Shown: positions 1-64,000 of the stretch, one piece after another
How the letters are laid out: each line of letters starts with the position of its first letter
How positions within the stretch are numbered: position 1 is the first letter of the stretch
DNA from: Candidatus Berkelbacteria bacterium
GTDB lineage: Bacteria > Patescibacteriota > UBA1384 > XYA2-FULL-43-10 > CAINNR01
Length of the DNA stretch: 64,000 nt
Assembly (NCBI GenBank): GCA_026397205.1
Contig: JAPLVH010000006.1
Coordinates: 13,392-77,391, forward strand
Direction of reading: 5' to 3'
The notes under the pieces: model-generated
What the model saw: only the letters and a program-made list of their open reading frames with translations
What the model was told of the DNA's origin: nothing
Database searches by the model: none
Translations under genes and position numbers: made by a program

Positions 1-1292
1 CTTTTGATGATATTCACCATTTCTTGAAAAAAAATGGCGTCTATTACTGGTTATCGGAAAATTCCGACGCCGTCGGTGGCGGCGGCGATTATTATTCTCG
101 AACCGGCTCGCAAACCGACAGCACTTTTGTCATCAAATCGCTCCAGCTCGACAAAACCTTTACCAAGGGCTCGACAAATATGATTCAACAGACAACCGAT
201 TCTCACAACGATACTTTTGTCGTGGATACGACTGTCGGGACGAAAGTTGACGAAACAAAGTGGGGCGATCTCTATCTCTGGCAAAGCACAGAGATTACCA
301 AGTCGGTCGGCAACGCCAAGGTTGCGCTTTACTACATTCTCCGCAATGACGGAATTAGAATGATTTATTGGCCCGATCCAAGCTTTCGCGGTGATGACGG
401 CTCGCTGAACGCCGATTGGACAAACTCCGCCGGCCAGAGCGACAAGTTTTCCCAAATTTCCGTTTCCGGTTGCGGCGCAGTTGGTGGCACTTTTCCCTTG
501 ATTATTGACAACGCTTCTTTGCAGAGCAAAATCCAAATCGGCACCGCTGGAAATACCGGAATTTACACCTTTCCCTCAACTTCGACGATGGTTGATTTTG
601 GTTATCAAGTTTATTTGATGGATTTAAACCCGACCAAAGTTTCAAAGGAGACATTTGCTGGAAATCTCGGCATCATCGCGATTCAGGATGGCTATGGCAA
701 CTGGGCGGCATTTTTGAATGAGAATTATCGGCCACAGGCCGAGTGCGGCAAACCAGTAATTTATCTTTATCCGACAAAAAGGGAAAATGTTTCGGTCAAA
801 GTTGGTGCCGACATTAGAAAATCCGATCCGATCTATAACGGTGGCTGGAATGTTTTGGCCGATCCGACCGGCTCTCTAAATATCGCTGGCAAAATTTACG
901 ATTCGCTTTTTTGGGAAGGCACCGGCTGGGGAAAATATCCGGAGATAACTTCCGGCACGGTTGTAAAATCATCGGAGGTTTCGGCAACAATTTCAAATCA
1001 ATTATCATCAATGGGATTAAACAACAAAGAAATTTCTGATTTCAAAGATTTCTGGTTACCGAAGATGCCGGCAACACCGTATGTCCGGCTGACTTGGCTG
1101 ACAAATAACCAGATGAATATTTTGGCACCGCTCGCCGTGTCGCCGAAACCGGATTCGGAAATTCGGGTTTTCCTTGATTTTGAAGGACTCTCATCGCCGA
1201 TAAATATCACCCAACAAATTTTGCCAAAATACCAGCGCAGTGGATTTACTTTGGTTGAGTGGGGCGGACTTTTAAGAATCAAAAATAATTAA
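1..1292 (+). CDS. Hypothetical protein, probably 5'-partial; the frame is open back to the window edge. No recognisable domain; Gly/Thr/Ser-rich.
   Basis: Long ORF (tool start 24, TTG) with no in-frame stop upstream. Followed closely by the next gene. Confidence 0.45.
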   Translation, partial: FDDIHHFLKKNGVYYWLSENSDAVGGGGDYYSRTGSQTDSTFVIKSLQLDKTFTKGSTNMIQQTTDSHNDTFVVDTTVGTKVDETKWGDLYLWQSTEITKSVGNAKVALYYILRNDGIRMIYWPDPSFRGDDGSLNADWTNSAGQSDKFSQISVSGCGAVGGTFPLIIDNASLQSKIQIGTAGNTGIYTFPSTSTMVDFGYQVYLMDLNPTKVSKETFAGNLGIIAIQDGYGNWAAFLNENYRPQAECGKPVIYLYPTKRENVSVKVGADIRKSDPIYNGGWNVLADPTGSLNIAGKIYDSLFWEGTGWGKYPEITSGTVVKSSEVSATISNQLSSMGLNNKEISDFKDFWLPKMPATPYVRLTWLTNNQMNILAPLAVSPKPDSEIRVFLDFEGLSSPINITQQILPKYQRSGFTLVEWGGLLRIKNN

Positions 1293-1306
1293 TCGCGGAG
1301 GGTTTT

Positions 1307-1876
1307 ATGAAAACTTGGCTGAAGATTTTGATTACGGTGATTCTGACGACAGCGATTGTTGGCGGTGGGACATACTATTATATGTCTCGAAAAGCGACGA
1401 GGGACAAGAATAACTTGCAGACACAAATTGATGATTTGAATAAGCAGGTCGCGACGCTAAAAACCGCGACAACGGCGGCAACACCGGCGACGGTTGCCGA
1501 TGCTTGGAAAAATTATGCAAACACGACTTACGGTTTTACTTTGACTTTTAATGATTTGTGGAAAGGCGCCACAATCATTTCCGGGACGAAAACTGATCCC
1601 AATGCTGTTGATGAACTTTATCTTTGGGTCCCGACAACCGATAAAACTTGGCAGACAACAAAAGCCGGCTATTGGTATCCAATAATAATTTCTGTCTACA
1701 CGCCGGACAATTGGAACACAGTTCAAAATCAGGCAATCGAAGGTGCACCGACTTTTCTCGGTCAGACCGCAAGTTATGTTTTTGGCTATAATCAGTCGCA
1801 AGCCGACCCGAAAGACGGTGCAGCCATTTTCGCCAACATCACAGCATTAATGAAAACCTTTGTCTTGACGAAGTAA
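1307..1876 (+). CDS. Hypothetical membrane-anchored protein (N-terminal TM helix, coiled-coil-like segment).
   Basis: 189-aa ORF. RBS-like GGAGGG 8 nt upstream of ATG. Hydrophobic N-terminus 'ILITVILTTAIVGGG'. Rho-independent terminator immediately downstream. Confidence 0.5.
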   Translation: MKTWLKILITVILTTAIVGGGTYYYMSRKATRDKNNLQTQIDDLNKQVATLKTATTAATPATVADAWKNYANTTYGFTLTFNDLWKGATIISGTKTDPNAVDELYLWVPTTDKTWQTTKAGYWYPIIISVYTPDNWNTVQNQAIEGAPTFLGQTASYVFGYNQSQADPKDGAAIFANITALMKTFVLTK

Positions 1877-1895
1877 AAACAGAGTGACGAAAAAA

Positions 1896-1929
1896 ATCAA
1901 TCCTATCAAAAGTGGGATTGATTTTTTTG
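1896..1929 (+). terminator. Rho-independent terminator
   Basis: Stem ATCAATCC / GGATTGAT with an 11-nt loop, followed by TTTTTTT. Confidence 0.6.
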
Positions 1930-2041
1930 ATGTCTTCGTTTATCGTTAAGAAGTAGGGAGGCGGCTCTCTGTTTTTCGTCTCATCCATTGTTTTATTTGT
2001 AATTTCGTTCTTGGTATTATTCGTAAATTTGTAGGGACTAA

Positions 2042-3100
2042 ATGAAATCACCGCTTTCTTTCATCTTCAACCGATTTTCCCACGACATTGGGATTGATTT
2101 GGGTACCGCCAACTCTTTGGTTTATGTCTCCGGCCGCGGCATTGTCATCTCCGAGCCGTCGGTTGTCGCCATCAATAAAAAAACCAAGGAGATTTTGGCG
2201 ATCGGCGAAGAAGCCAAGCGGATGGTCGGCCGAACACCGGCCCACATTGTCGCCGTCCGGCCGTTGGTTGACGGCGTCATCTCCAATTTTGAAGTCACTG
2301 AGCAGATGCTCCGATATTATTTTGATAAAGTTCAACGAGAAAAATTTTCCCTTTTTCCACATCCGCGAGTCATCATTGGAATTCCTTACGGCGTAACCGA
2401 AGTAGAAAAACGAGCGGTTGAAGAGGGCGCAATCGCCGCCGGCGCCCGGGAAATTTATCTGATTGAGGAGCCAATCGCCGCGGCGATTGGCGCCCGTCTA
2501 CCGGTTCAGGACCCGGCTGGCTCAATGATTGTTGATATCGGCGGTGGCACGACTGAGGTGGCAATTATGTCGCTCGGCGGAATTGTTTCATCAAGATCTT
2601 TGCGGATTGCTGGCGATGAGATGAATCAAGATATTATTCAATATGCCAGGGACGAATTTAATTTGCTCCTCGGCGAACGAACGGCGGAGGAGATCAAAAT
2701 TAAAGTCGGCGCAGCGATACCGATAAAGGAGAAATTGGAAACACCGATGCGCGGCCGTGATTTGGTCTCCGGTCTACCGAAAGAAATTATCGTTGACTCG
2801 GCGCAAATTAGCCAAGCAATTTCCAAGTCGGTTTCGGCAATAATTGATGCGGTCAAGGTGACAATGGAGGAGTCGCCACCCGAACTTTTGGCTGATATCA
2901 TGGACCGGGGTATCATGCTCGCTGGTGGTGGAGCGCTTTTGCGCGGTCTCGACATACTGATTGCCGCCGAAACCCGGACCATCGTCCACATTGCCGATGA
3001 TCCACTAACCTGCGTCGTTCGTGGCACCGGAATTGTTTTGGAGGATATTGATATGCTTTCTGGAGTGCTGGTGCCAAATAAGTTTAAAAAAAGAATGTGA
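2042..3100 (+). CDS. mreB: Rod shape-determining protein MreB (actin-like ATPase)
   Basis: N-terminal 'IGIDLGTANSLVYV', 'DIGGGTTEVAI', 'GGGALLRGLD' actin/MreB motifs. 352 aa. Followed by mreC/mreD/PBP2. Confidence 0.9.
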   Translation: MKSPLSFIFNRFSHDIGIDLGTANSLVYVSGRGIVISEPSVVAINKKTKEILAIGEEAKRMVGRTPAHIVAVRPLVDGVISNFEVTEQMLRYYFDKVQREKFSLFPHPRVIIGIPYGVTEVEKRAVEEGAIAAGAREIYLIEEPIAAAIGARLPVQDPAGSMIVDIGGGTTEVAIMSLGGIVSSRSLRIAGDEMNQDIIQYARDEFNLLLGERTAEEIKIKVGAAIPIKEKLETPMRGRDLVSGLPKEIIVDSAQISQAISKSVSAIIDAVKVTMEESPPELLADIMDRGIMLAGGGALLRGLDILIAAETRTIVHIADDPLTCVVRGTGIVLEDIDMLSGVLVPNKFKKRM

Positions 3101-3108
3101 AAAGGAAA

Positions 3109-3267
3109 GCTCTAAATTCTAAATCCTAAGCTCTAAACAAATAAAACCAATGTTAAAAATTTCAAATAAATCCAAAGCTAAAACCGGAAAATTTTTATTT
3201 GACATTATTTGATTTTCATTTGAGTTTTGCATTTATTTGTTTAGAATTTAGAGCTTAGAGTTTAGTG
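3109..3267. repeat. Inverted tandem-heptamer arrays with an ~85-nt central region in the mreB-mreC spacer. Same architecture as the heptamer-array mini-elements elsewhere in the window.
   Basis: Left arm 3109-3145: 'gctctaa attctaa atcctaa gctctaa acaaataaa', four tandem heptamers NYTCTAA. Right arm 3232-3267: 'tttatttg ttagaat ttagagc ttagagt ttagtg'. The central region contains 'atttgacattatttg...gcatttattt', a motif that also occurs at 25.66, 25.80 and 54.93 kb. Confidence 0.6.
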
Positions 3268-4077
3268 TTTTTCATTATGTCCCCAAAACCCAACTCCTCA
3301 ATTTGTATATTAATCATCCTCGTCCTGACGATCTTTTTTCTCATCCCCTCGACTTTGAATCGCAAAGTTTCCGCCGGCATTTCCAGTTTTTTTCGACCGG
3401 TTTCCCGTTCGCTAGTTCACGCTGGCAAAAAAATTGCCAGCGGATTTTCCTTTATTTCGGAAATTTCCGACCTCCGGTCAAAAAATAATCAGCTGACCGC
3501 CGACTTAATCGCCGCCAAAGTTTACAACTCGAAATTGCAGGAATCAGAGTCAGAAAATGCCGGCCTATTAAAACAGCTCGATTATAAAAACGATAATCAA
3601 AATCAAAATCTGGTTCTGGCCGAGGTTGTCGAGCTCGATCCGACAAATTTTTATGACACAATTTCGATTGATCGCGGTACTGCTGACGGAGTTAAGCCGG
3701 GAATGGCCGTCGTCTCTCTCGGGGTTCTCGTTGGTAAAATTGACCAGGTTTTCCCAACTTCGGCAAAGGTGATTTTGATTACCGGCAAAGATTCGATCGT
3801 TCAGGTGATGCTCGGCGAGTCGAGGACAACCGGAATTCTGCGTGGCGGGATCTCCGGCATGACGCTGGAGGACATTCCGATTGATACTCCGGTTGCCGAC
3901 AACGAAAATATTATTACCTCCGGCCTTGGCGGCTTTCTGCCGAAGGGAATTTTTGTCGGCAATGCCGACAAGGAGATTTCCGGCAAATCGGACATTTTCA
4001 AAACACTAAAAGTCATTTCACCGATTGATTTTTCCAAGTTGGAAAGGGTTTTTGTGGTCATAGAAGGAACGACATAA
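3265..4077 (+). CDS. mreC: Rod shape-determining protein MreC. The tool start is GTG at 3265; the ATG at 3277 is also possible.
   Basis: N-terminal TM helix, coiled-coil segment, C-terminal beta domains with 'GMAVVSLGVLVGKIDQV...VILITGKDS' typical of MreC. Position between mreB and mreD. Confidence 0.75.
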   Translation: MFFIMSPKPNSSICILIILVLTIFFLIPSTLNRKVSAGISSFFRPVSRSLVHAGKKIASGFSFISEISDLRSKNNQLTADLIAAKVYNSKLQESESENAGLLKQLDYKNDNQNQNLVLAEVVELDPTNFYDTISIDRGTADGVKPGMAVVSLGVLVGKIDQVFPTSAKVILITGKDSIVQVMLGESRTTGILRGGISGMTLEDIPIDTPVADNENIITSGLGGFLPKGIFVGNADKEISGKSDIFKTLKVISPIDFSKLERVFVVIEGTT

Positions 4078-4087
4078 CTACAAGTTT

Positions 4088-4109
4088 CTTAAGTGACTTA
4101 AGTGACTTA
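4088..4109. repeat. Operon-junction palindrome CTTAAGTGACTTAAG (two overlapping copies) 6 nt upstream of the mreD ATG.
   Basis: 'cttaagtgacttaagtgactta'. No Shine-Dalgarno between it and the ATG at 4115. The same palindrome recurs at 10.87, 13.90, 25.29 and 58.07 kb. Confidence 0.6.
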
Positions 4110-4114
4110 TAATT

Positions 4115-4618
4115 ATGTATCCATTTTTATTTTTCCTTGCCATCTTTTCCACACTACTCCAAACAACTTTGCTGCCATCGCTTTCAATTTACGGCGGAGT
4201 TTTTGAACTTTCACTGATCCTAGCATTGCTACTAATTTTCGGCGGCAATTTCCGCCAAGCGGCATTTTTTTCTTTGGCATCGGCACTTTTTTTGGCCCTT
4301 TTTTCCGGCGAAAGTTTCGGGATATTTTTACTGCCAATAATCGTTGTACTTGCCTGTCTCTATCTTTTTCACTACCGGCGAATCATCACCGGCCCAAGCA
4401 TTTATCTTTCAATCCCCTTTTTTTTCTTTGCTGTTGCCGTCGCCGAGATTGTTGAAATGCTCCTAGCAAAGCAATCGTCGCTGTCGTCGCTCCGACAAAT
4501 CGTCGCCTCCGGAGTTATTTCAACGGTTCTTGGCAGCATTCTCTATTACTTTCAGCGAAAAATCCAGCGATATTTGAATCCGCAAGTCGAACCGATTAGA
4601 GCAATTAATAGGAGCTAG
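4115..4618 (+). CDS. mreD: Rod shape-determining protein MreD (polytopic membrane protein)
   Basis: 167 aa, about five hydrophobic helices. Located between mreC and PBP2 as in the canonical mreBCD-mrdA arrangement. Confidence 0.55.
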   Translation: MYPFLFFLAIFSTLLQTTLLPSLSIYGGVFELSLILALLLIFGGNFRQAAFFSLASALFLALFSGESFGIFLLPIIVVLACLYLFHYRRIITGPSIYLSIPFFFFAVAVAEIVEMLLAKQSSLSSLRQIVASGVISTVLGSILYYFQRKIQRYLNPQVEPIRAINRS

Positions 4619-4620
4619 CA

Positions 4621-6552
4621 ATGGATTTTTTGGGCAACTTTTCCCGTCTTCCGGGCGACAGAAAAAAGCGCCAAGTCGAAGCAAGCGATGACGCTGATTT
4701 TCAATATCAAGATCTGACGCTTGAAGCCCAGGCAAAAATTTCTGATGAAGAAAATCAGCGAAGGCCGTTTCCGGTTTTGAAACTGATAATTTTCCTTCTT
4801 TTCGCTCTGCTTTTGACCCGGATTTTTTATCTTCAGGTTGTCGGCGCCGAAAAAAATCTCAATTTGGCCGTGGGAAACAGCGTTCGCCCGCGTGCGATAA
4901 TCTCCGGCCGTGGCGTCATCAGTGATGTAAACGGAGTTTGGCTGGCGCGCGATGTCCCGAGTTTTGTCCTTGGCGTTTATCCCTCCGACCTGCCGAAAAA
5001 AACTTCCGACCGCGAAGCCGAATACCAGAAGCTGGCGGCTTTGTCCGGCGTTTCCGCCGACGAGATTCGCCGTCGGGTTGATGCCTCCGGACTAACCTCA
5101 ATTCAATTGGAGATTATCAAGCCCGACCTTGGGCGCGAGGAGTCGCTGATTTTACAGGAGTCAACTTCCGGCATGCCGGGCGTTACCGTCTCCGCTCAAT
5201 CAATGCGCCAATATAAAAACGACTCCGGTTTGGCGGAAATTTTGGGCTACACCGGGCTGATTTCCACCGACGAACTTTCGACCGACCCCAATTATCTGAT
5301 GAACGAATACACCGGCAAGGCCGGACTGGAAAAAAGTTATCAGGGTGATTTGCGCGGGACACCGGGAATCGAAAAAGTCGAGGTTAATTCTCACGGCAAA
5401 GTTGCCCAAACTTTGAGCGATTCGTCAAACAAACTTCCAGTTGCCGGGAATAATTTGACTCTAAATATTGATTACAACTTGCAAAAAGTTATGTCCGACC
5501 AGCTGGCGGCCGGCATCGCCGGCTCGGGCACCGGCTCAACCGCCGGCACCGTTGTCGCGATGAATCCGCAAACCGGCGCTGTTTTGGGTATGGTGTCGCT
5601 CCCAAGTTATGACAATAATATCTTTGCTGGCAAAGTTGATTCAAGTGAATATCAGAAACTTTTAGCTGACCCAAACTTTCCGCTCCTAAATCGGGCAACA
5701 ATGGGAATTTATCCTTCGGGCTCAATAATTAAAATCGTTATGGCCGCCGCCGGCATTGACGCCGGCGTCATCACGCCATCAACAGCGATCGAAACGCCGG
5801 CGGAAATTGACATCGGCGATTACAAATTTCCCGACTGGAAATATCACACCGGCCTGACCGATGTCGAGCGGGCAATCGCCGAATCGAATGATATTTTTTT
5901 CTACGCCGTCGCCGGCGGTTATGACAAAATCAAAGGACTCGGCATTAGATTGATTGATAACTATCTCTCGCTTTTTGGTTTCGGCGAGAAAACCGGCATT
6001 GATCTGCCATCGGAGGCCGCCGGCTTGGTGCCGACGCCGGAGTGGAAGGAAAAAGTTCGCGGCGAACCGTGGTATCTCGGCGACAGCTACCACCTCGGCA
6101 TCGGCCAGGGCGACTTTTTGATCACGCCACTGCAAATGGTTCGGGCGGTTTGCGCCATCGCCAACGGCGGAAAATTAGTTGTGCCAGAGTTAGTAAAAAA
6201 TATCACCGACCAGAGCGAAAAAATTGTCCAAACGATGTCGCCAAAAACCCTGCGACAAAATTTTGTTTCGGCCGAAGCGATTGCAACATCGCAAGCCGGA
6301 ATGCGGCAAGCAGTGACTTCGGCATCCGGCTCCGGCCGACTTTTACAGAATTTACCGGTAACTTCGGCGGCAAAAACCGGCACTGCTCAATTTATGAACA
6401 ACCAAAAAGAGCACGCTTGGTTTGAGGCCTACGCGCCATACGAAAATCCGCAAATTGCCATTGTTGTGATGATTGAAGGCGGCGGCGAAGGTTATACCGC
6501 CGCCGGCCCTGTCGCTGATAATATTTTGCAGTACTATTTTTCCCAAAGGTAA
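4621..6552 (+). CDS. mrdA: Penicillin-binding protein 2 (peptidoglycan D,D-transpeptidase MrdA)
   Basis: N-terminal TM anchor; transpeptidase motifs SxxK ('SGSIIK'), SxN-like and 'KTGTAQ'. AGGAG RBS 7 nt before the ATG. Confidence 0.85.
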   Translation: MDFLGNFSRLPGDRKKRQVEASDDADFQYQDLTLEAQAKISDEENQRRPFPVLKLIIFLLFALLLTRIFYLQVVGAEKNLNLAVGNSVRPRAIISGRGVISDVNGVWLARDVPSFVLGVYPSDLPKKTSDREAEYQKLAALSGVSADEIRRRVDASGLTSIQLEIIKPDLGREESLILQESTSGMPGVTVSAQSMRQYKNDSGLAEILGYTGLISTDELSTDPNYLMNEYTGKAGLEKSYQGDLRGTPGIEKVEVNSHGKVAQTLSDSSNKLPVAGNNLTLNIDYNLQKVMSDQLAAGIAGSGTGSTAGTVVAMNPQTGAVLGMVSLPSYDNNIFAGKVDSSEYQKLLADPNFPLLNRATMGIYPSGSIIKIVMAAAGIDAGVITPSTAIETPAEIDIGDYKFPDWKYHTGLTDVERAIAESNDIFFYAVAGGYDKIKGLGIRLIDNYLSLFGFGEKTGIDLPSEAAGLVPTPEWKEKVRGEPWYLGDSYHLGIGQGDFLITPLQMVRAVCAIANGGKLVVPELVKNITDQSEKIVQTMSPKTLRQNFVSAEAIATSQAGMRQAVTSASGSGRLLQNLPVTSAAKTGTAQFMNNQKEHAWFEAYAPYENPQIAIVVMIEGGGEGYTAAGPVADNILQYYFSQR

Positions 6553-6558
6553 TTTTAT

Positions 6559-6601
6559 GTCATTGCGAGAAGTCAAGCAGTCGGCAAACGACGAAGCAAT
6601 C
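6559..6601. repeat. Partial copy of the GTCATTGCGAG...CGAAGCAATC palindromic repeat (left half only)
   Basis: 'gtcattgcgag-N22-cgaagcaatc'. Full copies are at 19084-19154 and 21602-21664. Confidence 0.5.
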
Positions 6602-6892
6602 TTGTTTTTGTCTGGCGGTTTTATTCCCTCCGACGCTCTGATCGGAATCCCAACATTCGCCGGCTGGCGAATCGTCGGGGCGTGTCAAAATCCATGTGCT
6701 TGCATTTTTTCCTTGACTTTTATTTCGCCATTTGATAAATTGATTTTGTTGTTCCAATCCGAAGGGAGCTGGTTGAAGATGCCGGCACGAAAAGTCAGAG
6801 TCAAAAAATAAAAGTCACCGGAGGATTCGACACCGAATTCGTTCAAGAACCGGCCAAAGGCCGAAGGTTCGTATCTTTGGCTAAAAATTCTA

Positions 6893-7087
6893 TTGGCGAT
6901 ATTGATTATTTCATTTGTTGTCGGAGTTTTGGCCGCGATTTATTATGCCGTGATTGCACCACAAAACGCGGCGAGAAATTTCCGTGAAAATCAAAAAACA
7001 ACTTCGAGTTTGTATACTCCCTCTCCGGCCGAAACTGGTCGGAATTTTTGTCTCAAATTTTGGCAAGAAAAACCGGGGAATTTTTAA
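6893..7087 (+). CDS. Possible small membrane protein (64 aa, TTG start). Weak call.
   Basis: One TM helix, 'ILIISFVVGVLAAIYYAVIA'. No ATG start. The stop lies inside a palindrome/terminator. Could be non-coding. Confidence 0.2.
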   Translation: MAILIISFVVGVLAAIYYAVIAPQNAARNFRENQKTTSSLYTPSPAETGRNFCLKFWQEKPGNF

Positions 7088-7180
7088 GCTCCAGCTTAAA
7101 AATTCCCCAAAATGCTTTTTATTTTCTGAATTTCGTGCTTATAATTCGGGAAAAATTAAGCTCCAGCTTATTTTTTCCCG
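7075..7180. repeat. Two tandem, near-identical 34-bp palindromes sharing the core TAAGCTCCAGCTTA. The first is followed by a T-rich tract and may act as a plus-strand terminator.
   Basis: 7075-7108 'ggggaatttttaagctCCagcttaaaaattcccc' is a perfect 16+2+16 palindrome. 7147-7180 'cgggaaaaattaagctCCagcttattttttcccg' has one mismatch. Confidence 0.6.
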
Positions 7181-7198
7181 AAAACAAATTCCAGAAAA

Positions 7199-7228
7199 AA
7201 AATCAAGCCCGGGATTTGGGCTTGTGGG
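7199..7228 (-). terminator. Rho-independent terminator of the minus-strand small-protein gene
   Basis: Minus-strand reading is 'caagcccaaatcccgggcttg' + TTTTTTTT. The stop codon lies at the stem base. Confidence 0.6.
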
Positions 7229-7394
7229 TTTGGGATTTTCGCGTTTTTGGTTTTGAATCCGGATCTGGATGCGTCATTGCGGAACGAATTTGAGTCATTC
7301 GAGCAATTGCTGATTCGTCAAGTTTCATTGCGTCTGAAGGAATTCTTCTGCCAAGGGGAATAACAATAACGGGACCGTCATTTTTCTTCCTCAT
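7203..7394 (-). CDS. Small basic protein (63 aa), unknown function. A complete mono-cistronic unit with promoter, strong RBS and terminator.
   Basis: GGAGGTG 8 nt upstream of the ATG. Divergent promoter TTGAAA-17-TATACT. Terminator at the stop. C-terminus is Lys/Arg/Pro-rich. Confidence 0.5.
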   Translation of the reverse strand: MRKKNDGPVIVIPLGRRIPSDAMKLDESAIARMTQIRSAMTHPDPDSKPKTRKSQTHKPKSRA

Positions 7395-7417
7395 TTCGGT
7401 GACACCTCCATAATTTC

Positions 7418-7446
7418 AGTATAACCTCTTGACAAGATTTTTTCAA
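7418..7446 (-). promoter_or_regulatory. Sigma70-type promoter for the small basic protein gene (minus strand)
   Basis: On the minus strand: TTGAAA (7441-7446), a 17-nt spacer, TATACT (7418-7423). Confidence 0.5.
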
Positions 7447-7457
7447 TCGGCTAAAAT
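7429..7457 (+). promoter_or_regulatory. Sigma70-type promoter for greA. Its -35 abuts the -35 of the divergent minus-strand promoter.
   Basis: TTGACA (7429-7434), a 17-nt spacer, TAAAAT (7452-7457). GGGAG RBS before the greA ATG at 7550. Confidence 0.6.
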
Positions 7458-7549
7458 TACAATATAGTTTAAAAATTAAAAACTGGGCTAGGACATATCC
7501 TCTAAAAAGGGATTTATTTTTTTAGAGCCCGATCAATTAGGGAGAAATT

Positions 7550-8011
7550 ATGATCGAGGAAATTATTCTGACGGCTAGTGGTCGAGCAAAACTTGAAGCC
7601 GAACTAACGAAACTCAAAAATGAGGATTTGAAGGAAGTTGCCGAGCAAATTAAATCCGCCCGGGAACTTGGTGATCTTTCGGAAAATGCCGATTATCATC
7701 AGGCGCGTGAAAAGCAGGCATTTGTTGCCGGCCGAATTGAGGAGATCGAGTGGAAACTTTCGCACGCCCGAATGGCAGAAAAATCAAACGGTTGTAATGT
7801 CGTCGCCATCGGTTGCCGAGCGGTTTTGAAGTCAAGTGACGGAAACGAAAATTATGAAATTGTTGGCGCCACTGAAGCCGATCCAGCAGTTGGAAAAATC
7901 TCCGTTTCCTCGCCGATTGCCAAAGCGATTCTGGGCCACAAAGTCGGCGACAAAGTTGCGGCCGAAACTCCGGTCGGCGAAATTAAATATGAAATTAAAT
8001 CAATAGAATAA
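7550..8011 (+). CDS. greA: Transcription elongation factor GreA
   Basis: 'DLSENADYHQAREKQAFVAGRIEEIE' matches the GreA coiled-coil consensus. 153 aa; C-terminal FKBP-like domain. Confidence 0.9.
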   Translation: MIEEIILTASGRAKLEAELTKLKNEDLKEVAEQIKSARELGDLSENADYHQAREKQAFVAGRIEEIEWKLSHARMAEKSNGCNVVAIGCRAVLKSSDGNENYEIVGATEADPAVGKISVSSPIAKAILGHKVGDKVAAETPVGEIKYEIKSIE

Positions 8012-8018
8012 GCCGATA

Positions 8019-8043
8019 AGTCGTAAGCTTGTAAGCTGTAAGC
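8019..8043. repeat. (TGTAAGC)n tandem heptamer tract just after the greA stop
   Basis: 'cgtaagcttgtaagctgtaagc'. The same heptamer occurs inside ksgA (21181-21203) and, reverse-complemented, in iscU (10701-10730). Confidence 0.5.
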
Positions 8044-8071
8044 AAAAAACCATCCGGAAAGGGTGGTTTTT
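8044..8071 (+). terminator. Rho-independent terminator of greA
   Basis: Stem AACCATCC / GGGTGGTT (one G-U pair), loop ggaaa, then TTTTT. Confidence 0.6.
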
Positions 8072-8296
8072 CGAAAGAAAAAAGACGCGAGTTACCGCGT
8101 CAAGGTTCGGGGTCTAGTTGTTGATAGTGGAGAAAGTAAATTGCGATTTTGGTTTCGAAACGCCGGCGGCAAATCCGGAAGCGAATTTCGTTTCATATTT
8201 CGGAAGTTATTGGTGTCTTTCAGCTTCATGTCAGCCCTCCGATAGTCAGAATCTATTTTTATCCTAGCAAAAAAATCCTTTTGGGGCAAGAGAAAA

Positions 8297-9550
8297 TCAG
8301 CTTTCGATTATTCCGCCGCCCAAAACTTCGTCCCACTTCGCCCGACCAAAGCGGGCTTCGCGGGACGGGCTTCGCCCGTAAATCACCGCCGACTGGCCGG
8401 GTGTAATTGCTCGTTGTGGCTCGGCGAATATGACTTTGATGTTGTCGCTAGATCCTTCGACAAGCTCAGGATGACTTGTGATTTTACAAGTCACTTCCGA
8501 ATGCCGGTATCTGATTTTAACTGAAAGATTTGAATTCTGAATTATGAATTCTGAATTGTGAATAAAATTTAAACTATTGACAATCATTTCTTTTTTGAAC
8601 ACTTCATTGTTGCCGCCAACAATCAACTGATTTTTTTCTTGATTAAATCCAACAACATAAAGCGGTTTTTTATCTTTGATTTTTGATTTGTCATTTTGAT
8701 TTTTGATTTTTGATTTTTGATCTATTAACTTTCTCTGTCCAATCGTATAATTTAGCAAACCTTGATGCTGACCGACAACATTGCCTTCGATATCGACAAT
8801 TTCGCCCGGCAGAAAAAACTTTTCTGGCAAATACCGGCGCAAAAAGTTGCGGTAATCTTTGTCGGCAAAAAAACAGATTTCCTGACTCTCCGGCTTCTCT
8901 TTGACTGGCAAATTATATTTGATCGCCAATTTTCGGACATCGATTTTTTTCATCTCGCCTAGCGGAAATAAAATTTTCGCCAACTGATTTTGATTCAGCC
9001 GGTAAAGCATATATGACTGGTCTTTGGTTTCGTCAACGCCTTTCAACAAATGATATTCCTTTTTACTTTTTGATTTATCATTTTGATCTTTGATTTTTGA
9101 TCTTTGATTTATTCTGGCATAGTGTCCCGTCGCCAATTTTTCGCAACCGATTGCCAATGCTTTTTTCAGAAGCAAATCAAATTTTATTTTTTCGTTACAG
9201 ATAATGCAGGGATTTGGCGTCCGCAAATTTTGATATTCGGTCAAAAAATAATCTACGACAGCTTTTTTGAACTCGCTTTTGGCGTTTATAACATAAAATG
9301 GAATGTTTAATTTCGCCGCTACCGCCCGGGCATCTTCCAGCGCCTGATAATCGCAACAGTGGTTGTCGCGCCGACAAGTTTTGCCATCCGGGAATAAGGG
9401 ACTTGTCCCGCGAAGTCCGCCTTGGGCAGACGAAGTGGGATCGCTCCACAATTTCAAAAACAGCCCGACCAAGTCGTGCCCGTAATCCTTTAGGATTTTT
9501 GCCGCCACGGCGGAATCAACACCACCGGACAGGGCAATTGCTAATTTCAT
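8297..9550 (-). CDS. mnmA: tRNA-specific 2-thiouridylase MnmA, carrying two in-frame heptamer-repeat insertions
   Basis: 'MKLAIALSGGVDSAVAA' PP-loop, catalytic Cys motifs, 417 aa. Inserted peptides 'KSKIKDQNDKSKSKKEY' and 'DQKSKIKNQNDKSKIKDKK' are encoded by (TGATTTT)n tracts. Confidence 0.85.
   Translation of the reverse strand: MKLAIALSGGVDSAVAAKILKDYGHDLVGLFLKLWSDPTSSAQGGLRGTSPLFPDGKTCRRDNHCCDYQALEDARAVAAKLNIPFYVINAKSEFKKAVVDYFLTEYQNLRTPNPCIICNEKIKFDLLLKKALAIGCEKLATGHYARINQRSKIKDQNDKSKSKKEYHLLKGVDETKDQSYMLYRLNQNQLAKILFPLGEMKKIDVRKLAIKYNLPVKEKPESQEICFFADKDYRNFLRRYLPEKFFLPGEIVDIEGNVVGQHQGLLNYTIGQRKLIDQKSKIKNQNDKSKIKDKKPLYVVGFNQEKNQLIVGGNNEVFKKEMIVNSLNFIHNSEFIIQNSNLSVKIRYRHSEVTCKITSHPELVEGSSDNIKVIFAEPQRAITPGQSAVIYGRSPSREARFGRAKWDEVLGGGIIES
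8670..8725. repeat. (TGATTTT)n heptamer tract, in frame inside mnmA
   Basis: 'tatctttgatttttgatttgtcattttgatttttgatttttgatttttgatc'. Confidence 0.7.
9061..9112. repeat. (TGATTTT)n heptamer tract, in frame inside mnmA
   Basis: 'ttttactttttgatttatcattttgatctttgatttttgatctttgattt'. Confidence 0.7.
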
Positions 9551-9651
9551 AATTGAGAGTTAAGAATTCAGAATGCAGAATGTAATTTAGAATTGAGAAT
9601 TTTTCAAAACAAAATCCCCTTCCGCAATTCTAAATTCTGAGATCTTAATTC

Positions 9652-10443
9652 TTAATTGTTTCTACTAAATAATTCATTCCTTCGGACCATCGCAACCAAA
9701 AGTTCGTGCAAAATCGGCGTTCGAAGCTGAGTTTTATACTCGGAAAGTGCTTGAAATTTTGTATCTTCCTCCGATTGACTTAAAGATAATTTCTGCCAGT
9801 TGTGGTTACCATTTGCTAATCGTTTTGGCGGCGTCAAAAATTTATCTTCATGCAAACCAATTGGTCGCGGGTAAAAAGTCGAATGAACCAAATATGAATA
9901 GCCGCTGGCATTTTGGTAATTTGGCAAAAGATTTTTGACTGTTTGACCGATAAATTTGTGATCAGGATTTTGATCCGACGAATCGGGGTAGATAATTATC
10001 GTTGGCGAAAAATTATCAATCTGATTTTTCAACATCGCCGATAAGTCAGCGGCGGAAACTTTTTTTGCCAGATAAAATTCCGGCTGATTCAAAAAAACCA
10101 GGTCGGATGATGATAATCCTAAAATTTCCGCTACTTTTTGAAACTCCGCCCGGCGCTCGGCACCTAAACCGCGACGATTACCATCGGTAACCAGAACGAC
10201 TTCGACTTTGGCGCCAAGATTTTTTGCTTTGACGATAGCTCCACCGGTGGCGATCGTTTCGTCATCCGGGTGTGGTGAAAAAACTAAAACTCGGTCGGAA
10301 CTTTTTATCTGAATCTCCGCCATATTTTCGATCGACGATTGCGGCAAAACCGAATAAAAATGACGATAAACTAGGTAACCGGCAAGTGCCAAAATAGCAA
10401 CGCTGAAAACAATCCAGAGAAATTTTTTAGAAAGAAATTTCAT
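9652..10443 (-). CDS. PIG-L/LmbE family N-acetylglucosaminyl deacetylase, with N-terminal TM anchor
   Basis: 'VFSPHPDDETIATGG' signature of the LmbE-like (PIG-L) family; 263 aa. Confidence 0.7.
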   Translation of the reverse strand: MKFLSKKFLWIVFSVAILALAGYLVYRHFYSVLPQSSIENMAEIQIKSSDRVLVFSPHPDDETIATGGAIVKAKNLGAKVEVVLVTDGNRRGLGAERRAEFQKVAEILGLSSSDLVFLNQPEFYLAKKVSAADLSAMLKNQIDNFSPTIIIYPDSSDQNPDHKFIGQTVKNLLPNYQNASGYSYLVHSTFYPRPIGLHEDKFLTPPKRLANGNHNWQKLSLSQSEEDTKFQALSEYKTQLRTPILHELLVAMVRRNELFSRNN

Positions 10444-10865
10444 TTTTTAAGTATCTTAAGTTGCTTAATTTTCTTCCGATAATCTTTTATCGCTTTCCTC
10501 ACCCCCTCTTCGGCCAAAATTGAGCAGTGGTATTTTGCCGGCGGGAATTTGCCCATCTCGGCGGCGATCTGTTTTGATGTTAGCTTTAACGCTTCTTCAA
10601 GTGATTTACCTTTCACTAGTTCGGTCGCAATAGACGACGAAGCAATCGCCGCCCCACAGCCCAAGGTTTGGAATTTGATGTCGGAAATGTATTCTTCTGG
10701 CTTACCGCTTACTAGCTTACGACTTACGACTTTTATAAAAATTCGCATAACATCCCCGCAATTCGGATTGCCGACAGTTCCGACGCCGTCGGCACCTTTA
10801 ATCTCACCGAGATTTCTCGGGTTTCGAAAATGCTCCATTATTTTTTCACTATATAAATTTTCCAT
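10440..10865 (-). CDS. iscU: Fe-S cluster assembly scaffold IscU/NifU-like, with an internal heptamer-derived insertion
   Basis: Three conserved Cys: 'NPNCGD', 'LGCGAA', 'YHCS'. Insert 'KVVSRKLVSGKP' is encoded by a (GCTTAC)-type tract at 10701-10730. Confidence 0.8.
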   Translation of the reverse strand: MENLYSEKIMEHFRNPRNLGEIKGADGVGTVGNPNCGDVMRIFIKVVSRKLVSGKPEEYISDIKFQTLGCGAAIASSSIATELVKGKSLEEALKLTSKQIAAEMGKFPPAKYHCSILAEEGVRKAIKDYRKKIKQLKILKK

Positions 10866-10871
10866 CTTTAT

Positions 10872-10903
10872 TCTTAAAAATCTTAAGTGGCTTAAGTTAC
10901 TTA
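10872..10903. repeat. Operon-junction palindrome (CTTAAGTGGCTTAAG variant) between the iscS stop and the iscU start
   Basis: 'tcttaaaaatcttaagtggcttaagttac'. No Shine-Dalgarno before the iscU ATG. Confidence 0.55.
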
Positions 10904-12142
10904 TTTCATCGGTGACATATTTCTAAGTTTTTCGACGATTTTTGGCATTACTTCCAATACCTTACCAATTTCCGCCTTGGTTGTCGAGCGGCCGAGGGTG
11001 AAACGAATCGAGCCGTGACACTGCTCTGGGTGCAAACCCATCGAAATCAGGACATGAGACGGCTCAAGCGAGCCGGAGGTGCAAGCCGAACCGGTCGAGG
11101 CGGCAATATTTTCCATATCAAGATTCAATAAAATTGATTCGCCTTCGGCATTCAAAAAAGAGATGTTGACATTCGCCGGCGACCGAAACTCCCGGCTACC
11201 GTTCAAAAATGAATTTGGAATTTTCAAAAGTCCATCGATTAATCCGTTTCTTAAATTTTCAATTCCATTTTTATTATTTATTATTTTTGATTTATTATTT
11301 AAAATTTCCACCGCTTTCCCAAACCCAACAATTCCCGCAACATTCTCCGTCCCGGCTCGCTTTTTATACTCCTGTCCGCCACCAACAATTTGCTGTTTGA
11401 TTTCGACCCCGTCGCGAAGATATAAAAGTCCGACACCTTTGGGTCCGTAAATTTTGTGTGCCGACAGCGTCAAAAGATCAACATGCAAATAGTCAACATT
11501 CATTTCAAAATACTCCGCCGCCTGCACCGCATCAGTGTGAAAAAAAATCCTACCGATATTTTGATCTTTGATCTTTGATTTTTGATTTTGTTTTTCAATC
11601 ATTTTCCCGATTTCCCGAATTGGCTGAACCGTTCCGATTTCGTTGTTGACATACATAATTGAAACCAATACTGTGTTTTTTTTGATTGCCGCCTCGACGT
11701 CGGCAACTTCGATAATTCCGTCGCGATTCGGCTTAACATATGTCGCTTCAATTTTCCCCTCTTCCTCCAACTCCTTGACCGACTGCAGCACCGCATGATG
11801 TTCAAACACACTGGTGATAATATGTGGTTTTTGGTTTTCTTTTTCTATTTTTACTCTGTCATTTTGCATTTTGATTTTTGATATTTGATTTTCTATAATT
11901 CCTCTTATCGCCAAATTGTCGGATTCCGATCCACCCGAAGTGAAAATAATTTCCTCCGTTTTGCAATTCAAAAACTCGGCAATTTTTCGCCGCGCTTCAT
12001 CAACGGCAAAACGCGCTTCCTGGCCGAGACCGTGAATCGAGGACGGATTTCCAAACTTATCGCTAAAATATGGCAGCATCTTTTTCAGCACATTATCATC
12101 CACCAAAGTCGTAGCCGCGTGATCTAAATATATTTTTTTCAT
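10901..12142 (-). CDS. iscS: Cysteine desulfurase IscS/NifS, with two in-frame heptamer insertions. The likely start is M at 12142; the tool ORF extends to 12166 through repeat sequence.
   Basis: 'MKKIYLDHAATT', PLP-Lys motif 'SAHKIYGPKGVGLLY', C-terminal catalytic Cys 'SACTSGS'. Inserts 'QNQKSKIKDQNIG' and 'ISKIKMQNDRVKIEKENQ'. Confidence 0.85.
   Translation of the reverse strand: MKKIYLDHAATTLVDDNVLKKMLPYFSDKFGNPSSIHGLGQEARFAVDEARRKIAEFLNCKTEEIIFTSGGSESDNLAIRGIIENQISKIKMQNDRVKIEKENQKPHIITSVFEHHAVLQSVKELEEEGKIEATYVKPNRDGIIEVADVEAAIKKNTVLVSIMYVNNEIGTVQPIREIGKMIEKQNQKSKIKDQNIGRIFFHTDAVQAAEYFEMNVDYLHVDLLTLSAHKIYGPKGVGLLYLRDGVEIKQQIVGGGQEYKKRAGTENVAGIVGFGKAVEILNNKSKIINNKNGIENLRNGLIDGLLKIPNSFLNGSREFRSPANVNISFLNAEGESILLNLDMENIAASTGSACTSGSLEPSHVLISMGLHPEQCHGSIRFTLGRSTTKAEIGKVLEVMPKIVEKLRNMSPMK
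11558..11598. repeat. (TGATYTT)n heptamer tract, in frame inside iscS
   Basis: 'ttttgatctttgatctttgatttttgattttg'. Confidence 0.7.
11848..11895. repeat. Heptamer tract (GTCATTTTGCATTTTGATTTTTGATATTTGATTTTC), in frame inside iscS
   Basis: Same arm sequence as in the complete elements at 12.2, 23.2 and 26.0 kb. Confidence 0.7.
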
Positions 12143-12300
12143 AAGAAATAAAAAATAAAAAATCAAATATTAAAATGATAAATCAAAATTCAAAAAGGAT
12201 TTCTGGAATCTTTTTCTTTTTTACTCCGTCATTTTGCATTTTGATTTTTTCTAGCTTCAGCTGACCCTGCGGGGATATTTGCATTTGCAATCCTTCGCAA
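12142..12300. repeat. Complete heptamer-array mini-element: left arm (AAAATCA-like)n, central unique segment, right arm (TGATTTT)n, plus a GATAGCTGACCCTGCGGGGA-type module. It overlaps the iscS 5' end and the 3' end of the Phd-like ORF.
   Basis: 'aaaaatcaaatattaaaatgataaatcaaaattcaaaaagg ... ccgtcattttgcattttgattttttctagcttcagctgaccctgcggggatatttgc'. Confidence 0.65.
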
Positions 12301-12480
12301 ATCCTCCATGCATTTTTTACAACCACTACCGGAAACCGCCGACTCAAATTCTTCTTTTGGCAACAAAAACGCCACCGGCTTTGAATAGCGACTGACTTGA
12401 TAAATTTCACCCGCCTCGACCTCTTTCATTACTTTCGAGATTTGATTTTGTAGCTGGTTGATATTAATTTGTTTCATCAT
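12229..12480 (-). CDS. Phd/YefM-family antitoxin-like protein. No cognate toxin gene is evident. The C-terminus is read through the repeat element.
   Basis: N-terminal 50 aa 'MMKQININQLQNQISKVMKEVEAGEIYQVSRYSKPVAFLLPKEEFE' fits the Phd/YefM pattern (sEar.nls.ll..v..ge.v.itr.gkpvAvLv). The ORF terminates inside the mini-element. Confidence 0.45.
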   Translation of the reverse strand: MMKQININQLQNQISKVMKEVEAGEIYQVSRYSKPVAFLLPKEEFESAVSGSGCKKCMEDLRRIANANIPAGSAEARKNQNAK

Positions 12481-12626
12481 TTTCCGAAATTAGTTATTCG
12501 TTATTTGGACCATTCGTCATCCATTTCTGTCATTTCTAATATAACATTTGACCTAACATTTTGTCAAGCATTGCTTTCTGTAAATTTAATTGCTATTATT
12601 GAGATAACCAAACGGAGGTGTTGGCG

Positions 12627-13004
12627 ATGGCACATGTCCGAACACATAGCATTTTCCCCCGGTTTTTGCGCCGTTATATTGAGAAATTCTATCGGCGACA
12701 AAATAACTTCAAAATCGGATTCTATCGGCTAGCGGGAAAAAAGATATTCTTAGACAGCTCTGTTCGAATGCAATTGTGGTCCGATCTAGTGGAAATACTG
12801 GAAAAAGCTGGTTGTCTGATTGTTGACAGCCAGCCAAATTCGGATATCCGTATCAGATTTCATGGCGGAATGTTGATAGCTAGCTTCAAAAACCGTCCGC
12901 ACAACGGAATGGCATCGCCGATTTACAGCAACATCGGATCCAGCGTAAAAATATTCTTTTTCAACTTGGCGGAAAAATTCGGTGGCTTCACCACGGCTGG
13001 CTAG
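12627..13004 (+). CDS. Hypothetical protein (about 126 aa), transcribed divergently from the Phd-like gene
   Basis: GGAGG 9 nt upstream of the ATG at 12627 (tool start 12618). The terminator hairpin overlaps the stop. No recognisable domain. Confidence 0.45.
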   Translation: MAHVRTHSIFPRFLRRYIEKFYRRQNNFKIGFYRLAGKKIFLDSSVRMQLWSDLVEILEKAGCLIVDSQPNSDIRIRFHGGMLIASFKNRPHNGMASPIYSNIGSSVKIFFFNLAEKFGGFTTAG

Positions 13005-13018
13005 CTGTGGTTTTTTTA
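12991..13018 (+). terminator. Rho-independent terminator
   Basis: 'ccacggctggctagctgtgg' hairpin + TTTTTTT. A second inverted repeat (tgtgtaatt...aattacaca) follows at 13024-13060. Confidence 0.5.
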
Positions 13019-13107
13019 TAATTTGTGTAATTAGCTCACGATCGGAAGTGAATTACACAAATCTGAGACCAAATAGTTCTCGCTTAGACACTCGAACGAT
13101 AAAAAAT

Positions 13108-13896
13108 TTAATTGAGTCCAAAAAGTGTCATCGCTTTTTTGGTTGTTGTTCGCTCGACTTCGGTCAAAGAAACTTTTTTAATTCTGGCGATCTCTTCAGC
13201 GACGCGAACGACAAAAGCCGGCTCATTTCTTTTGCCGCGGTACGGCTCCGGCGCCAAATACGGGCAATCGGTTTCGATCATCATCGCACCCAAGGGAATT
13301 GACTCAATCAAAACCTCTCGCGAGCTGTCGCGACCAAAAGTGATATTGCCGGTGAAAGAGATCGCCATTCCGAGCTCCAAAATCTTTTTGGCGAATTCGT
13401 TGTCGCCGGAAAAACAGTGTAGAACGCCACGGATATCTTTTTGGTAGCTTTTGAGGATGGCGTAAATATCGCTTTCGGCTTCGCGGCAGTGAATAATTAC
13501 CGGCTTTCGGAGCTCGATCGAAAGATCCAACATTTGCTCGAAACAAAAAATCTGTTTCTCTCTTGTCGGATATTTTGAAAATTGCGACGAGCGTTTTAAG
13601 TAATAATAATCAAGACCGATTTCACCGACAGCGACAACTTTCGGGTGGGCGGCCAGAGTAAAAAGTCGTTGTTTGGTTTCAATGTCTAGGTCGTTAGCCG
13701 AGTGTGGGTGGACGCCGACGGCGGCGAAGATCTCCGGATACTTTCGCGCCAGATCAACCGATTTTTTTGACGACTCAAAATCAACGCCGACATTGATAAT
13801 TCGACCGACATCATTTTCACCAGCCCGACCCAAAACCTCATGAACTTCGTTTTTGAAGTCGGGAAAATCAAGATGTGTGTGAGTATCGATAAGCAT
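13108..13896 (-). CDS. tatD: TatD-family metal-dependent DNase/hydrolase
   Basis: 'MLIDTHTHLDFPDF' start, conserved His/Glu/Asp positions ('HCFSG', 'ETDCPYLAP'). 262 aa. Confidence 0.85.
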   Translation of the reverse strand: MLIDTHTHLDFPDFKNEVHEVLGRAGENDVGRIINVGVDFESSKKSVDLARKYPEIFAAVGVHPHSANDLDIETKQRLFTLAAHPKVVAVGEIGLDYYYLKRSSQFSKYPTREKQIFCFEQMLDLSIELRKPVIIHCREAESDIYAILKSYQKDIRGVLHCFSGDNEFAKKILELGMAISFTGNITFGRDSSREVLIESIPLGAMMIETDCPYLAPEPYRGKRNEPAFVVRVAEEIARIKKVSLTEVERTTTKKAMTLFGLN

Positions 13897-13902
13897 TTTT
13901 TA

Positions 13903-13934
13903 CCTAAGTTGCTTAGGTGACTTAAGTGACTTAG
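13903..13934. repeat. Operon-junction palindrome (two copies, CCTAAGTTGCTTAGG + TGACTTAAGTGACTTAG) between the upstream gene stop and the tatD start
   Basis: 'cctaagttgcttaggtgacttaagtgacttag'. Confidence 0.6.
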
Positions 13935-13935
13935 A

Positions 13936-14775
13936 TTATCTAAAGAAGCTAACCCAAACCACCGTCGCGATTATGATTGCCGAGGCGATAATATCCCGTT
14001 TTTTCAGATTCTCCTTAAAGTAAAAGGCGGAAAAAAAGTAGACCAGGAGCGGACCCAAAACCAGAATGATCGTCGTTTCAACAACGCCAAGCCGGGCAAA
14101 GCCGTAAAATTTCAAAACCATTTGCACGACACCAAAAGCCGCCGACAAAATTATATAAGCAAAACAGCGTGCCGGCATTGCCAAAAGTTTCGGTCGCCAA
14201 AAGATTAGGAATATAATTGCCATCACCGAAGTTCGGGCAAAATAGAGCGACGCCGGTGAAAAAACGCCGAGAAGCATTTTAATAATGATTGATTCGAGCG
14301 ACATTAAAAGCATCGCTAGCACGATGACGCCGGTGTTACGGCTGATTTGCAGGTGATGATGGCGGAATCGTGAAGCGACCAAAACAATCGAAGCAATACC
14401 ACCGGCAATGAATAGCGGCAAATTCCGCTCATTTGGAAGAAAAATTTCGGAAAAAACGATGGTGAACAGCGGCGCCAAAAGCATTACCATTTCAAAATTG
14501 TGAATCTCCTCCGACTGAATTCCGCGATAATAAAACGAGTTCCAGGTGATGGCGACAATAATCATTGCCAAAAATAGCAAGATATATTTCGTCGTAAATA
14601 GTAACTGCCAGTTGACGACACCGAATTTCGGCAGAAGAAAGGCAGTGATAACTGCCAACCACAAAAAAAGTAGCGGCACAAATCGCTTGACCGGAATTTT
14701 ATAGCGGGAGAGGACAACCTTGTCAACAACCACCCCGCCGGCATAGCCAATTGCAGCGATGAATGATTCAATCAT
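13936..14775 (-). CDS. Polytopic membrane protein, possibly an EamA/DMT-type transporter
   Basis: 279 aa, about 9-10 hydrophobic helices in two halves. No diagnostic motif recognised. Confidence 0.35.
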   Translation of the reverse strand: MIESFIAAIGYAGGVVVDKVVLSRYKIPVKRFVPLLFLWLAVITAFLLPKFGVVNWQLLFTTKYILLFLAMIIVAITWNSFYYRGIQSEEIHNFEMVMLLAPLFTIVFSEIFLPNERNLPLFIAGGIASIVLVASRFRHHHLQISRNTGVIVLAMLLMSLESIIIKMLLGVFSPASLYFARTSVMAIIFLIFWRPKLLAMPARCFAYIILSAAFGVVQMVLKFYGFARLGVVETTIILVLGPLLVYFFSAFYFKENLKKRDIIASAIIIATVVWVSFFR

Positions 14776-14831
14776 AAAAGTTCAAAATTAAAAGTGAAAA
14801 GTGAAAAATTATAATTTAAAACTTGAAAATA

Positions 14832-15110
14832 TCATTTAACCCTCAGTCCCGAATACTCCGAAAGAGTTTTCAAAGTTTCTCGGACCGACGGGTTGCCCGT
14901 GTTTTCAACATTAACCGAATAATTTTCCGCCAACTTGGTAATTACTTCGTCAGCCCAAGAAGGAGTCAAAACTTTGATACCGGAGAAATCAACGACAATC
15001 GTTTCCTTTTTGTCTACATCTCTCAAATGAGATGACATAACCAAAAACGCTTCTCTACCAGCCGGACGAGAAACCAAAATGTCACCAAATTTTACCAATT
15101 CAATTTTCAT
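14832..15110 (-). CDS. STAS-domain / DUF4325-like anti-sigma-antagonist-type protein
   Basis: 92 aa, 'IVVDFSGIKVLTPSWADEVITKL' resembles SpoIIAA-like STAS folds. Immediately downstream of a GHKL ATPase gene. Confidence 0.45.
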   Translation of the reverse strand: MKIELVKFGDILVSRPAGREAFLVMSSHLRDVDKKETIVVDFSGIKVLTPSWADEVITKLAENYSVNVENTGNPSVRETLKTLSEYSGLRVK

Positions 15111-15116
15111 AATATT

Positions 15117-15683
15117 TTAGTTAGAAATAATTGCCAAACAGCCGTTAATTTTTCCTGACTGACTAATTTTCATTTCATTATTTAGCTCGGCTTTGGCCGA
15201 ACCGGAAATGAAAACCAGATGGCTTTCTGTTTGTTTCACACTTTCTTTGACAAATTTCAATCCGTTACCACGAGACTCCGGTGCCCGACCGGAAATTTTT
15301 TCGTTGAAAGCAGTGTCCAAAGCTTCTTGATCATTTTTCAACTCCGGTTTTACTCGTTTCAAAGTTTTTAAAATTCCCTGGCCACGATCGGCTAAAATTA
15401 TTGTCAGCTTTTTGCCGTCAATTTCATAAGCGAAGAAAATTCCAACAATATCCGGCCAGTTCCCCAAATTGTGGTCGAATGAATTATTCCCAATCTCACT
15501 AGCGATTGCTGACAAAATATAAACATCGTTTTCCGGAATCTCAGAATTGTTGAGAAGAAAATTCACCATCGAATCAAATCGAGGTTGAAAAATGTCTCTT
15601 GTGGCACAATAATACTTTTCTTCGATTTGAAAAGCCGTGTCGGATTCTGCCCATTTTTGAGCCAAATTAATAATTTTTTTCAT
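15117..15683 (-). CDS. GHKL-type ATP-binding protein (anti-sigma-factor/RsbW-like serine kinase)
   Basis: HATPase_c boxes: N-box 'EIGNNSFDH', G1 'ADRGQGI', G2 'RGNGLK'. 188 aa with no sensor or transmitter domain. Confidence 0.6.
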   Translation of the reverse strand: MKKIINLAQKWAESDTAFQIEEKYYCATRDIFQPRFDSMVNFLLNNSEIPENDVYILSAIASEIGNNSFDHNLGNWPDIVGIFFAYEIDGKKLTIILADRGQGILKTLKRVKPELKNDQEALDTAFNEKISGRAPESRGNGLKFVKESVKQTESHLVFISGSAKAELNNEMKISQSGKINGCLAIISN

Positions 15684-15703
15684 GTTTTGATTATATCAGA
15701 AAT

Positions 15704-17131
15704 TTATTTCTCAATTCGTGGGAAAAGCGGTTCGGGTTTTAAGGTTTCCAGTTGATGTTTCATTTTGTCCGCGGTTTCCGGCATAAAGTAGGAAATCGGC
15801 GTGACCAGATTCGACAGCGACCGATGGACTTCCGACAAAACCTCAACCAGTTTTCCACTGTCGGACTTCGCCAACTCCCAAGGTTTACTTTGGTCAATAA
15901 ATTGATTTAATTCGGCAATGACTTTCCAAATTTCCGTTAGCGCTTGATCGAATTTCAATTCCTCGATCAGATTTAATATTTTTATGTTTGTTTCTGGTTT
16001 TTCTTCATTTGTTTCGGATTTCGATATTCGGATTTTGTATTTATTTATCATACTTATCGTTCTCTGCAGCAAATTCCCCAACCCGTTCGCCAGGTCAGAT
16101 TGATAACGTGCCGCCAATTTTTCCTCCGAGACATCGCCGTCTTGACCAAAAGGAACTTCACGCAAAAGAAAATAGCGAACGGCATCAACGCAATATTTTT
16201 CCGCAAGCTCTACCGGATCAAGAACATTGCCGAGCGACTTACTCATCTTTGCGCCACCGGAAGTAAAAAATCCGTGAGCGAAAACTTTTCGCGGAATTTC
16301 CTCACCGATCGCCAACAAAAGTGCCGGCCAAATAACGCAATGGAATTTGATAATGTCTTTGCCGACGAGATGTAAATCAGCCGGCCAAAAACGATGAAAT
16401 TCCCGAACATCTTCGCCATAACAGATCGCCGAACAGTAATTAAAAAGTTCATCGAGCCAAACATAAATCGTTTGATTTTTATCCCATGGCAAAGGGAGGG
16501 CAAATTTGGCATTTTGGCGCGAAACGGCGATGTCTTCCAATCCTTGCGAGATAAACGACAAAACTTCGTTCTTGCGTTCATCTGGTGCAATGATTAATTC
16601 GTCACTCTTGATTTTTTTTGTTAAAATTTCGCCATATTCCGACAGTTTGAAAAACCAATTTTTTTCCTTGACGATTTCCGGCTTCGTTTTGTGTTCCGGA
16701 CAAACTCCGTCAACTAAATCTGACTGTTTGACAAACGCCTCGTGGCCGACACAATACAAACCTTCGTAATCCTTTTCATACAATTTCCCCGATTCTTTTA
16801 GTTTGATGAAGAATTTTTCGACCGCTTTTTCGTGGCGCGGTTCGGTTGTCCGAATAAAATCATCGTTGGAAATGTTTAATTTTTTCCAAGCCGACTTAAA
16901 TTTCGGTGCCATCTCGTCGACAAATTCCTCCGGCTCTTTGCCGGCTTTTTCAGCGCTGGCGGCGATTTTGCTACCATGCTCGGCGACACCGGTCAGGAAA
17001 AAAACCTCGTCGCCGCGGGCGCGATAAAACCTTGCCAAAACATCGGCGGCGATTGTCGTATAAGCCGAGCCGACATGCGGTTTATCATTGACATAATAAA
17101 TCGGAGTTGTGATGTAAAACTTTTTGTTCAT
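15704..17131 (-). CDS. metG: Methionyl-tRNA synthetase, short form lacking the C-terminal tRNA-binding extension
   Basis: 'PHVGSAY' HIGH-type motif, 'KMSKSLGNV' KMSKS motif, 475 aa. Confidence 0.85.
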   Translation of the reverse strand: MNKKFYITTPIYYVNDKPHVGSAYTTIAADVLARFYRARGDEVFFLTGVAEHGSKIAASAEKAGKEPEEFVDEMAPKFKSAWKKLNISNDDFIRTTEPRHEKAVEKFFIKLKESGKLYEKDYEGLYCVGHEAFVKQSDLVDGVCPEHKTKPEIVKEKNWFFKLSEYGEILTKKIKSDELIIAPDERKNEVLSFISQGLEDIAVSRQNAKFALPLPWDKNQTIYVWLDELFNYCSAICYGEDVREFHRFWPADLHLVGKDIIKFHCVIWPALLLAIGEEIPRKVFAHGFFTSGGAKMSKSLGNVLDPVELAEKYCVDAVRYFLLREVPFGQDGDVSEEKLAARYQSDLANGLGNLLQRTISMINKYKIRISKSETNEEKPETNIKILNLIEELKFDQALTEIWKVIAELNQFIDQSKPWELAKSDSGKLVEVLSEVHRSLSNLVTPISYFMPETADKMKHQLETLKPEPLFPRIEK

Positions 17132-17168
17132 AATCCAATCGTATCAAATCGAAGTTCTCTCGTAAAGC

Positions 17169-17204
17169 TTGACAAAGCCAAAATTTTTGTGTACTATATA
17201 TAGT
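17169..17204 (+). promoter_or_regulatory. Strong sigma70-type promoter (TTGACA-17-TACTAT) overlapping a 12-bp palindrome, ACTATATATAGT
   Basis: TTGACA 17169-17174; TACTAT 17192-17197; palindrome 17193-17204. The same palindrome plus 'CCACGCT' recurs at 29365-29395. Confidence 0.6.
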
Positions 17205-17234
17205 AAACGACCACGCTCCACAGGGGGCGAGACG

Positions 17235-17393
17235 ATGAGTAAGCTTCTCGAGGTTGCAATGGGAATAGGTTTGGTGTGTATAGCTGCCGGACTTTTGACG
17301 ATCTTCGCCTGTTTGTGTAATGGCAGAAAAACTCGAGAATTCGAAACCATAAATCACATTTCTCTTGACGGCCAACCGCTAGCCCCACACTAG
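17235..17393 (+). CDS. Small hydrophobic membrane peptide (52 aa), stand-alone transcription unit
   Basis: AGGGGG 6 nt upstream of the ATG. 'MSKLLEVAMGIGLVCIAAGLLTIFACLCNGRK...' has a single TM helix. Terminator overlaps the stop. Confidence 0.45.
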   Translation: MSKLLEVAMGIGLVCIAAGLLTIFACLCNGRKTREFETINHISLDGQPLAPH

Positions 17394-17411
17394 CGGCTTT
17401 TTTTTATTTTC
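17377..17411 (+). terminator. Rho-independent terminator
   Basis: 'ccgctagccccacactagcgg' + CTTTTTTTTATTTT. Confidence 0.65.
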
Positions 17412-17431
17412 GCCAAAGAAAAAAGCGACCA

Positions 17432-17899
17432 TTATTCGGCCGCTTCAATGTTTTGTTTTAATTCTTTTTCTTTTTGCCGTAAAATCCAGATTCCAAACAG
17501 AGTCGCGTACAAGGCCGACGCCGATTCCAATGCAAGAAACAACTGGAAATGTCGGCCATCAGCCAAAAAAACCAGTAGAATCGTCAGCGACGCAACTAAT
17601 CCGAGCAACCAAAGACATCGGAAAATAATTCGAGATGACTCGGAGTTTACCAGCTCTGGCAAAACACGCTTTTCTTCCAAAAGATATGCAATGCAGAAAA
17701 TACAGGCGGAAGAAATCCCAAGAAATGCGATCGCGGCTAAAATCAACCCAACAAGTTGCAACGCGTACAAATCAACTGATGGATGTCTGGCAGAAAAAGT
17801 CAGACCAGAACATGTGAGCGCCATTGGAGCCACTCCGAGCCACAAAACAAACATCATGATATTAAACAGCGTCTTGAAAAGATACTTCGCCGTCACCAT
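17432..17899 (-). CDS. Hypothetical membrane protein (four TM helices)
   Basis: 155-aa ORF. Hydrophobic segments with no recognised family. Confidence 0.4.
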   Translation of the reverse strand: MVTAKYLFKTLFNIMMFVLWLGVAPMALTCSGLTFSARHPSVDLYALQLVGLILAAIAFLGISSACIFCIAYLLEEKRVLPELVNSESSRIIFRCLWLLGLVASLTILLVFLADGRHFQLFLALESASALYATLFGIWILRQKEKELKQNIEAAE

Positions 17900-17971
17900 T
17901 TGTCTTCGCCTCCGGAACCTGGAATACCTATTTTATACCACAACGAGAAAAATTTTACAATGCAAAAATTC

Positions 17972-18748
17972 TTAATTCTCAATTACATTCTGAGATCTTA
18001 ATTTTGAATTCTTAATTATCACCACAAATTCGCCTTTTATTTTATGATTTTTTAGGCCAGAAATGATGTCGGCAATTTTGCCGCTCCAATATTCTTCAAA
18101 CTTTTTTGTCATTTCGCGGGCGATGAATATCTCTGTGTCGGCGGCAAAAAAAACTGATATATCTTTCAGTGTCCGCTCGATTCTCTGTGCCGATTCGTAG
18201 ATAACGACCGGACATTTTAGTGCCGATAATTCTTTCAGTTTTGTCTGCCGACCTTTTTTCTTCGGCAAAAAACCGGCAAAGTAAAATTCTTTGTCAACAA
18301 TTCCCGAAACACTAACCGCCGCCGTCAACGCCGACGGTCCGGGAATTGGAATGATTTGGATTTCATTTCCATCATTTTGACTTTTGATTTTTGATTTTTG
18401 AATTAATTTCTGTCCCGGATCAGAAATTCCCGGCGTGCCATTATCGCTGACATAAGCCGCATTTTCACCATCACTTATCCGCCGAATCACCATTTCAATT
18501 TTCTCCTCCGACGAATGCCGGTGAAGTGAGATCAACTCTTTTTTGATTCCCATGTGATGTAAAAGTCCACCGGCAACTCGAGTATCTTCGCAAACAACAA
18601 AATCAACGGCTGATAAAATCTCAATCGCTCGTTTCGTTATATCGCCCAAATTCCCAATCGGCGTCGCCACAATGTAGAGTATCCCCTGTTTCATCTTGAC
18701 AAAAGTGTAGCATTTTTTTTCAAAATATGATAGTATCTGGAAAGACAA
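17972..18748 (-). CDS. rsmI: 16S rRNA (cytidine1402-2'-O)-methyltransferase RsmI, with an in-frame heptamer insertion
   Basis: 'ILYIVATPIGNLGDIT...EDTR' tetrapyrrole-methylase-fold RsmI signature. Insert 'KSKIKSQNDGNE'. Confidence 0.8.
   Translation of the reverse strand: MSFQILSYFEKKCYTFVKMKQGILYIVATPIGNLGDITKRAIEILSAVDFVVCEDTRVAGGLLHHMGIKKELISLHRHSSEEKIEMVIRRISDGENAAYVSDNGTPGISDPGQKLIQKSKIKSQNDGNEIQIIPIPGPSALTAAVSVSGIVDKEFYFAGFLPKKKGRQTKLKELSALKCPVVIYESAQRIERTLKDISVFFAADTEIFIAREMTKKFEEYWSGKIADIISGLKNHKIKGEFVVIIKNSKLRSQNVIEN
18369..18404. repeat. (TGATTTT)n heptamer tract, in frame inside rsmI
   Basis: 'ccatcattttgacttttgatttttgatttttgaat'. Confidence 0.7.
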
Positions 18749-18774
18749 AACGCCACCGGAAAGGGGTAGCGATT

Positions 18775-19044
18775 ATGAAACTTCTGGTTTCAGCCGACAT
18801 CGACCCCTGCGATGGGGGCGAAATCTTGAGTTATGTTTTTCTCGAAGTTACGCTGAGAGACGAAGAAGTCGGAGTGATAACTGCGATTGAAAGTTGCATA
18901 AAAGAAAATAATCCGGACGAATTCTTTTCCAGATTTGATAGAGCTTTTTTAGATTTTGTATCGGGGAAAATAATGATCCGCCCACCATTCAATAATCCGT
19001 ATCCGAATGCTTTAATTCGTGGAATTGCAATCCTTTCGAAATAA
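18775..19044 (+). CDS. Hypothetical small protein (about 90 aa)
   Basis: AAAGGGG RBS before the ATG at 18775 (tool start 18727). Terminator follows. Confidence 0.4.
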   Translation: MKLLVSADIDPCDGGEILSYVFLEVTLRDEEVGVITAIESCIKENNPDEFFSRFDRAFLDFVSGKIMIRPPFNNPYPNALIRGIAILSK

Positions 19045-19047
19045 TCC

Positions 19048-19080
19048 AGCCCACCCGAACCATAGGTTCGGGCTTTTTAT
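19048..19080 (+). terminator. Rho-independent terminator
   Basis: 'agcccacccgaaccataggttcgggct' + TTTTTATTTT. Confidence 0.6.
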
Positions 19081-19083
19081 TTT

Positions 19084-19154
19084 GTCATTGCGAGCCATTG
19101 AGCAAAGCGAAAGGCGAAGCAATCCTTTAAGATTGCTTCGTTCCTCGCAATGAC
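19084..19154. repeat. Long nested palindromic repeat GTCATTGCGAG...GAAGCAATC-ctttaa-GATTGCTTC...CTCGCAATGAC (copy 1)
   Basis: 11-bp outer stem and 9-bp inner stem. Lies downstream of the Nramp-like gene. A second copy at 21602-21664 brackets a two-gene minus-strand unit. Confidence 0.65.
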
Positions 19155-19164
19155 AAAGGGAAAA

Positions 19165-20667
19165 CTATTTCAGCCACTGTAAAATCATCATCAAAATTAG
19201 TGCCATCATGACTACGAAAGCAAACCAACCGCCGGCGTTTGACCAAAATTTATTTTTGTGTTCGCCCATAATTTCTTTTGAATTGGCGATTTTTAAGGTG
19301 ATGACGAGCAAAATCGGAACTAAAATTCCGGCGATAACTTGCGAATAGAGTAGCATTCGCATCGGGTCAATGCCGAAAAGCGCCACCAGTCCGGAGGCGA
19401 GGACGGAGAAAATTATGACAATGTAAAAACCGCGGGCCTCGGAAAATTTTCTGTCGAGTCCTTCGCGCCAGTGAAAAACATCGGAGATAACATAAGCCGA
19501 TGTCGCCGCCATCACCGGCAGAGCAATTAGCCCGGCGCCCAAAATCCCGATCGAAAACAGGGCAAAGGAGAAATTTCCGGCTAATGGTTTTAGCGCCAGC
19601 GCTGCCGATTGTGGCGAGGAGATAAAAACATTTTTGCCGGCGAAAACCGTCGCTGTCGCGACGATGATAAAAAACGAGATCATATTCGACCAAATCATTC
19701 CGGCGGTGACGCCGGTTTGGGTCTTGCCCAGATCCTTGACCCGAACATTCTCCTCGACTTCCTCGGTCGTCTGCCAGAAAAAATTGTAAGCTGAAAGCGT
19801 ACCACCAACCAAGGCGACCGCTACCAGCCACCAGTCATGACCAAATGATATTGAAGGCAAAAAAGTGCCGTGAAGAATCTGCATCCACGGCGGGTGCATC
19901 ATAAATGTTGAAACGACATAAGCCAGAAGTGCCAAAGTGACAACAAAAAGATAACGGCTGATAACGGCATAACCTTTGGTGACGAGAAAAATCGCAATCA
20001 AAAGTCCGATCGGCAGAATCAACCAAAACCAGCTGATGCCGAGAATCGTGCCTAAAATATTGGACATCGCCGCAATGTCGGCGCCGATGATGATAAAATT
20101 TGTAATTAAAATTGCCAGCGCCACCGGCACACCGACACGCATTCCAAATCTTTCGCTGATAATTCGGCCAAGTCCCTTTTTTGTCACAACACCGATTCTG
20201 GCGGTCATCTCTTCGATGGCGATCAACATCGGCGTCGAAATCAACAAAAGCCAGAGTTGCGAGAAGCCGGCAATTGCGCCGGACTGGGCGTAGGTGACGA
20301 CCGAACTGGGATCGTCATCGGCCGAACCGGTGATAACGCCCTTGCGTGAATAAAGAAAAAAATCCCGAATATTTCGACGTTTTTTATAGGGCAGGGAGAC
20401 AATCCGCCCAAGTTCGCCAGCAACTAATTTTGCGCTCTCCGACTCAACTTTAGCGGTAATTTTTGCTCCGCTGGCAACTTCTCGGCCAGCAAATTCAACC
20501 ACCTCTTTGCCGGCATTAGCTCCGCCGGCAATGACATCGTAAAAACCCTCTCCGACTTTCTCGACACCACTGCCAACCTGGCCGACATCACTGACAGCTC
20601 GCCTAACCTCGGGGATTTTTTCTTTGGCTGATTTTTCTTTCCCTATTTTTGAATTTTGATCTGTCAT
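19165..20667 (-). CDS. Nramp-family-like divalent metal cation transporter with an N-terminal soluble extension
   Basis: 'GSADDDPSSVVTYAQSGAIAGFSQLWLLL' resembles the Nramp 'DPGN...QAGA.FGY.LLW' motif. About 11 TM helices; 500 aa. Confidence 0.5.
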   Translation of the reverse strand: MTDQNSKIGKEKSAKEKIPEVRRAVSDVGQVGSGVEKVGEGFYDVIAGGANAGKEVVEFAGREVASGAKITAKVESESAKLVAGELGRIVSLPYKKRRNIRDFFLYSRKGVITGSADDDPSSVVTYAQSGAIAGFSQLWLLLISTPMLIAIEEMTARIGVVTKKGLGRIISERFGMRVGVPVALAILITNFIIIGADIAAMSNILGTILGISWFWLILPIGLLIAIFLVTKGYAVISRYLFVVTLALLAYVVSTFMMHPPWMQILHGTFLPSISFGHDWWLVAVALVGGTLSAYNFFWQTTEEVEENVRVKDLGKTQTGVTAGMIWSNMISFFIIVATATVFAGKNVFISSPQSAALALKPLAGNFSFALFSIGILGAGLIALPVMAATSAYVISDVFHWREGLDRKFSEARGFYIVIIFSVLASGLVALFGIDPMRMLLYSQVIAGILVPILLVITLKIANSKEIMGEHKNKFWSNAGGWFAFVVMMALILMMILQWLK

Positions 20668-20695
20668 TTTGATTTTTAATTTTTGATTTTTGAAT
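20647..20695. repeat. (TGATTTT)n heptamer tract spanning the 5' end of the transporter gene and the gap to ksgA
   Basis: 'tttgaattttgatctgtcattttgatttttaatttttgatttttgaattt'. Confidence 0.65.
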
Positions 20696-21554
20696 TTACA
20701 ACATTATATAATTTTAGCCAGTCCTCAATTGTCAATTCTTGCGCTCTGATTTTTTCCGACAACCCCGCACTTTTAATTATATCAGATGCTTCGGTTTTAG
20801 AGATATGAAGTCCGGCGGCCAAATTATTTTCCAAGGTCTTTCTTCGGCTAGCAAAACCAAATTTGACAATTCGAAATAGATCCGCTTCCTTAACTTTACG
20901 CTTTTCGCTTTTAGTTTTGAGTTTGATAATCGCCGACTCAACTTTTGGCAGCGGGAAAAACGAAGTTGATTTTACAATGTCGACAATTTCCACATCGGCA
21001 TAAAACTGAACTGAAACCGACAAAAGCGACATCTCGCCAGGACGAGCAACAATTCGTTCGGCAACTTCTTTCTGCACCAACAAAACCATCAACTCCGGTT
21101 TGTTGTCCGCTTCCAAAAATTTTCTAATGATGGCAGAAGTAATATTGTAGGGAATATTTGCGACGACTTTGTAGTCATAAGCCGTAAGCTGTAAGCTGTA
21201 AGCCGATAAATCCAGATCCAGCGCGTCTTCATTTACTATTTTAATTTTTACTTTGTCATTTTTCTTGCGATAGCTGACCCTGCGGGGATTTTTGATATTT
21301 GATATTTGATTTAGAAGTTCGGCGAGAAAGTCGTCTTTTTCAATTGCCACGACCCGGCCGGCTCGGCTGACAAGTTCCTCGGTCAAAACTCCCAGCCCCG
21401 GCCCGATTTCGATGACGGTGTCGGTTGATTTTAAATCCGCTGCTTCGACGATTTTCGCCAACACCTCATCGTCAACCAAAAAATTCTGCCCCATATTCTT
21501 TTTCGCCCAAATTTTATTCGCCTGCAAGAATTGAATCAGTTCTTCTTTGTTCAT
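20676..21554 (-). CDS. rsmA: 16S rRNA (adenine1518/1519-N6)-dimethyltransferase RsmA/KsgA, with heptamer insertions
   Basis: 'MGQNFLVDDEVLAKIV...VIEIGPGLGVLTEEL' KsgA signature. Inserts 'SAYSLQLTAY' and 'KNPRRVSYRKKNDKVKIKI'. Confidence 0.85.
   Translation of the reverse strand: MNKEELIQFLQANKIWAKKNMGQNFLVDDEVLAKIVEAADLKSTDTVIEIGPGLGVLTEELVSRAGRVVAIEKDDFLAELLNQISNIKNPRRVSYRKKNDKVKIKIVNEDALDLDLSAYSLQLTAYDYKVVANIPYNITSAIIRKFLEADNKPELMVLLVQKEVAERIVARPGEMSLLSVSVQFYADVEIVDIVKSTSFFPLPKVESAIIKLKTKSEKRKVKEADLFRIVKFGFASRRKTLENNLAAGLHISKTEASDIIKSAGLSEKIRAQELTIEDWLKLYNVVNSKIKN
21181..21203. repeat. (TGTAAGC)n heptamer tract, in frame inside ksgA
   Basis: 'gccgtaagctgtaagctgtaagc'. Confidence 0.65.
21245..21318. 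repeat. Mini-element fragment (GATAGCTGACCCTGCGGGGA module + (TGATATT)n arm), in frame inside ksgA
   Basis: 'gtcatttttcttgcgatagctgaccctgcggggatttttgatatttgatatttgatttag'. Confidence 0.7.
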
Positions 21555-21601
21555 ATTCTTATCTTATCTTTTCTCTCCACTTTGAGCAAGAAAAATGATT
21601 T

Positions 21602-21664
21602 GTCATTGCGAGCCATCAGCGGAGGCGCGGCAAACTTTTTGGATTGCTTCGTTCCTCGCAATGA
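21602..21664. repeat. Copy 2 of the GTCATTGCGAG...CTCGCAATGAC palindromic repeat
   Basis: 'gtcattgcgagccatcagcggaggcgcggcaaactttttggattgcttcgttcctcgcaatgac'. Confidence 0.65.
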
Positions 21665-21673
21665 CGAAATTCC

Positions 21674-21702
21674 TTGACAAATTCAAACTTCTGCGCTAAG
21701 AT
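21674..21702 (+). promoter_or_regulatory. Sigma70-type promoter
   Basis: TTGACA (21674-21679), a 17-nt spacer, TAAGAT (21697-21702). GGAGG RBS before the ATG at 21741. Confidence 0.5.
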
Positions 21703-21740
21703 CTTTTTAGTCGCAACATCACCAACCGGAGGCGAGAACA

Positions 21741-22118
21741 ATGCCATTTGTGACCGTCAGGCATTCGAAATTCGTCGCAGTCCCAATATTCTTCACGAAT
21801 ATGCATCACGATTTGCCAAGAATTGTTGCCGATGCTTTGTCGTGTGGAGATGAAAACGGTTCCTTGTCTCCAAAAGACATAGAAATAAAGTTTGAAGCAC
21901 AGGGACCACACGATGTCGATAATTACGATGTTGAAATCCTTGTCACAGCAATGGATTTTCCGAGCCGGAAAGCAAACATACAAGAAAGAGCCGCGTTGAT
22001 TGCTGACAAACTATTGCCAAGAATTCCTCGTCTTGACGAAAAGTATCAGATTTGTGTATTCGTAACACTTTCACCGGCAGGTTTTGCCGAGCAAACTCGT
22101 ACTATACGAGAATCATAA
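21741..22118 (+). CDS. Hypothetical protein (125 aa). Begins Met-Pro; membership of the tautomerase superfamily is possible but unsupported.
   Basis: Promoter and RBS present. 'MPFVTVRH...'. No recognised motif. Confidence 0.4.
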   Translation: MPFVTVRHSKFVAVPIFFTNMHHDLPRIVADALSCGDENGSLSPKDIEIKFEAQGPHDVDNYDVEILVTAMDFPSRKANIQERAALIADKLLPRIPRLDEKYQICVFVTLSPAGFAEQTRTIRES

Positions 22119-22150
22119 ATCACATTGTGGTGCCAAACGCGCCACTTTTT

Positions 22151-23107
22151 TTATTGCTTGAGTTCTTCGACCAAAACGTTAGAACAACCGGCCGACGGAC
22201 AACCAAGTTGAGTGAGATAAGTTTGCGACAAATCGAGAACCACGCCATCCGGTGGCGAAGCGTTGCCCCAAGTGGCGTTGACGCTGACGATGATTGATTT
22301 GTTGCCTGACGAAATTCGGATTAAAGTTCCTTTTGGATATTTTGAAATGCCGGAAACAACATAGTTTGAAACCAGCGTCATCGTCGCCCGACCACGAACC
22401 GAGGAAAGTACCGTAACTTTCGTTCCGGTGTAATGAATTTCAGTTTTTGCTTCTTTGGTGATTTCAGTCGACAAAAGTGTCCGCTCAACCTCTTCGCCGT
22501 CTTCGCGACGAACGCGGTAGGTTAATTTTTTCTCGCCATTTATGCCAGCTTCAGTTCGTTTTTTGCCATAATCGAGATTTGGATCATCTTTATTTACAAT
22601 TTGGAAAGCGATCGGTTTCGTCTCAACAATATTTGTAATCGCAACTCTGGTGATGATAATTTTATCGCCATCGGCAATGGCCGAATCTAATTTGAAATTG
22701 GTTTTGTCATCGGTGCCGAGTTCGATATTTTTCTCGGTCAAAAGCTCACCGGCGGTTTTCAGCCAACTGCGAAAAATTATGGCTTTTTTGCCGTCAATAA
22801 TTGTGATCGCCGGCGCTTGATGAACAGTAATAACACTTCCAATTCTCGCCTCCGGATCAGGCAAAGTCGAGGCACGATCTTCGGGGTTGATCGTGATGCC
22901 GAGATCTTTGGCAATTACCTCGACCTTCAAACTACGGCTTGTACCGACGACTTCCGACGACTTTCCCGATGGCGCAATAACGATAAATTTGTAAGCAAAA
23001 CTTGGCGACGATTCGATGACTCCTGATGCCAGCGATTTTCGAGAAACAAAAAAGCCAGCGAAAATGATGGAAACCAAAACAATCGAGATGATAAAATTTC
23101 GACGCAT
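22151..23107 (-). CDS. Secreted/anchored cell-wall protein with G5-like and C-terminal 3D (MltA-like double-psi) domains
   Basis: N-terminal TM/signal. 'YTGTKVTV' G5-like segment. C-terminal 'GTLIRISSGNKSIIVSVNATWG...DGVVLDLSQTYLTQLG' resembles 3D-domain consensus. Confidence 0.45.
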   Translation of the reverse strand: MRRNFIISIVLVSIIFAGFFVSRKSLASGVIESSPSFAYKFIVIAPSGKSSEVVGTSRSLKVEVIAKDLGITINPEDRASTLPDPEARIGSVITVHQAPAITIIDGKKAIIFRSWLKTAGELLTEKNIELGTDDKTNFKLDSAIADGDKIIITRVAITNIVETKPIAFQIVNKDDPNLDYGKKRTEAGINGEKKLTYRVRREDGEEVERTLLSTEITKEAKTEIHYTGTKVTVLSSVRGRATMTLVSNYVVSGISKYPKGTLIRISSGNKSIIVSVNATWGNASPPDGVVLDLSQTYLTQLGCPSAGCSNVLVEELKQ

Positions 23108-23110
23108 AGG

Positions 23111-23236
23111 ATTATTATATCAAATATCAAATATCAAAGATCAAAATGTTGGTCGGCACTCCGTGCTGAGATTTTTATATTCTTTTTACCTTTTTCATCT
23201 ATCATTTTGATTTTTGATATTTTATTTTTGATTTTT
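23111..23236. repeat. Complete heptamer-array mini-element (intergenic): (ATCAAAT/ATCAAAG)n arm, core TTGGTCGGCACTCCGTGCTGAGATTT, unique segment, inverted (TGATTTT)n arm
   Basis: 'tatcaaatatcaaatatcaaagatcaaaatgttggtcggcactccgtgctgagattttta...catctatcattttgatttttgatattttatttttgatttttcc'. Fills the whole gap between two minus-strand genes. Confidence 0.7.
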
Positions 23237-23238
23237 CC

Positions 23239-25284
23239 TCAGATTTCCTCCTTCACTTCCTCCGGAATTTCCTCGAGGAAGCGCGACGGCAGATTCATTG
23301 TGAGCTTGCCAAAATAGGTTCGTTCGCCGGCATAAAGCAAATACAGCGTTTTTTGCGCCCGAGTCATTCCGACATAACACAGCCGGCGCTCCTCTTCGAC
23401 TTGATCCGGCTCAAATTCACTTCTGGAGTGCGGCAGAATCCCCTCCTCGAGACCGATAACGAAAACAATCGGAAATTCCAAACCCTTGGCCGAGTGGAGC
23501 GTCATTAATGTGACAACATTTTCATTTGATTTTATCTCGTCGGAGTCCTGATAGAGTGCGACCTTTTCTAAAAAATCATCGAGCGGACTTTCGCTGTCAG
23601 CCGTTTCGTTGTAAGTCGCAACCGTTTTTAATTCGAGAATATTTTCCCAACGACCCTCGCCCTCGGCCGTGCCGTCGAGAATAAAGTCCTTATAGCCGGA
23701 ACTCTCAGTGATGATGTCAATCATATCGGCAACCGACAAATTATCTTTACGCTCGCGAATTCCGTTGATCCAGGATAAGAATTTGGCGATTTTTTCTGGC
23801 AGCTCAACCGATAAATTTTCGGCGGCAAAATATTTTTCCAAGGTCTTAGCGCCTATTCCTCGCGGAGGGAGGTTTATCGCCCGCTCAAAGGAAACTCGAT
23901 CGTTCGGATTGGCGACCAAACGGAGATAGGCCAAAATGTCTTTGACTTCGCGCCGTTGGTAGAAGCGAATGCCGCCGACGACCCGATAGGGAATTTCGTA
24001 ACGCAAAAACGCTTCTTCGACCGCCCGGGATTGGGCGTTGGTGCGATACAAAACGGCAAATTGAGAAAAGCTTGTAGTTTGTAGTTTGTAGTTTGTAGAT
24101 AAATCCAAAAATCTAGCCACGGAGTGGCTACCATCATTTTGATTTTTGATTTTTGATTTTTGATTTTGCGCAAGAGATGTAATCTCTTGCGCAACAAACT
24201 CCGCTTCATCTTTTTCATTTAACGCTTCGTAAATCTGGATTTTCTGACCATCGGGATTATCGGTCCACAAAGTTTTCTCGGTTTTGTGCCGATTATATTT
24301 AATTAAAGCATCGGCGCCGACCAAAATATTTTTTGTCGAGCGATAATTTTGCTCAAGTTTTATCACCTTCGTTTGGGGAAAATCGCGCTCAAAATTTAAG
24401 ATATTTCGAAAGTTGGCGCCGCGAAAACCGTATATTGACTGCGAATCATCGCCGACGACACATAAATTTTTATGAATTTTCGACAGCTGGCGAATCCAGA
24501 GATACTGAACCTGGTTCGTATCCTGATATTCGTCAACCAAAATGTATTTGAAAATCCGCTGATATTTTTCCAGAGCCGTTGGGTTATCATCGAAAAGTTT
24601 GACGCAGTTCAAAAGCAAGTCATCGAAATCCATCGCCCCGATTGATTTTAGATATTTTTGATATTCCGCGTAGACATCGCGAACAATTTCATCAAAGTGT
24701 GAGTTGGCGTATTTGGAATACTCTTTTGGACCGAGAAATTCATTTTTCGCGCCAGAAATGTGAGAAAGAATGGCGTTTGGATTGTAATTTTTCGGATTGA
24801 TATTTTGATCGCGCATGATTTTCTTCACCACCGAAAGCTGGTCCTGCGAATCATAAATTGTAAAATTCGACGGGTAGCCGATATGCTGGGCCTCGCGTCG
24901 CAAAATCTTGACGCAAATTGAGTGGAAAGTGCCAAGCCATGGTAGTTTGTAGTTTGTAGAATTTTCTTCGTCATTCCAGTGAAGATGGGAATCTACTGAT
25001 AGTCCAGCCACGGAGTGGCTACCATCATTTTGATTTTTGATTTTTGATTTTTGATTTAGCAGAATTTCCATTCGCGCTTTCATCTCTCCCGCCGCTTTGT
25101 TGGTAAAAGTGACACAAAGGATATTGAAAGGTGAAACTTTTTTTTCTGATATCAAAAAAGCCAGTCGGTGCGTCAACGCCCGGGTTTTGCCGCTGCCGGC
25201 ACCAGCCAGGATTAACACCGGCCCTTCGGTTGTCCGAACCGCTTCCTGTTGTGGCGGGTTTAGTCCTTCGAAAATGTTTTTCAT
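23239..25284 (-). CDS. pcrA: UvrD/PcrA/Rep-family ATP-dependent DNA helicase, with two composite repeat insertions
   Basis: Walker A 'AGAGSGKTRALTHR', motifs Ia-VI ('TFHSICVKILR', 'VDEYQDTN', 'NYRS', 'TLHSAKGLEF'). Inserts '...NQKSKIKNQNDGSHSVAGLS...STNYKLP...' occur twice. Confidence 0.85.
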   Translation of the reverse strand: MKNIFEGLNPPQQEAVRTTEGPVLILAGAGSGKTRALTHRLAFLISEKKVSPFNILCVTFTNKAAGEMKARMEILLNQKSKIKNQNDGSHSVAGLSVDSHLHWNDEENSTNYKLPWLGTFHSICVKILRREAQHIGYPSNFTIYDSQDQLSVVKKIMRDQNINPKNYNPNAILSHISGAKNEFLGPKEYSKYANSHFDEIVRDVYAEYQKYLKSIGAMDFDDLLLNCVKLFDDNPTALEKYQRIFKYILVDEYQDTNQVQYLWIRQLSKIHKNLCVVGDDSQSIYGFRGANFRNILNFERDFPQTKVIKLEQNYRSTKNILVGADALIKYNRHKTEKTLWTDNPDGQKIQIYEALNEKDEAEFVAQEITSLAQNQKSKIKNQNDGSHSVARFLDLSTNYKLQTTSFSQFAVLYRTNAQSRAVEEAFLRYEIPYRVVGGIRFYQRREVKDILAYLRLVANPNDRVSFERAINLPPRGIGAKTLEKYFAAENLSVELPEKIAKFLSWINGIRERKDNLSVADMIDIITESSGYKDFILDGTAEGEGRWENILELKTVATYNETADSESPLDDFLEKVALYQDSDEIKSNENVVTLMTLHSAKGLEFPIVFVIGLEEGILPHSRSEFEPDQVEEERRLCYVGMTRAQKTLYLLYAGERTYFGKLTMNLPSRFLEEIPEEVKEEI
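24071..24169. repeat. Composite mini-element inside the helicase gene: (GTTTGTA)4, inverted core AGCCACGGAGTGGCT, (TGATTTT)5
   Basis: 'gcttgtagtttgtagtttgtagtttgtagataaatccaaaaatctagccacggagtggctaccatcattttgatttttgatttttgatttttgatttt'. The core is the reverse complement of the intergenic core motif CACTCCGTG. Confidence 0.75.
24941..25058. repeat. Second composite mini-element inside the helicase gene: (GTTTGTA)n, spacer, core, (TGATTTT)5
   Basis: 'ggtagtttgtagtttgtag...agtccagccacggagtggctaccatcattttgatttttgatttttgatttttgattt'. Confidence 0.75.
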
Positions 25285-25323
25285 AAGTTGCTTAAGTTTC
25301 TTAAGTGACGTAAGTCACTTATT
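25285..25323. repeat. Operon-junction palindromes immediately upstream of the helicase start codon
   Basis: 'taagttgcttaagtttcttaagtgacgtaagtcacttat' includes AAGTGACgtaaGTCACTT. Confidence 0.55.
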
Positions 25324-25659
25324 CATAATAGCCGAAAAAAATCCACTCGGCAATCAAAAAAGGCGCAGGATTTACTTGCTTATAGGGAACAAAAATTTTA
25401 ATTATTGCCCTGCAGTATCACTACGCCTTTGAGGGGTGTCGCGAAAACGACTTAGAATCGCTTCGTGGCATCCCTCAATTGATATTTTATCTATCAAGAG
25501 ACACCTTTCACGTTTCTTTTTTCCCCGTGTTCTTTGTCCTTACCAAATTTTTTTGATTTTCTGATTTACTTTTTCTTTTTGTTTTATTTGGTTTGGTTTT
25601 GGCAAGGAGATCAGAAAAAAAATTTCTAATGTCAAATTTCTAATTTCTAAAAAATATTT

Positions 25660-25838
25660 GACATTTGTAATTAGGAATTAGGCATTTATTTCTAACTTCC
25701 TTGCCAACGGTAAAATCAACGAAAAAACTCCTCGGAAGAGGAGCACATTAAAAATTTCAAATGACTAATTTCTAATGCCAAACAAAATCCATTTGACATT
25801 TGTAATTTGGAATTAGGCATTTATTTTATTCGCCCCTC
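25660..25838. repeat. Two direct copies (about 36 nt each) of ATTTGACATTTGTAATTNGGAATTAGGCATTTATTT, with (ATTTCTA)n tracts
   Basis: Copies at about 25663-25700 and 25800-25838. Related copies at 3206-3240 and 54930-54965. Confidence 0.5.
25720..25745 (-). terminator. Possible minus-strand rho-independent terminator in the long intergenic region
   Basis: Minus-strand reading 'ctcctcttccgaggag' + TTTTTTC. No annotated minus-strand gene upstream of it in the gap, so possibly a small RNA. Confidence 0.35.
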
Positions 25839-25968
25839 CAGACGAATGAGTGCTATTAAATTGTTAATGTTATATTTATTATAACGCACAATTCCCCAAT
25901 TTGTCAAGACATAAAGCGACTATTTTCGATCAGACAAAAAATTAGTCAGTGTGGAAATAGATAATTTA

Positions 25969-26073
25969 TATCAAAAATCAAAATGTTGGTCGGCACTCCG
26001 TACCGGGATTTTATTTCTTTAGATATATTTTATTTGTCATTTTGATTTTTGATATTTGCTTTTTGATTTTCTT
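25969..26073. repeat. Complete heptamer-array mini-element (intergenic). The right arm runs into the promoter of the downstream gene.
   Basis: 'tcaaaaatcaaaatgttggtcggcactccgtaccgggattttatttctttagatatattttatttgtcattttgatttttgatatttgctttttgattttc'. Confidence 0.7.
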
Positions 26074-26090
26074 TCCGATTTGACTTATTG

Positions 26091-26099
26091 TGCTATAAT
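26091..26099 (+). promoter_or_regulatory. Extended -10 promoter element (TGcTATAAT) for the TPR gene
   Basis: 'tgtgctataat' about 17 nt upstream of the ATG at 26116. It sits just downstream of the mini-element arm, in the 'ccgatttgacttattg' segment, so whether the element supplies it is unproven. Confidence 0.4.
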
Positions 26100-26115
26100 A
26101 TATCAAGAGGCAAAT

Positions 26116-26586
26116 ATGAACCGTGATCGGACAAAAAGCACAATACTCTATTTGCTGGTTTTGGTAGTTCTGGCGACGAGTTTCATCATTTTTGGTGTTT
26201 TTTATTTGAAAGACGCCAAAACTTCCGACAAAAATTCAACGACTTCGACCGCAACTGTGCCGACCGGCGATAATCAAAACCAGAATTTGGAGGAACTACC
26301 CCCCGACCAAAAACTTTACGCCGCGGCGATCGAGAGCATTGACGCTAAAAATTATAATCAGGCGATCAGTAATTTAACCGAGGCGATCAAGGAAAATCCC
26401 GACAATCCGAGTTACTATTCGGTAAAATCGGAGGCCGAGGTTTTGGCCGGCAAAAAAGATGATGCAATCGCAACGCTCGAAGCCGGATTGAAAATCAATC
26501 CGGACAATGAGGTCCTAAATTCCAAGCTGGATGTTCTTCAGAAGAATGATCTGGCGCCGGCGAATCAGGATACGCCGAGACAGTAA
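26116..26586 (+). CDS. TPR-repeat protein with N-terminal membrane anchor
   Basis: Likely start 'MNRDRTK' (tool start 26056). TM helix, then TPR-like 'YNQAISNLTEAIKENPDNPSYY...AGLKINPDN'. Confidence 0.5.
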   Translation: MNRDRTKSTILYLLVLVVLATSFIIFGVFYLKDAKTSDKNSTTSTATVPTGDNQNQNLEELPPDQKLYAAAIESIDAKNYNQAISNLTEAIKENPDNPSYYSVKSEAEVLAGKKDDAIATLEAGLKINPDNEVLNSKLDVLQKNDLAPANQDTPRQ

Positions 26587-26619
26587 AAAATTCCAAATTT
26601 CTAATTTCTAATTTCAAAA

Positions 26620-27573
26620 ATGGGATTGAAGCGAGGGGCAAAACTGGCAACGATTTTTGCGGCGGTGGTAATTGTTGCGCTGCCGGTTTTTGCTTTCGCT
26701 TCGCATGTCGAACTGCGAACCGTCAATGCTCGCCAGGCCTATCTCGACACTTTTTTCAATAAAACTGTTGCCCAACTGATTTATGACGAATCAACCCAAC
26801 ATAATGTTAACCCCCGGCTGATTTTGGATGTTCTGCAGCGGGAAAGTTCGGCGATTACCCAATCAACGCCGTCTTCGGACACTCGCCGCGCTTGGCCGAT
26901 GTTTTATAACTACGATGAAAGCATGGCGTCGTGCTTGACTTCGGGCATAAACTGCACCGACGCGAAATACAACAAACCGGATTACAGTTATCGGGCAGAA
27001 AATTACGGTGGTGTCGGCCAACAAATCGCCTACGCCACCGCTCAACTTCGAAATCTTCATGACTCTGCCGGCTATTGCGGCGGCGGACTGGCGGTTTCGG
27101 TTGATGGAAACACAATTACCACCGACAACGCCGGGTCGTGCGCGCTTTACAAATACACACCGCACATTGTCTCCTACAACACCGGTTCGGCATTTTACAC
27201 CAACTGGCAAAGCTGGTGGAGTGGAACGCCAAACGGCGGCAGTTACTCGGCGACAAATATTATTTCCGAGGATAATTTCGCTAATGACAGTCCGATGACA
27301 ACCGATCAAATCAACAGCTTCTTGACCGGAAAAGGCAGCTGGCTCGGTGGTCTTATGATTGCCGAATACATCTCTGTTCCCTATCCGGTTCTGGTTGCCG
27401 ACGCGCCGGCGCGGAAATCCGGTGACGCTAACGGCGACGGCAATATTGATCTGCTAGATCTGTCAATTCTCGCGACTTGGTGGGGCACTTCAAACACTGA
27501 TGCCGACTTCAATCACGACGGCACGGTTGATCTACTCGACTTATCAATCCTGGCAAGCCAGTGGGGACAATAA
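26620..27573 (+). CDS. Secreted protein with a C-terminal dockerin type I repeat pair
   Basis: Signal/TM 'LATIFAAVVIVALPVFAFA'. C-terminal 'DANGDGNIDLLDLSILATWWG...DFNHDGTVDLLDLSILASQWG' matches the dockerin calcium-binding repeat consensus. Confidence 0.55.
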   Translation: MGLKRGAKLATIFAAVVIVALPVFAFASHVELRTVNARQAYLDTFFNKTVAQLIYDESTQHNVNPRLILDVLQRESSAITQSTPSSDTRRAWPMFYNYDESMASCLTSGINCTDAKYNKPDYSYRAENYGGVGQQIAYATAQLRNLHDSAGYCGGGLAVSVDGNTITTDNAGSCALYKYTPHIVSYNTGSAFYTNWQSWWSGTPNGGSYSATNIISEDNFANDSPMTTDQINSFLTGKGSWLGGLMIAEYISVPYPVLVADAPARKSGDANGDGNIDLLDLSILATWWGTSNTDADFNHDGTVDLLDLSILASQWGQ

Positions 27574-27576
27574 AAT

Positions 27577-27615
27577 CAATTAACCTAATTGACCTAATTA
27601 TTCTAATTAACCTAA
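27577..27615. repeat. Tandem 9-mer array (TAATTRNYC)x4 upstream of the four-helix-bundle gene
   Basis: 'caattaacc taattgacc taattattc taattaacc taa'. Confidence 0.55.
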
Positions 27616-27618
27616 AAA

Positions 27619-27987
27619 ATGCCAGAAGCTCCAAGCCACAAAAGAAAATATGATCTCGAGGAAAGAACGGCGGCCTTTGGAGAAAATGTTATTCGACTTC
27701 TGAAGAAAATTGAAGATAACAGTATCACCAAGCCAATCAAAACCCAACTTACGAAATGCGCAACGAGTGTCGGAGCTAATTATTGTGAAGCTGATGACGC
27801 TGAAAATCCGCAAGATTTTAAACATAAAATCGGCATTTGCAAGAAAGAATCTAGGGAGTCGAAACACTTTCTTCGCATGCTGGCAGTCGCAACTCCCAAA
27901 CTGAAGGATGAGATTCCAATCCTCTGGCAAGAAGCCAAGGAATTAAACTTGATATTCAACACAATTTATCGCTCAGTGAAAAAATAG
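27619..27987 (+). CDS. Four-helix-bundle protein of the 23S rRNA intervening-sequence / DGR Avd-like family (TIGR02436-like)
   Basis: 'SVGANYCEADDAENPQDFKHKIGICKKESRESKHFLRMLA' fits the family pattern (S.GANiaEg...DFi.kl.ia.kE..ET.yWL). 122 aa. Confidence 0.5.
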   Translation: MPEAPSHKRKYDLEERTAAFGENVIRLLKKIEDNSITKPIKTQLTKCATSVGANYCEADDAENPQDFKHKIGICKKESRESKHFLRMLAVATPKLKDEIPILWQEAKELNLIFNTIYRSVKK

Positions 27988-28024
27988 ATTTCTTTTTGGG
28001 GCTTTGGTTATTGGTATTTGTTTA

Positions 28025-28060
28025 GAATAATTAGTATAATTAGAACAATTAGAATAATTT
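28025..28060. repeat. Inverted 9-mer array (GWAYAATTA)x4 downstream of the four-helix-bundle gene
   Basis: 'gaataatta gtataatta gaacaatta gaataattt' is the reverse-complement orientation of the upstream TAATTNNNC array. Confidence 0.55.
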
Positions 28061-28070
28061 GGAGGGTTCG

Positions 28071-29306
28071 GTGAAAAGGATTATTTCAATTCTTGTGATA
28101 TCGGCGATGCTCGTAATCTTTCTGCCAACCTCAACCCTGGCGGCTGGCGGCGTTTATGCAACAGGCGGCGGCGCGAAAACCGTCGGTGATTCTTTTACCG
28201 TCACGGTGGCGGCATCGGGCGCGACTTTTAACGCTCTCGAGGGCACGATCTCTGTTTCCGGACCAGTTTCGATTACCAGCTTTTCCGCCGGCGGCGCGAC
28301 CTGGACCTCGGTACCGGCGAACGGAACACATTTTGTCGGGATGATAATTCCGGCAACAACATCCCTAACAGTTGCAACAATTCGCCTGAAAGCGGCTGGA
28401 GTCGGCTCGGGCGCGGTTTCAATTTCTTCGGTTCGATTGGCAAATGCCGGCTCGGAGGTTGGCTCTGGCGCCGGATCTGCCAGTTTTTCAATCGCCAAAG
28501 CGCCACAACTGGCTAGTGTGACAGTGACTTCATCGTCTCACCCCGATCAAGCAACGGCCTATGACACAACAACGATCGCTCTCGCTTGGAACAAAGCTAG
28601 CGGCGTTGACGGTTTTTCCTATCTTTTAGACCAAGCGGCGGCGACAACACCGGCGGCAAAAATTATTGATGCCGCCACCAGTGCGACACACGCTAATAAA
28701 GCAATCGGAATTTACTACTTCCATATTCGCGCTCACAACACCGATGGCTGGGGGCCGACGACGCACTTCGAAATTCAGATCAAAGCGCCGGACGCTAAAG
28801 TTGACACAACACTTCCCCAACCAACAAATATCAAAATTGAAAAGTCGGATAATTTTGTCAATGATATTGAAAAAGGCACAATTTCCGGCCTGAAAATTTC
28901 CGGCGTCACCGTTCCGGCCTACACGGCAAAAATTACCTTGACTCCGGTGGTTACGATTCCCGACGGCAAAGTTTTAACCGCGGTTGCTGGTGATGATGGC
29001 AGTTTTGAAATTTTGATTGATTGGGCAATTCCCGCCGGCCGATATTCGCTGACTGTTCAAGGGCAGAAAGATCTGTCACTGACACCGGTTTCCGACCCGA
29101 CGATTTTTGAAATCTCGCAGGCCAAAGGCGGCGCCATCAACATTTTGACCGACGCCGACAGCAACCCGCCGACAATTTCCTCGGCGGTTAAATCAGCGAC
29201 ACGAAATTGGAAACTAATCAGCGAAATCGCCGGCGGTGTTTTAATCTTGTTTTTGATCGGACTTTTGATTTATCTCCGCCGCCGCAAATCCCGAAGAACT
29301 ATTTAA
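28071..29306 (+). CDS. Cell-surface protein, Ser/Thr/Ala/Gly-rich, with signal peptide and a C-terminal TM anchor + RRRKSRR stop-transfer. Possible glycoprotein.
   Basis: Likely GTG start at 28071 after GGAGGG. 'ILVISAMLVIFLPTSTLA' signal. C-terminal 'IAGGVLILFLIGLLIYLRRRKSRRTI'. Confidence 0.5.
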   Translation: MKRIISILVISAMLVIFLPTSTLAAGGVYATGGGAKTVGDSFTVTVAASGATFNALEGTISVSGPVSITSFSAGGATWTSVPANGTHFVGMIIPATTSLTVATIRLKAAGVGSGAVSISSVRLANAGSEVGSGAGSASFSIAKAPQLASVTVTSSSHPDQATAYDTTTIALAWNKASGVDGFSYLLDQAAATTPAAKIIDAATSATHANKAIGIYYFHIRAHNTDGWGPTTHFEIQIKAPDAKVDTTLPQPTNIKIEKSDNFVNDIEKGTISGLKISGVTVPAYTAKITLTPVVTIPDGKVLTAVAGDDGSFEILIDWAIPAGRYSLTVQGQKDLSLTPVSDPTIFEISQAKGGAINILTDADSNPPTISSAVKSATRNWKLISEIAGGVLILFLIGLLIYLRRRKSRRTI

Positions 29307-29364
29307 TTTATTGTTCGAGAAGGAACGATCTACGAAGTAAACCTGTGGTCGAGAACTCTTTGAC

Positions 29365-29395
29365 TACTATATATAGTATATACCGCCACGCTTGT
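29365..29395 (+). promoter_or_regulatory. Second copy of the ACTATATATAGT palindrome + CCACGCT motif, upstream of the glycosyltransferase gene
   Basis: 'ttgactactatatatagtatataccgccacgcttg' matches 17169-17215 ('ttgacaaa...gtgtactatatatagtaaacgaccacgctcc'). Confidence 0.35.
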
Positions 29396-29497
29396 CAAGC
29401 GCTGATGATTTTGCTAAAATCAGAGATATTAAATCTACTATCTCGGATCACCGACGGATTTTACCCTGTGGGCGGGGATGAAAGCTAAATTAAAAAA

Positions 29498-30337
29498 ATG
29501 AAAAACGCTCTGGCAGAAAAAACTTTTGTCGTTGTTGTCACCTTTAATCCGGAGGTTGATCTTTTGAAAAAAAACTTGCGGGCGATTTCCAGTCAGTTTG
29601 CTAATATTTTGATTGTTGACAACGATTCAAAAAACATCGCCGAGATCGAAAAGTTGGCGGCGCGGCTGAATGTCAAAATCGAAAAGTTGGCGGAAAATTT
29701 CGGTATCGCCAAAGCCCAAAATGTCGGGCTGGCGGTGGCAAGCCGGAAAAAATTTGGTTGGCTCCTGACGATGGACCAGGACAGCATAATTCCAAAAAAT
29801 TTGTCGGCAGAGTATCAAAAAGTTTTGGAGTCGCACGATAATGTCGGTTTGATCGGCTGGAATCAACAACCGAGAAAAAATGATCCAGAAGTGAAAGATA
29901 GTTGGTGGATTATTAGTTCCGGTTGCCTATACAAAATTTCAGTGCTGGAGGAGTGCGGCAAATTCGACACTAAATTGTTTATTGATCACGTTGATGATGA
30001 CATAAACATTAGAGTTAGAAATTTAGGATACAAAACTTTAATAACCAAAAAAGTTGATTTGCATCATCAGTTGGGGACAAGAACCCTACACAAAACAATC
30101 CGTGGCGCAGTATATTTTGCCCATAATCCTGTTAGGGTTTATTATATTGTCAGAAATGGAGTGGTAATTTTCAAGAGATACTTCTTTTCCCAACCTCTTT
30201 GGATGATGTATGAAATAAAAAATAATATTCGCGAAGGAATTTACTTGCTCTTATATCAACCGAACAAATTCAAAAACTTTTTTCTGTTGCTCCGCGCCTG
30301 GTTCGACGGACTAACAAATCGGCTGGGGAAATATTAG
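29498..30337 (+). CDS. GT2 family glycosyltransferase (rhamnosyltransferase-like)
   Basis: 'FVVVVTFNPEVDLLKKNLRAISSQ...ILIVDNDS' and a DxD-like 'DQDS' motif. 279 aa. Confidence 0.7.
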   Translation: MKNALAEKTFVVVVTFNPEVDLLKKNLRAISSQFANILIVDNDSKNIAEIEKLAARLNVKIEKLAENFGIAKAQNVGLAVASRKKFGWLLTMDQDSIIPKNLSAEYQKVLESHDNVGLIGWNQQPRKNDPEVKDSWWIISSGCLYKISVLEECGKFDTKLFIDHVDDDINIRVRNLGYKTLITKKVDLHHQLGTRTLHKTIRGAVYFAHNPVRVYYIVRNGVVIFKRYFFSQPLWMMYEIKNNIREGIYLLLYQPNKFKNFFLLLRAWFDGLTNRLGKY

Positions 30338-30390
30338 GTCTAAAATTTTGAGTTTAGCGCTTTATTAGCGCAACATCGGCGATGGCATTT

Positions 30391-31095
30391 TCACCGGAGA
30401 GACCACTCTTCTTGAAGTGTTAAGATCACATAACTTTCTACCCTACCACTAACCACATCACAGTCAAAACCCAGAGATCGAAAATATTCCTGATATTCCA
30501 CTTCCGTTGCCTTCTCAATTTCTTTGACAGTTGACGATGGAATTCTTGGATTTTTGTGGCCGAAATCGATGATGATTTTCCCATCCTTTTTTAAAATTCT
30601 TTTGTACTCCCGAATTATTCGCTCAATCTGGTTTCCTCCAACTTCCGAGATATGAAATAACGCACCCATTCTCTCATGAATTATGTCTGCACTTCCGTCA
30701 GCAACTGGCATATTACGCGAATCGCAAGCAATTGCAAAGTAAGAGACATGTTTTAACTCGATTTTTGAATTCTCAACAACAGCATTTTTAGTATCTCCAA
30801 CTGTTTTCAAGGCAAAATCAGTCGCAATAATAGTTTGACTCGGCGGATTTTCTTCGGCGTCAAGAATTTCGTCGATCTTTTCTGCGACGCCAACCGCTTT
30901 TTCTCCCCTGCTGACGGATGACATAATAAAAACCAAACTTTCGTTTTTCATTCGCTCGACTATCCCCGACGATAAAAGCACAAGTATGACATCACTTACC
31001 GTGTCCTCAATCGAAGTTTCGATCCCATTTTCAGTATCCGAATACGGCGACTCGCCGTAATATTCTTGCCAGTCCTGAATTAATTTTTCCGACAT
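30391..31095 (-). CDS. Hypothetical protein with a C-terminal class I SAM-methyltransferase-like fold (degenerate)
   Basis: 'IIATDFA...ADIIHERMG...ILKKDGKIIIDF' resembles MTase motifs I, II and III. Weak. Confidence 0.35.
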   Translation of the reverse strand: MSEKLIQDWQEYYGESPYSDTENGIETSIEDTVSDVILVLLSSGIVERMKNESLVFIMSSVSRGEKAVGVAEKIDEILDAEENPPSQTIIATDFALKTVGDTKNAVVENSKIELKHVSYFAIACDSRNMPVADGSADIIHERMGALFHISEVGGNQIERIIREYKRILKKDGKIIIDFGHKNPRIPSSTVKEIEKATEVEYQEYFRSLGFDCDVVSGRVESYVILTLQEEWSLR

Positions 31096-31097
31096 GA

Positions 31098-33293
31098 TTA
31101 TCTCCTTGTTAAAACAACATCAGCAATGGCATTTTCACCGGAGACATTGGTGATTGTGACGCTATCGCCTTTTTTAATGCTGATTTTTCCCAGATCTTTC
31201 CGGGCAAACTTTTCCTCGCCCAAATTTTTTTGGATTTCATATTTGGAATTAGAAATTTGTAATTTGAAATTACCTGCTGTTCCGCCGTCCCCGTCCAAAT
31301 ATCTCACCTGCAAGTCATAGTCGCCCGTCTCGGTGATTTTTCCGCCCAATGTTGAGCCAGCTGCATCGGTGTAAATAAAATCCTGCCCGAGGTTGGCAAA
31401 GAGCAATTTCCGCCAGAAAAAATATCTGCCACGAGTCCAACCATCTTTGTAATTCGAAAATTCCGTCGCCCAGTCAGACAACGGTAGAAATGTCATCGAC
31501 GAATCATCCTTGAATTTTTGGATATTTGGATTTTCTCCTGTTTCATTTGAAATTTGTAATTTGTCATTTGAAATTTTATAGATGAATATTCTATTCCCAA
31601 ATTGACGATCGAGATACAATCCTTTTTTATTTTCCGCCAATGTTTTCATGTCGTCGTTCATCCACTTGTCACGAATCGTCAAATTTTTTTCACCAAGAAT
31701 TCCGCTGACTTGGTAGTATTTCGATCCCATGTCAGCGCGAACAATGGCACAATCAACACCGGCTGATTGCAAAAGTGCCGCGGTTTCTCCGTTATCATTC
31801 GGCTCTAAAAAATGCGAGGTAATTTTGTTTCTTTCGTACATCTGACTCGACGGCAAAACTAGTTGCGACGAATCCTCGGTTAAGTACGGAATGCCAAGAG
31901 CCAAGGCAATCAAATCAGAGTTGGCGGCGGCTGGCGAATTGTCATTTAAAAAATAATTGAAATCCAAACTCGGCGGATAGTAAACTTTCTGGCAATAATT
32001 CTTGTTCGATTGGAAAAAATTCGCTGCTTGATTGTATTCCTCCGGAATTTGCTGAAGCGGCAAAAAACCGGCGTAGTTGAAGCTGAAATAGGGCCAAATT
32101 ATCGCCAGCGTCAAGAAAAAAGTGATGGCGATGACCGCGACTCGACCGATTTTGCCGGAAATTTTTGAGACGATGGTATTAGCGCCAAAAACAAATAATG
32201 AGATCAGCGAAAACGCCAGCAGAAATTCGAAGTGATAGGTTTCCCGAAACACCGCCAGCAGTGAAAAGTGATTGAAAACAAAGGTGTAAAAACCAGTGAA
32301 AAATTTTGTCGGCCCGATGGTGAAAGGTAAAATCAATAGTGATGAGACAATGAGCGCCAAAACCAAATGGCGATTTTTGTGGTCAAAAATCGCCAAGAAA
32401 GCAATCAGATAAATCAAACCGAAAGCCAAAAGTATAACCGGCAATTTCGACAAGGGATAAAAATAATCTATCGTAATGTGGTGGTCGGAAAGCATCAAGA
32501 CATTTCGAAGTGAATGCGGCAGGTCAGCAATAAATTTAAGCGTTACCGCCTGGCCGGCTGAGCCGGTGGTCGTTGCCGTCCGGCTTGCGAGACCGATAAT
32601 AACCCAGGGTGAATTGGCAACGATCATCGCCAGCGCAAGTTTTGAGAGATTGATGATTTTGCCGACGATGATTTTTCGTTTCGGCCAAACGAAAACTTCG
32701 ACGATCAGGAAAAAAATCGTCAGAACTCCAGCCTGAATTTGAGAAATTATCAGAGAAAGTAAAAAAGCCAAATATAAATATCGGCAAAATGATTTTTTCC
32801 GTTCGTTAAAATAGCCGTCGAGAAAAAACGGCAAAGCGGCAGCAGCAATAAGCGAAAATTCAAAACCGACGATCGTCCGAATGAAAATGTATGGCGAAAG
32901 TCCGTAGGCCAGCCCAACAAAAAATGCTATTAATTTGGAACCTGATCGGCGCGAAGTGAAAAGATAAAAACCGTAAGCGGCAAAAACCGAGGTCAAAGGA
33001 ATGAAAATTTTGAAAGCAATTCCCGGTGTGATATGTAAAAGTCCAAAAAAACCGAGCAAAACTGTCGCATATTTGCCGAAAGCCGAGACGACGCCGAAAT
33101 TGGTTTGGCTAAAAAGTTGTCTCCAGACCTCGCTCGAATTGAAAATCGGCCAACTCCAATCGTATTTGAAGGGAATTCCCGGTTGGCGAATCGCCGGTAA
33201 TATTATTGCCACGATGATTGGGGCACAAAGAAAAAACAACCGGTGCCGGCCTAAAAACTGCCAGAAAATTGTCGAGAACTTTTTTTTTGTCAT
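31098..33293 (-). CDS. Large polytopic membrane protein with a C-terminal extracytoplasmic domain (GT-C-like / YfhO-like glycosyltransferase candidate)
   Basis: 731 aa; about 12 N-terminal TM helices followed by a soluble domain of about 300 aa. Lies within the glycan island. Confidence 0.45.
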   Translation of the reverse strand: MTKKKFSTIFWQFLGRHRLFFLCAPIIVAIILPAIRQPGIPFKYDWSWPIFNSSEVWRQLFSQTNFGVVSAFGKYATVLLGFFGLLHITPGIAFKIFIPLTSVFAAYGFYLFTSRRSGSKLIAFFVGLAYGLSPYIFIRTIVGFEFSLIAAAALPFFLDGYFNERKKSFCRYLYLAFLLSLIISQIQAGVLTIFFLIVEVFVWPKRKIIVGKIINLSKLALAMIVANSPWVIIGLASRTATTTGSAGQAVTLKFIADLPHSLRNVLMLSDHHITIDYFYPLSKLPVILLAFGLIYLIAFLAIFDHKNRHLVLALIVSSLLILPFTIGPTKFFTGFYTFVFNHFSLLAVFRETYHFEFLLAFSLISLFVFGANTIVSKISGKIGRVAVIAITFFLTLAIIWPYFSFNYAGFLPLQQIPEEYNQAANFFQSNKNYCQKVYYPPSLDFNYFLNDNSPAAANSDLIALALGIPYLTEDSSQLVLPSSQMYERNKITSHFLEPNDNGETAALLQSAGVDCAIVRADMGSKYYQVSGILGEKNLTIRDKWMNDDMKTLAENKKGLYLDRQFGNRIFIYKISNDKLQISNETGENPNIQKFKDDSSMTFLPLSDWATEFSNYKDGWTRGRYFFWRKLLFANLGQDFIYTDAAGSTLGGKITETGDYDLQVRYLDGDGGTAGNFKLQISNSKYEIQKNLGEEKFARKDLGKISIKKGDSVTITNVSGENAIADVVLTRR

Positions 33294-33558
33294 CTTGAGC
33301 GAAGTCGAAAGATCTTATCCAGAATAGTCTTATTGTTCGAGCAATCTAGTGAGAACTATTTTCCCTCGACTATCAACTGCCGACTGTCAACTATTTACTA
33401 TTTTTATTCTATCAATTCCTCCGCATAAAAAAAAGCCCCGGCAGAAGCCAGGCATATTAGATTAATCGCAAAAAGCAAAAATTTTTTATCAATTTCATTC
33501 GATCGAATTTTTTCGATTATTGATTAATTTTAGCCCGAGATTACAGCTTTGTCAAACC

Positions 33559-34608
33559 TCAAAAAAACTTTTTCACAAAAGCCAAAATTCCCTGTTTCCA
33601 GGGCGCCCGGTGAGAAACACCGCTCTTGCCTTCAATATTATTCAAATTCGCCAAATACCATTTGTAATTCCGAAGTAGTGCGTTTTTGTTGGAAAATTGT
33701 GGCCGAAACCCGAGAACTTTTTTTGCTTTGTTAATTGAAACCGATGAATCGGTGGCCGCGGTTTCGTAAACCCATTTATAAAGCGGGGAAAGGTGAAGTT
33801 TTTCCAAAAAACGCAATATCAAAATCATCGGTCTGGCGGGAAAGGTTTTAATTTTTTTGCCGAAACCGGCGGCGTCAAGAACGGATTGATAATCTTCGCG
33901 CATTGTGGTAAATTCTTCGGCGGCGATGTTGAAAGTGTCGTCAACTTTTTTTGATGATAGAGTCAGACAAAGAAAGATCGCTTGGCACAAATCTTCGACA
34001 TCTAATAATTGATAGCGATTTTTGCCATTGCCGATCAGCGGAAAGCCGTGTCCGGATCTCGCCCAGTCGTAAAACATGGCAAAAACTCCGAGTCGCTCCG
34101 GGCCGATGAAAGATTTCGGTCGGATTATTGGGATAACCAAATCACGACGACGAAATTTTAGGCACTCCTTTTCGGCGGCGATTTTTGCTTCGCCATATGG
34201 GCCGACGCCGACTAATTTGTCGTTTTCGACCAAAGGATGATGATCAGGAATACCGTAAACCGCGGTTGACGATATCATAACTACCCGCTTGATTTTATTC
34301 TTCACCGCCGCGCTTAAAACATTTCTGGTACCAAGGACATCGGTCGAAAAAATATCTTTCTTACTATATAAAGGCAAAGCCGCTGCTGTGTGGACAATCA
34401 GGTCGCAACCAGCCATCGCCCGTTCCAGCTCCTTGTGATTGCGGATATCGCCGTAAATTGCCCGAACCTGAAACTTCTCCGGATAATCAAACGGCGCCAA
34501 ATCGTAAGTGATGATTTCATAACCCGAAGCCAAAAGATAGCGGACCAAATTGATGCCCAGGAATCCGCTTCCGCCGGTGATAAAAATTTTTCGCTTTACT
34601 TTGGACAT
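33559..34608 (-). CDS. NAD-dependent epimerase/dehydratase (extended SDR, sugar nucleotide-modifying)
   Basis: 'KIFITGGSGFLGINLVRYLL' Rossmann GxxGxxG. YxxxK-type catalytic region 'YGEAKIAAE'. Confidence 0.75.
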   Translation of the reverse strand: MSKVKRKIFITGGSGFLGINLVRYLLASGYEIITYDLAPFDYPEKFQVRAIYGDIRNHKELERAMAGCDLIVHTAAALPLYSKKDIFSTDVLGTRNVLSAAVKNKIKRVVMISSTAVYGIPDHHPLVENDKLVGVGPYGEAKIAAEKECLKFRRRDLVIPIIRPKSFIGPERLGVFAMFYDWARSGHGFPLIGNGKNRYQLLDVEDLCQAIFLCLTLSSKKVDDTFNIAAEEFTTMREDYQSVLDAAGFGKKIKTFPARPMILILRFLEKLHLSPLYKWVYETAATDSSVSINKAKKVLGFRPQFSNKNALLRNYKWYLANLNNIEGKSGVSHRAPWKQGILAFVKKFF

Positions 34609-36245
34609 AATTTTCTTTTGATTTTTAGAATTTTAGACCATGTTTGAATCAAAATTCCCGATTTTTGACCGAAAATTTCGACCGATTTGAGCGACTTCTT
34701 CAACTCCGATTTAGTTTTGAAATCGTCCAGAATATTCAGCGATCTTGGCAATTCGATTTTTAGGTGCGCATCGCCAGCGACAATTTTTGGTTTGTGGTAT
34801 TTTTCCGCCAGATTTTCGGCGAAATTATTGGCTGACTGAAAAAGATTCCGCGAGTTAAAAATCTCGACAATGTCAATTTGGTTGATGATCTTTTCCGACA
34901 ACTCCCGATTGATCGCCGACCTACGAACTGTGTCGCCCGGGTGCGGCAGGCAAACCAGTCCACCCTGGCGCTTGATCTCCTCAATCGCCTCCGCCAGTAG
35001 TGTAAATTTAGCAATTTTCTTCTCTAAAAACAAACCGATAATTTCGCCCTCCGGCGTTCGAATCTCCTCGCCGATTATCACCAGCGGATTTCCGGCGGCA
35101 ATTTTTTTGACTGCCAACGCGCCGGCAATTTCGTTGTGGTCGCAAATTGCGACGATGGTAATTTTATTTTCCCGACAATATCCGACGATATCTTCCGGCG
35201 TCAATCGGCCATCAGATGAAAAATTAGTATGAACATGAAACAGCATTTTGACTTTTCCGACTGCCGACTGCCGACTGCCTCTTGCGCTAGCTGACTCTGT
35301 GGGGACTGCCGACTTTTTGCCAAATCTCCTTTCGGCAACCAATAAAAAAAATGTTCCGACAATGACGGCAAACCAGAGCGTCACCGCCCGAATCAGAATC
35401 GTTGCAAAAGCCGCCGTGCCTGAGTTGATTGACAAAAATTTCAGTAAACCGGCGATTGAACCATCGGTGACTCCAAGACCGGCCGGAAGCATCATAACCG
35501 CACCGATAATCGTCGAGAAACAGTAAACGAAAAAACCGGCGAAAACGCTGATATTTAATTTTAGAAGAACGAGAATTAAATAAAAATCTAGCGCCTCAAA
35601 TGACCAGGCGATAATCGAAACAAAAAAGGGAAAAATAATCCTTTTGGGCAGAAGCAAATTGTAAGAGGTTTCATAGAGATCCATAATTCGATTTGCGTGT
35701 TTCGAAACAAATTTTATTTTGGTTAAAAACCTAAAAAACGTTAACCCGACCGGCCTGATCAAAATCACTAAAATAACTGCCACGATCAAGAAAAATATTA
35801 TCCAGATGACATTTTTTCCATATGAAAAACCGTAGGCGCCGATTGCAGAAATTGTCAGAAAAGCCATCAGGTCCGCCAACCGGTCGGCAAAAACAATCGG
35901 CGCGGTTCGCGACACCGGAACATTAAATCCGGTCTTCAAAAAATAGGATTTAACCACTTCGCCGAGTTTTCCCGGCGTGATAGTTAACGATAGGCCGGAG
36001 ATAAAAATGATAAACGAGTCAATCGGCGGAATTTTTATCCTTAAAATTTTCAGATAGTATTGCCATTTGATAAACCGAACAAGATAATTTGAAAAAGCAA
36101 TGACAAGTAGCAGTGGCAAATACCTCCAATTAAAACCGGTAAATGCCTGCAGAAGACCGTTCTTGACTCCCCAAGCCGCCAAAATCAGGTAGACGACAAC
36201 CGCAAGCGCCAAACTGTAAATAATCTTTCTGGAAATATTTTTCAT
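34596..36245 (-). CDS. Fusion protein: N-terminal UPF0104 (lysylphosphatidylglycerol-synthase-TM-like flippase) domain + C-terminal PHP-domain phosphoesterase. The linker is encoded by a heptamer mini-element.
   Basis: TM region about 300 aa. 'MLFHVHTNFSSDGRLTPEDIV...ICDHNEIAGA' is PHP. The linker 'SAVPTESASARGSRQSAVGKVKM' is encoded by the 35247-35322 repeat. Confidence 0.55.
   Translation of the reverse strand: MKNISRKIIYSLALAVVVYLILAAWGVKNGLLQAFTGFNWRYLPLLLVIAFSNYLVRFIKWQYYLKILRIKIPPIDSFIIFISGLSLTITPGKLGEVVKSYFLKTGFNVPVSRTAPIVFADRLADLMAFLTISAIGAYGFSYGKNVIWIIFFLIVAVILVILIRPVGLTFFRFLTKIKFVSKHANRIMDLYETSYNLLLPKRIIFPFFVSIIAWSFEALDFYLILVLLKLNISVFAGFFVYCFSTIIGAVMMLPAGLGVTDGSIAGLLKFLSINSGTAAFATILIRAVTLWFAVIVGTFFLLVAERRFGKKSAVPTESASARGSRQSAVGKVKMLFHVHTNFSSDGRLTPEDIVGYCRENKITIVAICDHNEIAGALAVKKIAAGNPLVIIGEEIRTPEGEIIGLFLEKKIAKFTLLAEAIEEIKRQGGLVCLPHPGDTVRRSAINRELSEKIINQIDIVEIFNSRNLFQSANNFAENLAEKYHKPKIVAGDAHLKIELPRSLNILDDFKTKSELKKSLKSVEIFGQKSGILIQTWSKILKIKRKLCPK
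35247..35322. repeat. Mini-element variant: (CCGACTG)3, GCTAGCTGACTCTGTGGGGA module, CTGCCGACT. Forms the inter-domain linker of the UPF0104-PHP fusion.
   Basis: 'ttttgacttttccgactgccgactgccgactgcctcttgcgctagctgactctgtggggactgccgactttttgcc'. A related 'caactgccgactgtcaact' is at 33378-33400. Confidence 0.65.
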
Positions 36246-36246
36246 C

Positions 36247-37116
36247 TTAGTGGTATGAATATATTAAAGCTATGGCGCCGAGCCAGAAAACAAAGGTCAT
36301 TATCAGCTGTTTGTCTCCGAGAATAACTTGAACCGGATCGCCACCATCACTGCGATTATAAATCAAATGAAAATAGCGAAAGATGCCGAAAACCACCAGC
36401 GGAGTGGTATAAATCAAGCGATCGGTTTGAAAATGAGCGACGGTTGCCGGATCAATAGTATAAAGAGCGTAAAAAACAACCGAAATTCCGGCGGTCAGCG
36501 CCAGCATTTGGTCAATAAAACTCTCGGTGTATTCACTGATTGATCGGCGGTGAGCTTTATTTTCCTCCGACAGAATCAGCATTTCGTTCTTTCGTTTGCC
36601 GAAAGCCAAGAATAGTGAAATAAAAAAGGTGCAAAGAAGAAGCCAGTGCGACGCCGAAACATTGATCGCCAGGGCACCGGCGATCACCCGAAGAACATAA
36701 CCGAGAGAGATAATCATTACATCAACTATCGGCAAATGTTTCAGACCGAAAGTATAAAACAAATTGATGATTAAGTAGAACAAGCAGATGTAGTACACTT
36801 TGACACCGACAAAAGTTGCCAGCGCTGTGCCGGCGACGAGTAATAGAGCAAAAAAGATGAATGCCTGCCAAACTTTGATTTTTTTGGCGGCAATCGGCCG
36901 AAACTTTTTTGTCGGATGAAACCGGTCACGACGAAAATCAAAAATATCGTTTAGAACATAAATCGCCGAAGCAAAAAGGGAGAAAGCCAGAAAAGCGGAC
37001 ACCGCCTGCCAGACGCTTGCCGACTCGAACTTGAAGGCGAACAAGAGCGGAGCAAAAATCAAGAGATTTTTGACCAACTGTTTCGGCCGAAGAAGTCGGA
37101 GAAAATCAATCATCAC
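36247..37116 (-). CDS. UbiA-family prenyltransferase (decaprenyl-phosphate phosphoribosyltransferase-like)
   Basis: 289 aa, about 8 TM helices. 'KNLLIFAPLLFA' N-terminal motif and Asp-rich 'NDIFDFRRD' prenyl-diphosphate motif. Confidence 0.55.
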   Translation of the reverse strand: MMIDFLRLLRPKQLVKNLLIFAPLLFAFKFESASVWQAVSAFLAFSLFASAIYVLNDIFDFRRDRFHPTKKFRPIAAKKIKVWQAFIFFALLLVAGTALATFVGVKVYYICLFYLIINLFYTFGLKHLPIVDVMIISLGYVLRVIAGALAINVSASHWLLLCTFFISLFLAFGKRKNEMLILSEENKAHRRSISEYTESFIDQMLALTAGISVVFYALYTIDPATVAHFQTDRLIYTTPLVVFGIFRYFHLIYNRSDGGDPVQVILGDKQLIMTFVFWLGAIALIYSYH

Positions 37117-40100
37117 TTTTCCTCCGTTTCAGTTATTAGGTCAATTTGGACGCCGTTATCCAGAAATCTTCGCTCCTGCCCGGAAAAAATGTTGTAAGTG
37201 GCCGAGGTGCCGAATGAATAATTATTTTTTATGCCGACAGCGATAACGGATTCGGCCAAATTTTTGAAAGCCAGATTAAACTTTGTCCGATCGGACGAAG
37301 AGTAGTTGTCAAAAGTAATTTTTTCACTGCCGATGGTAATAATAATTTCCGAAGTCGGTTCAAGTTCGCAGACAAAAAGATCTTCAAAGTTCGCTTTGGC
37401 GCGAAATTGATTGACGACTCGAATCTGCTCCGGCCAATCGGAAGTTTTCGGCTGGTCCCGGATTACTGCCGATGCCAGCGGCAACGACTCCTCGCCGACA
37501 ATTTGCAAAATCGGCTTGCCAAGATTTTTTACATAAATAAAATTATTCTTATCAACTAATCTTGGATAGGTTTCGGGATTGATGTCAATAAAAACCGAGG
37601 TCAGATCGGTATAAAGTTGTCTCTTATTGATCAGATTTATTAACTCGCTCTCACCGATAATTTGATCCTGGTTGCGATAAAAAATTTGCTTTTTGCTATC
37701 ACCTAGCGGCGCTTTCTTGTAAATAATTTGCTCCGAATCGCTTTTAATTAAGCCGTCAGTGATAAAATAATTACCTTTATCTTCGGCCATTATTTTTAGA
37801 TCTTTGGAGCTTCTATAATATTCCCGAGCTAAAATAATCTCCTTTTCCAGCACCGGATAAAAAAAGCTAAACTGACAAATAAAAATCAATAAAATCAGCG
37901 TCGGATACGACCAGTTTCTGAAAAGTTGGCGAAAATTTGCCACTGCCAGAGCTACAAGCAGTGACATCGGAGCAAAAAGTGGCGCAACAAATCGGCTGTC
38001 GGCGAAAGTCGCGATGATCATCAAAAAATAGGGCAAAAACCAGAGCAGAAGTTTTTTCTTTTTGACAAAATAAACTCCAAGCAAACTGAAAAACAGCATC
38101 AGTGAAAATGTCAGCATTTTTAAAACTTTGAAGAGTTCTGCCGGCAGTTGATTCATACTTATCTCGTTACCGGAAAGGTCACCGTCGAGGGCAAAAAGAT
38201 ATTGAATTTTGCTTAGCGCCAATTTGGAAAACACAAGCGGATTTCTGACAATCCACTTCGCTGCGACTCTGGTAGATTTATGATCCAACTGGCTTTCGCT
38301 CAAAGTCGCACCACCGGTAATTCCGTTTTCCGTCAGATAATCCCTGCTCGGCCAAAAAGCCGCCCGGCCGTTAATATTATATGGATTATTTCCAAGCAAA
38401 TAGTTGATGCCGCCGTTGGTCGAAATCAAAACCGCTGATTTGGCGACAATAGTTGACCTCGCCGACCAGCCAATGACCGGGATCAGCGCCCAAATTAGAA
38501 AAACCAGAACCGTTTTGTTTAGCTTTCGTTTCCAAATCCAAGAGAAAAAAAATAAAAGGCCAAAAACCAAAAGATAAATCAGGAAAGTCGGTCGGACCAA
38601 AATCAACCAACCGAAAGCCAAACCGGAAACGATTAGCGTCAGATAGCGATAACGGTTTTTTTGACCGAGAAAATAATAGTAGAAAAAAGCCGAAATGATT
38701 AGCAGTGACAGCGTCAGTGATTCAGTCCAAAAGCTGTTGTTGATGAGATAAATCGTGAAATTTCCGCCGTAAATGGCGGCAGTGATTGTGGCGATTTTCC
38801 GGCCGAAATATTTTTTTGCCAGCAAAAAAAGCAGAACGATGCTGATTAAAAATAACATCACCTGAGCGACTATTACCAATCTCCAGGAATTAAATTTGAT
38901 CAGATAAATCAAAGCAATAAACAGTGGGTAGCCCGGTGGACGATAAGTGCTGGCACCGTGACCGACGATATTCGGCAAAAAATTTTCCGCGTAAATATGC
39001 GACTGGGCCAAACTTTTTGCCAGCCGGTTATAATCGTAGGAATCAGCGAGAAGCAGGTTCGGATTGTTCGGGTAATGGAAAAAAAATAGGACTGAAACCG
39101 CCGTCGCCAGCAACAAAATCAGAAAAAGCCATTTATTTTCTAAAAATATTTTCCAAAAATTTTTTATCATCGTATTTAACTTTGGGGTTAAGATGAATTT
39201 TTTAGAATATATTCGATCATTAAAGGTGATAAAACAGAGATAAACAAATAGCGCTAGACTGATTAATGACATTATATCAGTCACGGGTCCCAGTAATTGA
39301 TGATTGGTCAAAATAGTTTGCATCAGATTAAAATCTCGGCCGAAACCGTAAAAAAGAAAGTCCTGGGCGAAGAAAAAAATACTGACAAAAAGATAGATTA
39401 AAAAATAGCGCTTATTAAGAACGGCTATGAGCGCCAGTAGCGGAATCATTAAAAAATAGTGGTTAATTAATATCCCGGTCTCCAACATAAAATAGCCGTA
39501 AACTCCCAGAGCGGCAGCAAAAATAATTATTTCTCTCTTTTTACTTTTGCTCCGCAATAGATAGCGAACATTGAAAAAAGTAAAGATCAGAAAAATAAGA
39601 TGGCCGATATAAGATATCCTAACACCAAAAAGCTTGCTGTTCAGGTTGCCGGAGACAATTTTGGGTCCGAGGTGGTATTGGAAAAACCACCAGGCGTTAA
39701 GCGCCTCACTGGTTAGCTGTGAAGTATTAAAATTTTTTACCGATAGCACATTTGTTGCCATACTTAGGGCATGATGGCTAACAATAAACGGCAGAGAGAT
39801 AATCAGGGCGGTGATAATGGTTACGGTACTGGCCAATAAATTTTTCCTCCAGCCGATATCTTTTAATCCGGCGAAGAAAATAATCGGAGCAATCAAAATT
39901 CCCTGGGGTTTGGTCATAAACGAAAAGGCAAGGAGAATATAGGAGTAGAGGGTTTTTTTGTTGTAAGCAAAAATCACCGACATCACGACAAAAAAAGCGC
40001 AAAGCATATCTTGATATCCCTGAATCGGCGAATTCAGCAGGACTAATGGGCTTAGCCAAAAGAGTAGCGCCGCCCACCTGGCTTCATTTGGTGATCTTAT

Positions 40101-40550
40101 TTTTTTGACAAACAGATAGACCGCCGCCGCAATTAAGATTGAGGCGACAAGTGGAATCAGATTATTAAAAAAATTATAAAGCCGGGCGTTTGGCATCTCC
40201 GGACGAATCATTTTATACAGATGACCAGTTGTAAATAAGGCATAAATCAACACCGGCGGTTGGGTGCACTGAAAGACATTGCGAAGATATTTATAAGAGT
40301 CGTAGGGAATCATTCTCCGTGTTTGCTGATTAATTTCCACCAGCGACGCATGGCCGATTAGAGGCAAGACTTTTTTGTCCTCCTCCCCGTAAATATTTAA
40401 GAGGCTTTCTTTGGAAGCATATTCCGACCAGGCCTTCCACCACTCAACATCCTGCGTGCCAAGAAAAAAACTTCCAGTGATCCTGATCACCAGTCCTATG
40501 ACCAGCAAGATAATAAATATACTATTTTTGATCTTAATTTTTTTGAACAT
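37113..40550 (-). CDS. Giant (1145 aa) polytopic membrane glycosyltransferase with two PMT/ArnT-like GT-C modules
   Basis: Two separate blocks of about 12 TM helices (residues about 1-440 and 470-880), each with ArnT/PMT-like loops (e.g. 'YRPPGYPLFIALIY'). C-terminal soluble domain. Confidence 0.55.
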   Translation of the reverse strand: MFKKIKIKNSIFIILLVIGLVIRITGSFFLGTQDVEWWKAWSEYASKESLLNIYGEEDKKVLPLIGHASLVEINQQTRRMIPYDSYKYLRNVFQCTQPPVLIYALFTTGHLYKMIRPEMPNARLYNFFNNLIPLVASILIAAAVYLFVKKIRSPNEARWAALLFWLSPLVLLNSPIQGYQDMLCAFFVVMSVIFAYNKKTLYSYILLAFSFMTKPQGILIAPIIFFAGLKDIGWRKNLLASTVTIITALIISLPFIVSHHALSMATNVLSVKNFNTSQLTSEALNAWWFFQYHLGPKIVSGNLNSKLFGVRISYIGHLIFLIFTFFNVRYLLRSKSKKREIIIFAAALGVYGYFMLETGILINHYFLMIPLLALIAVLNKRYFLIYLFVSIFFFAQDFLFYGFGRDFNLMQTILTNHQLLGPVTDIMSLISLALFVYLCFITFNDRIYSKKFILTPKLNTMIKNFWKIFLENKWLFLILLLATAVSVLFFFHYPNNPNLLLADSYDYNRLAKSLAQSHIYAENFLPNIVGHGASTYRPPGYPLFIALIYLIKFNSWRLVIVAQVMLFLISIVLLFLLAKKYFGRKIATITAAIYGGNFTIYLINNSFWTESLTLSLLIISAFFYYYFLGQKNRYRYLTLIVSGLAFGWLILVRPTFLIYLLVFGLLFFFSWIWKRKLNKTVLVFLIWALIPVIGWSARSTIVAKSAVLISTNGGINYLLGNNPYNINGRAAFWPSRDYLTENGITGGATLSESQLDHKSTRVAAKWIVRNPLVFSKLALSKIQYLFALDGDLSGNEISMNQLPAELFKVLKMLTFSLMLFFSLLGVYFVKKKKLLLWFLPYFLMIIATFADSRFVAPLFAPMSLLVALAVANFRQLFRNWSYPTLILLIFICQFSFFYPVLEKEIILAREYYRSSKDLKIMAEDKGNYFITDGLIKSDSEQIIYKKAPLGDSKKQIFYRNQDQIIGESELINLINKRQLYTDLTSVFIDINPETYPRLVDKNNFIYVKNLGKPILQIVGEESLPLASAVIRDQPKTSDWPEQIRVVNQFRAKANFEDLFVCELEPTSEIIITIGSEKITFDNYSSSDRTKFNLAFKNLAESVIAVGIKNNYSFGTSATYNIFSGQERRFLDNGVQIDLITETEEK

Positions 40551-40566
40551 AGTTAGAAATTGAAAT

Positions 40567-41445
40567 TCAGTGCTTGATTAAAATTGTAAACAACTTCGTG
40601 GTTGCAAGATCGGCTTTAGAGTATCTCTGAAAATCTTTTGAAATTGCTGGGGCGGGCGCTAGCGCCTTTTTTTCGACTTCGGACCGGCAAAATATCTCTT
40701 GCAAGTCGTTAATCATAAATTCTTTTTTGTAGTCCGATGCTCTTAACCGATTAGTGTAAAAAATTGTGCCACGAGTTAATTTATTCCAACGATCTTCGCC
40801 ATAACGATAAAAATTGAGAGGGCAGATAACATTGATATGATCGCGCAAATCAATCTCATGAATCATTATTCCGCCTTTTTTTATATATCTTGAAAGATTT
40901 TTTATTGCCGCCGGCAACTTTTTTCTGTCAATATGTTCAAAAACAGCTTGGGAAATTACAACATCAAAGGTGTTTTCGAAAGATTTATTGAAATGGGTAA
41001 TATCTAATTTTCTAAATTTGAATGGGGGTTTAATTTTAATTTTGTCACCATTAAATTTAATAAATGATTTGACCTCGGACCAATATTTTTTGCTGATTTC
41101 TCCGACAATTTTCTTCTCGTTCCTTATCCAGTTCGCGTCCGTGAGTAAATTGGAGTATAAATCCGTTGCCAGCCAGGACTTGCAACCTGCGGCGACAAAA
41201 AAGTAGCCCATACCAACCGAGCCGCCCGAACCGACTTCAAGCACCGAGAGACCGGAAAGTGACAGACCGGCTTTGTCCAGATACTTTTTCAGCAATAAAT
41301 ACTCTCGGCGATAATCATCCAGCGATCGCTTTTCCCAAAAAGAGAAAAACGAATTTACCGCCGGCAAATGAACAATCTTTAAAAGAATTGGCGTGGCGCC
41401 AATTTTTTGGATAAAATTAAGTCCTTTTCTGGTTATTGATTTCAT
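40567..41445 (-). CDS. Class I SAM-dependent methyltransferase
   Basis: Motif I 'VLEVGSGGSVGMGYF', motif post-I 'ATDLY'. Confidence 0.6.
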   Translation of the reverse strand: MKSITRKGLNFIQKIGATPILLKIVHLPAVNSFFSFWEKRSLDDYRREYLLLKKYLDKAGLSLSGLSVLEVGSGGSVGMGYFFVAAGCKSWLATDLYSNLLTDANWIRNEKKIVGEISKKYWSEVKSFIKFNGDKIKIKPPFKFRKLDITHFNKSFENTFDVVISQAVFEHIDRKKLPAAIKNLSRYIKKGGIMIHEIDLRDHINVICPLNFYRYGEDRWNKLTRGTIFYTNRLRASDYKKEFMINDLQEIFCRSEVEKKALAPAPAISKDFQRYSKADLATTKLFTILIKH

Positions 41446-42128
41446 CGGCGATGAGAGTTCGGATCAAAGATTATAATAATGACCAAAAATCCAATCAAAA
41501 CGGCCAAAAGTATTTCATAGCAAAGGGAAAATTTCCGGTCTTGACTAAATTTATTCCACGATTCTCTGGCGATGTGTTTGATATTTTCATGATAAATAAT
41601 TCTCGGCGAAGTGTTGATAAATTCGTCAGGATTCATATCGCGGTTAAAAAACTTTAAGCTGTTTTGGGAGTCAAGATCGGACAAGAGGACAAATTTTACT
41701 GCCACCGGTTGAGTATTATCAACTTTAAGCGGCAAAAATTTAATTTGGTTCAGGCCCTTTTTTATCTCGCTGATTTTAATCAGTTTTTGAAAAGTCAGCG
41801 GCTGGTTATTTAATGATTTGTAATTTATCGTTAATTCCAAACTCTTCTGATTTTCTCCGGCGATTAAATAATCTCGATGAAAATAAACTTCCAGGCCAGA
41901 AATTTGGTTGCGAATCGGTGTAAAAGTGAAGGCCGAACTGTCACCGGCTACGTCTAAATTTTGATTTAATCCCTCTGGCTCGGTGTGATAATGATATTCG
42001 GAAAAATCAAAGACTCCGAACCAAAAAATCGTTGCCAGCGCTGCCAGAGACAAAAGAGCGATTGATGTTTTAAGTGGGTTTAGTTTCATTTCTGGATTTG
42101 TAAAGAATAAAAGCCAAAAGGCCAGCAA
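41442..42128 (-). CDS. Hypothetical membrane-anchored extracytoplasmic protein
   Basis: N-terminal TM helix; 228 aa; no recognised domain. Confidence 0.4.
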   Translation of the reverse strand: MLAFWLLFFTNPEMKLNPLKTSIALLSLAALATIFWFGVFDFSEYHYHTEPEGLNQNLDVAGDSSAFTFTPIRNQISGLEVYFHRDYLIAGENQKSLELTINYKSLNNQPLTFQKLIKISEIKKGLNQIKFLPLKVDNTQPVAVKFVLLSDLDSQNSLKFFNRDMNPDEFINTSPRIIYHENIKHIARESWNKFSQDRKFSLCYEILLAVLIGFLVIIIIFDPNSHRR

Positions 42129-43332
42129 AAATTACCAACAGTGTGTGGAAAATTGAGACCACCAGATAGCGGTCAATATTTAGAAGATGATTTGCCGCCA
42201 AACTACTCATGTTCGGAAAAAGTGATGGGTCAAGCGGCGAGAACAGTGTCCAGCTAACCGCAGCCCCATAATAAATTTCAATAAAAAGAAAATAGCTGAC
42301 GAACAAACCAAGCATTGGTAGAAGGGTTTTCCTGTTCTGGGCAAAAATTATGATTAAAAATGGCATAATCCAAACCGGATAGTGCGGATTGAAATAGCCG
42401 AAACTTAAATAAGTCAGAAAAGCGATGGCGGAATAATTTGAGAATTTAAAGAACGACCGTTTTTTATCGTAGTAAAACAAAATCAAAACCAGCAGGTAGA
42501 GAACTGGGAAAATCGAGGTTGTGGTAAAACCGGAACCGATCTGGCCGGAGAAAAACAGTTTGTAACTGTCGCCAAGGGTCAAGTCGGGCAACAAACTGCC
42601 GCCGCCAAGAAAGGAGATTAACTGGCTTATCAGCAACACCGGCAGAAGCCCAGAAATTGAATATTTTATCGCCTCTTTCCAATTTTTGGAGAAATAAATC
42701 ACTAGAAATGGAAGTATTAACAGATAGCTAGTCCGACAAGCCAGCGCTAGGCCAATAAAGATCAAAGACCAAAAGCTTTTATTGCGATAAGCGAAATATA
42801 AAGCCAGAAAGGTAAAAAGCAGGCCGAAAATTTCGTAGCGGCCCCAAATATAAACCGAGTAAAGCGTGAGTGGACACAGGGCCCAAAAGGCGACCATCCG
42901 AAGTTTTCTGGTCCAATCGGGGAAGAGTTTCCAGGCGAAAAACAGCAGAAGCAAGTCGGTGAGTAAAAATGGAAATTTCAGGACGAAAAGCAGCCGAGCC
43001 GAGTGGACGGAATTAACAAAAAGATTGTAGCCATTGGGATTAATACTACCGGTGGTAAAAAACTCCGGCTTAAAGAGCCCGGGCAACTCTCTGGTCAGAG
43101 GTGAAACGGCTTTAAGGTAAAAACAGAGCAGAAATTCCGGGACCGCGCCGCTGATTCGGAAATTGCCACCAAAGGCGTAAAGTGATTCTCTCCAGGTCGC
43201 GGAAAGCAGATCGGCATGAGTAGTTAAAGGCATTAGCAACATTCGGATAAGAAGTCCAACCAAAATCCAAATCAAAACAAGCCGTAACTTTGGTTCAAAT
43301 ATTTTAGCGATAACTTTTTTTAAAGCGATCAT
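42070..43332 (-). CDS. Polytopic membrane protein (GT-C/DUF2029-like mannosyltransferase candidate)
   Basis: 420 aa, about 11 TM helices. Translationally coupled to neighbours. Confidence 0.4.
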   Translation of the reverse strand: MIALKKVIAKIFEPKLRLVLIWILVGLLIRMLLMPLTTHADLLSATWRESLYAFGGNFRISGAVPEFLLCFYLKAVSPLTRELPGLFKPEFFTTGSINPNGYNLFVNSVHSARLLFVLKFPFLLTDLLLLFFAWKLFPDWTRKLRMVAFWALCPLTLYSVYIWGRYEIFGLLFTFLALYFAYRNKSFWSLIFIGLALACRTSYLLILPFLVIYFSKNWKEAIKYSISGLLPVLLISQLISFLGGGSLLPDLTLGDSYKLFFSGQIGSGFTTTSIFPVLYLLVLILFYYDKKRSFFKFSNYSAIAFLTYLSFGYFNPHYPVWIMPFLIIIFAQNRKTLLPMLGLFVSYFLFIEIYYGAAVSWTLFSPLDPSLFPNMSSLAANHLLNIDRYLVVSIFHTLLVIFAGLLAFILYKSRNETKPT

Positions 43333-44255
43333 TGTTTTTTCCCTGATCTGTAAATTATTAAGCCAAAAACTCCTTCAATCAGAGCAAAAATCCAAAGCAT
43401 CAGCGAAACTGACACCGCACCTTCCTTTGTCAATCCAAGACAGGAAGCGAAGAAAATATATAGCCATTCGCGGACTCCCAAACCGCCAATCGAAATCGGC
43501 AACATTGCGCCAAAACAAATAATTGGGACAGCGACAAAAAACCAGCCGATATTTACCTTGGGGTTTATCGCCAAGCCAATTAAAATGGTAATCGCGACGA
43601 CAAAAAAAACATAAACTAGCGACAATAAAAGACAGCGCAGGAAAACCAAAGCTGTTTTTTTGTTTTTGCCAAAAATAGAAACGAAAGCCGAGACCAAAAA
43701 TAGCAAAAAACTGATTGCAAGCCAAACCATCCATTGGTGAATGAATGATGAATAGTGGAAGCTGGTAAAAATAATCGAGGTAGCCAAAATTGTCAAAAGT
43801 CCGCAGAAACCGATCAGCCGGTCCCAAATCAAACTTATGACGCTGGTTTTTAGCCGAACATGGCTACGGGTTTTAAGCAGAATAAATTTGGAAATGTCGG
43901 CACCGACCGGCAGAAATAGTGAAGCAAAAAGGCCAAAAAAATAAAACCGGGTCATTTGCCAGAGAGTCAGATCGGATTTTAACAGGCGCAAAATCAGCTG
44001 ATGGCGTTTTATCGAAAAAAATTCGCTGATAAAAGTCAAAACCAGAGCGAGAAAAATGATTGAAAAATTGAGAGTTGAAAAAACTTTCCCAACGGCCGAC
44101 CAGTTGACTCTAAAAATCAGATAAATTATTAATCCGGCACTGACAATTATCCGCAAAAACTTTCCGGAAGTGCTTTTATCTTGCCAATCAAAAACCTTTT
44201 TACCAAAAACAATTAAAAGTCGAGTTTTTCTTCCTGTTTTCTCCGGCTGGCTCAT
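43329..44255 (-). CDS. UPF0104 family membrane protein (lysylphosphatidylglycerol synthase TM region-like / putative flippase)
   Basis: 308 aa, about 8 TM helices. Charged N-terminus then 'FLRIIVSAGLIIYLIFRVNW', typical of UPF0104. Confidence 0.5.
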   Translation of the reverse strand: MSQPEKTGRKTRLLIVFGKKVFDWQDKSTSGKFLRIIVSAGLIIYLIFRVNWSAVGKVFSTLNFSIIFLALVLTFISEFFSIKRHQLILRLLKSDLTLWQMTRFYFFGLFASLFLPVGADISKFILLKTRSHVRLKTSVISLIWDRLIGFCGLLTILATSIIFTSFHYSSFIHQWMVWLAISFLLFLVSAFVSIFGKNKKTALVFLRCLLLSLVYVFFVVAITILIGLAINPKVNIGWFFVAVPIICFGAMLPISIGGLGVREWLYIFFASCLGLTKEGAVSVSLMLWIFALIEGVFGLIIYRSGKKQ

Positions 44256-44258
44256 TTA

Positions 44259-45407
44259 TTACCACCCCGACTTTATTACTTTGCAAATTCTTTTGACATC
44301 GGCTTCGGAAACTTTCATATGAAGCGGCAAGACAAGGTATTTGTCCTCTATCGCATCCATATTTGGAAGATCGTCGCGCCTGGAGCCAAAAATTGAATAA
44401 CGATCATTTCGATAATGGGTTTGGTTTGATTCGATGTGATTTTCCCGCAACTTTTTCTGCAAATCCCAGCGCTTTTCGGCGATAACAGTGCAAAGCCAAG
44501 CGGCGTGTTCGCGATCGCGATAATTGGCGCCGACAACTTTGATGCCGGAAACACCGGCCAACTCCTGTTCATAAATTGCCAAAATTTTTCGCCGATGGGA
44601 AATTATTTTATCAAACTCTTCCAGACCAGCCAATCCCATCGAAGCGGCAATGTCGGTCATCTGGTATTTATAGCCGACTTCTTTGATGTCGTTCTCCCAA
44701 GTTCCCTTCTGTTTCGACGATCGGTCAATACCAAACCAGCGAATCCTCTTTGCTTGATCGAGCAGAGATTCATCTTTTATTGTCAGCATTCCGCCATCGC
44801 CGGTGGTAATGTGTTTTATCGCCTGAAAAGAGAAAGTAGTGAATTCGGAAATCGCACCGATGCTTTTGTTCAAATAAGTCGCGCCGAGTGCTTGAGCGGC
44901 ATCTTCAATAATTGGGATTCCCCAATAATCAGCAATCCGGCGAAGCTCGGTCATGTCGCAAGGCAAACCGCCATAATGGACACAAACAATTGCTTTGGTT
45001 TTGTAATCAACCAATTTTTTGACATGGACGGGATCAATATTCATTGTATCCGGTTGGATATCGGCAAACTTGACTTTCGCCCCCATATAATGAAACGGAA
45101 TGTTGGTTGCGGTGCAAGTGAAAACCGGAACGACGACTTCGTCATCCTTTTTGATGTCGGCCAAAATGTAAGCCAAATGCAAAGCATCAGTGCAGGAGCC
45201 AACGGCCAATGGCGAAAAACCCTTGGCGAATCGAGCAGCGAACTGCTGTTCAAAAAGATCAACTTTCGGCCCCTGACCGATCCATCTGGTTGACAAGGTC
45301 TGACTGACATTTTCAATCGCCTTTTTCGGAATGTAGGGGTGAAAAAGGACAATATTATCATCAACCGGATCAAGAAGTCCCATATCTTTGGTTTTTGTCT
45401 CCGCCAT
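44259..45407 (-). CDS. DegT/DnrJ/EryC1/StrS-family PLP-dependent sugar aminotransferase (ArnB-like)
   Basis: 'GIPIIEDAAQALGA' and PLP-Lys region 'FSFQAIKHITTGDGG'. 382 aa. Confidence 0.8.
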   Translation of the reverse strand: MAETKTKDMGLLDPVDDNIVLFHPYIPKKAIENVSQTLSTRWIGQGPKVDLFEQQFAARFAKGFSPLAVGSCTDALHLAYILADIKKDDEVVVPVFTCTATNIPFHYMGAKVKFADIQPDTMNIDPVHVKKLVDYKTKAIVCVHYGGLPCDMTELRRIADYWGIPIIEDAAQALGATYLNKSIGAISEFTTFSFQAIKHITTGDGGMLTIKDESLLDQAKRIRWFGIDRSSKQKGTWENDIKEVGYKYQMTDIAASMGLAGLEEFDKIISHRRKILAIYEQELAGVSGIKVVGANYRDREHAAWLCTVIAEKRWDLQKKLRENHIESNQTHYRNDRYSIFGSRRDDLPNMDAIEDKYLVLPLHMKVSEADVKRICKVIKSGW

Positions 45408-45419
45408 TTCGTCTCCCGA

Positions 45420-47270
45420 TTATTTTTTAAACACTATGATAAATTTATTACCAATGACTATTTTTTGCAAGAAAAAGTCAAGTGATGAGACAAACACTGC
45501 TAGCGGGTAGAAAAAACGAAGTAAAAAAATCTGCTTCGGATTGACGGCTTTTGTGTTTGTCAACTCGATACTTTTCTTGCCGCGATTATTTATTTTGATC
45601 TGAGAGATATCAATCAGGAGCAGAATTATTTCAGTGAAAAAGTTGGAAAAGGTTTTATAATAATCGGCGGAAAATCCGGCCTGATGGAATCTTTTTTTAA
45701 CCGTATCTGCCGATTCCTCAAACTGGAAACCGCGAATTTTTTTGCCCAGACTGATTTTTTCCCGGATTTTATTTATCAGCCGTCGCCGGTTCCCATCATT
45801 CAAAGTCAGAAGAATCTTGCCCTTCGGTTTTAAAATTTTGCTCAAGCGACGAATTTCAAGATCGGGATTTTTGAAGTAGAAAAAAGTGTCAACAACCGTT
45901 ATCAAATCGAATTTCTGATTTTTAATTTGGCGAAGGTCGGTAAAAAATTTTGGCACCGTTCCTAAAACTTTTTTTGCCTCGACGATTATTTCTTTCTCCG
46001 GCTCAAGGTAAGACCAGCGGTCGCCGTATTTTTGGTATTTCCCGGCAATCGCGCCGGTGCCGGTGCCGATATCCAAACAGTTTGGAAACGTTTTCTCGCC
46101 GGCGAAAAAACGCTTAATTTCCTGAAGTTTCTGCCGTTTGCCAAGATGGTAACGCAAAATCGAATTTTGCCACGGCTCTCCTGTTCGACTATTTGCTTCC
46201 GCGACATTGTAAATTAATCTTATATACTTTTCGGCGCAAAGATCAAGAGCGTAAATACTCTCGGCTGCCGTTCTTCCGCTCCTGCCGATACTTTTTCTTA
46301 ATTTTTCGCTTTCGATTAATTTCTTCAAAACCAAAATCCACTCTTTTTCATCCTTAACCAGAAAACCGTTTTCGCCGTTTTTTATTGCCGTTTTGTTCAG
46401 CCCGACATTGCTGGCGACGGTCGGAATTCCCATGGCGAAATAGACAATCATTTTATAACCCAGCCGCCCCCGGTTAAACGGCGAATTGTCAAGTGGCATT
46501 AGGCCGATGTCAAATTTTCGAAGATTTCCGACTTCGCTTTTTTCTGTCCAAGCGATATTTTCAACCTTTATTTTGTCAAATTTGACCTCATTGCCACCGA
46601 TGTTGTGTAAAACGACATCATTTTTTTCGGCAATTTTATCAAGAACGCTCTTCAAAGACAAAAGGAGATAAGTTGTTGTCGGGCTTCCAAGCCAGCCGAT
46701 AACGATCTGTTTTTTGCTCGGTTTTTTTGCCGGTTGATATTTTTTTGTGTCAATCGGCGCCGAAATAATTTCAAGATTTTTATTAAATTGTTTTGCGTAG
46801 CGCAAAAGATAGGAATTTTCGGCTAAAACATAGGCCGATTTTTTCAGAATTCGGCTCAATAATTTTTTTCGATAGCTGAACAACCAAGCAGAAATCCGGT
46901 TTTTTTTCACTCCCGGATTCGGTTGCCAAATCGCATCATCGAATTCATAAATGATTTTCCGATTAAAAAGTCGCAAAATACTGAACTGCAAAAACGGCAG
47001 GGTGTCCTTTTGGACAACAACGACATCATAACCGAGAGCAGAAATGACATCAATGTAGCGGCGAAAAAAATTTCCAATTAAAACGGCGCCAGTCCTGATT
47101 TTTAAAAAAAAGGGGCTGTCGTTTTGAGAGATAATTTTCAGCTCTTTGGTCAGGAGCGGCTTGACGGAAAATTTCAAACCGGCCTTTTTAAAATTCGGCA
47201 AAAATTGGTAAACCCTGACTCGGCTTGACGGTCCGGTTTCGTCGTATTGGGTCAAAAACAGAACTTTCAT
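45420..47270 (-). CDS. Bifunctional fusion: N-terminal GT4 (GT-B) glycosyltransferase + C-terminal class I SAM methyltransferase
   Basis: GT4 'EGFPLSxxEAxAxGxP'-like region 'GIPTVASNVGLNKTAIKNGENGFLV'. MTase motif I 'CLDIGTGTGAIAG'. Confidence 0.6.
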   Translation of the reverse strand: MKVLFLTQYDETGPSSRVRVYQFLPNFKKAGLKFSVKPLLTKELKIISQNDSPFFLKIRTGAVLIGNFFRRYIDVISALGYDVVVVQKDTLPFLQFSILRLFNRKIIYEFDDAIWQPNPGVKKNRISAWLFSYRKKLLSRILKKSAYVLAENSYLLRYAKQFNKNLEIISAPIDTKKYQPAKKPSKKQIVIGWLGSPTTTYLLLSLKSVLDKIAEKNDVVLHNIGGNEVKFDKIKVENIAWTEKSEVGNLRKFDIGLMPLDNSPFNRGRLGYKMIVYFAMGIPTVASNVGLNKTAIKNGENGFLVKDEKEWILVLKKLIESEKLRKSIGRSGRTAAESIYALDLCAEKYIRLIYNVAEANSRTGEPWQNSILRYHLGKRQKLQEIKRFFAGEKTFPNCLDIGTGTGAIAGKYQKYGDRWSYLEPEKEIIVEAKKVLGTVPKFFTDLRQIKNQKFDLITVVDTFFYFKNPDLEIRRLSKILKPKGKILLTLNDGNRRRLINKIREKISLGKKIRGFQFEESADTVKKRFHQAGFSADYYKTFSNFFTEIILLLIDISQIKINNRGKKSIELTNTKAVNPKQIFLLRFFYPLAVFVSSLDFFLQKIVIGNKFIIVFKK

Positions 47271-48244
47271 TTCTTTTTGATTATTTTTTTGATGACATAG
47301 GGTTTTTTATTTTGCGATTCGTAGTAGGTCCGCATCATAAGCTCGGCTAAAATTCCGGTTAGAATTAATTGGATGCCGACGATTAAAAACATCATCGAAA
47401 TTGTCGGTAGCGGCGTTCGGCTGATGGAGATATCGGAGATGATTTTTAAAAGTAGCGACCAAATTGCGAAGCCAATGCTTAAAGCGATGGCATAAAATCC
47501 GTACTTGCCGAAAAAATGCATCGGCCGGCTCATATATTTATGGAGAAATTTCAAAACCTGCAAATCAAGAATTACCTTAAAAATTCTCGAAAATCCGTAT
47601 TTGCTTTTGCCGGCAACTCTAGACCGGTGATTGACGACAACTTCGGTGACCCGACCACCGGACCAAAGGGCATAGACGGAAATGAAGCGGTGCATTTCGC
47701 CGTAAAGTTGAACGCCGGCGATAACATCGCGACGATATGCTTTTAATGAGCAGCCGTTGTCGTGGATTTCGACGCCGGAGGACCAGCGGATAATCCAGTT
47801 GGCGATTTTTGACAGCAGAACGCGGATGAATGCGTCACGGCGATTTTTTCGCCAGCCGGAAACGACAGAATAGCCCTCTTCGATTTTTTCGACTAATTTC
47901 GGAATGTCAGCTGGATCATTTTGCCGGTCGCCATCCATCGGAATAATAATTTCGCCACGCGACTCAACGATGCCGGCCGACAGCGCCGCCGTCTGGCCAA
48001 AATTACGCTCGAAATCAATGACAGTAACTCTTTTGTCTTTACTGGCAAGTTGATTTAAAATCCGAAGCGAATTATCAGTCGAGAAATCATTAACGAAAAT
48101 GATTTCATAACTCCGATCGGTTAATAAAAAAACTTGTCGAATTTCGTCATAAAGTTCTTCGATATTTTCCGCTTCGTTATAAACAGGAATAATAATTGAA
48201 ATGTCAATTTTTGCCATTTCTTCTTCGCTTTTCTTTATTTTCAC
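47267..48244 (-). CDS. GT2 polyprenyl-phosphate sugar transferase (DPM1/ArnC-like) with C-terminal TM helices
   Basis: 'ISIIIPVYNEAENI...IIFVNDFSTDNS...IPMDGDRQNDP' DXD motif. Two C-terminal TM segments. Confidence 0.7.
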   Translation of the reverse strand: MKIKKSEEEMAKIDISIIIPVYNEAENIEELYDEIRQVFLLTDRSYEIIFVNDFSTDNSLRILNQLASKDKRVTVIDFERNFGQTAALSAGIVESRGEIIIPMDGDRQNDPADIPKLVEKIEEGYSVVSGWRKNRRDAFIRVLLSKIANWIIRWSSGVEIHDNGCSLKAYRRDVIAGVQLYGEMHRFISVYALWSGGRVTEVVVNHRSRVAGKSKYGFSRIFKVILDLQVLKFLHKYMSRPMHFFGKYGFYAIALSIGFAIWSLLLKIISDISISRTPLPTISMMFLIVGIQLILTGILAELMMRTYYESQNKKPYVIKKIIKKK

Positions 48245-49616
48245 TCTTCCAGGGACCGATCAAAACAATTGTTGCAATTAAAAGGAGAATGAAAATTATG
48301 TTTTCTAGGTTTCTTTGGACCACAACATAATCGGTCTGGCTAAGAATCGCAATGGCAAAAACTAAAATTGCGATCAGTGTTGCAATAAAACGAATTGAAA
48401 AACGGCGATAAACCACAAAGAAAAGGAAAATTGTTGTTGCCAGAAAAGGAAAATCAATTATCGAAGAAAAATAATTATTAGTTCGAATAACCAAAAGTCC
48501 ACTGACAATCGAGAAGTAGATTACAATTTCTGCCGGAACTTGGCGAACAAAAAGTCGAAACCATTGCCAAAGATTAAAAATTTCTGCCGGCAAATTGATA
48601 ATGAACGGCCTAATTTTCGACCAAAAATATATTGCAACTCCCAAACCAATTAAAACCAATGAAACTAAACTGTATTTCGAACTTCTGGCGCTATTGCCAG
48701 GGTCGGTTGAATCATAAGCCCCGGAGTGACTAACAACATTAAAATAATGCGGCAGATTAAGATTTACTGTTGGCGTCACACTTGACGACCAACTTTCGCC
48801 ATCATAAAAGACACCACTGGTGACAATTTCTTTTTTTGATTGATTACTGCCGAGAGCTAAATTCCGTTCCGAGCGAATAAAAGCAAAGCTGTTTTCCGGC
48901 AAACCAATCTCCACCTGGCTGCCCTTGACTGACATTTTTACATCAGAATCAGAAATCACTCTTGAAAATTGATTTAGAGAGCTAATATTTTTAGTGACAA
49001 AAACAGCACGATCAATTTTATAGTTTGTATCAAGCGGCTTGATTCCGGCAAACTGGTTCGAATCACTATGAAAATTTTTCAGGCGATAAAACTGGCCGAA
49101 GCTCTGATCGGTATCATATTCTCCGCCGTTAATTACCAGTCGGTGGTTGATCGGAGCCGAACCGTCGAAGGAGACATAAAGATCATAATTTTGATCTGTT
49201 GCGTAACGGACAAATTTCTGATAATCGGGATCGGAGAAAAGATTGGAAAAATCGGCCGCCAGCGGATCTTTGGTGTCAATTGTGCCGACACCGGCAAGAA
49301 AGTGATCCGGATCGGAAGACCAGAAAAGGTTGCAGTCGGCAAAGTTCTGTGGCCAAATCGTCGAGGAGATGTAAAAATTTCGGACACCGGGTTGATAGTC
49401 GGCAACAATTTTTGCCGAATTGGCAATCACATTGTCATTTTCAGCATCTGCCGCCTCCGGAGAGTCGTCAGTTGTTGGCGAATAGTTAACGGCAATTATT
49501 TCACTTGAACCTAAATTTAATACCGCCGGTGAAGTTTTTAAATAATAACGAAGCCAGAGCCCGATAATAGTCAGAACCAAAACTGCCAAAAATATTATTC
49601 TGGTTTTAATCCTCAT
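48204..49616 (-). CDS. Hypothetical membrane protein (N-terminal TM, large extracytoplasmic domain, C-terminal TM bundle)
   Basis: 470 aa; no recognised domain. Confidence 0.4.
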   Translation of the reverse strand: MRIKTRIIFLAVLVLTIIGLWLRYYLKTSPAVLNLGSSEIIAVNYSPTTDDSPEAADAENDNVIANSAKIVADYQPGVRNFYISSTIWPQNFADCNLFWSSDPDHFLAGVGTIDTKDPLAADFSNLFSDPDYQKFVRYATDQNYDLYVSFDGSAPINHRLVINGGEYDTDQSFGQFYRLKNFHSDSNQFAGIKPLDTNYKIDRAVFVTKNISSLNQFSRVISDSDVKMSVKGSQVEIGLPENSFAFIRSERNLALGSNQSKKEIVTSGVFYDGESWSSSVTPTVNLNLPHYFNVVSHSGAYDSTDPGNSARSSKYSLVSLVLIGLGVAIYFWSKIRPFIINLPAEIFNLWQWFRLFVRQVPAEIVIYFSIVSGLLVIRTNNYFSSIIDFPFLATTIFLFFVVYRRFSIRFIATLIAILVFAIAILSQTDYVVVQRNLENIIFILLLIATIVLIGPWKSENKEKRRRNGKN

Positions 49617-52315
49617 TTTTTCCTCCGACGAAAAGATACGATAAATGGTATCACAAGAAGAAAAGCCAAGGACAAAACCTCGCCGATTGTTTCGAATTTT
49701 TGCGGCTCAAATTCAAGATAGAACACGGCTGATTTTTTGCCGCTGGAATCAATTTTGATCAAGCCAGCTTTTTGTAAATCGCTGACTTTAATCGAAAAAC
49801 CGTTGGCATAGCCGTCGGAAACGAAATGCTGGTCGTCAGCAACAATTGGCTTTGAAAACAAGCCGCCAGAATTTCTCAGTTGCCAGTAGTAATTAAAACC
49901 GTCGAGAAAGTTTAGGACAAAGTCGTCGCTGATGTTGTCGGCAGTAATTCGAAAACCGGTTTCAGATAGCTTATCAAAGGTGATTTTCGGCGGTTGATTT
50001 TTCGGCAACTCCTCATCAACCTGAACAAACAGCGGAACAAGACCGCTCTCGACTTGAAAAATGCTAACGCCGTTATCTAATTTTATTCCGCCGATCTTCT
50101 TCAGAGAGTTGGAGCTTGCAGACAGTGTGTAATTTGAATCGTTTATCTTAAAATTTTCACTGCTTCCGGGCGAGGAACTTTGGAACCAGACAGTCATGTT
50201 TTCACCGCCATTTTCGGCGTAGACCAAATAGCGACCGGCGTTACTCTCAAGGAAACTGGCTTTTTTAAGCTGGGTTAGTGCTTTGTCATTTTCTTCGCGC
50301 AAACCGTTGTCAAGCATTTTATTTTTATTCTGCTCATTCAGCCACCAAATTGTCATTGGAATTTTTTCGCTCAAATCCTTAAGAGAAAAAAATTGATAAA
50401 TCCTGGGATTAGTTGAAACATATTTCGAGAAGGATGTGTCCTGATAGTTAAATGTGAGGGCGGTTTTGTCGCCGAATAAATTATTTAAATTGATCAAATT
50501 ACCGATCTGATAAAAATCATTAACGGAAATTATTTGGTCGGAAATGAAATTGGCCAATATTTTTTGAAAATTTGATTTAATTTCGACCGGTCCGGACATC
50601 GAATCAATTAAATTTGTCTGCGGCAAAAATTTGACGGCAAAAATATCGCCGCTGTCATAGTAGACCTCCACTTTGCCACTTGCCACTAGAGCTTTTAATT
50701 TCGACTCAAAGTCGGTTTCTTGCTTTGTGTCCCAATCATAAATCTGCATATCGCGACGGATGACGATAAGATCGCTACCGGTAATTTTCATCAACGACAG
50801 CAAACTCCCGACATCCTGATTCTTTACCGCTTCAGTTAATTGATAGATTATTTCCGACGGCACCGCTTGACCACGGCTGGAGATGCTGATAACGCCGGGA
50901 ACGGAAGAAAAACTCGGATAAACATCAGCAATTTCATTAAAGGCGCCAGAGAATTTTTGATCGTCGGTTAAAGAAAGTTTGCCGCCAATCGGCAAATAAA
51001 GTGCCCGACTGATCTCTTTATCGTTTGAAACTTTAGCGTCAAATTGATCATAATCGCTCGGCCAGACTTTAGTTCGAAAACGAAAATCGTAATCTTGAGT
51101 ATTGCCGGAAAAAAGCTTTCCAGTCCAAAACGGTATAATATTCAAAAACAGAATAAGAAAAATAATGGCGATATAAATTTTTTTGCCCCGCCAGAGAAAA
51201 ATATTATCCAAAGTAATTCCGATCATTGCTACCAGGGAGAATGTTGATAATGTGGTAAACCGAGCGACATCGCGAATCAAATTCGAAAACGGCAATTTGG
51301 CAACAGTATTTCTATCAACAGAGAAAAGTAAAACCAAGGTCAAGAAAAGCAAAATCAAGTAACCAAGGTGACGACGAAATTTCCGCCAATAAAAAAGAGC
51401 GGAAAAACCGAGTAGTGGAGTGATATAGGCCAGTGGCCAAAGGACATTGGGATAACTATCCTCAAACTGGTAGTTAAATAAACTGCCCCAAAGTTTGATG
51501 ATGTTTGATGAGTAAAGCCGATAGGAAGTGCCGACGCTATCGGCTCCCCAAACCAGAGCGCTACCGGTCACTGCCTTGTCCGGCATAAGCAGAAGCGACG
51601 GCAACCAATACAAATTTAGGAGAAAAAAGGTAGTGAAGGTCACAAATCCGTATTTTAAACCAAGAAAGAAAAGCTCCTTGCCCCGACAATATCCGATAAT
51701 GACAAAGAAAAGTGTCAGCGGATACCAGATCAAGGTTTGTGATTGGATCATCGCTAGAGCAAAAATCAGGCCGGCCAGAACTGCCTGACGGGAGTTTCTT
51801 TGATCAACTGCCTGAATAAAAAAGTAGATAAACAGTGGTAAAAGGGCCAAAGCAAAGAGAACATAAATCCAGCCCATCAAGGCATAATCAAAAAAAATCG
51901 GGCTGAAAATAAAGACCAAGCCGGCTATCATTGCCGGAATCGGTCGAAGACCGATTTTGCCAAGAAAAAGTCGCATGTTGGCGGCGGCGGCGGCAAAAAT
52001 TACCAGTAAAAATAATTTCACTGTCAGTGAGATCGAAACGCCGAGGAGTGCCAAAAGATATGCCGGACCAAAAAAGATAATTGATGTTGGCGCTAACTGG
52101 CGAGTACCAAAAAGCTGACCGGCATGAGTCCAAGACGACAAAAGAGAAGTGAAAGAAACCTTAAGTTGAGAAAAATTCGCCGGCATTCCCCAATCGCCGC
52201 CAGAGATCGAACCGGGCATAATAAACAATTTGAAAAGCACGGCAAAAGATACCAGCAAATAAAATAAAAAATACCAGCGATAATTTGTCAGGAATTTTTC
52301 TTTGAAATTTTCCAT
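49613..52315 (-). CDS. Large (about 900 aa) polytopic membrane protein with an extracytoplasmic C-terminal domain and a terminal TM anchor (GT-C-like candidate). Likely start M at 52315; the tool start is 52399.
   Basis: About 13 TM helices at the N-terminus, a long soluble domain, final TM 'LSLAFLLVIPFIVSFRRRKK'. Confidence 0.45.
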   Translation of the reverse strand: MENFKEKFLTNYRWYFLFYLLVSFAVLFKLFIMPGSISGGDWGMPANFSQLKVSFTSLLSSWTHAGQLFGTRQLAPTSIIFFGPAYLLALLGVSISLTVKLFLLVIFAAAAANMRLFLGKIGLRPIPAMIAGLVFIFSPIFFDYALMGWIYVLFALALLPLFIYFFIQAVDQRNSRQAVLAGLIFALAMIQSQTLIWYPLTLFFVIIGYCRGKELFFLGLKYGFVTFTTFFLLNLYWLPSLLLMPDKAVTGSALVWGADSVGTSYRLYSSNIIKLWGSLFNYQFEDSYPNVLWPLAYITPLLGFSALFYWRKFRRHLGYLILLFLTLVLLFSVDRNTVAKLPFSNLIRDVARFTTLSTFSLVAMIGITLDNIFLWRGKKIYIAIIFLILFLNIIPFWTGKLFSGNTQDYDFRFRTKVWPSDYDQFDAKVSNDKEISRALYLPIGGKLSLTDDQKFSGAFNEIADVYPSFSSVPGVISISSRGQAVPSEIIYQLTEAVKNQDVGSLLSLMKITGSDLIVIRRDMQIYDWDTKQETDFESKLKALVASGKVEVYYDSGDIFAVKFLPQTNLIDSMSGPVEIKSNFQKILANFISDQIISVNDFYQIGNLINLNNLFGDKTALTFNYQDTSFSKYVSTNPRIYQFFSLKDLSEKIPMTIWWLNEQNKNKMLDNGLREENDKALTQLKKASFLESNAGRYLVYAENGGENMTVWFQSSSPGSSENFKINDSNYTLSASSNSLKKIGGIKLDNGVSIFQVESGLVPLFVQVDEELPKNQPPKITFDKLSETGFRITADNISDDFVLNFLDGFNYYWQLRNSGGLFSKPIVADDQHFVSDGYANGFSIKVSDLQKAGLIKIDSSGKKSAVFYLEFEPQKFETIGEVLSLAFLLVIPFIVSFRRRKK

Positions 52316-52328
52316 CGTTTGCCAAAAT

Positions 52329-53282
52329 TTATACTCTCTGATAGCCAAAGATAAATCCACGAATTGAAAACAGCAAACTGATAAAAAGCAAATAGACATT
52401 TAGAAACGGCAAAAGCAAAATTCGCCAGTTTTTATATTCAGCCAGGAACATCAGCTTGGTGTAATAAAAAGCATATACTATTATGAGCGCAATTCCAAGA
52501 GGACGCAAATACGGCACCAACAGCGAGATCAAAAGAAGCTCGCGGAAAAAAGCACTAACGATTTGTTTTGGGGACTGAATGACTCCAAGTCGCAGCATTA
52601 CTCCTTGGGCCTCGGAATACTGGCACTGTTTTTTGATGATGTCACTAAGTGAAAATTTTTTGTCATCGCGGTGAAGATGGATAATCTCCGCCTCAGACGG
52701 AACGATTCTGCCGATTTTTTTCAAGCGGTTGATAATCTCGCCATCTTCGCCGGCGGTCCGAAAATTTTTCTGATCGAAACCGCCGATTTTCAGCAGTGAC
52801 GACTTTCGGAAACAATCAAATTTGCCGTCGAGTCCGGAGTATTTTTTTCCGACTAGTCGCGAGAAAAAAACTTTCTGCCAGAAATTATATTTTTGCCAAA
52901 CTTCTTTTGGATGCAAAACATTGTGGTAAGCGGCGACGATTTCCGGCTGATCTTTTTCGAATGGCTCGATCAATTTTGATAGCGAATTTTTTTTGAATAT
53001 CACATCTTGGTGGAGTGTCACAATCAACTCCGACTTTGATTTTTTGATTCCCTCGTTATAACTCGCCGCCAGCCCAATCGGTTTTTTGTGATTGATAATC
53101 GTCGCATTTTTAAGTTTTTTCGACTTAACAAAACCAGAAATAATTTTAAATGAGTCATCGCGAGAGCCGTCGTTGATTAAAAAAATTTCATCAATTTTGA
53201 TGCTTTGTTTAACCAAACTGTCTAAAGTTTTCTCAATTGTCGAAGCGCCGTTATAAATCGGCACGAGGATGCTGATCGTCAT
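52329..53282 (-). CDS. GT2 family glycosyltransferase. Likely start M at 53282; the tool start is 53318.
   Basis: 'MTISILVPIYNGASTIEKTLDSLVKQS...IFLINDGSRDDS', DxD 'HQD'-region. Confidence 0.7.
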   Translation of the reverse strand: MTISILVPIYNGASTIEKTLDSLVKQSIKIDEIFLINDGSRDDSFKIISGFVKSKKLKNATIINHKKPIGLAASYNEGIKKSKSELIVTLHQDVIFKKNSLSKLIEPFEKDQPEIVAAYHNVLHPKEVWQKYNFWQKVFFSRLVGKKYSGLDGKFDCFRKSSLLKIGGFDQKNFRTAGEDGEIINRLKKIGRIVPSEAEIIHLHRDDKKFSLSDIIKKQCQYSEAQGVMLRLGVIQSPKQIVSAFFRELLLISLLVPYLRPLGIALIIVYAFYYTKLMFLAEYKNWRILLLPFLNVYLLFISLLFSIRGFIFGYQRV

Positions 53283-53283
53283 A

Positions 53284-53955
53284 TTACTTTTTTTTGACGC
53301 TGAAAAGTTCGAAAGCACCGGCAGGAAAACGATAAGTGAAAAATTGCGACAATGATGCGATAATAAACCAGAATGTCCGTGGTTTCAAGCGAATTGATGA
53401 AGTCAGATCATCGCCCATCGTATCATTTTCGACTTCCTGACGGAGAAATTTAACACCGGCGAGTCCGTGACTTTTGAACCCAAGCGATTTCATTTTAGCA
53501 AAATCCCAACCGGAAAGATGTTTTTGCCAAGGATTGTTATCAACCGCTTTCTGTTTAATAAAACCGTTTGGCGAGGTGATAATGACTTTTTTCTTCGCCC
53601 ATTTCTCCGCCAGTTTGATGATTTTTCGGCCGACCGGGGACGGCAAATGTTCCAAAACCTCGATCATAATCACGGCATCAAAGGAATTTTCCGGAAAATC
53701 CAAATCCTCAATCTTTTTTTTCAAATATCGGCTGTGAATTTTTTTCGCCTTCGATTCCGCCAAATAGCGGTCGAAAATTTCAACGCCGACGCTCTCCTTT
53801 ACATTTTGGCAAAACTGAAGCGGTGACGACGGACCGCAACCCAAATCCAGAACACTCCGGCAATCCTTTAGTTCGCGTCGCAAGCAATAGACGACGGTCG
53901 GAAAAAAGGAGTTGATTATTCGGTTATGATAAAGTTTGGCAATTAGTTTTTTCAT
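53284..53955 (-). CDS. Class I SAM-dependent methyltransferase
   Basis: Motif I 'VLDLGCGPSSP', motif II 'FDAVIMIEVLEHL'. Confidence 0.6.
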   Translation of the reverse strand: MKKLIAKLYHNRIINSFFPTVVYCLRRELKDCRSVLDLGCGPSSPLQFCQNVKESVGVEIFDRYLAESKAKKIHSRYLKKKIEDLDFPENSFDAVIMIEVLEHLPSPVGRKIIKLAEKWAKKKVIITSPNGFIKQKAVDNNPWQKHLSGWDFAKMKSLGFKSHGLAGVKFLRQEVENDTMGDDLTSSIRLKPRTFWFIIASLSQFFTYRFPAGAFELFSVKKK

Positions 53956-54012
53956 CCGGTAAATAAATTAATTCGAGTCAATTTCCTTGAATTCAATCTA
54001 TCTTTGTACCAA

Positions 54013-54915
54013 TCAACCAGCGGAATTAGAATTGGCCGCGGTGTGATCGCCAATCCGAGAAAGTAAAACCAAAATCGAGCTGACAAAAGATTTTTCGGCC
54101 GATACTTCAAAAGCGTCCGGGCTTCGCGCAAAAAGATCCGATACTTGGTTTTGATAACGTTTGCCGGCAAAAACCGTCTTGAACATCCTGACCCAAGTAA
54201 ATGTTGGCGACGGCTGATAAATTGATGACAGAGATCGGGTTTGCGACGACAAAATTCGGACGGCTAAAATATAATCTTTAAGAAATACCGCTTTGTGTTT
54301 TTTGAAAATCGACATAAAAGGATAAATGTGAGCCGGAAAGATGTCCGGATGAATCGGCAAGTCCATCCAATCGCGCCGGTAACAGAGGCCAGAGAGTTGG
54401 CCGACCGATTCGATGACTTTTTCAAAAACCTGCCGACCGTCGCTGGCGGAGATTAAACGGTCGGCCGATTCGTCGAGCGGCCGGACAACCCGAACGGCAG
54501 AGTTGACATCATTCTGCTCAAACCAATAATACGGTCGAGTGACGACACCGACATCTTTGTCCATTTTAAAAGCGACAAGAGTTTTTTCCAGCGCTTGCGA
54601 TGACAAAATGTCGTCGTTGCCCATCAAATAAATATATTTCCCTGACGCCAGCTGCCGGCAACGCTCCAAATTACCCGAATAGCCGAGGTTTTTTTCGTTC
54701 CGGAAATATTTAATTCGCCGATCTTTTTTTTGCCAGTTTTTGATCACTTTCTCCGTGTCATCCGGCGAACAATCATCAACGATAATGAGTTCAAAATCGC
54801 TGAAAGTTTGATCCAAAATACTTTTGATCGTCGCGCCAATTATTCCGGCTGACTTATATGCCGGAATCAAAACGGAAAAAGTTGGTTTCGATATTTTCTT
54901 TTTGACATTCGTCAT
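54013..54915 (-). CDS. GT2 family glycosyltransferase
   Basis: 'FSVLIPAYKSAGIIGATIKSILDQTFSDFELIIVDDCSPDDT', 'YLMGNDDIL'. Confidence 0.7.
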   Translation of the reverse strand: MTNVKKKISKPTFSVLIPAYKSAGIIGATIKSILDQTFSDFELIIVDDCSPDDTEKVIKNWQKKDRRIKYFRNEKNLGYSGNLERCRQLASGKYIYLMGNDDILSSQALEKTLVAFKMDKDVGVVTRPYYWFEQNDVNSAVRVVRPLDESADRLISASDGRQVFEKVIESVGQLSGLCYRRDWMDLPIHPDIFPAHIYPFMSIFKKHKAVFLKDYILAVRILSSQTRSLSSIYQPSPTFTWVRMFKTVFAGKRYQNQVSDLFARSPDAFEVSAEKSFVSSILVLLSRIGDHTAANSNSAG

Positions 54916-56096
54916 TTGGATTTTATCCTTTCATTTGACATTTGTAATTTGGCATTTGAAATTATTTTCATTTCCTCGGCGGCGATTGCCTGCCAGCTAT
55001 ATTTTTTTACCACACTTCTACCCCGAGATGCAAGTTTAGCCAAAGATTTTTGATTTTTTAAGAGCGAGGAGATTTTTTCGGCAAAATTTTTCCTCTCGCC
55101 GATTCCCGCCGTCACAACCGCACCGGCAAAAACTTCGGCGTAAACCGGCAAATTCCAAGCGACGACCGGAACGCCGGCGGCAAACGCTTCAGCGATCGCA
55201 ATGCCAAAACCCTCTTCGTGGCTGGGAAAAATAAACAGCTCCGATGATTTTAGAATTTTGTAGGCCACTTCATCCGGCAAAAAACCGAGAATTTCGATGT
55301 TTTTTTTAAGGCCGAGATTCTCGAATTCTTTTCGCAGTTGATCTTTTATCGCCTGACTCCCGCCGCCGATAATTTTTAGTTTGGCGTCAGAATTTTTGGC
55401 AACGACTTCCCGCCAAATCTCCGGCAGATCAAATATTCCTTTTGACGGAACCAGCCGAGCCAAAAAACAAGCTTGGTTTTTATTTTTTTTCGCTTTGATC
55501 TTTTCAAAATATTTCATATCAATGCCGCACGGATTTACGCCAATTTTATTTTTTTCGAGATGATACTTGTGAATTAGTTCTTCTCGAACTTGATAATTGA
55601 TGTTAACGATTTTGTCGGCCCGGCGCTGAATCAATTTTAGACAACGGTTTTGGGAAACGCCGGCAAAGAAATTGATAATTTTATTGCCCGGTCGTTTTCG
55701 CCAGTTTGGATACAGATGGAAAATGCACTGAACCCAAATCGCCGACGGATTTTTACTTTTATATTTCGTCGCCGGCAAAACCTCGGTGATAAAATCCGAA
55801 CCGCAATAAATAATATCGTAATTTTTTTTGACAATTTCTCGCTTCACCCAACGGCTACGCCAAAAATAGGCCGGAAAAATTCCAAAGCGATCAAATTTTT
55901 TCGGCGCAACAATAAAGTTAGCACTCGGAAGACCGCTGGCCATTGACTTCTTTCCGTCAGTCGAAGTCCAGACATCAACTTGAAAATTTTTGCCGATTCG
56001 ATTGAAAATCTTAATCAGCCGCTGGTCACCGCCGCTCATGCCGGCACCAGAAACCCAAAAAGAATTAAGTAATAAAGCAATTTTTGGTTTTTCCAT
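54912..56096 (-). CDS. GT4 family (GT-B) glycosyltransferase
   Basis: 'ELFIFPSHEEGFGIAIAEAFAAGVPVVAWN' is the canonical GT4 EX7E region. Confidence 0.75.
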   Translation of the reverse strand: MEKPKIALLLNSFWVSGAGMSGGDQRLIKIFNRIGKNFQVDVWTSTDGKKSMASGLPSANFIVAPKKFDRFGIFPAYFWRSRWVKREIVKKNYDIIYCGSDFITEVLPATKYKSKNPSAIWVQCIFHLYPNWRKRPGNKIINFFAGVSQNRCLKLIQRRADKIVNINYQVREELIHKYHLEKNKIGVNPCGIDMKYFEKIKAKKNKNQACFLARLVPSKGIFDLPEIWREVVAKNSDAKLKIIGGGSQAIKDQLRKEFENLGLKKNIEILGFLPDEVAYKILKSSELFIFPSHEEGFGIAIAEAFAAGVPVVAWNLPVYAEVFAGAVVTAGIGERKNFAEKISSLLKNQKSLAKLASRGRSVVKKYSWQAIAAEEMKIISNAKLQMSNERIKSK

Positions 56097-56106
56097 TTCT
56101 CAATAA

Positions 56107-56736
56107 TTATTTTTTAGCTGAAACAAAAAGATATTGCGCCAATGATTTAATCACTGGGCTGTTCAAACCACGATTTGCCCTCCCTCTAAGACCAAACCAA
56201 AATGACTCAACACCGACTTCTCTAAAGTTGATTTTTTGGAATAAAATTTTTAGTTCTCCCGAAATGTACTCTCGCAAATGTATAACTTCCCCCAACCGAC
56301 TATCTTCGGACAAAACATACGGATATCTAACTGGTTTTCCAGCAATTTTCATCAACATATTGGAAAAACGAGTTCTGTTTGGGGTTGCCAAAAAAACTTC
56401 ACCATTTTTTTTAAGGACACGATGAATTTCATTCAAAAAAAATAAATCATTTTCGACGTGTTCAATCACATCAAAACTCACAACGACATCAAATTCTTGA
56501 TTCGTGAATGGCAATTTTTTGCCGTCATATTTTATAAAATCGAACTTCTTAACAAATTTTTTCTGCCGAAAATCGTTAATGTCAACTCCAATAACCTCAT
56601 TTCGATCATGAGAAAACATCGAAGTATAATCTCCAGTTCCGCAACCAACATCTAAAATTCTTCTGCCCTTGACTTGATCGGCAAATCTTTTGATTTTATT
56701 TTCGTAGGCAACCATACATTTATCTTTTTTGATCAT
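56107..56736 (-). CDS. Class I SAM-dependent methyltransferase. Likely start M at 56736; the tool ORF extends to 56859 and overlaps the upstream GT2.
   Basis: Motif I 'ILDVGCGTGDYTSMF', motif II 'FDVVVSFDVIEHV'. Confidence 0.6.
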   Translation of the reverse strand: MIKKDKCMVAYENKIKRFADQVKGRRILDVGCGTGDYTSMFSHDRNEVIGVDINDFRQKKFVKKFDFIKYDGKKLPFTNQEFDVVVSFDVIEHVENDLFFLNEIHRVLKKNGEVFLATPNRTRFSNMLMKIAGKPVRYPYVLSEDSRLGEVIHLREYISGELKILFQKINFREVGVESFWFGLRGRANRGLNSPVIKSLAQYLFVSAKK

Positions 56737-56749
56737 CAGGGTGCTTTTC

Positions 56750-57646
56750 TTAATTTCTTTTTCGCATAATAAATTTGACGCCGACCGAAAATCGCAGATA
56801 AAACATTCCAGCGGATAAAATCGGATGAGCCAGAAGTTTTTTCCACTTTCCATTTTCAATAAAAACGGCGAAGTAGCGGTATTTCAAACCGAGTTGACGA
56901 CAGATGTCCGGATCATTTTTTCCCCACTTTTTAATATAAGTATCAAAACTTCCGGCGTAATAACTTTTTTTTGCCAGATATTTTTTTAAATTGAATTCTG
57001 CTTCGTTGTGGTAAATAACTGGGCCAAAATTCTCCGGATAAACTCCGCGTAAACTAATAAATTTTGACATTTTCCATTTTGATATTTTGTCACCAGCATA
57101 TAATAAACCGATTTTGCCGATCTTTTTCATTTTTTTGTCAATGTCCCAATCCTCCGGGCCAGACATTGATTCATCAAACCCGCCGGCTTTAACGAATTTT
57201 TCTTTGCCAAAAAATCTGGCGCCATCAATCACCGTTCCATTATAAAAAGTCCGCTCAAATCGTCGAACTCGGCTCCAAAAGTTTTTTCCAAGAACAATCT
57301 CTGGGATGTGAAGTGCGACAAAAATTTTTTTTGACATTAATTCGACGCAATTGGCGATCAAATTCGGCGCTAAAATCATGTCGCAATCAATAAACATTAC
57401 ATATTTGCCAGCCGACTTTTCGATCATACCGTAATTTCTCTGCGCCGATCGCTCCGGTCCTTTATTATAAACTTTTCTGGTATATTTCATGGCGATCTCT
57501 TTTGTTCGATCGGTCGAGCCGTTGTCAACCAAAATAATTTCGATCGGCTCGTATGTCTGGGCCAAAATTGACTTCATGACATTATCAACATTTTTTGCCT
57601 CGTTTTTGGTCGTGATGACTAAACTGACGAGCGGGTTATTTTTCAT
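56750..57646 (-). CDS. GT2 family glycosyltransferase
   Basis: 'LVSLVITTKNEAKNV...IEIILVDNGSTDRT', 'FIDCDMIL'. Confidence 0.7.
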   Translation of the reverse strand: MKNNPLVSLVITTKNEAKNVDNVMKSILAQTYEPIEIILVDNGSTDRTKEIAMKYTRKVYNKGPERSAQRNYGMIEKSAGKYVMFIDCDMILAPNLIANCVELMSKKIFVALHIPEIVLGKNFWSRVRRFERTFYNGTVIDGARFFGKEKFVKAGGFDESMSGPEDWDIDKKMKKIGKIGLLYAGDKISKWKMSKFISLRGVYPENFGPVIYHNEAEFNLKKYLAKKSYYAGSFDTYIKKWGKNDPDICRQLGLKYRYFAVFIENGKWKKLLAHPILSAGMFYLRFSVGVKFIMRKRN

Positions 57647-58073
57647 TTTTTATCCAAAGTTTTTTATGGTCGAAGTTTTTGGCGATGCGAAAAGTTAAAA
57701 AATATGTCGGCCAGACGGCGCCATTGCAGAAAGTATCATAGAAAAGATGAAATAAATTGGCAAAACCAAGCGAGAAAAACAGCCAACCAAGATTCGGAAA
57801 GATCAAACTGAGCACAATCAGAATTATCGCAAATTCGAAACCGTGAAAAAAAACATAAACTTTTCCCGAATCGTCAAAATGTTTACCGGAAAAAAAATCG
57901 TTTATGTTGAATTTCCAGCCACGATGAATAAAATAGTCAATCAGGTGGTCAGCGTCGAGAAAAAAACCGGAGGCTATGGCCAGCGGAACCGCCCAAAAAT
58001 TGCCAGTTAATTTTCCAACAACCAAACCGATTGCAACTGACAAAACGAAATGAATAAATTCGTCAATAAACAT
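57636..58073 (-). CDS. Small polytopic membrane protein (DUF457/YdjM-like membrane-bound metal-dependent hydrolase candidate)
   Basis: 145 aa, 4 TM helices, conserved His/Asp 'DADHLIDYFIH'. Weak. Confidence 0.3.
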   Translation of the reverse strand: MFIDEFIHFVLSVAIGLVVGKLTGNFWAVPLAIASGFFLDADHLIDYFIHRGWKFNINDFFSGKHFDDSGKVYVFFHGFEFAIILIVLSLIFPNLGWLFFSLGFANLFHLFYDTFCNGAVWPTYFLTFRIAKNFDHKKLWIKNEK

Positions 58074-58095
58074 CTTAAGCTTCTTAAGCGACTTA
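58074..58095. repeat. Operon-junction palindrome (CTTAAGCTTCTTAAG variant) between the rSAM stop and the downstream start
   Basis: 'cttaagcttcttaagcgactta'. Confidence 0.55.
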
Positions 58096-59706
58096 TGTCT
58101 TTTTTTTCGAAAAATCGGTCAGGTGGCCAAGCAATTTCCCGCCGGCACGCCAGAGAAATTTTAAATCATCAGCACTTCGGATGCCACCGATTTTTCGAAA
58201 AATGAATTTCGGTGTCATAAATGACTTATAAAGTCCTTGTGTCAACTCTTTTATGTCCGACTCCGACAACTCCGATTTCATTATGATTTTCCGCTGGTCG
58301 TAATCGTCCCAATTTTTCGTTGTCAGCCAGCCGTTTTTTTGGCACTCTTTAAATAGTGGCGTGCCGGGATAAGGAATAACGATTGTCGCCTGCAAAGTAT
58401 CAACAAAACCCGAGTCAAATAATTTCTTCGACAAAGCGATCGTTCGTTTCGCGTCTTCCAAACTCTCCCACGGATAGCCCATCATTGTCGTAATGTGCGG
58501 CTCGAGTCCAGCCTTTTTCGCCATCCGAACCCCTTTTTCAATTTCGGCGACGCGCAAATTTTTATTAATATGATCGAGAGTTTTCTGATTTGCCGACTCT
58601 AGCCCATACAAAATAAAGCGAAAACCGGCTTTGCCCATTAAATTATATTCTTCTTGCGACAGGGCTTTCAACCGCATATTGCAATCAATTTTGATCTTTT
58701 TGTTGTAGCCGCGAGAAATCATCCCGTCGCAAAATTCTTCAAGCCACGGCCCAATCGGAAACGAGCCGGCGTCGTCCATAACTTCTTTAACTTTATATTT
58801 GTGGATCAGAATTCCGATTTCGTCCAACATTCGCTTGGCCGAATGTTTGCGGTAATCCTTGCCGGGGTAAAGCGTCGTCCAGGAGCAAAATGTGCACTTT
58901 CCCCACCAACAGTCGCGAGCGGAAAAAGTGTAAGTTCCCGGCGTTCGTTTGTAGTTGCCGTTTTTATAGGCGTATAGTTTCCACTTGGTTAAATCCCGAT
59001 CAATCATCGGCAGCTCGTCCAAAATATGATTTAATTCGAAATGTCCGGTATTTTCGAACAGATCCCCTTCCTTCATTTTTCTTGCGATAGCTGACCCTGT
59101 GGGGATCTTTGATTTTTGATCTTTGATTTTTCTAAACCAGATTCCTGCCTCCAATTTTTCTCCGTGATTGATATGGTTCGCAATATTCAGTGCCAAAAAA
59201 TCCCAATCGCCACCGGTGGCGATAAAATCAACCTTTGAATTTTTCATTGACTCCTCCGGCATCGCCGTCACATGATCGCCAACCAAAACGACTTTTACCG
59301 CCGGCATTTCCTTTTTTATCACATCGATGACTTTCCAGTGGCGCTTGACAACCGGTGTTTTGGTTTCAAAGATGATGAGATCGGGACGAAATTTTTTGAT
59401 GCGATCGAGCCAAATTTCCGGCAACAATTCTTCGGCAATGCCATCATCCCACAAGACATCAAATCCTTGCAACTGTAAAAGCGTCGCGACGTAAGCCGGC
59501 ACCATCGGATAAATGTAGGTCGGATTCTTAAACCATTGAAACTGGCGATTCTGCCCAAGACACGGCGTTCCCTTTTTACTCGGCATCGGCGGATAGGAAA
59601 TTGCGATTTTGAATTTTTTATTTTTCTCCAAATGTTCTTTTGTCGGTTTTGAAATGTGTTTAATCGCCATAAGATTTTCATAAAAATAAATATTGAGTTT
59701 CATCAC
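58093..59706 (-). CDS. B12-binding-domain radical SAM protein (class B rSAM), with an in-frame mini-element insertion
   Basis: N-terminal cobalamin-binding-like domain. Cys cluster 'CWWGKCTFC' (CX4CX2C spacing). Insert 'KIKDQKSKIPTGSAIARKMKEG'. Confidence 0.55.
   Translation of the reverse strand: MMKLNIYFYENLMAIKHISKPTKEHLEKNKKFKIAISYPPMPSKKGTPCLGQNRQFQWFKNPTYIYPMVPAYVATLLQLQGFDVLWDDGIAEELLPEIWLDRIKKFRPDLIIFETKTPVVKRHWKVIDVIKKEMPAVKVVLVGDHVTAMPEESMKNSKVDFIATGGDWDFLALNIANHINHGEKLEAGIWFRKIKDQKSKIPTGSAIARKMKEGDLFENTGHFELNHILDELPMIDRDLTKWKLYAYKNGNYKRTPGTYTFSARDCWWGKCTFCSWTTLYPGKDYRKHSAKRMLDEIGILIHKYKVKEVMDDAGSFPIGPWLEEFCDGMISRGYNKKIKIDCNMRLKALSQEEYNLMGKAGFRFILYGLESANQKTLDHINKNLRVAEIEKGVRMAKKAGLEPHITTMMGYPWESLEDAKRTIALSKKLFDSGFVDTLQATIVIPYPGTPLFKECQKNGWLTTKNWDDYDQRKIIMKSELSESDIKELTQGLYKSFMTPKFIFRKIGGIRSADDLKFLWRAGGKLLGHLTDFSKKKT
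59083..59131. repeat. Mini-element fragment (GATAGCTGACCCTGTGGGGA + (TGATYTT)n), in frame inside the rSAM gene
   Basis: 'cttgcgatagctgaccctgtggggatctttgatttttgatctttgattttt'. Confidence 0.7.
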
Positions 59707-59770
59707 AATCGTAATTTCACGATATCAAATTACGGCAACCGGTGCAACATAAAAAATCTGGAAGGTTATT

Positions 59771-59998
59771 TTATTTGATTTTATCGAGATCTTTTTTGTC
59801 GAGTTCGGCGAATTTCAAAATATTATTAAGAGTTCCAGGCTTGATAAACTTGTGATTCGGAACAATCAAAACTTTCTTCCGGCCGTTAGTTTTTTCAAGT
59901 TTGATGTGGCTGCCTTTTTGCCCAACAATTTTGAAACCAAAACCAACCAAAACTTTGAGCAATGTTTTGGCCGAAATTTGTGAGTACTTGGCGATCAT
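59771..59998 (-). CDS. hicA: HicA-family mRNA interferase toxin
   Basis: 75 aa. 'LLKVLVGFGFKIVGQKGSHIKLEK...VLIVPNHKFIKPGTLNNILKFAEL' fits the HicA/YcfA pattern (GSH, P.H). Confidence 0.7.
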   Translation of the reverse strand: MIAKYSQISAKTLLKVLVGFGFKIVGQKGSHIKLEKTNGRKKVLIVPNHKFIKPGTLNNILKFAELDKKDLDKIK

Positions 59999-60208
59999 TT
60001 AACAAACTTTCAATTTTAGTGGCACGACAAATTCTCTTTTGCTTTTTGGCAAGGGATTTTTTCCCAAATACAAATTCACCGCTTCGGAAATGTTGCACAT
60101 CGCTTCTTCAAAAGTTTCTCCTTGGGAAAAACAACCAGGAAGCGACGGAACCGAAACGGAAAAACCGCCGTCATTCTCTTCTTGCATTAGAACAAAGATT
60201 TCTTTCAT
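59999..60208 (-). CDS. hicB: HicB-family antitoxin (UPF0150, RNase-H-like fold without a DNA-binding extension)
   Basis: 69 aa. 'GGFSVSVPSLPGCFSQGETFEEAMCNISEAVNLYL' matches the HicB N-domain pattern. Its stop abuts the hicA start. Confidence 0.6.
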   Translation of the reverse strand: MKEIFVLMQEENDGGFSVSVPSLPGCFSQGETFEEAMCNISEAVNLYLGKNPLPKSKREFVVPLKLKVC

Positions 60209-60246
60209 GATTTTATTTTACCACCAGATTTTTTGATTGTAAATAC

Positions 60247-61224
60247 TTATCGTTCCAATTTCCGAACCGTCAGTCCTTGGACAAAACGAATTCCATACCA
60301 AATGTGAGTTAGAAAGATCATTGGAATTGTTAGAATACCAATAAGCGGATTTTTGTGACGGAGGGAAATGATGACGGCATCAAATAAAAGTCCTAATCCG
60401 TAAGCAATAAGCGGTAAGAAAAACAAAATTCGAAATTCGAAATTCGAAATTCGAAACAATATCGAAAATAAGAAAATTAAATACAAAACAAATAAAGTCG
60501 GGATAAAGTAGCCGATTTTCAAAGATGTCTGCGGATATTTTTTGGCAAAAAAGCCGCGGTGGAGTGCATAGTTTCCGATTTGTTTGAAATGCTTTAAGAG
60601 ATTGGCGCGACGATGGTGGTAGACAATACCGGCCGGGTCATAAATAATTTTGTAGCCGGCACTTACAATGTCGAGACAAAGTTTTGTGTCCTCGCCCGGC
60701 CAATACTGGCAATCAAATCCGCCGACTTCCTTAAAAACATCGCGCCAGATCAGCAAACTGACCGTCGGCCAGTCGTCGCAAGTTCGACGATTTCCGATTG
60801 GTAGATAACGGTTGCGGGTGAAACCGCCACCGAGATACGACTCGAAAATCGCGCCGGAAACTTTTTGCAAAACGCCGTTTGATGACGGCGTCACTGCTGG
60901 ACAACCGACGGCGCCAACTTCAGATTTGCGAAAATTGGGAATCATCTTTTTTAGCCAGTCGCGGCGCGGATAGGCATCATCATCTAAAAAAGCCAGGACT
61001 TTCCCACGGGCAAATTTCAGCGCCAAATCACGCTTTTCTGCCGGTCCGATCTTGCCAGAAGCGATGATTTTTGTTTTTGGCCAGCGGTGAATTTCATCCG
61101 GTCGGTCGGGAAATATTAAAACCTCAAACTCCGGCCAATCGAGTTTCAGAATATGCTCCATTGATTCGTAAATGTAGTCGTTGATCTTTTTAACCGGAAT
61201 GATAATTGAAACTTTGGGTTTCAT
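60247..61224 (-). CDS. GT2 family glycosyltransferase with a C-terminal TM region
   Basis: 'KVSIIIPVKKINDYI...LAFLDDDAYP' DXD motif. Three C-terminal hydrophobic helices. Confidence 0.65.
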   Translation of the reverse strand: MKPKVSIIIPVKKINDYIYESMEHILKLDWPEFEVLIFPDRPDEIHRWPKTKIIASGKIGPAEKRDLALKFARGKVLAFLDDDAYPRRDWLKKMIPNFRKSEVGAVGCPAVTPSSNGVLQKVSGAIFESYLGGGFTRNRYLPIGNRRTCDDWPTVSLLIWRDVFKEVGGFDCQYWPGEDTKLCLDIVSAGYKIIYDPAGIVYHHRRANLLKHFKQIGNYALHRGFFAKKYPQTSLKIGYFIPTLFVLYLIFLFSILFRISNFEFRILFFLPLIAYGLGLLFDAVIISLRHKNPLIGILTIPMIFLTHIWYGIRFVQGLTVRKLER

Positions 61225-61338
61225 AAATCAAAAATTAAATATCAAAGATCAAAATGTTGGTCGGCACTCCGTGCCGGGATTTATTCTTTTTCATCTTTTT
61301 TATTTATCATTTTAATTTTTGATATTTGATTTTTGCTT
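61225..61338. repeat. Complete heptamer-array mini-element filling the intergenic gap: (ATCAAAA)n arm, core TTGGTCGGCACTCCGTGCCGGGATTT, inverted (TGATTTT)n arm
   Basis: 'aaatcaaaaattaaatatcaaagatcaaaatgttggtcggcactccgtgccgggatttattctttttcatcttttttatttatcattttaatttttgatatttgatttttgc'. Confidence 0.7.
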
Positions 61339-63132
61339 TTAGTATCCCATCTCTCGCAAATATTTTATCGTTTTTGTCAGTCCGGCTTCGAGCGAAATTT
61401 TCGGCGACCAGCCGAGAAGTTTTTTTGCTCGGCTGATATCCGGCTTTCGGCGAGTCGGATCGGAAATCGCCGGCGCAACATGAATAATTTTTGACGACGA
61501 CTTCGTCAACTTGATAACTTTTTCCGCCAACTCTAGCATCGTGCACTCCTGCGGATTGCCAATATTGATCGGACCCTCCAGATCCGAGTGGATGAATTTC
61601 ATCTGGGCCTCGATTTGGTCATCAACAAAGCAAAAACTTCTGGTTTGATTTCCACTGCCCTGAATCGTGATTTCTTCGCCAGACAGCGCTTGCTTGATAA
61701 AGTTGGTGACAACCCGACCATCATCCGGATCCATCATTGGGCCGTAGGTGTTGAAAATTCGGACAATGCCACTGTTGAGACTTTTTTGCCGGCGGGCTTG
61801 GTAAATCAGGGCTTCGGCAAATCGTTTGCCTTCATCATAACATGATCGCATTGAATATGACCAAACATTGCCGGAATAACTCTCCTTTTGCGGATGCTCA
61901 AGTGGGTCGCCGTAAATTTCCGAGGTTGACGATTGAAAAAACCGGGCGCTGTTTTTGTGGGCAAACTTTAAAAGATTTTCGACACCGATAGAATTTGTCT
62001 CCAAAGTTTTAATCGGATCGAGATAATACTTCGGTGGCGACGCCGGGCAGGCGTAGTTCAAAACAAAATCAAACTGACCGCGGGATTTTATCGGCTGACA
62101 AATATCGTGTTTGACGAATGTGAATCTGGGAAACCTCTTTAATTGATCGAGATTGCGCCGATTTCCGGTTTGCAAATTATCAATGACGACAACTTCGCCA
62201 CCGGCAGTCAAAATTCTTTTTGCCATATTGGCGCCTAAAAATCCGGCGCCGCCGGCAATTAAATATTTTTTGCCAGCCGGTTTGAGTTTTTTTGTCGTTG
62301 TTTTTTTCGGCGATGACGGCAAATCCAAGGACAATTTCTGGTGGCGATAATAGTTCAAAATCCGAGCGCGGTAAAAAATCGCCAGTGTGTCGGTAATCAT
62401 TTTTATGATCGTTTTCGGACTGATACCGGAAGCGATAGCGTTAAAATCCAGCTCAACCGGTGCCTCAAAAATCCGCCGATAACCAAGCTGATGGGCGATA
62501 ACCAGCATTTCCAAATCGAAAGCGTACTGTTTAACTAATGCTCGCGGCAAAATATCGTTGGCAACATTACGACGCAAAAATTTCAGGCCAGCTTGAGTGT
62601 CGGTGACATTCAGGCCGAAAAGAATTTTGATCAGCCGCGAATAAATCCAGGAGTAAATTTTTCGCCGCGTCGGATAGTTGACCCGGCTGGCCGGATGCCG
62701 TTTTGAGCCAATGACAAAATCGGCATCAAAGATTTCCAGAAGGCGGACGAATTTGTCGAACTGCTTAGGATCAAAATCACCACCGGCATCAGTGAAAGTA
62801 ATAATTTCGCCGGAAGCTTTTTCGGCGCCGAATTTCAGGGCATAACCTTTGCCGTGATTCGGGAAATATTCAAAAACCTTGACATTTTTTGATTTCGCTC
62901 GCCTCGCCTCTTTCGCCGTTTTGTCCGGTGAGCCATCAACGACGACGATAACTTCAAAATCATATGATAATTGATCGTGAGTTCTGACGATTTTCTGAAT
63001 CGTCCGATAGATATTTTTTTCCTCGTTGTAGGCCGGAATGACGATCGAAAGTTTTGGGCGCTGATTTTTCGTCAACTTCAAAACCCTCCCCCGTTTTGCC
63101 CCTCCGGAAGATTTTTGATTTGATTCTGGCAT
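61339..63132 (-). CDS. Bifunctional fusion: N-terminal GT2 polyprenyl-phosphate glycosyltransferase (ArnC/DPM1-like) + C-terminal UDP-glucuronate decarboxylase/UXS-like SDR
   Basis: GT2 'LSIVIPAYNEEKNI...VIVVVDGSPDKT...FTDAGGDFDP'. SDR 'YLIAGGAGFLGANMAKRIL', 'YDEGKRFAEAL'. Confidence 0.7.
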   Translation of the reverse strand: MPESNQKSSGGAKRGRVLKLTKNQRPKLSIVIPAYNEEKNIYRTIQKIVRTHDQLSYDFEVIVVVDGSPDKTAKEARRAKSKNVKVFEYFPNHGKGYALKFGAEKASGEIITFTDAGGDFDPKQFDKFVRLLEIFDADFVIGSKRHPASRVNYPTRRKIYSWIYSRLIKILFGLNVTDTQAGLKFLRRNVANDILPRALVKQYAFDLEMLVIAHQLGYRRIFEAPVELDFNAIASGISPKTIIKMITDTLAIFYRARILNYYRHQKLSLDLPSSPKKTTTKKLKPAGKKYLIAGGAGFLGANMAKRILTAGGEVVVIDNLQTGNRRNLDQLKRFPRFTFVKHDICQPIKSRGQFDFVLNYACPASPPKYYLDPIKTLETNSIGVENLLKFAHKNSARFFQSSTSEIYGDPLEHPQKESYSGNVWSYSMRSCYDEGKRFAEALIYQARRQKSLNSGIVRIFNTYGPMMDPDDGRVVTNFIKQALSGEEITIQGSGNQTRSFCFVDDQIEAQMKFIHSDLEGPINIGNPQECTMLELAEKVIKLTKSSSKIIHVAPAISDPTRRKPDISRAKKLLGWSPKISLEAGLTKTIKYLREMGY

Positions 63133-63139
63133 TTTTAGT

Positions 63140-64000
63140 TCAAAAAGTTTCCCGCCGGAAAAAGGACTTTAACTGCTGGCGCTTTCCAAAAAGATAATAT
63201 ATCATCATTGCGGCAAAAAGCAAAGCAAACGACAAAATTATTATCCGGACGACCAACTCTAGCGACGAATGAAATTTGGCGATCGCTAGAATTTGCAAGA
63301 TTTCCGCCAAAGCGAAAAACCAGATAAAACGAAAATTTCTGACCACCAAGAAGTAATTGACCAAAAGATTTATCAGCGAATAAAGCAGAATTGCCAGACC
63401 GATCTCCGGTAGAAGATAAAATAAATTGATATACTGCGCGCCGTACAAAACGCCGATGATTTTCGCCGGCGCCACGGTGTAAGCGCCAAGAATCAAAAAC
63501 GATCCAACCAAAACCATGAGCAAAGAGTAAAAAAAGAGTGGATAGTGTTTGTCGCCACGGGTTTTTTTCTCGGAGATCATTGGAAACATCACCGAGACGA
63601 CCGGCGAGGTTATATATAGTATGATCTTGCCAACAGTCGAAACGGCGGCGTAGATGCCAGCGATGTCCGGTGGAAAATAGTGCTTGACCAAAATGATGTC
63701 AAGATTGATGGCGATCGCCAGAAGAAGCATCGAGCCGAGCGCCGGCCAGGAGTAATTCAAAATTTCTTTTTTATCGAAAGTGAAATTTTTTTCTGTTCGA
63801 TCCTTCTTGATTTTTTTGAAAATCCCCGATATCGGCCAGAAAGTCAAAGCGTATGTTGCCGCTGTGGCTAGGACAATTCCCAAAAGCGCGCCGGAAACCG
63901 CAAGGCCGATTTTTACCAAGATGATACCGAGCGCCAAACGAGCAGCCATTTCAAAAATCCCAACCGCTGATAGGGCGTAAAATTTCTGGGCGCCCTGCAA
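63140..64000 (-). CDS. Polysaccharide biosynthesis flippase (Wzx/MOP-superfamily-like), C-terminal part only; the gene continues beyond the window end
   Basis: Continuous hydrophobic helices, open frame to the window edge, typical O-unit flippase C-terminal half. Confidence 0.45.
   Translation of the reverse strand: MQGAQKFYALSAVGIFEMAARLALGIILVKIGLAVSGALLGIVLATAATYALTFWPISGIFKKIKKDRTEKNFTFDKKEILNYSWPALGSMLLLAIAINLDIILVKHYFPPDIAGIYAAVSTVGKIILYITSPVVSVMFPMISEKKTRGDKHYPLFFYSLLMVLVGSFLILGAYTVAPAKIIGVLYGAQYINLFYLLPEIGLAILLYSLINLLVNYFLVVRNFRFIWFFALAEILQILAIAKFHSSLELVVRIIILSFALLFAAMMIYYLFGKRQQLKSFFRRETF

What the first reader, a model, noticed from the sequence alone, without database searches (positions are those of the whole stretch)
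17169..17411. Strongly signalled stand-alone gene for a 52-aa hydrophobic peptide; its promoter palindrome ACTATATATAGT-N-CCACGCT recurs upstream of the glycan island
A near-consensus promoter (TTGACA-17-TACTAT), an AGGGGG RBS, a 52-codon ORF with one TM helix and a Cys-rich juxtamembrane segment (CLCNGRK), and a strong intrinsic terminator form a compact unit. Units like this are typical of type I toxins, small membrane regulators or leader peptides.

The promoter overlaps a 12-bp perfect palindrome, ACTATATATAGT. This is followed by CCACGCT 6-8 nt later. The same combination occurs at 29365-29395, after the surface-protein gene and upstream of the first GT2 gene of the island. That suggests a shared operator for an unidentified regulator.
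Basis: seen in the sequence. Interest (0 to 1): 0.5.

Follow-up and report, generated by a model that had tools for sequence, protein, structure and literature searches.

The report
Unannotated small membrane-peptide gene with palindrome
In a Candidatus Berkelbacteria genome, a compact promoter-to-terminator unit probably makes a 52-residue, lineage-specific membrane peptide; its promoter carries a palindrome identical to the core of an NrdR repressor box that recurs once 12 kb away, but no relatives exist to show what either does.

Summary
These are TTGACA-17-TACTAT, the AGGGGG ribosome-binding site, the 52-codon ORF 17235-17393 and the terminator 17376-17404. The palindrome is in fact 14 bp (TACTATATATAGTA). 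It and CCACGCT each occur exactly twice in the 64 kb, always together.

The window is a Candidatus Berkelbacteria MAG. NCBI annotated no gene here, and its nearest relatives have only 68% identical MetRS and a different gene order, so conservation cannot be tested.

- **For coding:** the ORF has the best transmembrane segment of 115 unannotated ATG ORFs. Its ribosome-binding context, GGRGGCGAR, is shared with two neighbouring orphan genes.
- **Against coding:** no homologue was found among 1.8 billion cluster representatives, and the codon score is low. The two orphan neighbours score equally low.
- **Other readings of the unit:** a leader peptide is excluded. A type I toxin is unsupported.

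The palindrome matches all six conserved NrdR-box positions. It is solitary at both sites, and there are no nrd genes in the window. It overlaps -10/+1 at site 1 and sits at about -55 from the promoter of one plus-strand GT2 gene at site 2. The rest of the glycan island is on the other strand.

Verdict: a plausible orphan small membrane-protein gene plus a probable but unassigned operator. Interest is modest.

The parts
17169..17197 (+). Sigma-70-type promoter: TTGACA (17169-17174), 17-nt spacer, TACTAT (17192-17197). Inferred transcription start near 17204.
   Evidence: 10/12 match. One search shows intergenic enrichment of such sites in this window.
17192..17205 (.). Site 1 palindrome TACTATATATAGTA (14 bp). 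It overlaps -10 to +1. As the 16-mer 17191-17206 it matches the NrdR-box positions C4, A6, A8, T9, T11 and G13.
   Evidence: Consensus taken from PMC13584703.
17211..17217 (+). CCACGCT, site 1, at about +7 to +13 of the inferred transcript. Its CGCT belongs to the 5' arm of the leader hairpin.
17214..17229 (+). Leader hairpin CGCUCC-ACAG-GGGGCG (-8.5 kcal/mol). Its 3' arm is the Shine-Dalgarno run.
17222..17229 (+). Shine-Dalgarno region AGGGGGCG, 7 nt before the ATG. The same GGRGGCGAR context precedes the genes starting at 17899 (minus strand) and 21741 (plus strand).
17235..17393 (+). 52-codon ORF. It has one transmembrane helix (residues about 7-28) and a basic juxtamembrane segment, NGRKTRE. 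The predicted topology is N-out/C-in. M9 (17259) is a possible internal start, preceded by GAGG.
17376..17404 (+). Intrinsic terminator: 7-bp stem (5 G-C pairs), 7-nt loop, T8. The stop codon TAG lies in the 3' arm.
17422..17446 (-). Convergent terminator of the neighbouring 155-aa gene.
17432..17899 (-). Convergent 155-aa multi-pass membrane protein (NCBI MCX6812206.1). It is also an orphan. Together with the small ORF it fills the lineage-specific insert between rsmI and metG.
29365..29378 (.). Site 2 palindrome TACTATATATAGTA. Its centre is about -55.5 from the inferred start of the GT2 promoter.
29386..29392 (+). CCACGCT, site 2. It abuts and overlaps the -35 hexamer and starts a second palindrome, CGCTTGTCAAGCG (29389-29401).
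29392..29420 (+). Promoter-like site TTGTCA-17-TAAAAT (10/12) upstream of the GT2 gene.
29498..30337 (+). GT2 glycosyltransferase gene. It is the only plus-strand gene at the edge of the glycan island and the only gene site 2 could control directly.

Best explanation
The locus is an unannotated, lineage-specific small gene.

**How it would work.** A near-consensus sigma-70-type promoter starts a transcript of about 200 nt near 17204. A 31-nt leader carries an extended Shine-Dalgarno sequence, GGGGGCGAG, that is partly held in a 6-bp hairpin. Translation from ATG 17235 gives a 52-residue single-pass membrane peptide. The peptide has a short N-terminus outside and a 24-residue tail in the cytoplasm, with a Cys-x-Cys at the inner membrane face. 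An intrinsic terminator that contains the stop codon ends the RNA.

**Its surroundings.** The gene lies with a convergent 155-aa orphan membrane protein in an insert of about 840 bp between the conserved rsmI and metG genes.

**The palindrome.** The 14-bp palindrome over the -10/+1 region is most likely an operator for a dimeric DNA-binding protein. Its sequence is that of an NrdR box. At site 1 a bound protein would block RNA polymerase and so repress. The second copy lies about 20 bp upstream of the -35 of a single GT2 gene, where a bound protein could activate or modulate transcription.

**Shown versus inferred.** The sequence signals, their statistics, the transmembrane character and the orphan status are shown. 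Transcription, translation, topology and regulator binding are inferred.
For: **Transcription unit**
- Promoter 10/12, and intergenic enrichment of such sites.
- Terminator z = -3.0, with 0 of 200 shuffles folding as well.
- A facing terminator for the convergent gene. Plus-strand transcription can therefore only come from this promoter.

**Translation**
- The Shine-Dalgarno context GGGGGCGAGACG-ATG parallels GGAGGCGAGAACA-ATG (gene at 21741) and GGAGGCGAAGACAA-ATG (gene at 17899, minus strand).
- The ORF scores best of the six frames.
- Its 19-residue hydropathy maximum, 2.46, ranks first of 115 unannotated ATG ORFs of 40-80 aa.
- The two annotated orphan genes with the same Shine-Dalgarno type have the lowest coding scores of all 52 genes: -0.75 and 1.26 per 52 codons, against -0.03 for this ORF. 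A low score is therefore typical of this gene class.

**Palindrome**
- The palindrome and CCACGCT occur only at these two sites.
- All six conserved NrdR-box positions match (PMC13584703).
- A solitary NrdR box with an activating effect has a precedent at the P. aeruginosa topA promoter (PMC4409342).
Against: **Against a translated gene**
- There is no homologue in either protein search. One search found nothing. The four hits are repeat-protein artefacts.
- The coding score sits at the 3rd percentile of real in-frame segments. It is exceeded by 27% of stop-free non-coding frames, and the coding/non-coding likelihood ratio is about 0.27.
- NCBI did not annotate the ORF: the flanking proteins have consecutive accessions. 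It was not called in the Logan contigs either.

**No comparative evidence is available**
- The nearest MetRS is 68% identical and lies in a different gene order.
- Logan contigs from five sequencing runs are 100% identical to the window.

**Against an NrdR operator**
- NrdR does not bind an isolated box in vitro (PMC13584703; PMC12051234).
- No partner box exists at spacers of 14-17 or 24-27 bp.
- There is no nrd or nrdR gene in the window.
- The composite motif was not found in any related genome.
- The palindrome sits at different positions relative to the two promoters.
Confidence: 0.5

Rival explanations
1. The unit is transcribed, but the RNA is non-coding (a small RNA of about 200 nt) and the ORF is incidental.
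For: - The codon score is indistinguishable from stop-free non-coding frames; the likelihood ratio is about 0.27.
- Four frames are open across this stretch.
- There are no protein homologues.
- Two annotation pipelines did not call the ORF.
Against: - The transcript shows no excess structure: z = +0.27.
- No Rfam family matches, even at E <= 5.
- The extended Shine-Dalgarno sequence at ideal spacing, and the best transmembrane helix of 115 comparable ORFs, would both be coincidences.
- Real orphan genes next door score equally low.
Confidence: 0.22
2. The palindrome is a solitary NrdR-type box. NrdR, loaded with dATP and ATP, would repress the small gene at site 1 and modulate the GT2 gene at site 2. 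This would tie two envelope genes to the nucleotide pool.
For: - The inner 12 bp equal the NrdR consensus core. The same core occurs in E. coli nrdDG box 1 (GCACTATATATAGACT) and nrdAB box 1 (Table 1 of PMC13584703).
- C4, A6, A8, T9, T11 and G13 all match at both sites.
- A single-box, activating precedent exists at P. aeruginosa topA (PMC4409342).
- NrdR is reported in 77% of bacterial genomes.
Against: - NrdR needs two boxes to bind in vitro, and no partner box is found. The best candidate is a poor C-N9-G element over the -35 at site 1, and there is none at site 2.
- No RNR gene is nearby.
- The presence of nrdR in this MAG is unknown.
- The conserved CCACGCT is not part of any NrdR site.
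Confidence: 0.18
3. The shared sequence is a promoter core rather than an operator. The palindrome offers -10 hexamers on both strands (TACTAT and TATAGT), and CCACGCT marks the start region. That would make a bidirectional or duplicated promoter module.
For: - Site 1 lies in a divergent intergenic region, between metG and the small ORF. metG has no 9/12 promoter of its own; the best candidates are 8/12, and one of them uses TATAGT of the palindrome.
- At site 2, TCGAGA-17-TATAGT (9/12) on the plus strand, and TTGACA-17-TATATA on the minus strand, can be read directly from the sequence.
- CCACGCT starts 6 or 8 nt after TATAGT, where a transcription start would fall.
- The left flanks share 7 of 12 positions (and my own reading of the sequence).
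Against: - At site 1 the perfect -35 is spaced for TACTAT, not TATAGT.
- At site 2 a better promoter, TTGTCA-17-TAAAAT, lies downstream.
- The minus-strand candidate at site 2 lacks the -7 T and would only make antisense RNA to a surface-protein gene.
Confidence: 0.2
4. The unit is a type I toxin-antitoxin module: a toxic membrane peptide kept in check by an antisense RNA.
For: - Size, a single transmembrane helix and stand-alone expression fit.
- The Shine-Dalgarno sequence is sequestered in a 5' hairpin of -8.5 kcal/mol.
Against: - No opposite-strand promoter scores 9/12 or better within or beside the ORF. The best is TTGGCC-18-TATGGT at 8/12.
- There is no minus-strand terminator for such an RNA.
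- No known toxin family matches.
- The locus is single-copy.
- The leader is only about 31 nt long.
Confidence: 0.06
5. Nothing functional is here. The promoter-like and terminator-like matches are chance, and the two motif copies are a remnant of a short duplication.
For: - Recurrence of some 14-bp palindrome occurs in 10 of 150 shuffles.
- Promoter-like sites also occur inside genes: 31 of 43.
- No conservation data exist.
Against: - The combination is unlikely by chance: a 10/12 promoter, a Shine-Dalgarno sequence, an ATG, a clean transmembrane ORF and a terminator that no shuffle equals, all in correct order within 240 bp of intergenic DNA.
- The palindrome and the 7-mer co-occur at both sites and only there.
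Confidence: 0.1

Closest known systems
Bacterial small membrane proteins of under 60 aa encoded by stand-alone, often unannotated genes (for example the E. coli single-pass small proteins, from general knowledge)
   Same: - Length and a single transmembrane helix with basic residues on the cytoplasmic side.
- Its own promoter, Shine-Dalgarno sequence and terminator.
- Missed by annotation pipelines.
- Lineage-restricted.
   Different: - There is no sequence relative of any kind.
- No expression data exist.
- The partner or target is unknown. The only hint is the convergent 155-aa orphan membrane protein.
NrdR boxes (NrdR repressor of ribonucleotide reductase operons)
   Same: - The 16-mers GTACTATATATAGTAA and CTACTATATATAGTAT match all six highly conserved positions.
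- The inner 12 bp are identical to the consensus core.
- Site 1 overlaps the -10/+1 region, as NrdR boxes do.
   Different: - The box is solitary at both sites, whereas canonical sites are pairs with 15-16 bp or 25-27 bp linkers.
- The downstream genes are a membrane peptide and a GT2, not RNR genes.
- An extra conserved CCACGCT follows the palindrome.
- nrdR has not been shown to be present in this genome.
Type I toxins (Hok, Ldr, TisB, Fst, Ibs/Sho, TxpA/BsrG classes)
   Same: - A small hydrophobic single-helix peptide.
- Stand-alone expression.
- A Shine-Dalgarno sequence partly sequestered in a hairpin.
   Different: - No detectable antisense RNA gene.
- No family match.
- A short leader.
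- Single copy.

Membership tests
Small single-pass membrane protein gene | Hydrophobic stretch of about 19-23 residues, with positive charges on one flank | tested here: met
   The 19-residue hydropathy maximum is 2.46, ranking first of 115 comparable ORFs. NGRKTRE follows the helix.
Small single-pass membrane protein gene | Translation signals: a start codon with a Shine-Dalgarno sequence at 5-10 nt | tested here: met
   GGGGGCGAG lies 7 nt before the ATG. The same context precedes two neighbouring genes.
Small single-pass membrane protein gene | Coding signature or conservation of the reading frame | tested here: inconclusive
   - It is the best of six frames, but at the 3rd percentile of real genes, with a likelihood ratio of 0.27.
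- Orphan neighbours score equally low.
- There are no homologues.
- No diverged strains are available.
Type I toxin-antitoxin | Overlapping or adjacent antisense RNA gene with its own promoter and terminator | tested here: not met
   No minus-strand promoter scores 9/12 or better; the best scores 8/12. There is no minus-strand terminator in 17132-17420. This is a consensus scan only, so weak promoters are not excluded.
Type I toxin-antitoxin | Membership of a known toxin family | tested here: not met
   Pfam gives only a chance MLANA hit at E = 0.12. NCBIfam gives nothing.
Type I toxin-antitoxin | Toxicity of the peptide on overexpression | not testable with these tools
   This needs an experiment.
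Leader peptide / attenuator | A regulated gene downstream on the same strand, beyond the terminator | tested here: not met
   The next gene, 17432-17899, is convergent and has its own facing terminator.
NrdR binding site | A 16-bp partially palindromic box with C4, A6, A8, T9, T11 and G13 | tested here: met
   Six of six conserved positions match at both sites. Consensus from PMC13584703.
NrdR binding site | Two boxes separated by 14-17 bp or 24-27 bp | tested here: not met
   No partner with C4 and G13 lies at those offsets on either side of either site.
NrdR binding site | Location in the promoter of a ribonucleotide reductase operon | tested here: not met
   The downstream genes are the 52-aa ORF and a GT2. 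No RNR or ATP-cone domain was found in any ORF of the window.
NrdR binding site | nrdR encoded in the genome | not testable with these tools
   Only 64 kb of the MAG is available. The contig is not retrievable beyond the window.
Known RNA families (Rfam) | A covariance-model match | tested here: not met
   There is no match at gathering score in the window. At E <= 5 only terminator-like noise appears.

The most novel reading that the evidence does not exclude
A genome-reduced CPR bacterium uses solitary NrdR-type boxes, extended by a CCACGCT element. They would place a lineage-specific membrane peptide and a glycosyltransferase under the nucleotide-pool sensor NrdR, or under a new regulator that has adopted the NrdR box sequence. 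That would couple cell-envelope remodelling to DNA-precursor supply from the host.
Probability: 0.1. Interest if true: 0.55.

Novelty: new member of a known kind. Interest (0 to 1): 0.3.

Why it matters
**If the peptide is real.** It would add one more unannotated, orphan small membrane protein to a phylum (Berkelbacteria, CPR) in which small proteins and regulation are almost unexplored. Together with its 155-aa orphan neighbour, it would mark a lineage-specific insert in the otherwise conserved rsmI-metG neighbourhood.

**If the palindrome is a genuine NrdR-type operator.** It would extend the NrdR regulon beyond nucleotide metabolism in a bacterium that depends on a host for nucleotides.

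Neither point can be settled from sequence. As it stands this is a plausible but ordinary small-gene candidate with a two-copy motif.

Tried and rejected
- **Homologues of the peptide.** The word-indexed search found none. Exhaustive HMMER against 1.84 billion representatives gave four hits. All are long repeat proteins that match through hydrophobic low-complexity repeats. tblastn against the window and all fetched loci found no paralogue.
- **Genome-wide motif search.** ACTATATATAGT-N4-9-CCACGCT gave 3 hits in 185,579 species genomes and 12 in the metagenome collection. All are in unrelated contigs with unrelated flanks, so they are chance level. The source genome is not in either collection.
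- **Synteny in relatives.** The closest MetRS genes are 68% and 67% identical and sit behind an AI-2E transporter gene, with no divergent small ORF.
- **Strain variation.** Logan contigs from five runs are 100% identical to the window, so they carry no information on selection.
- **The 155-aa neighbour.** It is also an orphan, so it gives no route to relatives.
- **Integration-site reading.** I considered the two motif copies as attL/attR of an island. I rejected this because the 12 kb between them carries housekeeping genes (rsmI, Nramp, ksgA, a yabE-like gene, pcrA/uvrD) and no integrase.
- **Structured RNA.** There is no Rfam hit and no folding excess.
- **Partner NrdR boxes.** None were found.
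- **Literature.** No paper links NrdR to CPR or Patescibacteria.
- **Retrieving the rest of the 82-kb contig.** This failed.

Full report
**Source and context**

The MetRS encoded at 15704-17131 (minus strand) is 100% identical to MCX6812205.1 of a Candidatus Berkelbacteria MAG, on an 82-kb contig. The next best MetRS is only 68% identical.

The window carries housekeeping genes in a Bacillus-like order, judged from general knowledge of the B. subtilis yabC-abrB-metS-yabD-yabE-rnmV-ksgA region:
- mreBC, PBP2, greA, mnmA, a class-V aminotransferase, a NifU-like scaffold protein, tatD and metG;
- then rsmI, an Nramp transporter, ksgA, a G5/DPBB yabE-like gene and pcrA/uvrD.

From 29.5 kb to 63 kb there is a glycan/envelope island with GT2, GT4, DegT, epimerase, methyltransferase, PMT_2 and radical-SAM genes. 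Rfam and ARAGORN find nothing in the window.

**Checking the observation**

Every element is present as described:
- TTGACA (17169)-17-TACTAT (17192);
- AGGGGG at 17222-17227;
- ATG at 17235 and the stop codon ending at 17393;
- the terminator CCGCTAG-N7-CTAGCGG-T8 at 17376-17404.

The terminator folds at -10.8 kcal/mol, and no shuffle of 200 equals it.

The palindrome is 14 bp, TACTATATATAGTA, at 17192-17205 and 29365-29378. The 12-mer is expected 0.01 times and found twice. CCACGCT occurs only twice in the window on either strand, each time 6 or 8 nt after the 12-mer. No degenerate copies exist.

A family-wise control tempers this. Some 14-bp palindrome recurs in 10 of 150 dinucleotide shuffles, mostly A/T-run types. 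The adjoining 7-mer and the intergenic position of both sites are what make the pair non-random. Beyond the motif the flanks do not align.

**Is it a transcription unit?**

Sigma-70-like sites scoring at least 10/12 number 43 in the window. Twelve of them lie in the 9.75% that is intergenic, several in front of genes such as greA, 21741, 28059 and the GT2 gene. The consensus therefore carries information in this organism.

The neighbouring 155-aa gene is convergent and has its own terminator at 17446-17422. A separate plus-strand terminator at 17376 is therefore explained only by transcription from the 17169 promoter. I infer an RNA of about 200 nt, from about 17204 to 17404.

It is not a leader, because nothing lies downstream on the same strand. 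It has no excess secondary structure (z = +0.27) and no Rfam match even at E <= 5.

**Is the ORF translated?**

In favour:
- The ribosome-binding context GGGGGCGAGACG-ATG closely parallels GGAGGCGAGAACA-ATG (gene at 21741) and GGAGGCGAAGACAA-ATG (gene at 17899, minus strand). From general knowledge, GGAGGUGA is the complement of the 16S rRNA 3' end, and the central G can wobble-pair.
- The frame scores best of six.
- The hydrophobic segment VAMGIGLVCIAAGLLTIFACLC, followed by NGRKTRE, is the best transmembrane-like segment of all 115 unannotated ATG ORFs of 40-80 aa.

Against:
- The 3-periodic Markov score, -0.03, lies at the 3rd percentile of real in-frame segments and is typical of stop-free non-coding frames. 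The likelihood ratio is about 0.27.
- Neither protein search finds a relative.
- Pfam and NCBIfam give nothing.
- NCBI annotated no gene between MCX6812205 and MCX6812206. The Logan gene calls skip it as well.

The codon argument is weakened. The two annotated genes with the same Shine-Dalgarno type, 21741-22118 and 17432-17899, are both orphans. They have the lowest coding scores of all 52 genes, -0.75 and 1.26 per 52 codons. The small ORF is therefore typical of this local class of lineage-specific genes.

I put translation at roughly 60-65%.

A 6-bp hairpin, CGCUCC-ACAG-GGGGCG at -8.5 kcal/mol, holds the Shine-Dalgarno sequence. M9, preceded by GAGG, is a possible alternative start.

**What kind of small gene?**

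- A type I toxin is not supported. No minus-strand promoter scores 9/12 or better (the best scores 8/12), and there is no minus-strand terminator. There is also no family match and no second copy.
- The positive-inside rule predicts an N-out/C-in topology with a 24-residue cytoplasmic tail. This is an inference.
- The only contextual hint is the convergent 155-aa multi-pass orphan protein. It shares the 840-bp insert between rsmI and metG with the small ORF.

**The palindrome**

Its inner 12 bp equal the consensus core of the NrdR box. The 16-mers at both sites match all six highly conserved positions: C4, A6, A8, T9, T11 and G13 (PMC13584703). For comparison, E. coli nrdDG box 1 is GCACTATATATAGACT.

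Several points count against a canonical NrdR site:
- NrdR needs two boxes, 14-17 or 24-27 bp apart, and does not bind isolated boxes in vitro. No partner box exists at either site.
- No RNR or ATP-cone gene lies in the window.

A solitary, activating NrdR box has been reported genetically at P. aeruginosa topA (PMC4409342). The reading is therefore not excluded, but it fails two defining features.

The position differs between the sites. At site 1 the palindrome centre is at about -5.5, a repressor position. At site 2 it is at about -55.5 from TTGTCA-17-TAAAAT, with CCACGCT abutting the -35 and starting a second palindrome, CGCTTGTCAAGCG.

An alternative is that the palindrome supplies -10 hexamers on both strands. 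This would be relevant to metG, which lacks a good promoter. At site 2 it would work with TCGAGA-17-TATAGT.

With two copies and no relatives, these readings cannot be separated. Exact scans of 185,579 species genomes and of the JGI metagenome set returned only unrelated, chance-level hits.

**Correction to the island claim**

Only the GT2 gene at 29498-30337 is on the plus strand. The remaining island genes, 30391-63132, are on the minus strand and run towards site 2. Site 2 cannot be an operator for the island.

**Verdict**

The most likely reading, at about 0.5, is an unannotated orphan gene for a single-pass membrane peptide whose promoter overlaps an operator-like palindrome. The palindrome's sequence is that of an NrdR box, but membership of the NrdR system is not established.

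It is a new member of a known kind and of modest interest. The decisive data are the rest of the MAG, transcript and peptide detection, and binding assays.

Noticed in passing
window-wide; e.g. 20668-20697, 23108-23146, 61225-61254, 4090-4114, 13897-13933, 25285-25321, 26586-26619, 27588-27618, 28030-28058: Short tandem repeats of about 7-9 nt sit immediately upstream of many start codons, in genes that lack a Shine-Dalgarno sequence. The units are (ATCAAAA)n, (CTTAAGTNA)n and (AATTAGA/TTTCTAA)n. The largest family has 23 copies. They may be translation- or transcription-initiation elements specific to this lineage.
   Followed up: partly
23109-23174, 25946-26011, 61217-61282; and 12243-12299, 21256-21312, 59073-59129: There are two families of 57-66-nt intergenic repeats, with three copies each. 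One contains a GGTCGGCACTCCGTGCCGG hairpin after ATCAAAA repeats. The other contains GCTGACCCTGCGGGGAT. Their function is unknown.
   Followed up: no
59771-60208 (-): A hicB-hicA type II toxin-antitoxin pair is embedded in the glycan island. HicA_toxin matches at E = 3e-16 and HicB_lk_antitox at E = 2e-11.
   Followed up: yes
29478-29501 (+): A seven-codon upstream ORF, MKAKLKK, follows GGGCGGGG. Its stop codon overlaps the GT2 start codon as ATGA, so translational coupling is possible.
   Followed up: no
17432-17899 (-), 21741-22118 (+), 17235-17393 (+): Three ORFs share the ribosome-binding context GGRGGCGAR. All three lack any family assignment, and the 52-aa ORF and the 155-aa protein also have no homologues in database searches. 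They have the lowest coding-potential scores in the window. They may be young or acquired lineage-specific genes.
   Followed up: partly
17132-17971: The conserved rsmI-metG neighbourhood is interrupted by an insert of about 840 bp. The insert holds only the two orphan membrane ORFs. In the closest relatives, metG instead follows an AI-2E transporter gene.
   Followed up: partly
17131-17166 (-): metG has no Shine-Dalgarno sequence. An extended -10 candidate, TTTACG-17(TGn)-TACGAT, ends 6 nt before its ATG. This would make the metG mRNA leaderless.
   Followed up: no
14832-15683 (-): A DUF4325 (STAS-like) protein and a weak HATPase_c_2 match (E = 6e-4, below the Pfam cut-off) lie just downstream of metG. 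If the match is real, they form a possible partner-switching pair.
   Followed up: no

What the first reader, a model, noticed from the sequence alone, without database searches (positions are those of the whole stretch)
24071..25058. UvrD/PcrA helicase carries two about 100-nt composite element insertions in the same relative arrangement
Within one gene, two insertions each consist of (GTTTGTA)n, a spacer, the inverted core AGCCACGGAGTGGCT and (TGATTTT)5. They add about 35 residues each to the helicase: '...STNYKLQ...NQKSKIKNQNDGSHSVA...'. Both are in frame, and the repeated nucleotide tracts are about 60 nt of near-identity 900 nt apart. That is a substrate for intragenic recombination or deletion that would remove a 2B-domain segment. 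The tolerance of a helicase to two such inserts suggests they fall in surface loops.
Basis: seen in the sequence. Interest (0 to 1): 0.55.

Follow-up and report, generated by a model that had tools for sequence, protein, structure and literature searches.

The report
Repeat elements translated inside a helicase
An intact UvrD/PcrA repair helicase of a Candidatus Berkelbacteria genome carries two in-frame copies of a genome-wide repeat (7-base tandem arrays plus a small hairpin) in two surface loops, and those same two loops hold similar repeats in most related bacteria.

Summary
The helicase gene (23239-25284, minus strand, 681 aa) holds two inserts, A (24070-24165) and B (24940-25053). Each reads (AAAATCA)4, TGATGGT, hairpin AGCCAC-TCC-GTGGCT, spacer, (CTACAAA)n. 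They share a perfect 52-nt block 891 nt apart, in the same codon phase. All helicase motifs are intact, and both inserts are low-confidence loops in the AlphaFold model.

The domain assignment is wrong. B lies between motifs Ia and Ib (domain 1A). A lies just before motif IV (domain 2A). Recombination between them would remove motifs Ib to IV and leave 2B in place.

The inserts belong to a dispersed family:
- The window has 41 seven-base arrays, 26 of them inside about ten housekeeping genes, and three intergenic copies with the same hairpin.
- Of 118 Patescibacteria orthologues, 94 carry extra residues at site B; 47 of 108 do at site A.
- The hairpin recurs at site A in at least four distant lineages with compensatory stem changes.
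- Perfect 9-13-bp palindromes in host codons often precede the inserts.

Best reading: tolerated, translated REP/RPE-like repeats in permissive loops. This is a new variant of a known kind. How they spread, and why the hairpin is conserved, remain open.

The parts
23239..25284 (-). UvrD/PcrA-type SF1A helicase gene, 681 aa, intact
   Evidence: ORF. Pfam PF00580 and PF13361 cover the full length. PcrA 1pjr E 9.9e-181. All motifs present. An identical protein is annotated in an NCBI Candidatus Berkelbacteria MAG.
24070..24165 (-). Insert A (site A), 96 nt, aa 374-405 NQKSKIKNQNDGSHSVARFLDLSTNYKLQTTS. It lies in domain 2A, between the helix EFVAQEITSLAQ and the motif IV strand FAVLYRTNAQSR.
   Evidence: Not aligned to PcrA (query 373 = PcrA 345, query 406 = PcrA 351). 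pLDDT below 50 at 382-403. Site empty in L002-L005.
24940..25053 (-). Insert B (site B), 114 nt, aa 78-115 QKSKIKNQNDGSHSVAGLSVDSHLHWNDEENSTNYKLP. It lies between motif Ia (TFTNKAA) and motif Ib (GTFHS).
   Evidence: Not aligned to PcrA (query 77 = PcrA 81, query 116 = PcrA 88). pLDDT below 50 at 80-110. Site empty in L004.
24115..24166 (-). 52-nt block in A, identical to the block in B: AAATCAAAAATCAAAAATCAAAAATCAAAATGATGGTAGCCACTCCGTGGCT (left heptad array, TGATGGT, hairpin)
25006..25057 (-). The same 52-nt block in B
24115..24129 (-). Hairpin core AGCCAC-TCC-GTGGCT of insert A
   Evidence: Folded in the minimum-free-energy structure. Covarying 6-bp stem across 10 copies.
25006..25020 (-). 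Hairpin core AGCCAC-TCC-GTGGCT of insert B
24072..24098 (-). Right heptad array (CTACAAA) x3.9 of insert A
   Evidence: TRF
24942..24959 (-). Right heptad array (CTACAAA) x2.6 of insert B. Its last unit runs into the host codons K-L-P-W (AAA CTA CCA TGG).
   Evidence: The same junction is seen in L089 and L090, and peptides xYKLPWL or YNLQPIRLPWL occur in more than 12 orthologues.
24969..24995 (+). Second, degenerate hairpin nested in the spacer of B: CGTC ATTCCAGT GAAG ATGGGAAT CTA (peptide DSHLHWNDE). Its form is that of a CGTC-tagged REP.
   Evidence: 7 of 8 stem positions pair if G-T is allowed, and it is the only copy in the window. Definition taken from PMC3733652.
24166..24194 (-). Perfect palindrome TTGCGCAAGAGAT-TAC-ATCTCTTGCGCAA (13-bp arms) in the host codons VAQEITSLAQ, directly against the left array of insert A
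23117..23236 (+). Intergenic family member between the uvrD stop and the start of the G5-domain gene: (ATCAAAN)4, ATGTTGGT, CGGCAC-TCC-GTGCTG, spacer, (TTTTGAT)n. It folds into one long hairpin.
   Evidence: Fold: -34.1 kcal/mol, z -7.2 on the + strand. The orthologous spacer is empty in L002 and L004.
25970..26070 (+). Intergenic family member with core CGGCAC-TCC-GTACCG
61221..61340 (+). Intergenic family member with core CGGCAC-TCC-GTGCCG
8666..8721 (-). In-frame (AAAAATC) x8 array in the MnmA gene (peptide DQKSKIKNQNDKSKIKDKK). It is one of three arrays in that gene; the others are at 9082-9108 and 8531-8563.
   Evidence: The Pfam domains cover more residues than their profiles have positions: 229 against 201, 79 against 65, 96 against 76.
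11560..11590 (-). In-frame (AAAGATC) array in the cysteine desulfurase gene. The junction ATCAAAATATCGGTAGGATTTTTT looks like the module without its hairpin. Further arrays are at 11869-11892 and 11270-11301.
21287..21310 (-). In-frame (AAATATC) array in the RsmA gene (peptide NQISNIKNPRRVSYRKKNDKVKI), absent from orthologues
   Evidence: alignment A2
18375..18401 (-). In-frame (AAAAATC) array in a TP_methylase gene (peptide IQKSKIKSQNDGN)
59104..59131 (-). In-frame (AAAGATC) array in a radical SAM gene. The following CCCCRCAGGGTCAGCTATCGCAAGAAAAATGA is shared with the RsmA insert.

Best explanation
The two inserts are translated, intragenic copies of a lineage-specific dispersed repeat family. 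A unit consists of short tandem arrays of 7-nt repeats next to a 6-bp G+C hairpin (GGT, stem, TCC, stem).

In intergenic DNA the family forms imperfect palindromes of 100-120 nt: two inverted AAAATCA/TGATTTT arrays around the hairpin. Inside genes only versions that are stop-free, in frame and A-rich on the sense strand can persist, because TGATTTT and TTTGTAG arrays carry stop codons in every frame.

The two copies in the helicase sit in surface loops: the loop between motifs Ia and Ib, and the loop before the motif IV strand. There they add disordered hydrophilic peptides and leave the enzyme intact. These same two loops are hypervariable insertion sites in the orthologous helicase across Patescibacteria.

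Shown:
- the anatomy of the inserts;
- the intact helicase;
- the placement in loops;
- the family census in the window;
- the occupancy of both sites in orthologues;
- the pairing and covariation of the hairpin.

Inferred:
- Arrays grow by 7-nt duplication of local sequence.
- Copies are moved or homogenised between loci by recombination, gene conversion or an unidentified enzyme. The 52-nt identity between A and B shows that some recent copying took place.
- Selection on the protein filters which insertions survive.
- The peptides themselves have no required function.
For: - Anatomy and the 52-nt identity.
- Helicase intact: Pfam over the full length; the PcrA alignment breaks only at the two inserts; motifs invariant in 26 orthologues; Foldseek 1pjr TM 0.73.
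- Loops: pLDDT below 50 at 80-110 and 382-403.
- Family in the window: 41 period-7 arrays in 64 kb, 26 of them in genes, although 9% of the sequence (intergenic) holds 37% of arrays. Affected genes include MnmA, cysteine desulfurase, RsmA, a TP_methylase, glycosyltransferases and a radical SAM enzyme, each with extra residues relative to its Pfam profile or its orthologues.
- Strand filter: all 11 genic arrays of the AAAATCA type are on the sense strand. Six of seven array-end junctions are in the same frame..QND/QNI...
- Intergenic copies with the same core fold into long hairpins, z -4.2 to -7.2.
- Filled against empty sites: site B, site A and the uvrD-G5 spacer are empty in some orthologues.
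- Hot spots: the TFTNKA..GTFH span has a minimum of 21 aa (the PcrA value), a median of 39.5 and a maximum of 83, and 94 of 118 orthologues are at 30 or more. The site A span runs from 21 to 64, with 47 of 108 at 30 or more. Sister taxa differ in occupancy.
- Period 7 is the commonest tandem-repeat period in 12 of the 14 related loci examined, at 4-15 arrays per 10 kb in those twelve, with units that differ between genomes.
- Local growth: the right array of B ends in the host codons K-L-P, and empty sites at A hold one heptad-like unit (AAAATCG, AAAAGTC, GAAATCA).
- Precedent: in-frame REP and RPE insertions, including in uvrD/rep and other repair genes (PMC3733652; PMC3184786).
Against: - No transposase, RAYT or other candidate mobilising gene is present in the 64 kb, and no target-site duplication was recognised. 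Mobility in the strict sense is therefore not shown.
- A purely neutral reading does not explain three things: the hairpin is conserved, with compensatory stem changes, at the same helicase site in lineages only about 53% identical in protein; perfect 9-13-bp palindromes occupy host codons next to occupied sites but not next to empty ones; and the hairpin's flanks (TGGTCGG ... GATTT) resemble the empty-site sequence TGGTCGGATTTT.
- Translation of the inserts is inferred from open frames only.
- Only one contig of the genome could be examined. The exact family was not found in GTDB representative genomes or in JGI metagenomes.
Confidence: 0.6

Rival explanations
1. Selected nucleic-acid element. 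The unit at site A (host-codon palindrome, A-rich heptad tract, GGT, 6-bp hairpin with a TCC loop) is kept by selection for a function at the DNA or RNA level. Candidates are a recognition or cleavage site for a dedicated enzyme such as an HUH/tyrosine transposase-like protein, or an mRNA structure that affects stability, processing or ribosome pausing. On this view the peptide is a by-product, and the intergenic copies are the same functional element, or descend from the uvrD copy.
For: - Ten hairpin copies are 95% paired, 4 of 6 stem pairs show compensatory change, and the covariation score is 0.693 against 0.236 in shuffles, reached by 0 of 500.
- The same module sits at the same helicase site in the window, L007, L090 and the L091/L092/L094 group, while the heptad unit differs between genomes.
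- Perfect palindromes of 9-13 bp lie in the host codons just upstream in the window, L007, L089, L091, L092 and L094. The six empty sites have arms of 3-4 bp. Site B shows the same pattern.
- The flanks of the intergenic copies match the sequence of the empty uvrD site.
Against: - About half of the orthologues lack any insert at site A, and close relatives at 66-71% identity are empty.
- What occupies the two loops varies widely.
- No Rfam family matches.
- The hairpin set was partly chosen because the sequences form hairpins, which inflates the pairing figure.
- REP-type repeats also covary without any gene-specific function, because a transposase or nuclease recognises the stem (my knowledge; PMC3733652 describes complementary stem variants).
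Confidence: 0.2
2. Contingency (phase-variation) switch. Because 7 is not a multiple of 3, gain or loss of one heptad by slippage would shift the reading frame and switch the helicase off, giving a reversible mutator or recombination phenotype.
For: - The arrays in uvrD are perfect, with 4.3-4.4 and 2.6-3.9 units.
- Heptanucleotide simple-sequence repeats cause phase variation in Haemophilus (PMC12721329 and PMC8262952, titles and abstracts).
- A -1 shift at the end of the left array would meet a TGA at once (AAA TGA in CAAAATGATGG; read directly from the sequence).
Against: - The arrays are short.
- The same arrays sit in MnmA, cysteine desulfurase, RsmA and other housekeeping genes, which is not the profile of contingency loci.
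- Eight population variants of a related species from different samples (P0002-P0009) have insert lengths that are identical and sequences that are nearly so.
- All 118 orthologues compared are full-length open frames.
Confidence: 0.05
3. Classical MITE or REP moved by a transposase encoded elsewhere in the genome (a RAYT or IS200/IS605-like enzyme, or a DDE transposase). Each insert would be an independent transposition event.
For: - The intergenic copies have inverted terminal arrays, measure 100-120 nt and fold into long hairpins.
- Filled and empty sites exist among orthologues.
- The core in the genic copies reads GTAG-CCAC-TCC-GTGG-CTAG, which recalls GTAG-tagged REPs (PMC3733652).
- The spacer of insert B holds a hairpin of CGTC-REP form.
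Against: - The genic copies lack the inverted right arm and carry a different array, CTACAAA, in its place.
- No target-site duplication was seen.
- GTAG is not conserved (the intergenic copies read GTCG) and it overlaps the stem.
- There is no transposase in the window.
- The arrays merge into host codons, and the palindromes are built from host sequence. This points to local templated events rather than cut-and-paste.
Confidence: 0.12
4. Pseudogene or assembly artefact: the inserts mark a broken gene or a mis-assembled repeat.
For: Repeats can cause mis-assembly, and the sequence comes from a metagenome-assembled genome.
Against: - The frame is open over 681 codons with every helicase motif present.
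- Independent assemblies of many related organisms carry comparable in-frame inserts at the same two loops.
Confidence: 0.02

Closest known systems
Intragenic REPs (GTAG- and CGTC-tagged palindromic repeats; Di Nocera et al. 2013, PMC3733652)
   Same: - Small G+C hairpins dispersed in intergenic DNA, mostly downstream of genes, that also occur in frame inside genes.
- The paper reports them in replication and repair genes, including a UvrD/REP helicase, sometimes twice in one gene, encoding 20-30 or more residues.
- Stem variants are complementary.
- Some REPs are nested in larger palindromes.
- The spacer of insert B contains a hairpin of CGTC-REP form.
   Different: - The main hairpin here has a 6-bp stem, a TCC loop and a conserved 5' (T)GGT. 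The GTAG tag is not conserved.
- It is always coupled to heptanucleotide tandem arrays.
- The host is a CPR/Patescibacteria genome, a group absent from that survey.
- No RAYT was found in the window.
Rickettsia palindromic elements (RPE; Ogata et al. 2000, as cited in PMC3184786 and PMC3733652)
   Same: Palindromic repeats of about 100-150 nt, inserted in frame into many unrelated housekeeping genes. They are translated and tolerated because they sit in surface-exposed segments. They also occur in intergenic DNA (surface location from my knowledge of Ogata et al.).
   Different: - There is no sequence relation.
- The genic copies here are not palindromic as a whole, since only stop-free halves survive.
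- They are built from 7-nt tandem arrays.
- The same two loops of one protein are occupied in most members of a whole clade.
Heptanucleotide tandem repeats (long SSRs; cyanobacterial STRR, Beggiatoaceae TAACTGA repeats)
   Same: Period-7 tandem arrays of 2-8 units and many unit types, enriched in intergenic DNA. Heptamers are the commonest long SSR class in many prokaryotes. One proposed origin is polymerase slippage (PMC4679880; PMC4692102).
   Different: - Those arrays are reported as mainly intergenic and under-represented in coding sequence. Here 26 of 41 lie in frame inside genes.
- Here they are paired with hairpins and palindromes.
MITEs such as Nezha and the small dispersed repeats of Anabaena/Nostoc
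   Same: Non-autonomous repeats that fold into hairpins, with filled and empty orthologous sites and occasional fusion to reading frames (PMC3184786). I recall, from Elhai et al. 2008, nesting of very small hairpin repeats inside larger repeats; that paper was not read here.
   Different: No target-site duplication or cognate transposase was identified. The terminal 'inverted repeats' here are tandem heptad arrays.

Membership tests
UvrD/PcrA SF1A helicase | N-terminal UvrD-helicase and C-terminal UvrD_C domains above Pfam thresholds | tested here: met
   PF00580 309 bits (cut-off 23) and PF13361 246 bits (cut-off 25.6)
UvrD/PcrA SF1A helicase | Conserved motifs I, Ia, Ib, II, III, IV, V and VI all present | tested here: met
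   GAGSGKT 28, TFTNKAA 59, GTFHS 118, DEYQDTN 251, VGDDSQSIYGFRGA 277, QNYRS 312, YRTNAQSR 413, TLHSAKGLEF 595, VGMTRA 638. These are invariant in alignment A1.
UvrD/PcrA SF1A helicase | Four-domain fold similar to solved PcrA/UvrD structures | tested here: met
   The AF2 model matched against the PDB gives 1pjr E 1.6e-45, TM 0.68/0.73. Helicase activity itself was not tested.
GTAG-tagged REP (Di Nocera 2013) | Unpaired GTAG (or a close variant) at one end of the stem-loop, conserved across family members | tested here: not met
   The two genic copies read GGTAGCCAC, but there the AG is part of the stem. The three intergenic copies read GGTCGGCAC, and copies in other genomes read GGTGGG or GGTGAG. 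What is conserved is (T)GGT.
GTAG-tagged REP (Di Nocera 2013) | Stem of 6-13 bp with a short loop, in many dispersed copies, mostly extragenic | tested here: inconclusive
   6-bp stem and 3-nt loop. Five copies in 64 kb, three of them intergenic. The rest of the genome was not available.
GTAG-tagged REP (Di Nocera 2013) | Associated RAYT (Y1 transposase) gene | tested here: inconclusive
   No transposase domain in any of the 57 ORFs of the window. The whole genome could not be searched.
CGTC-tagged REP (nested hairpin in insert B) | CGTC tag, 8-9-bp stem starting with AT, 4-5-nt loop, short CCA-like tail | tested here: met
   CGTC ATTCCAGT GAAG ATGGGAAT CTA at 24969-24995 (+). Seven of 8 stem positions pair if G-T is allowed. 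The tail is CTA, not CCA.
CGTC-tagged REP (nested hairpin in insert B) | Multi-copy family in the same genome | tested here: not met
   It is the only copy in the 64-kb window. Related peptides (DSRLRGNDG, DPRVKPEDD, VIPAKAGIQ) appear at site B in other orthologues, but their DNA was not read.
MITE | Terminal inverted repeats and a long hairpin fold, size below about 400 bp | tested here: met
   True of the intergenic copies only: inverted heptad arrays, 100-120 nt, z -4.2 to -7.2. The genic copies lack the inverted arm.
MITE | Target-site duplication flanking the element | tested here: inconclusive
   None was recognised by inspecting filled and empty sites. The orthologues are too diverged (66% identity or less) for exact boundaries.
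MITE | Cognate full-length IS element with matching ends | not testable with these tools
   Only one contig of the genome is available. Pattern scans of public collections found no further copies.
Rickettsia palindromic element (RPE) | Sequence membership in an RPE family | not tested
   No RPE consensus was available. A different phylum and a different architecture make membership unlikely. The resemblance is in how the element behaves (in-frame, tolerated).
Heptanucleotide SSR / STRR-type arrays | Tandem head-to-tail copies of a 7-nt unit, many loci per genome | tested here: met
   41 of 98 TRF rows have period 7, and 12 more have period 14. The same holds in related genomes.
Phase-variable contingency locus | Repeat copy number polymorphic within populations, switching the reading frame | tested here: inconclusive
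   No length variation among P0002-P0009, but that is a related species. Reads for this genome were not available.

The most novel reading that the evidence does not exclude
The unit at helicase site A (host-codon palindrome, heptad tract, GGT-hairpin with a TCC loop) is an ancient or repeatedly re-created, structure-selected nucleic-acid element inside the uvrD coding sequence of Patescibacteria. The dispersed intergenic family of this genome was born from it: the flanks TGGTCGG...GATTT equal the empty uvrD site. This would point to an undescribed process in these reduced genomes that combines fold-back (palindrome-making) synthesis with 7-nt duplication. That process may be enzyme-driven and site-directed. 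It writes hairpins and arrays into housekeeping genes and then exports them as repeats.
Probability: 0.15. Interest if true: 0.8.

Novelty: new variant of a known kind. Interest (0 to 1): 0.55.

Why it matters
In-frame palindromic repeats inside essential genes are known from Rickettsia and from genomes rich in REPs. I found no description of them for the Candidate Phyla Radiation (full-text searches).

Here they are dense: about one gene in six in the window. They are built from 7-nt arrays, and they occupy the same two loops of a repair helicase in most of 118 orthologues. This matters in three ways:
- It partly explains why CPR proteins are littered with low-complexity insertions, which affects annotation, alignment and structure prediction for these organisms.
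- It provides a natural map of insertion-tolerant loops in SF1A helicases.
- The covarying hairpin, the palindromes built from host codons and the arrays that grow out of host codons give concrete handles on how such repeats arise. It becomes possible to test templated replication errors against an unknown mobilising enzyme. The origin of REP-like repeats is an open question.

Tried and rejected
- Rfam at gathering threshold on the whole window, and at E-value threshold on 23050-25100 and 25250-26000, gave only chance hairpin or miRNA-like hits. ARAGORN found no tRNA or tmRNA.
- Pattern scans for the exact family found nothing in GTDB representative genomes. JGI metagenomes gave four hits, all without heptad arrays, so chance. 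The pattern fixed this genome's own heptad and loop.
- The search for related loci on GTDB returned mostly non-CPR helicases. Only about eight of the loci were useful.
- Two attempts to extend the contig beyond the window failed, because the exact products are not on record.
- GTAG-REP membership was rejected because the tag is not conserved.
- A search of all 57 ORFs for a transposase or RAYT found none.
- Programmed -1 frameshifting (slippery heptamer plus downstream hairpin) was considered and dropped. AAAATCA arrays do not contain an X XXY YYZ site (read from the sequence), and orthologues encode full-length proteins.
- Intein, intron or other excised element was rejected on size (96 and 114 nt) and lack of any matching RNA family or protein motif.
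- Phase variation has no support from the eight population variants of a related species.
- A single 'house' heptad per genome was rejected, because each genome carries many different units.
- Palindromes directly upstream of arrays in other genes of the window were not found. That association is specific to the helicase sites.


Full report
**1. What is in the sequence**

The finding lies inside one ORF on the minus strand, 23239-25284, 681 aa. Read on the gene strand, two segments share one plan.

- Insert A (24070-24165) is (AAAATCA)4.4, TGATGGT, AGCCAC-TCC-GTGGCT, a 16-nt spacer and (CTACAAA)3.9.
- Insert B (24940-25053) has the same left array, junction and hairpin, then a 46-nt spacer and (CTACAAA)2.6.

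The two share a perfect 52-nt block (24115-24166 and 25006-25057). The blocks are 891 nt, or 297 codons, apart and in the same codon phase. An identical 18-nt right arm follows each. TRF gives 4.3-4.4 copies of the left unit, not 5. The tract is far beyond chance: 71 matches to ATCAAAAATCAAAA with up to 2 mismatches, against 6.95 expected.

**2. The host gene is an intact UvrD/PcrA helicase, and the inserts are loops**

Pfam UvrD-helicase and UvrD_C cover the whole protein. phmmer against the PDB aligns it to Geobacillus PcrA (1pjr, E 9.9e-181) in three blocks that break exactly at the inserts:

- query 5-77 = PcrA 9-81
- query 116-373 = PcrA 88-345
- query 406-678 = PcrA 351-646

All helicase motifs are present and invariant among 26 orthologues. 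An AlphaFold2 model built on that alignment has pLDDT below 50 at 80-110 and 382-403, which are the two inserts. Its best structural match is apo PcrA (Foldseek E 1.6e-45, TM 0.73). An identical protein is annotated in a Candidatus Berkelbacteria MAG.

**3. Where the inserts sit, and what a deletion would do**

Insert B lies between motif Ia (TFTNKAA, aa 59) and motif Ib (GTFHS, aa 118). This is the loop that leads into the strand carrying motif Ib, at the end of the first part of domain 1A. Query 115 corresponds to E. coli UvrD residue 85. The 1A/1B boundary near residue 90 is from my memory of Lee and Yang 2006 and was not checked here.

Insert A lies between the helix EFVAQEITSLAQ and the strand FAVLYRTNAQSR (motif IV), in domain 2A. 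The GIG motif, which PMC3797037 places in domain 2B, is at aa 476, downstream of both inserts.

Recombination between the two 52-nt repeats would give an in-frame 384-aa product lacking aa 76-372. That removes motifs Ib, II (DEYQD) and III and the QNYRS motif. The result is a dead enzyme, not a 2B deletion. The 2B idea does not.

**4. The inserts belong to a dispersed family**

The window has 41 tandem arrays of period 7, out of 98 TRF rows; another 12 have period 14. Twenty-six arrays lie inside about ten of 57 ORFs. The remaining 15 (37%) lie in the 9% of the sequence that is intergenic.

Genes carrying in-frame arrays include MnmA (three arrays), cysteine desulfurase (three or four), RsmA, a TP_methylase, two glycosyltransferases and a radical SAM enzyme. 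In MnmA each Pfam domain spans more residues than its profile has positions (229 against 201, 79 against 65, 96 against 76). In RsmA the insert is absent from three orthologues.

All eleven genic arrays of the AAAATCA type are on the sense strand. This is expected, because TGATTTT and TTTGTAG arrays contain a stop in every frame (read directly from the sequence). Six of seven array-end junctions use the same frame..QND/QNI... One alternative frame has a TGA. The other encodes a hydrophobic peptide (KMMVATPWLDFWIYL, visible in the overlapping ORF).

Three intergenic copies (23117-23236, 25970-26070, 61221-61340) carry the same junction and a variant hairpin, ATGTTGGT-CGGCAC-TCC-GTGCCG-GGATTT. 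There the right arm is the inverted array (TTTTGAT)n, so each copy folds into one long hairpin with z from -4.2 to -7.2. Two of the three fold better on the + strand because of G-U pairs.

Exact-pattern scans found no further copies in GTDB representative genomes or in JGI metagenomes. No Rfam family matches.

**5. The same two loops are insertion hot spots across Patescibacteria**

Among 118 orthologues, the span from TFTNKA to GTFH has a minimum of 21 aa (the PcrA value), a median of 39.5 and a maximum of 83, and 94 are at 30 or more. The site A span runs from 21 to 64, and 47 of 108 are at 30 or more.

On a neighbour-joining tree, sister taxa often differ in occupancy. Examples at site B are 7 against 23 residues, 8 against 33, and 9 against 36 against 67.

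DNA from sixteen orthologous loci shows heptad arrays of other units at these sites: AAATTCG, TTCGACA, GAATCAT, AAAGTAT, CTACAAC and more. When the unit is stop-free on both strands, as with AAATTCG, both inverted arms are translated. Period 7 is the commonest tandem-repeat period in 12 of the 14 related loci examined, at 4-15 arrays per 10 kb in those twelve.

The uvrD-G5 intergenic spacer is filled in the window, L001 and L003 and empty in L002 and L004.

Eight population variants of one related species have identical insert lengths, so there is no sign of rapid copy-number switching.

**6. Features that a purely 'junk in a loop' reading does not explain**

(a) *The hairpin recurs at site A.* The module 'heptad array, (T)GGT, 6-bp stem, TCC loop, stem' sits at site A in the window and in five other loci, while the array unit differs between genomes:

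- L007: AGCCAC-CCC-GTGGCT
- L090: AGCCTC-TCA-GAGGAT
- L091: GGGCAC-TCC-GTGCTC
- L092: GAGCGC-TCC-GCGCTC
- L094: GAGCAT-TCC-GGGCTC

Across ten copies, 95% of cells pair and four of six stem pairs show compensatory changes. The covariation score is 0.693 against 0.236 in shuffles, reached by 0 of 500. Slid registers pair at 22-33%. One caveat applies: some of these copies were found because they form hairpins.

(b) *Palindromes in host codons.* Perfect palindromes lie in host codons directly 5' of occupied sites. At site A the arms are 13 bp in the window (24166-24194) and L089, 12 in L091, 11 in L007 and L094, and 9 in L092. Six empty sites have arms of only 3-4 bp. Two occupied sites, L001 and L090, lack a palindrome. 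At site B, arms of 8-11 bp occur in L001, L002, L003, L005, L080, L090 and L091, against 3-7 bp in twelve empty loci. The window itself keeps only GAAT-GGAA-ATTC. The arms differ in sequence between lineages and lie in residues that align with empty orthologues, so they were made from host sequence. Random 48-mers from these genes reach arms of 8 or more in 0.8% of samples.

(c) *Arrays grow out of host codons.* The right array of B ends in the host codons K-L-P-W. The same junction occurs in L089 and L090 and, at the peptide level, in more than a dozen orthologues. Empty sites at A hold a single heptad-like unit: AAAATCG, AAAAGTC or GAAATCA.

(d) *Flanks match the empty site.* The flanks of the hairpin in the intergenic copies (TGGTCGG ... 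GATTT) equal the empty site-A sequence TGGTCGGATTTT of L002 and L003.

Points (b) and (c) suggest templated local events, namely fold-back or quasi-palindrome correction and 7-nt duplication. Points (a) and (d) suggest either selection on the hairpin or a target-specific insertion process. None of this is resolved.

**7. The extra piece in insert B**

The spacer of B contains CGTC-ATTCCAGT-GAAG-ATGGGAAT-CTA on the + strand (24969-24995), which encodes the peptide DSHLHWNDE. Its form matches the CGTC-tagged REP definition: a CGTC tag, an 8-bp stem beginning with AT, a 4-nt loop and a short tail. It has one mismatch and one wobble pair, and it is the only copy in the window. Peptides such as DSRLRGNDG and DPRVKPEDD at site B of other orthologues would be translations of better-preserved copies. 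That is an inference from the peptides, because their DNA was not read.

**8. Most likely explanation**

The inserts are tolerated, translated copies of a REP/RPE-like, heptad-based repeat family sitting in two permissive loops (confidence 0.6). The process acting on DNA is frequent and genome-wide, and selection on the protein decides where copies survive. That accounts for the recurrence at these two loops, the strand and frame bias, and the hydrophilic peptides. The 52-nt identity shows recent copying between A and B, by gene conversion or by insertion.

Rivals, with confidence:

- a structure-selected nucleic-acid element (0.2)
- transposase-driven MITE or REP insertion (0.12)
- a phase-variation switch (0.05)
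- a pseudogene or assembly artefact (0.02)

**9. Comparison with what is known**

In-frame REPs in repair genes, including a UvrD/REP helicase and sometimes twice per gene, are described in PMC3733652. RPEs in Rickettsia genes and other repeat-ORF fusions are described in PMC3184786. Heptanucleotide arrays are the commonest long SSR class and are mostly intergenic (PMC4679880 and PMC4692102).

Membership in the GTAG-REP superfamily fails on the tag. MITE membership is open, with no target duplication or transposase found. No transposase is present in the window. Full-text searches found no description of this in CPR bacteria.

The finding is therefore a new variant of a known kind. The open questions in section 6 are its most interesting part.

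Noticed in passing
window 25285-25910 (minus strand); L001:5203-6000; L002:5378-6000: The 0.6 kb upstream of uvrD looks non-coding but conserved. It starts with a perfect TTGACA-18-TATAAT promoter (25907-25878). Blocks follow that are conserved in two other Berkelbacteria (AACATTAACAAYTTAATAGCACTCATTCG..GGAGGGGCGA; GGGATGCCACGAAGCGATTC..CGCGACACCCCT.AAAGGCGTA), and there is a terminator-like hairpin at 25744-25727. The variable hairpins between the conserved blocks are heptad arrays in the window. There is no Rfam match. These may be unknown small RNAs or a leader.
   Followed up: partly
window 4088-4109, 10447-10468, 10882-10903, 13912-13933, 25284-25306, 58074-58095: Arrays of a 9-nt unit containing CTTAAG (CTTAAGTGA and variants, 2-3 copies) lie 0-25 nt upstream of the start codons of at least six genes. 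Two of them abut the ATG directly, including that of uvrD. They sit where a ribosome-binding site would be.
   Followed up: partly
window, whole (for example 2470-2491, 3420-3442, 7075-7108, 32368-32395, 59206-59223): Perfect inverted repeats with arms of 9 bp or more and loops of 8 nt or less are about four times as frequent as in shuffles (12 against a mean of 3.0, maximum 7). Most lie inside coding sequence and away from heptad arrays.
   Followed up: partly
window 20676-21554 (RsmA), 8297-9550 (MnmA), 10901-12166 (cysteine desulfurase): Other housekeeping genes carry one to four in-frame heptad-array inserts. The RsmA insert and the radical SAM insert (59030-59150) share a second core, CCCCRCAGGGTCAGCTATCGCAAGAAAAATGA. 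L001's RsmA has an unrelated 28-aa insert at another position.
   Followed up: partly
window 27578-27615 and 28022-28059, flanking ORF 27619-27987: A gene for a '23S rRNA-intervening sequence protein' (PF05635, four-helix bundle) is bracketed by two different 9-nt tandem arrays, AATTAACCT x4.2 and TTAGAATAA x4.2.
   Followed up: no
window 25597-25830: A second heptad family (AATTTCT, AAATTAC, AAATGTC) forms two hairpins here. Their arms pair through G-U only on the + strand. The same units occur in frame in ORFs 31098-33293 and 54912-56096, giving peptides such as NFKLQISN and AKLQMSNE.
   Followed up: no
window 11560-11600: In the cysteine desulfurase gene the array junction reads ATCAAAATATCGGTAGGATTTTTT. 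This looks like the helicase module (ATCAAAATGATGGTAG[CCACTCCGTGGCTA]GATTTTT) with the hairpin missing. Either the hairpin was deleted here, or the hairpin is a separate small insertion.
   Followed up: no
L002:1-256: A related Berkelbacteria contig carries a truncated transposase gene (weak Transposase_mut and DDE_Tnp_IS66 hits) about 6 kb from its uvrD. No such gene is present in the window.
   Followed up: no
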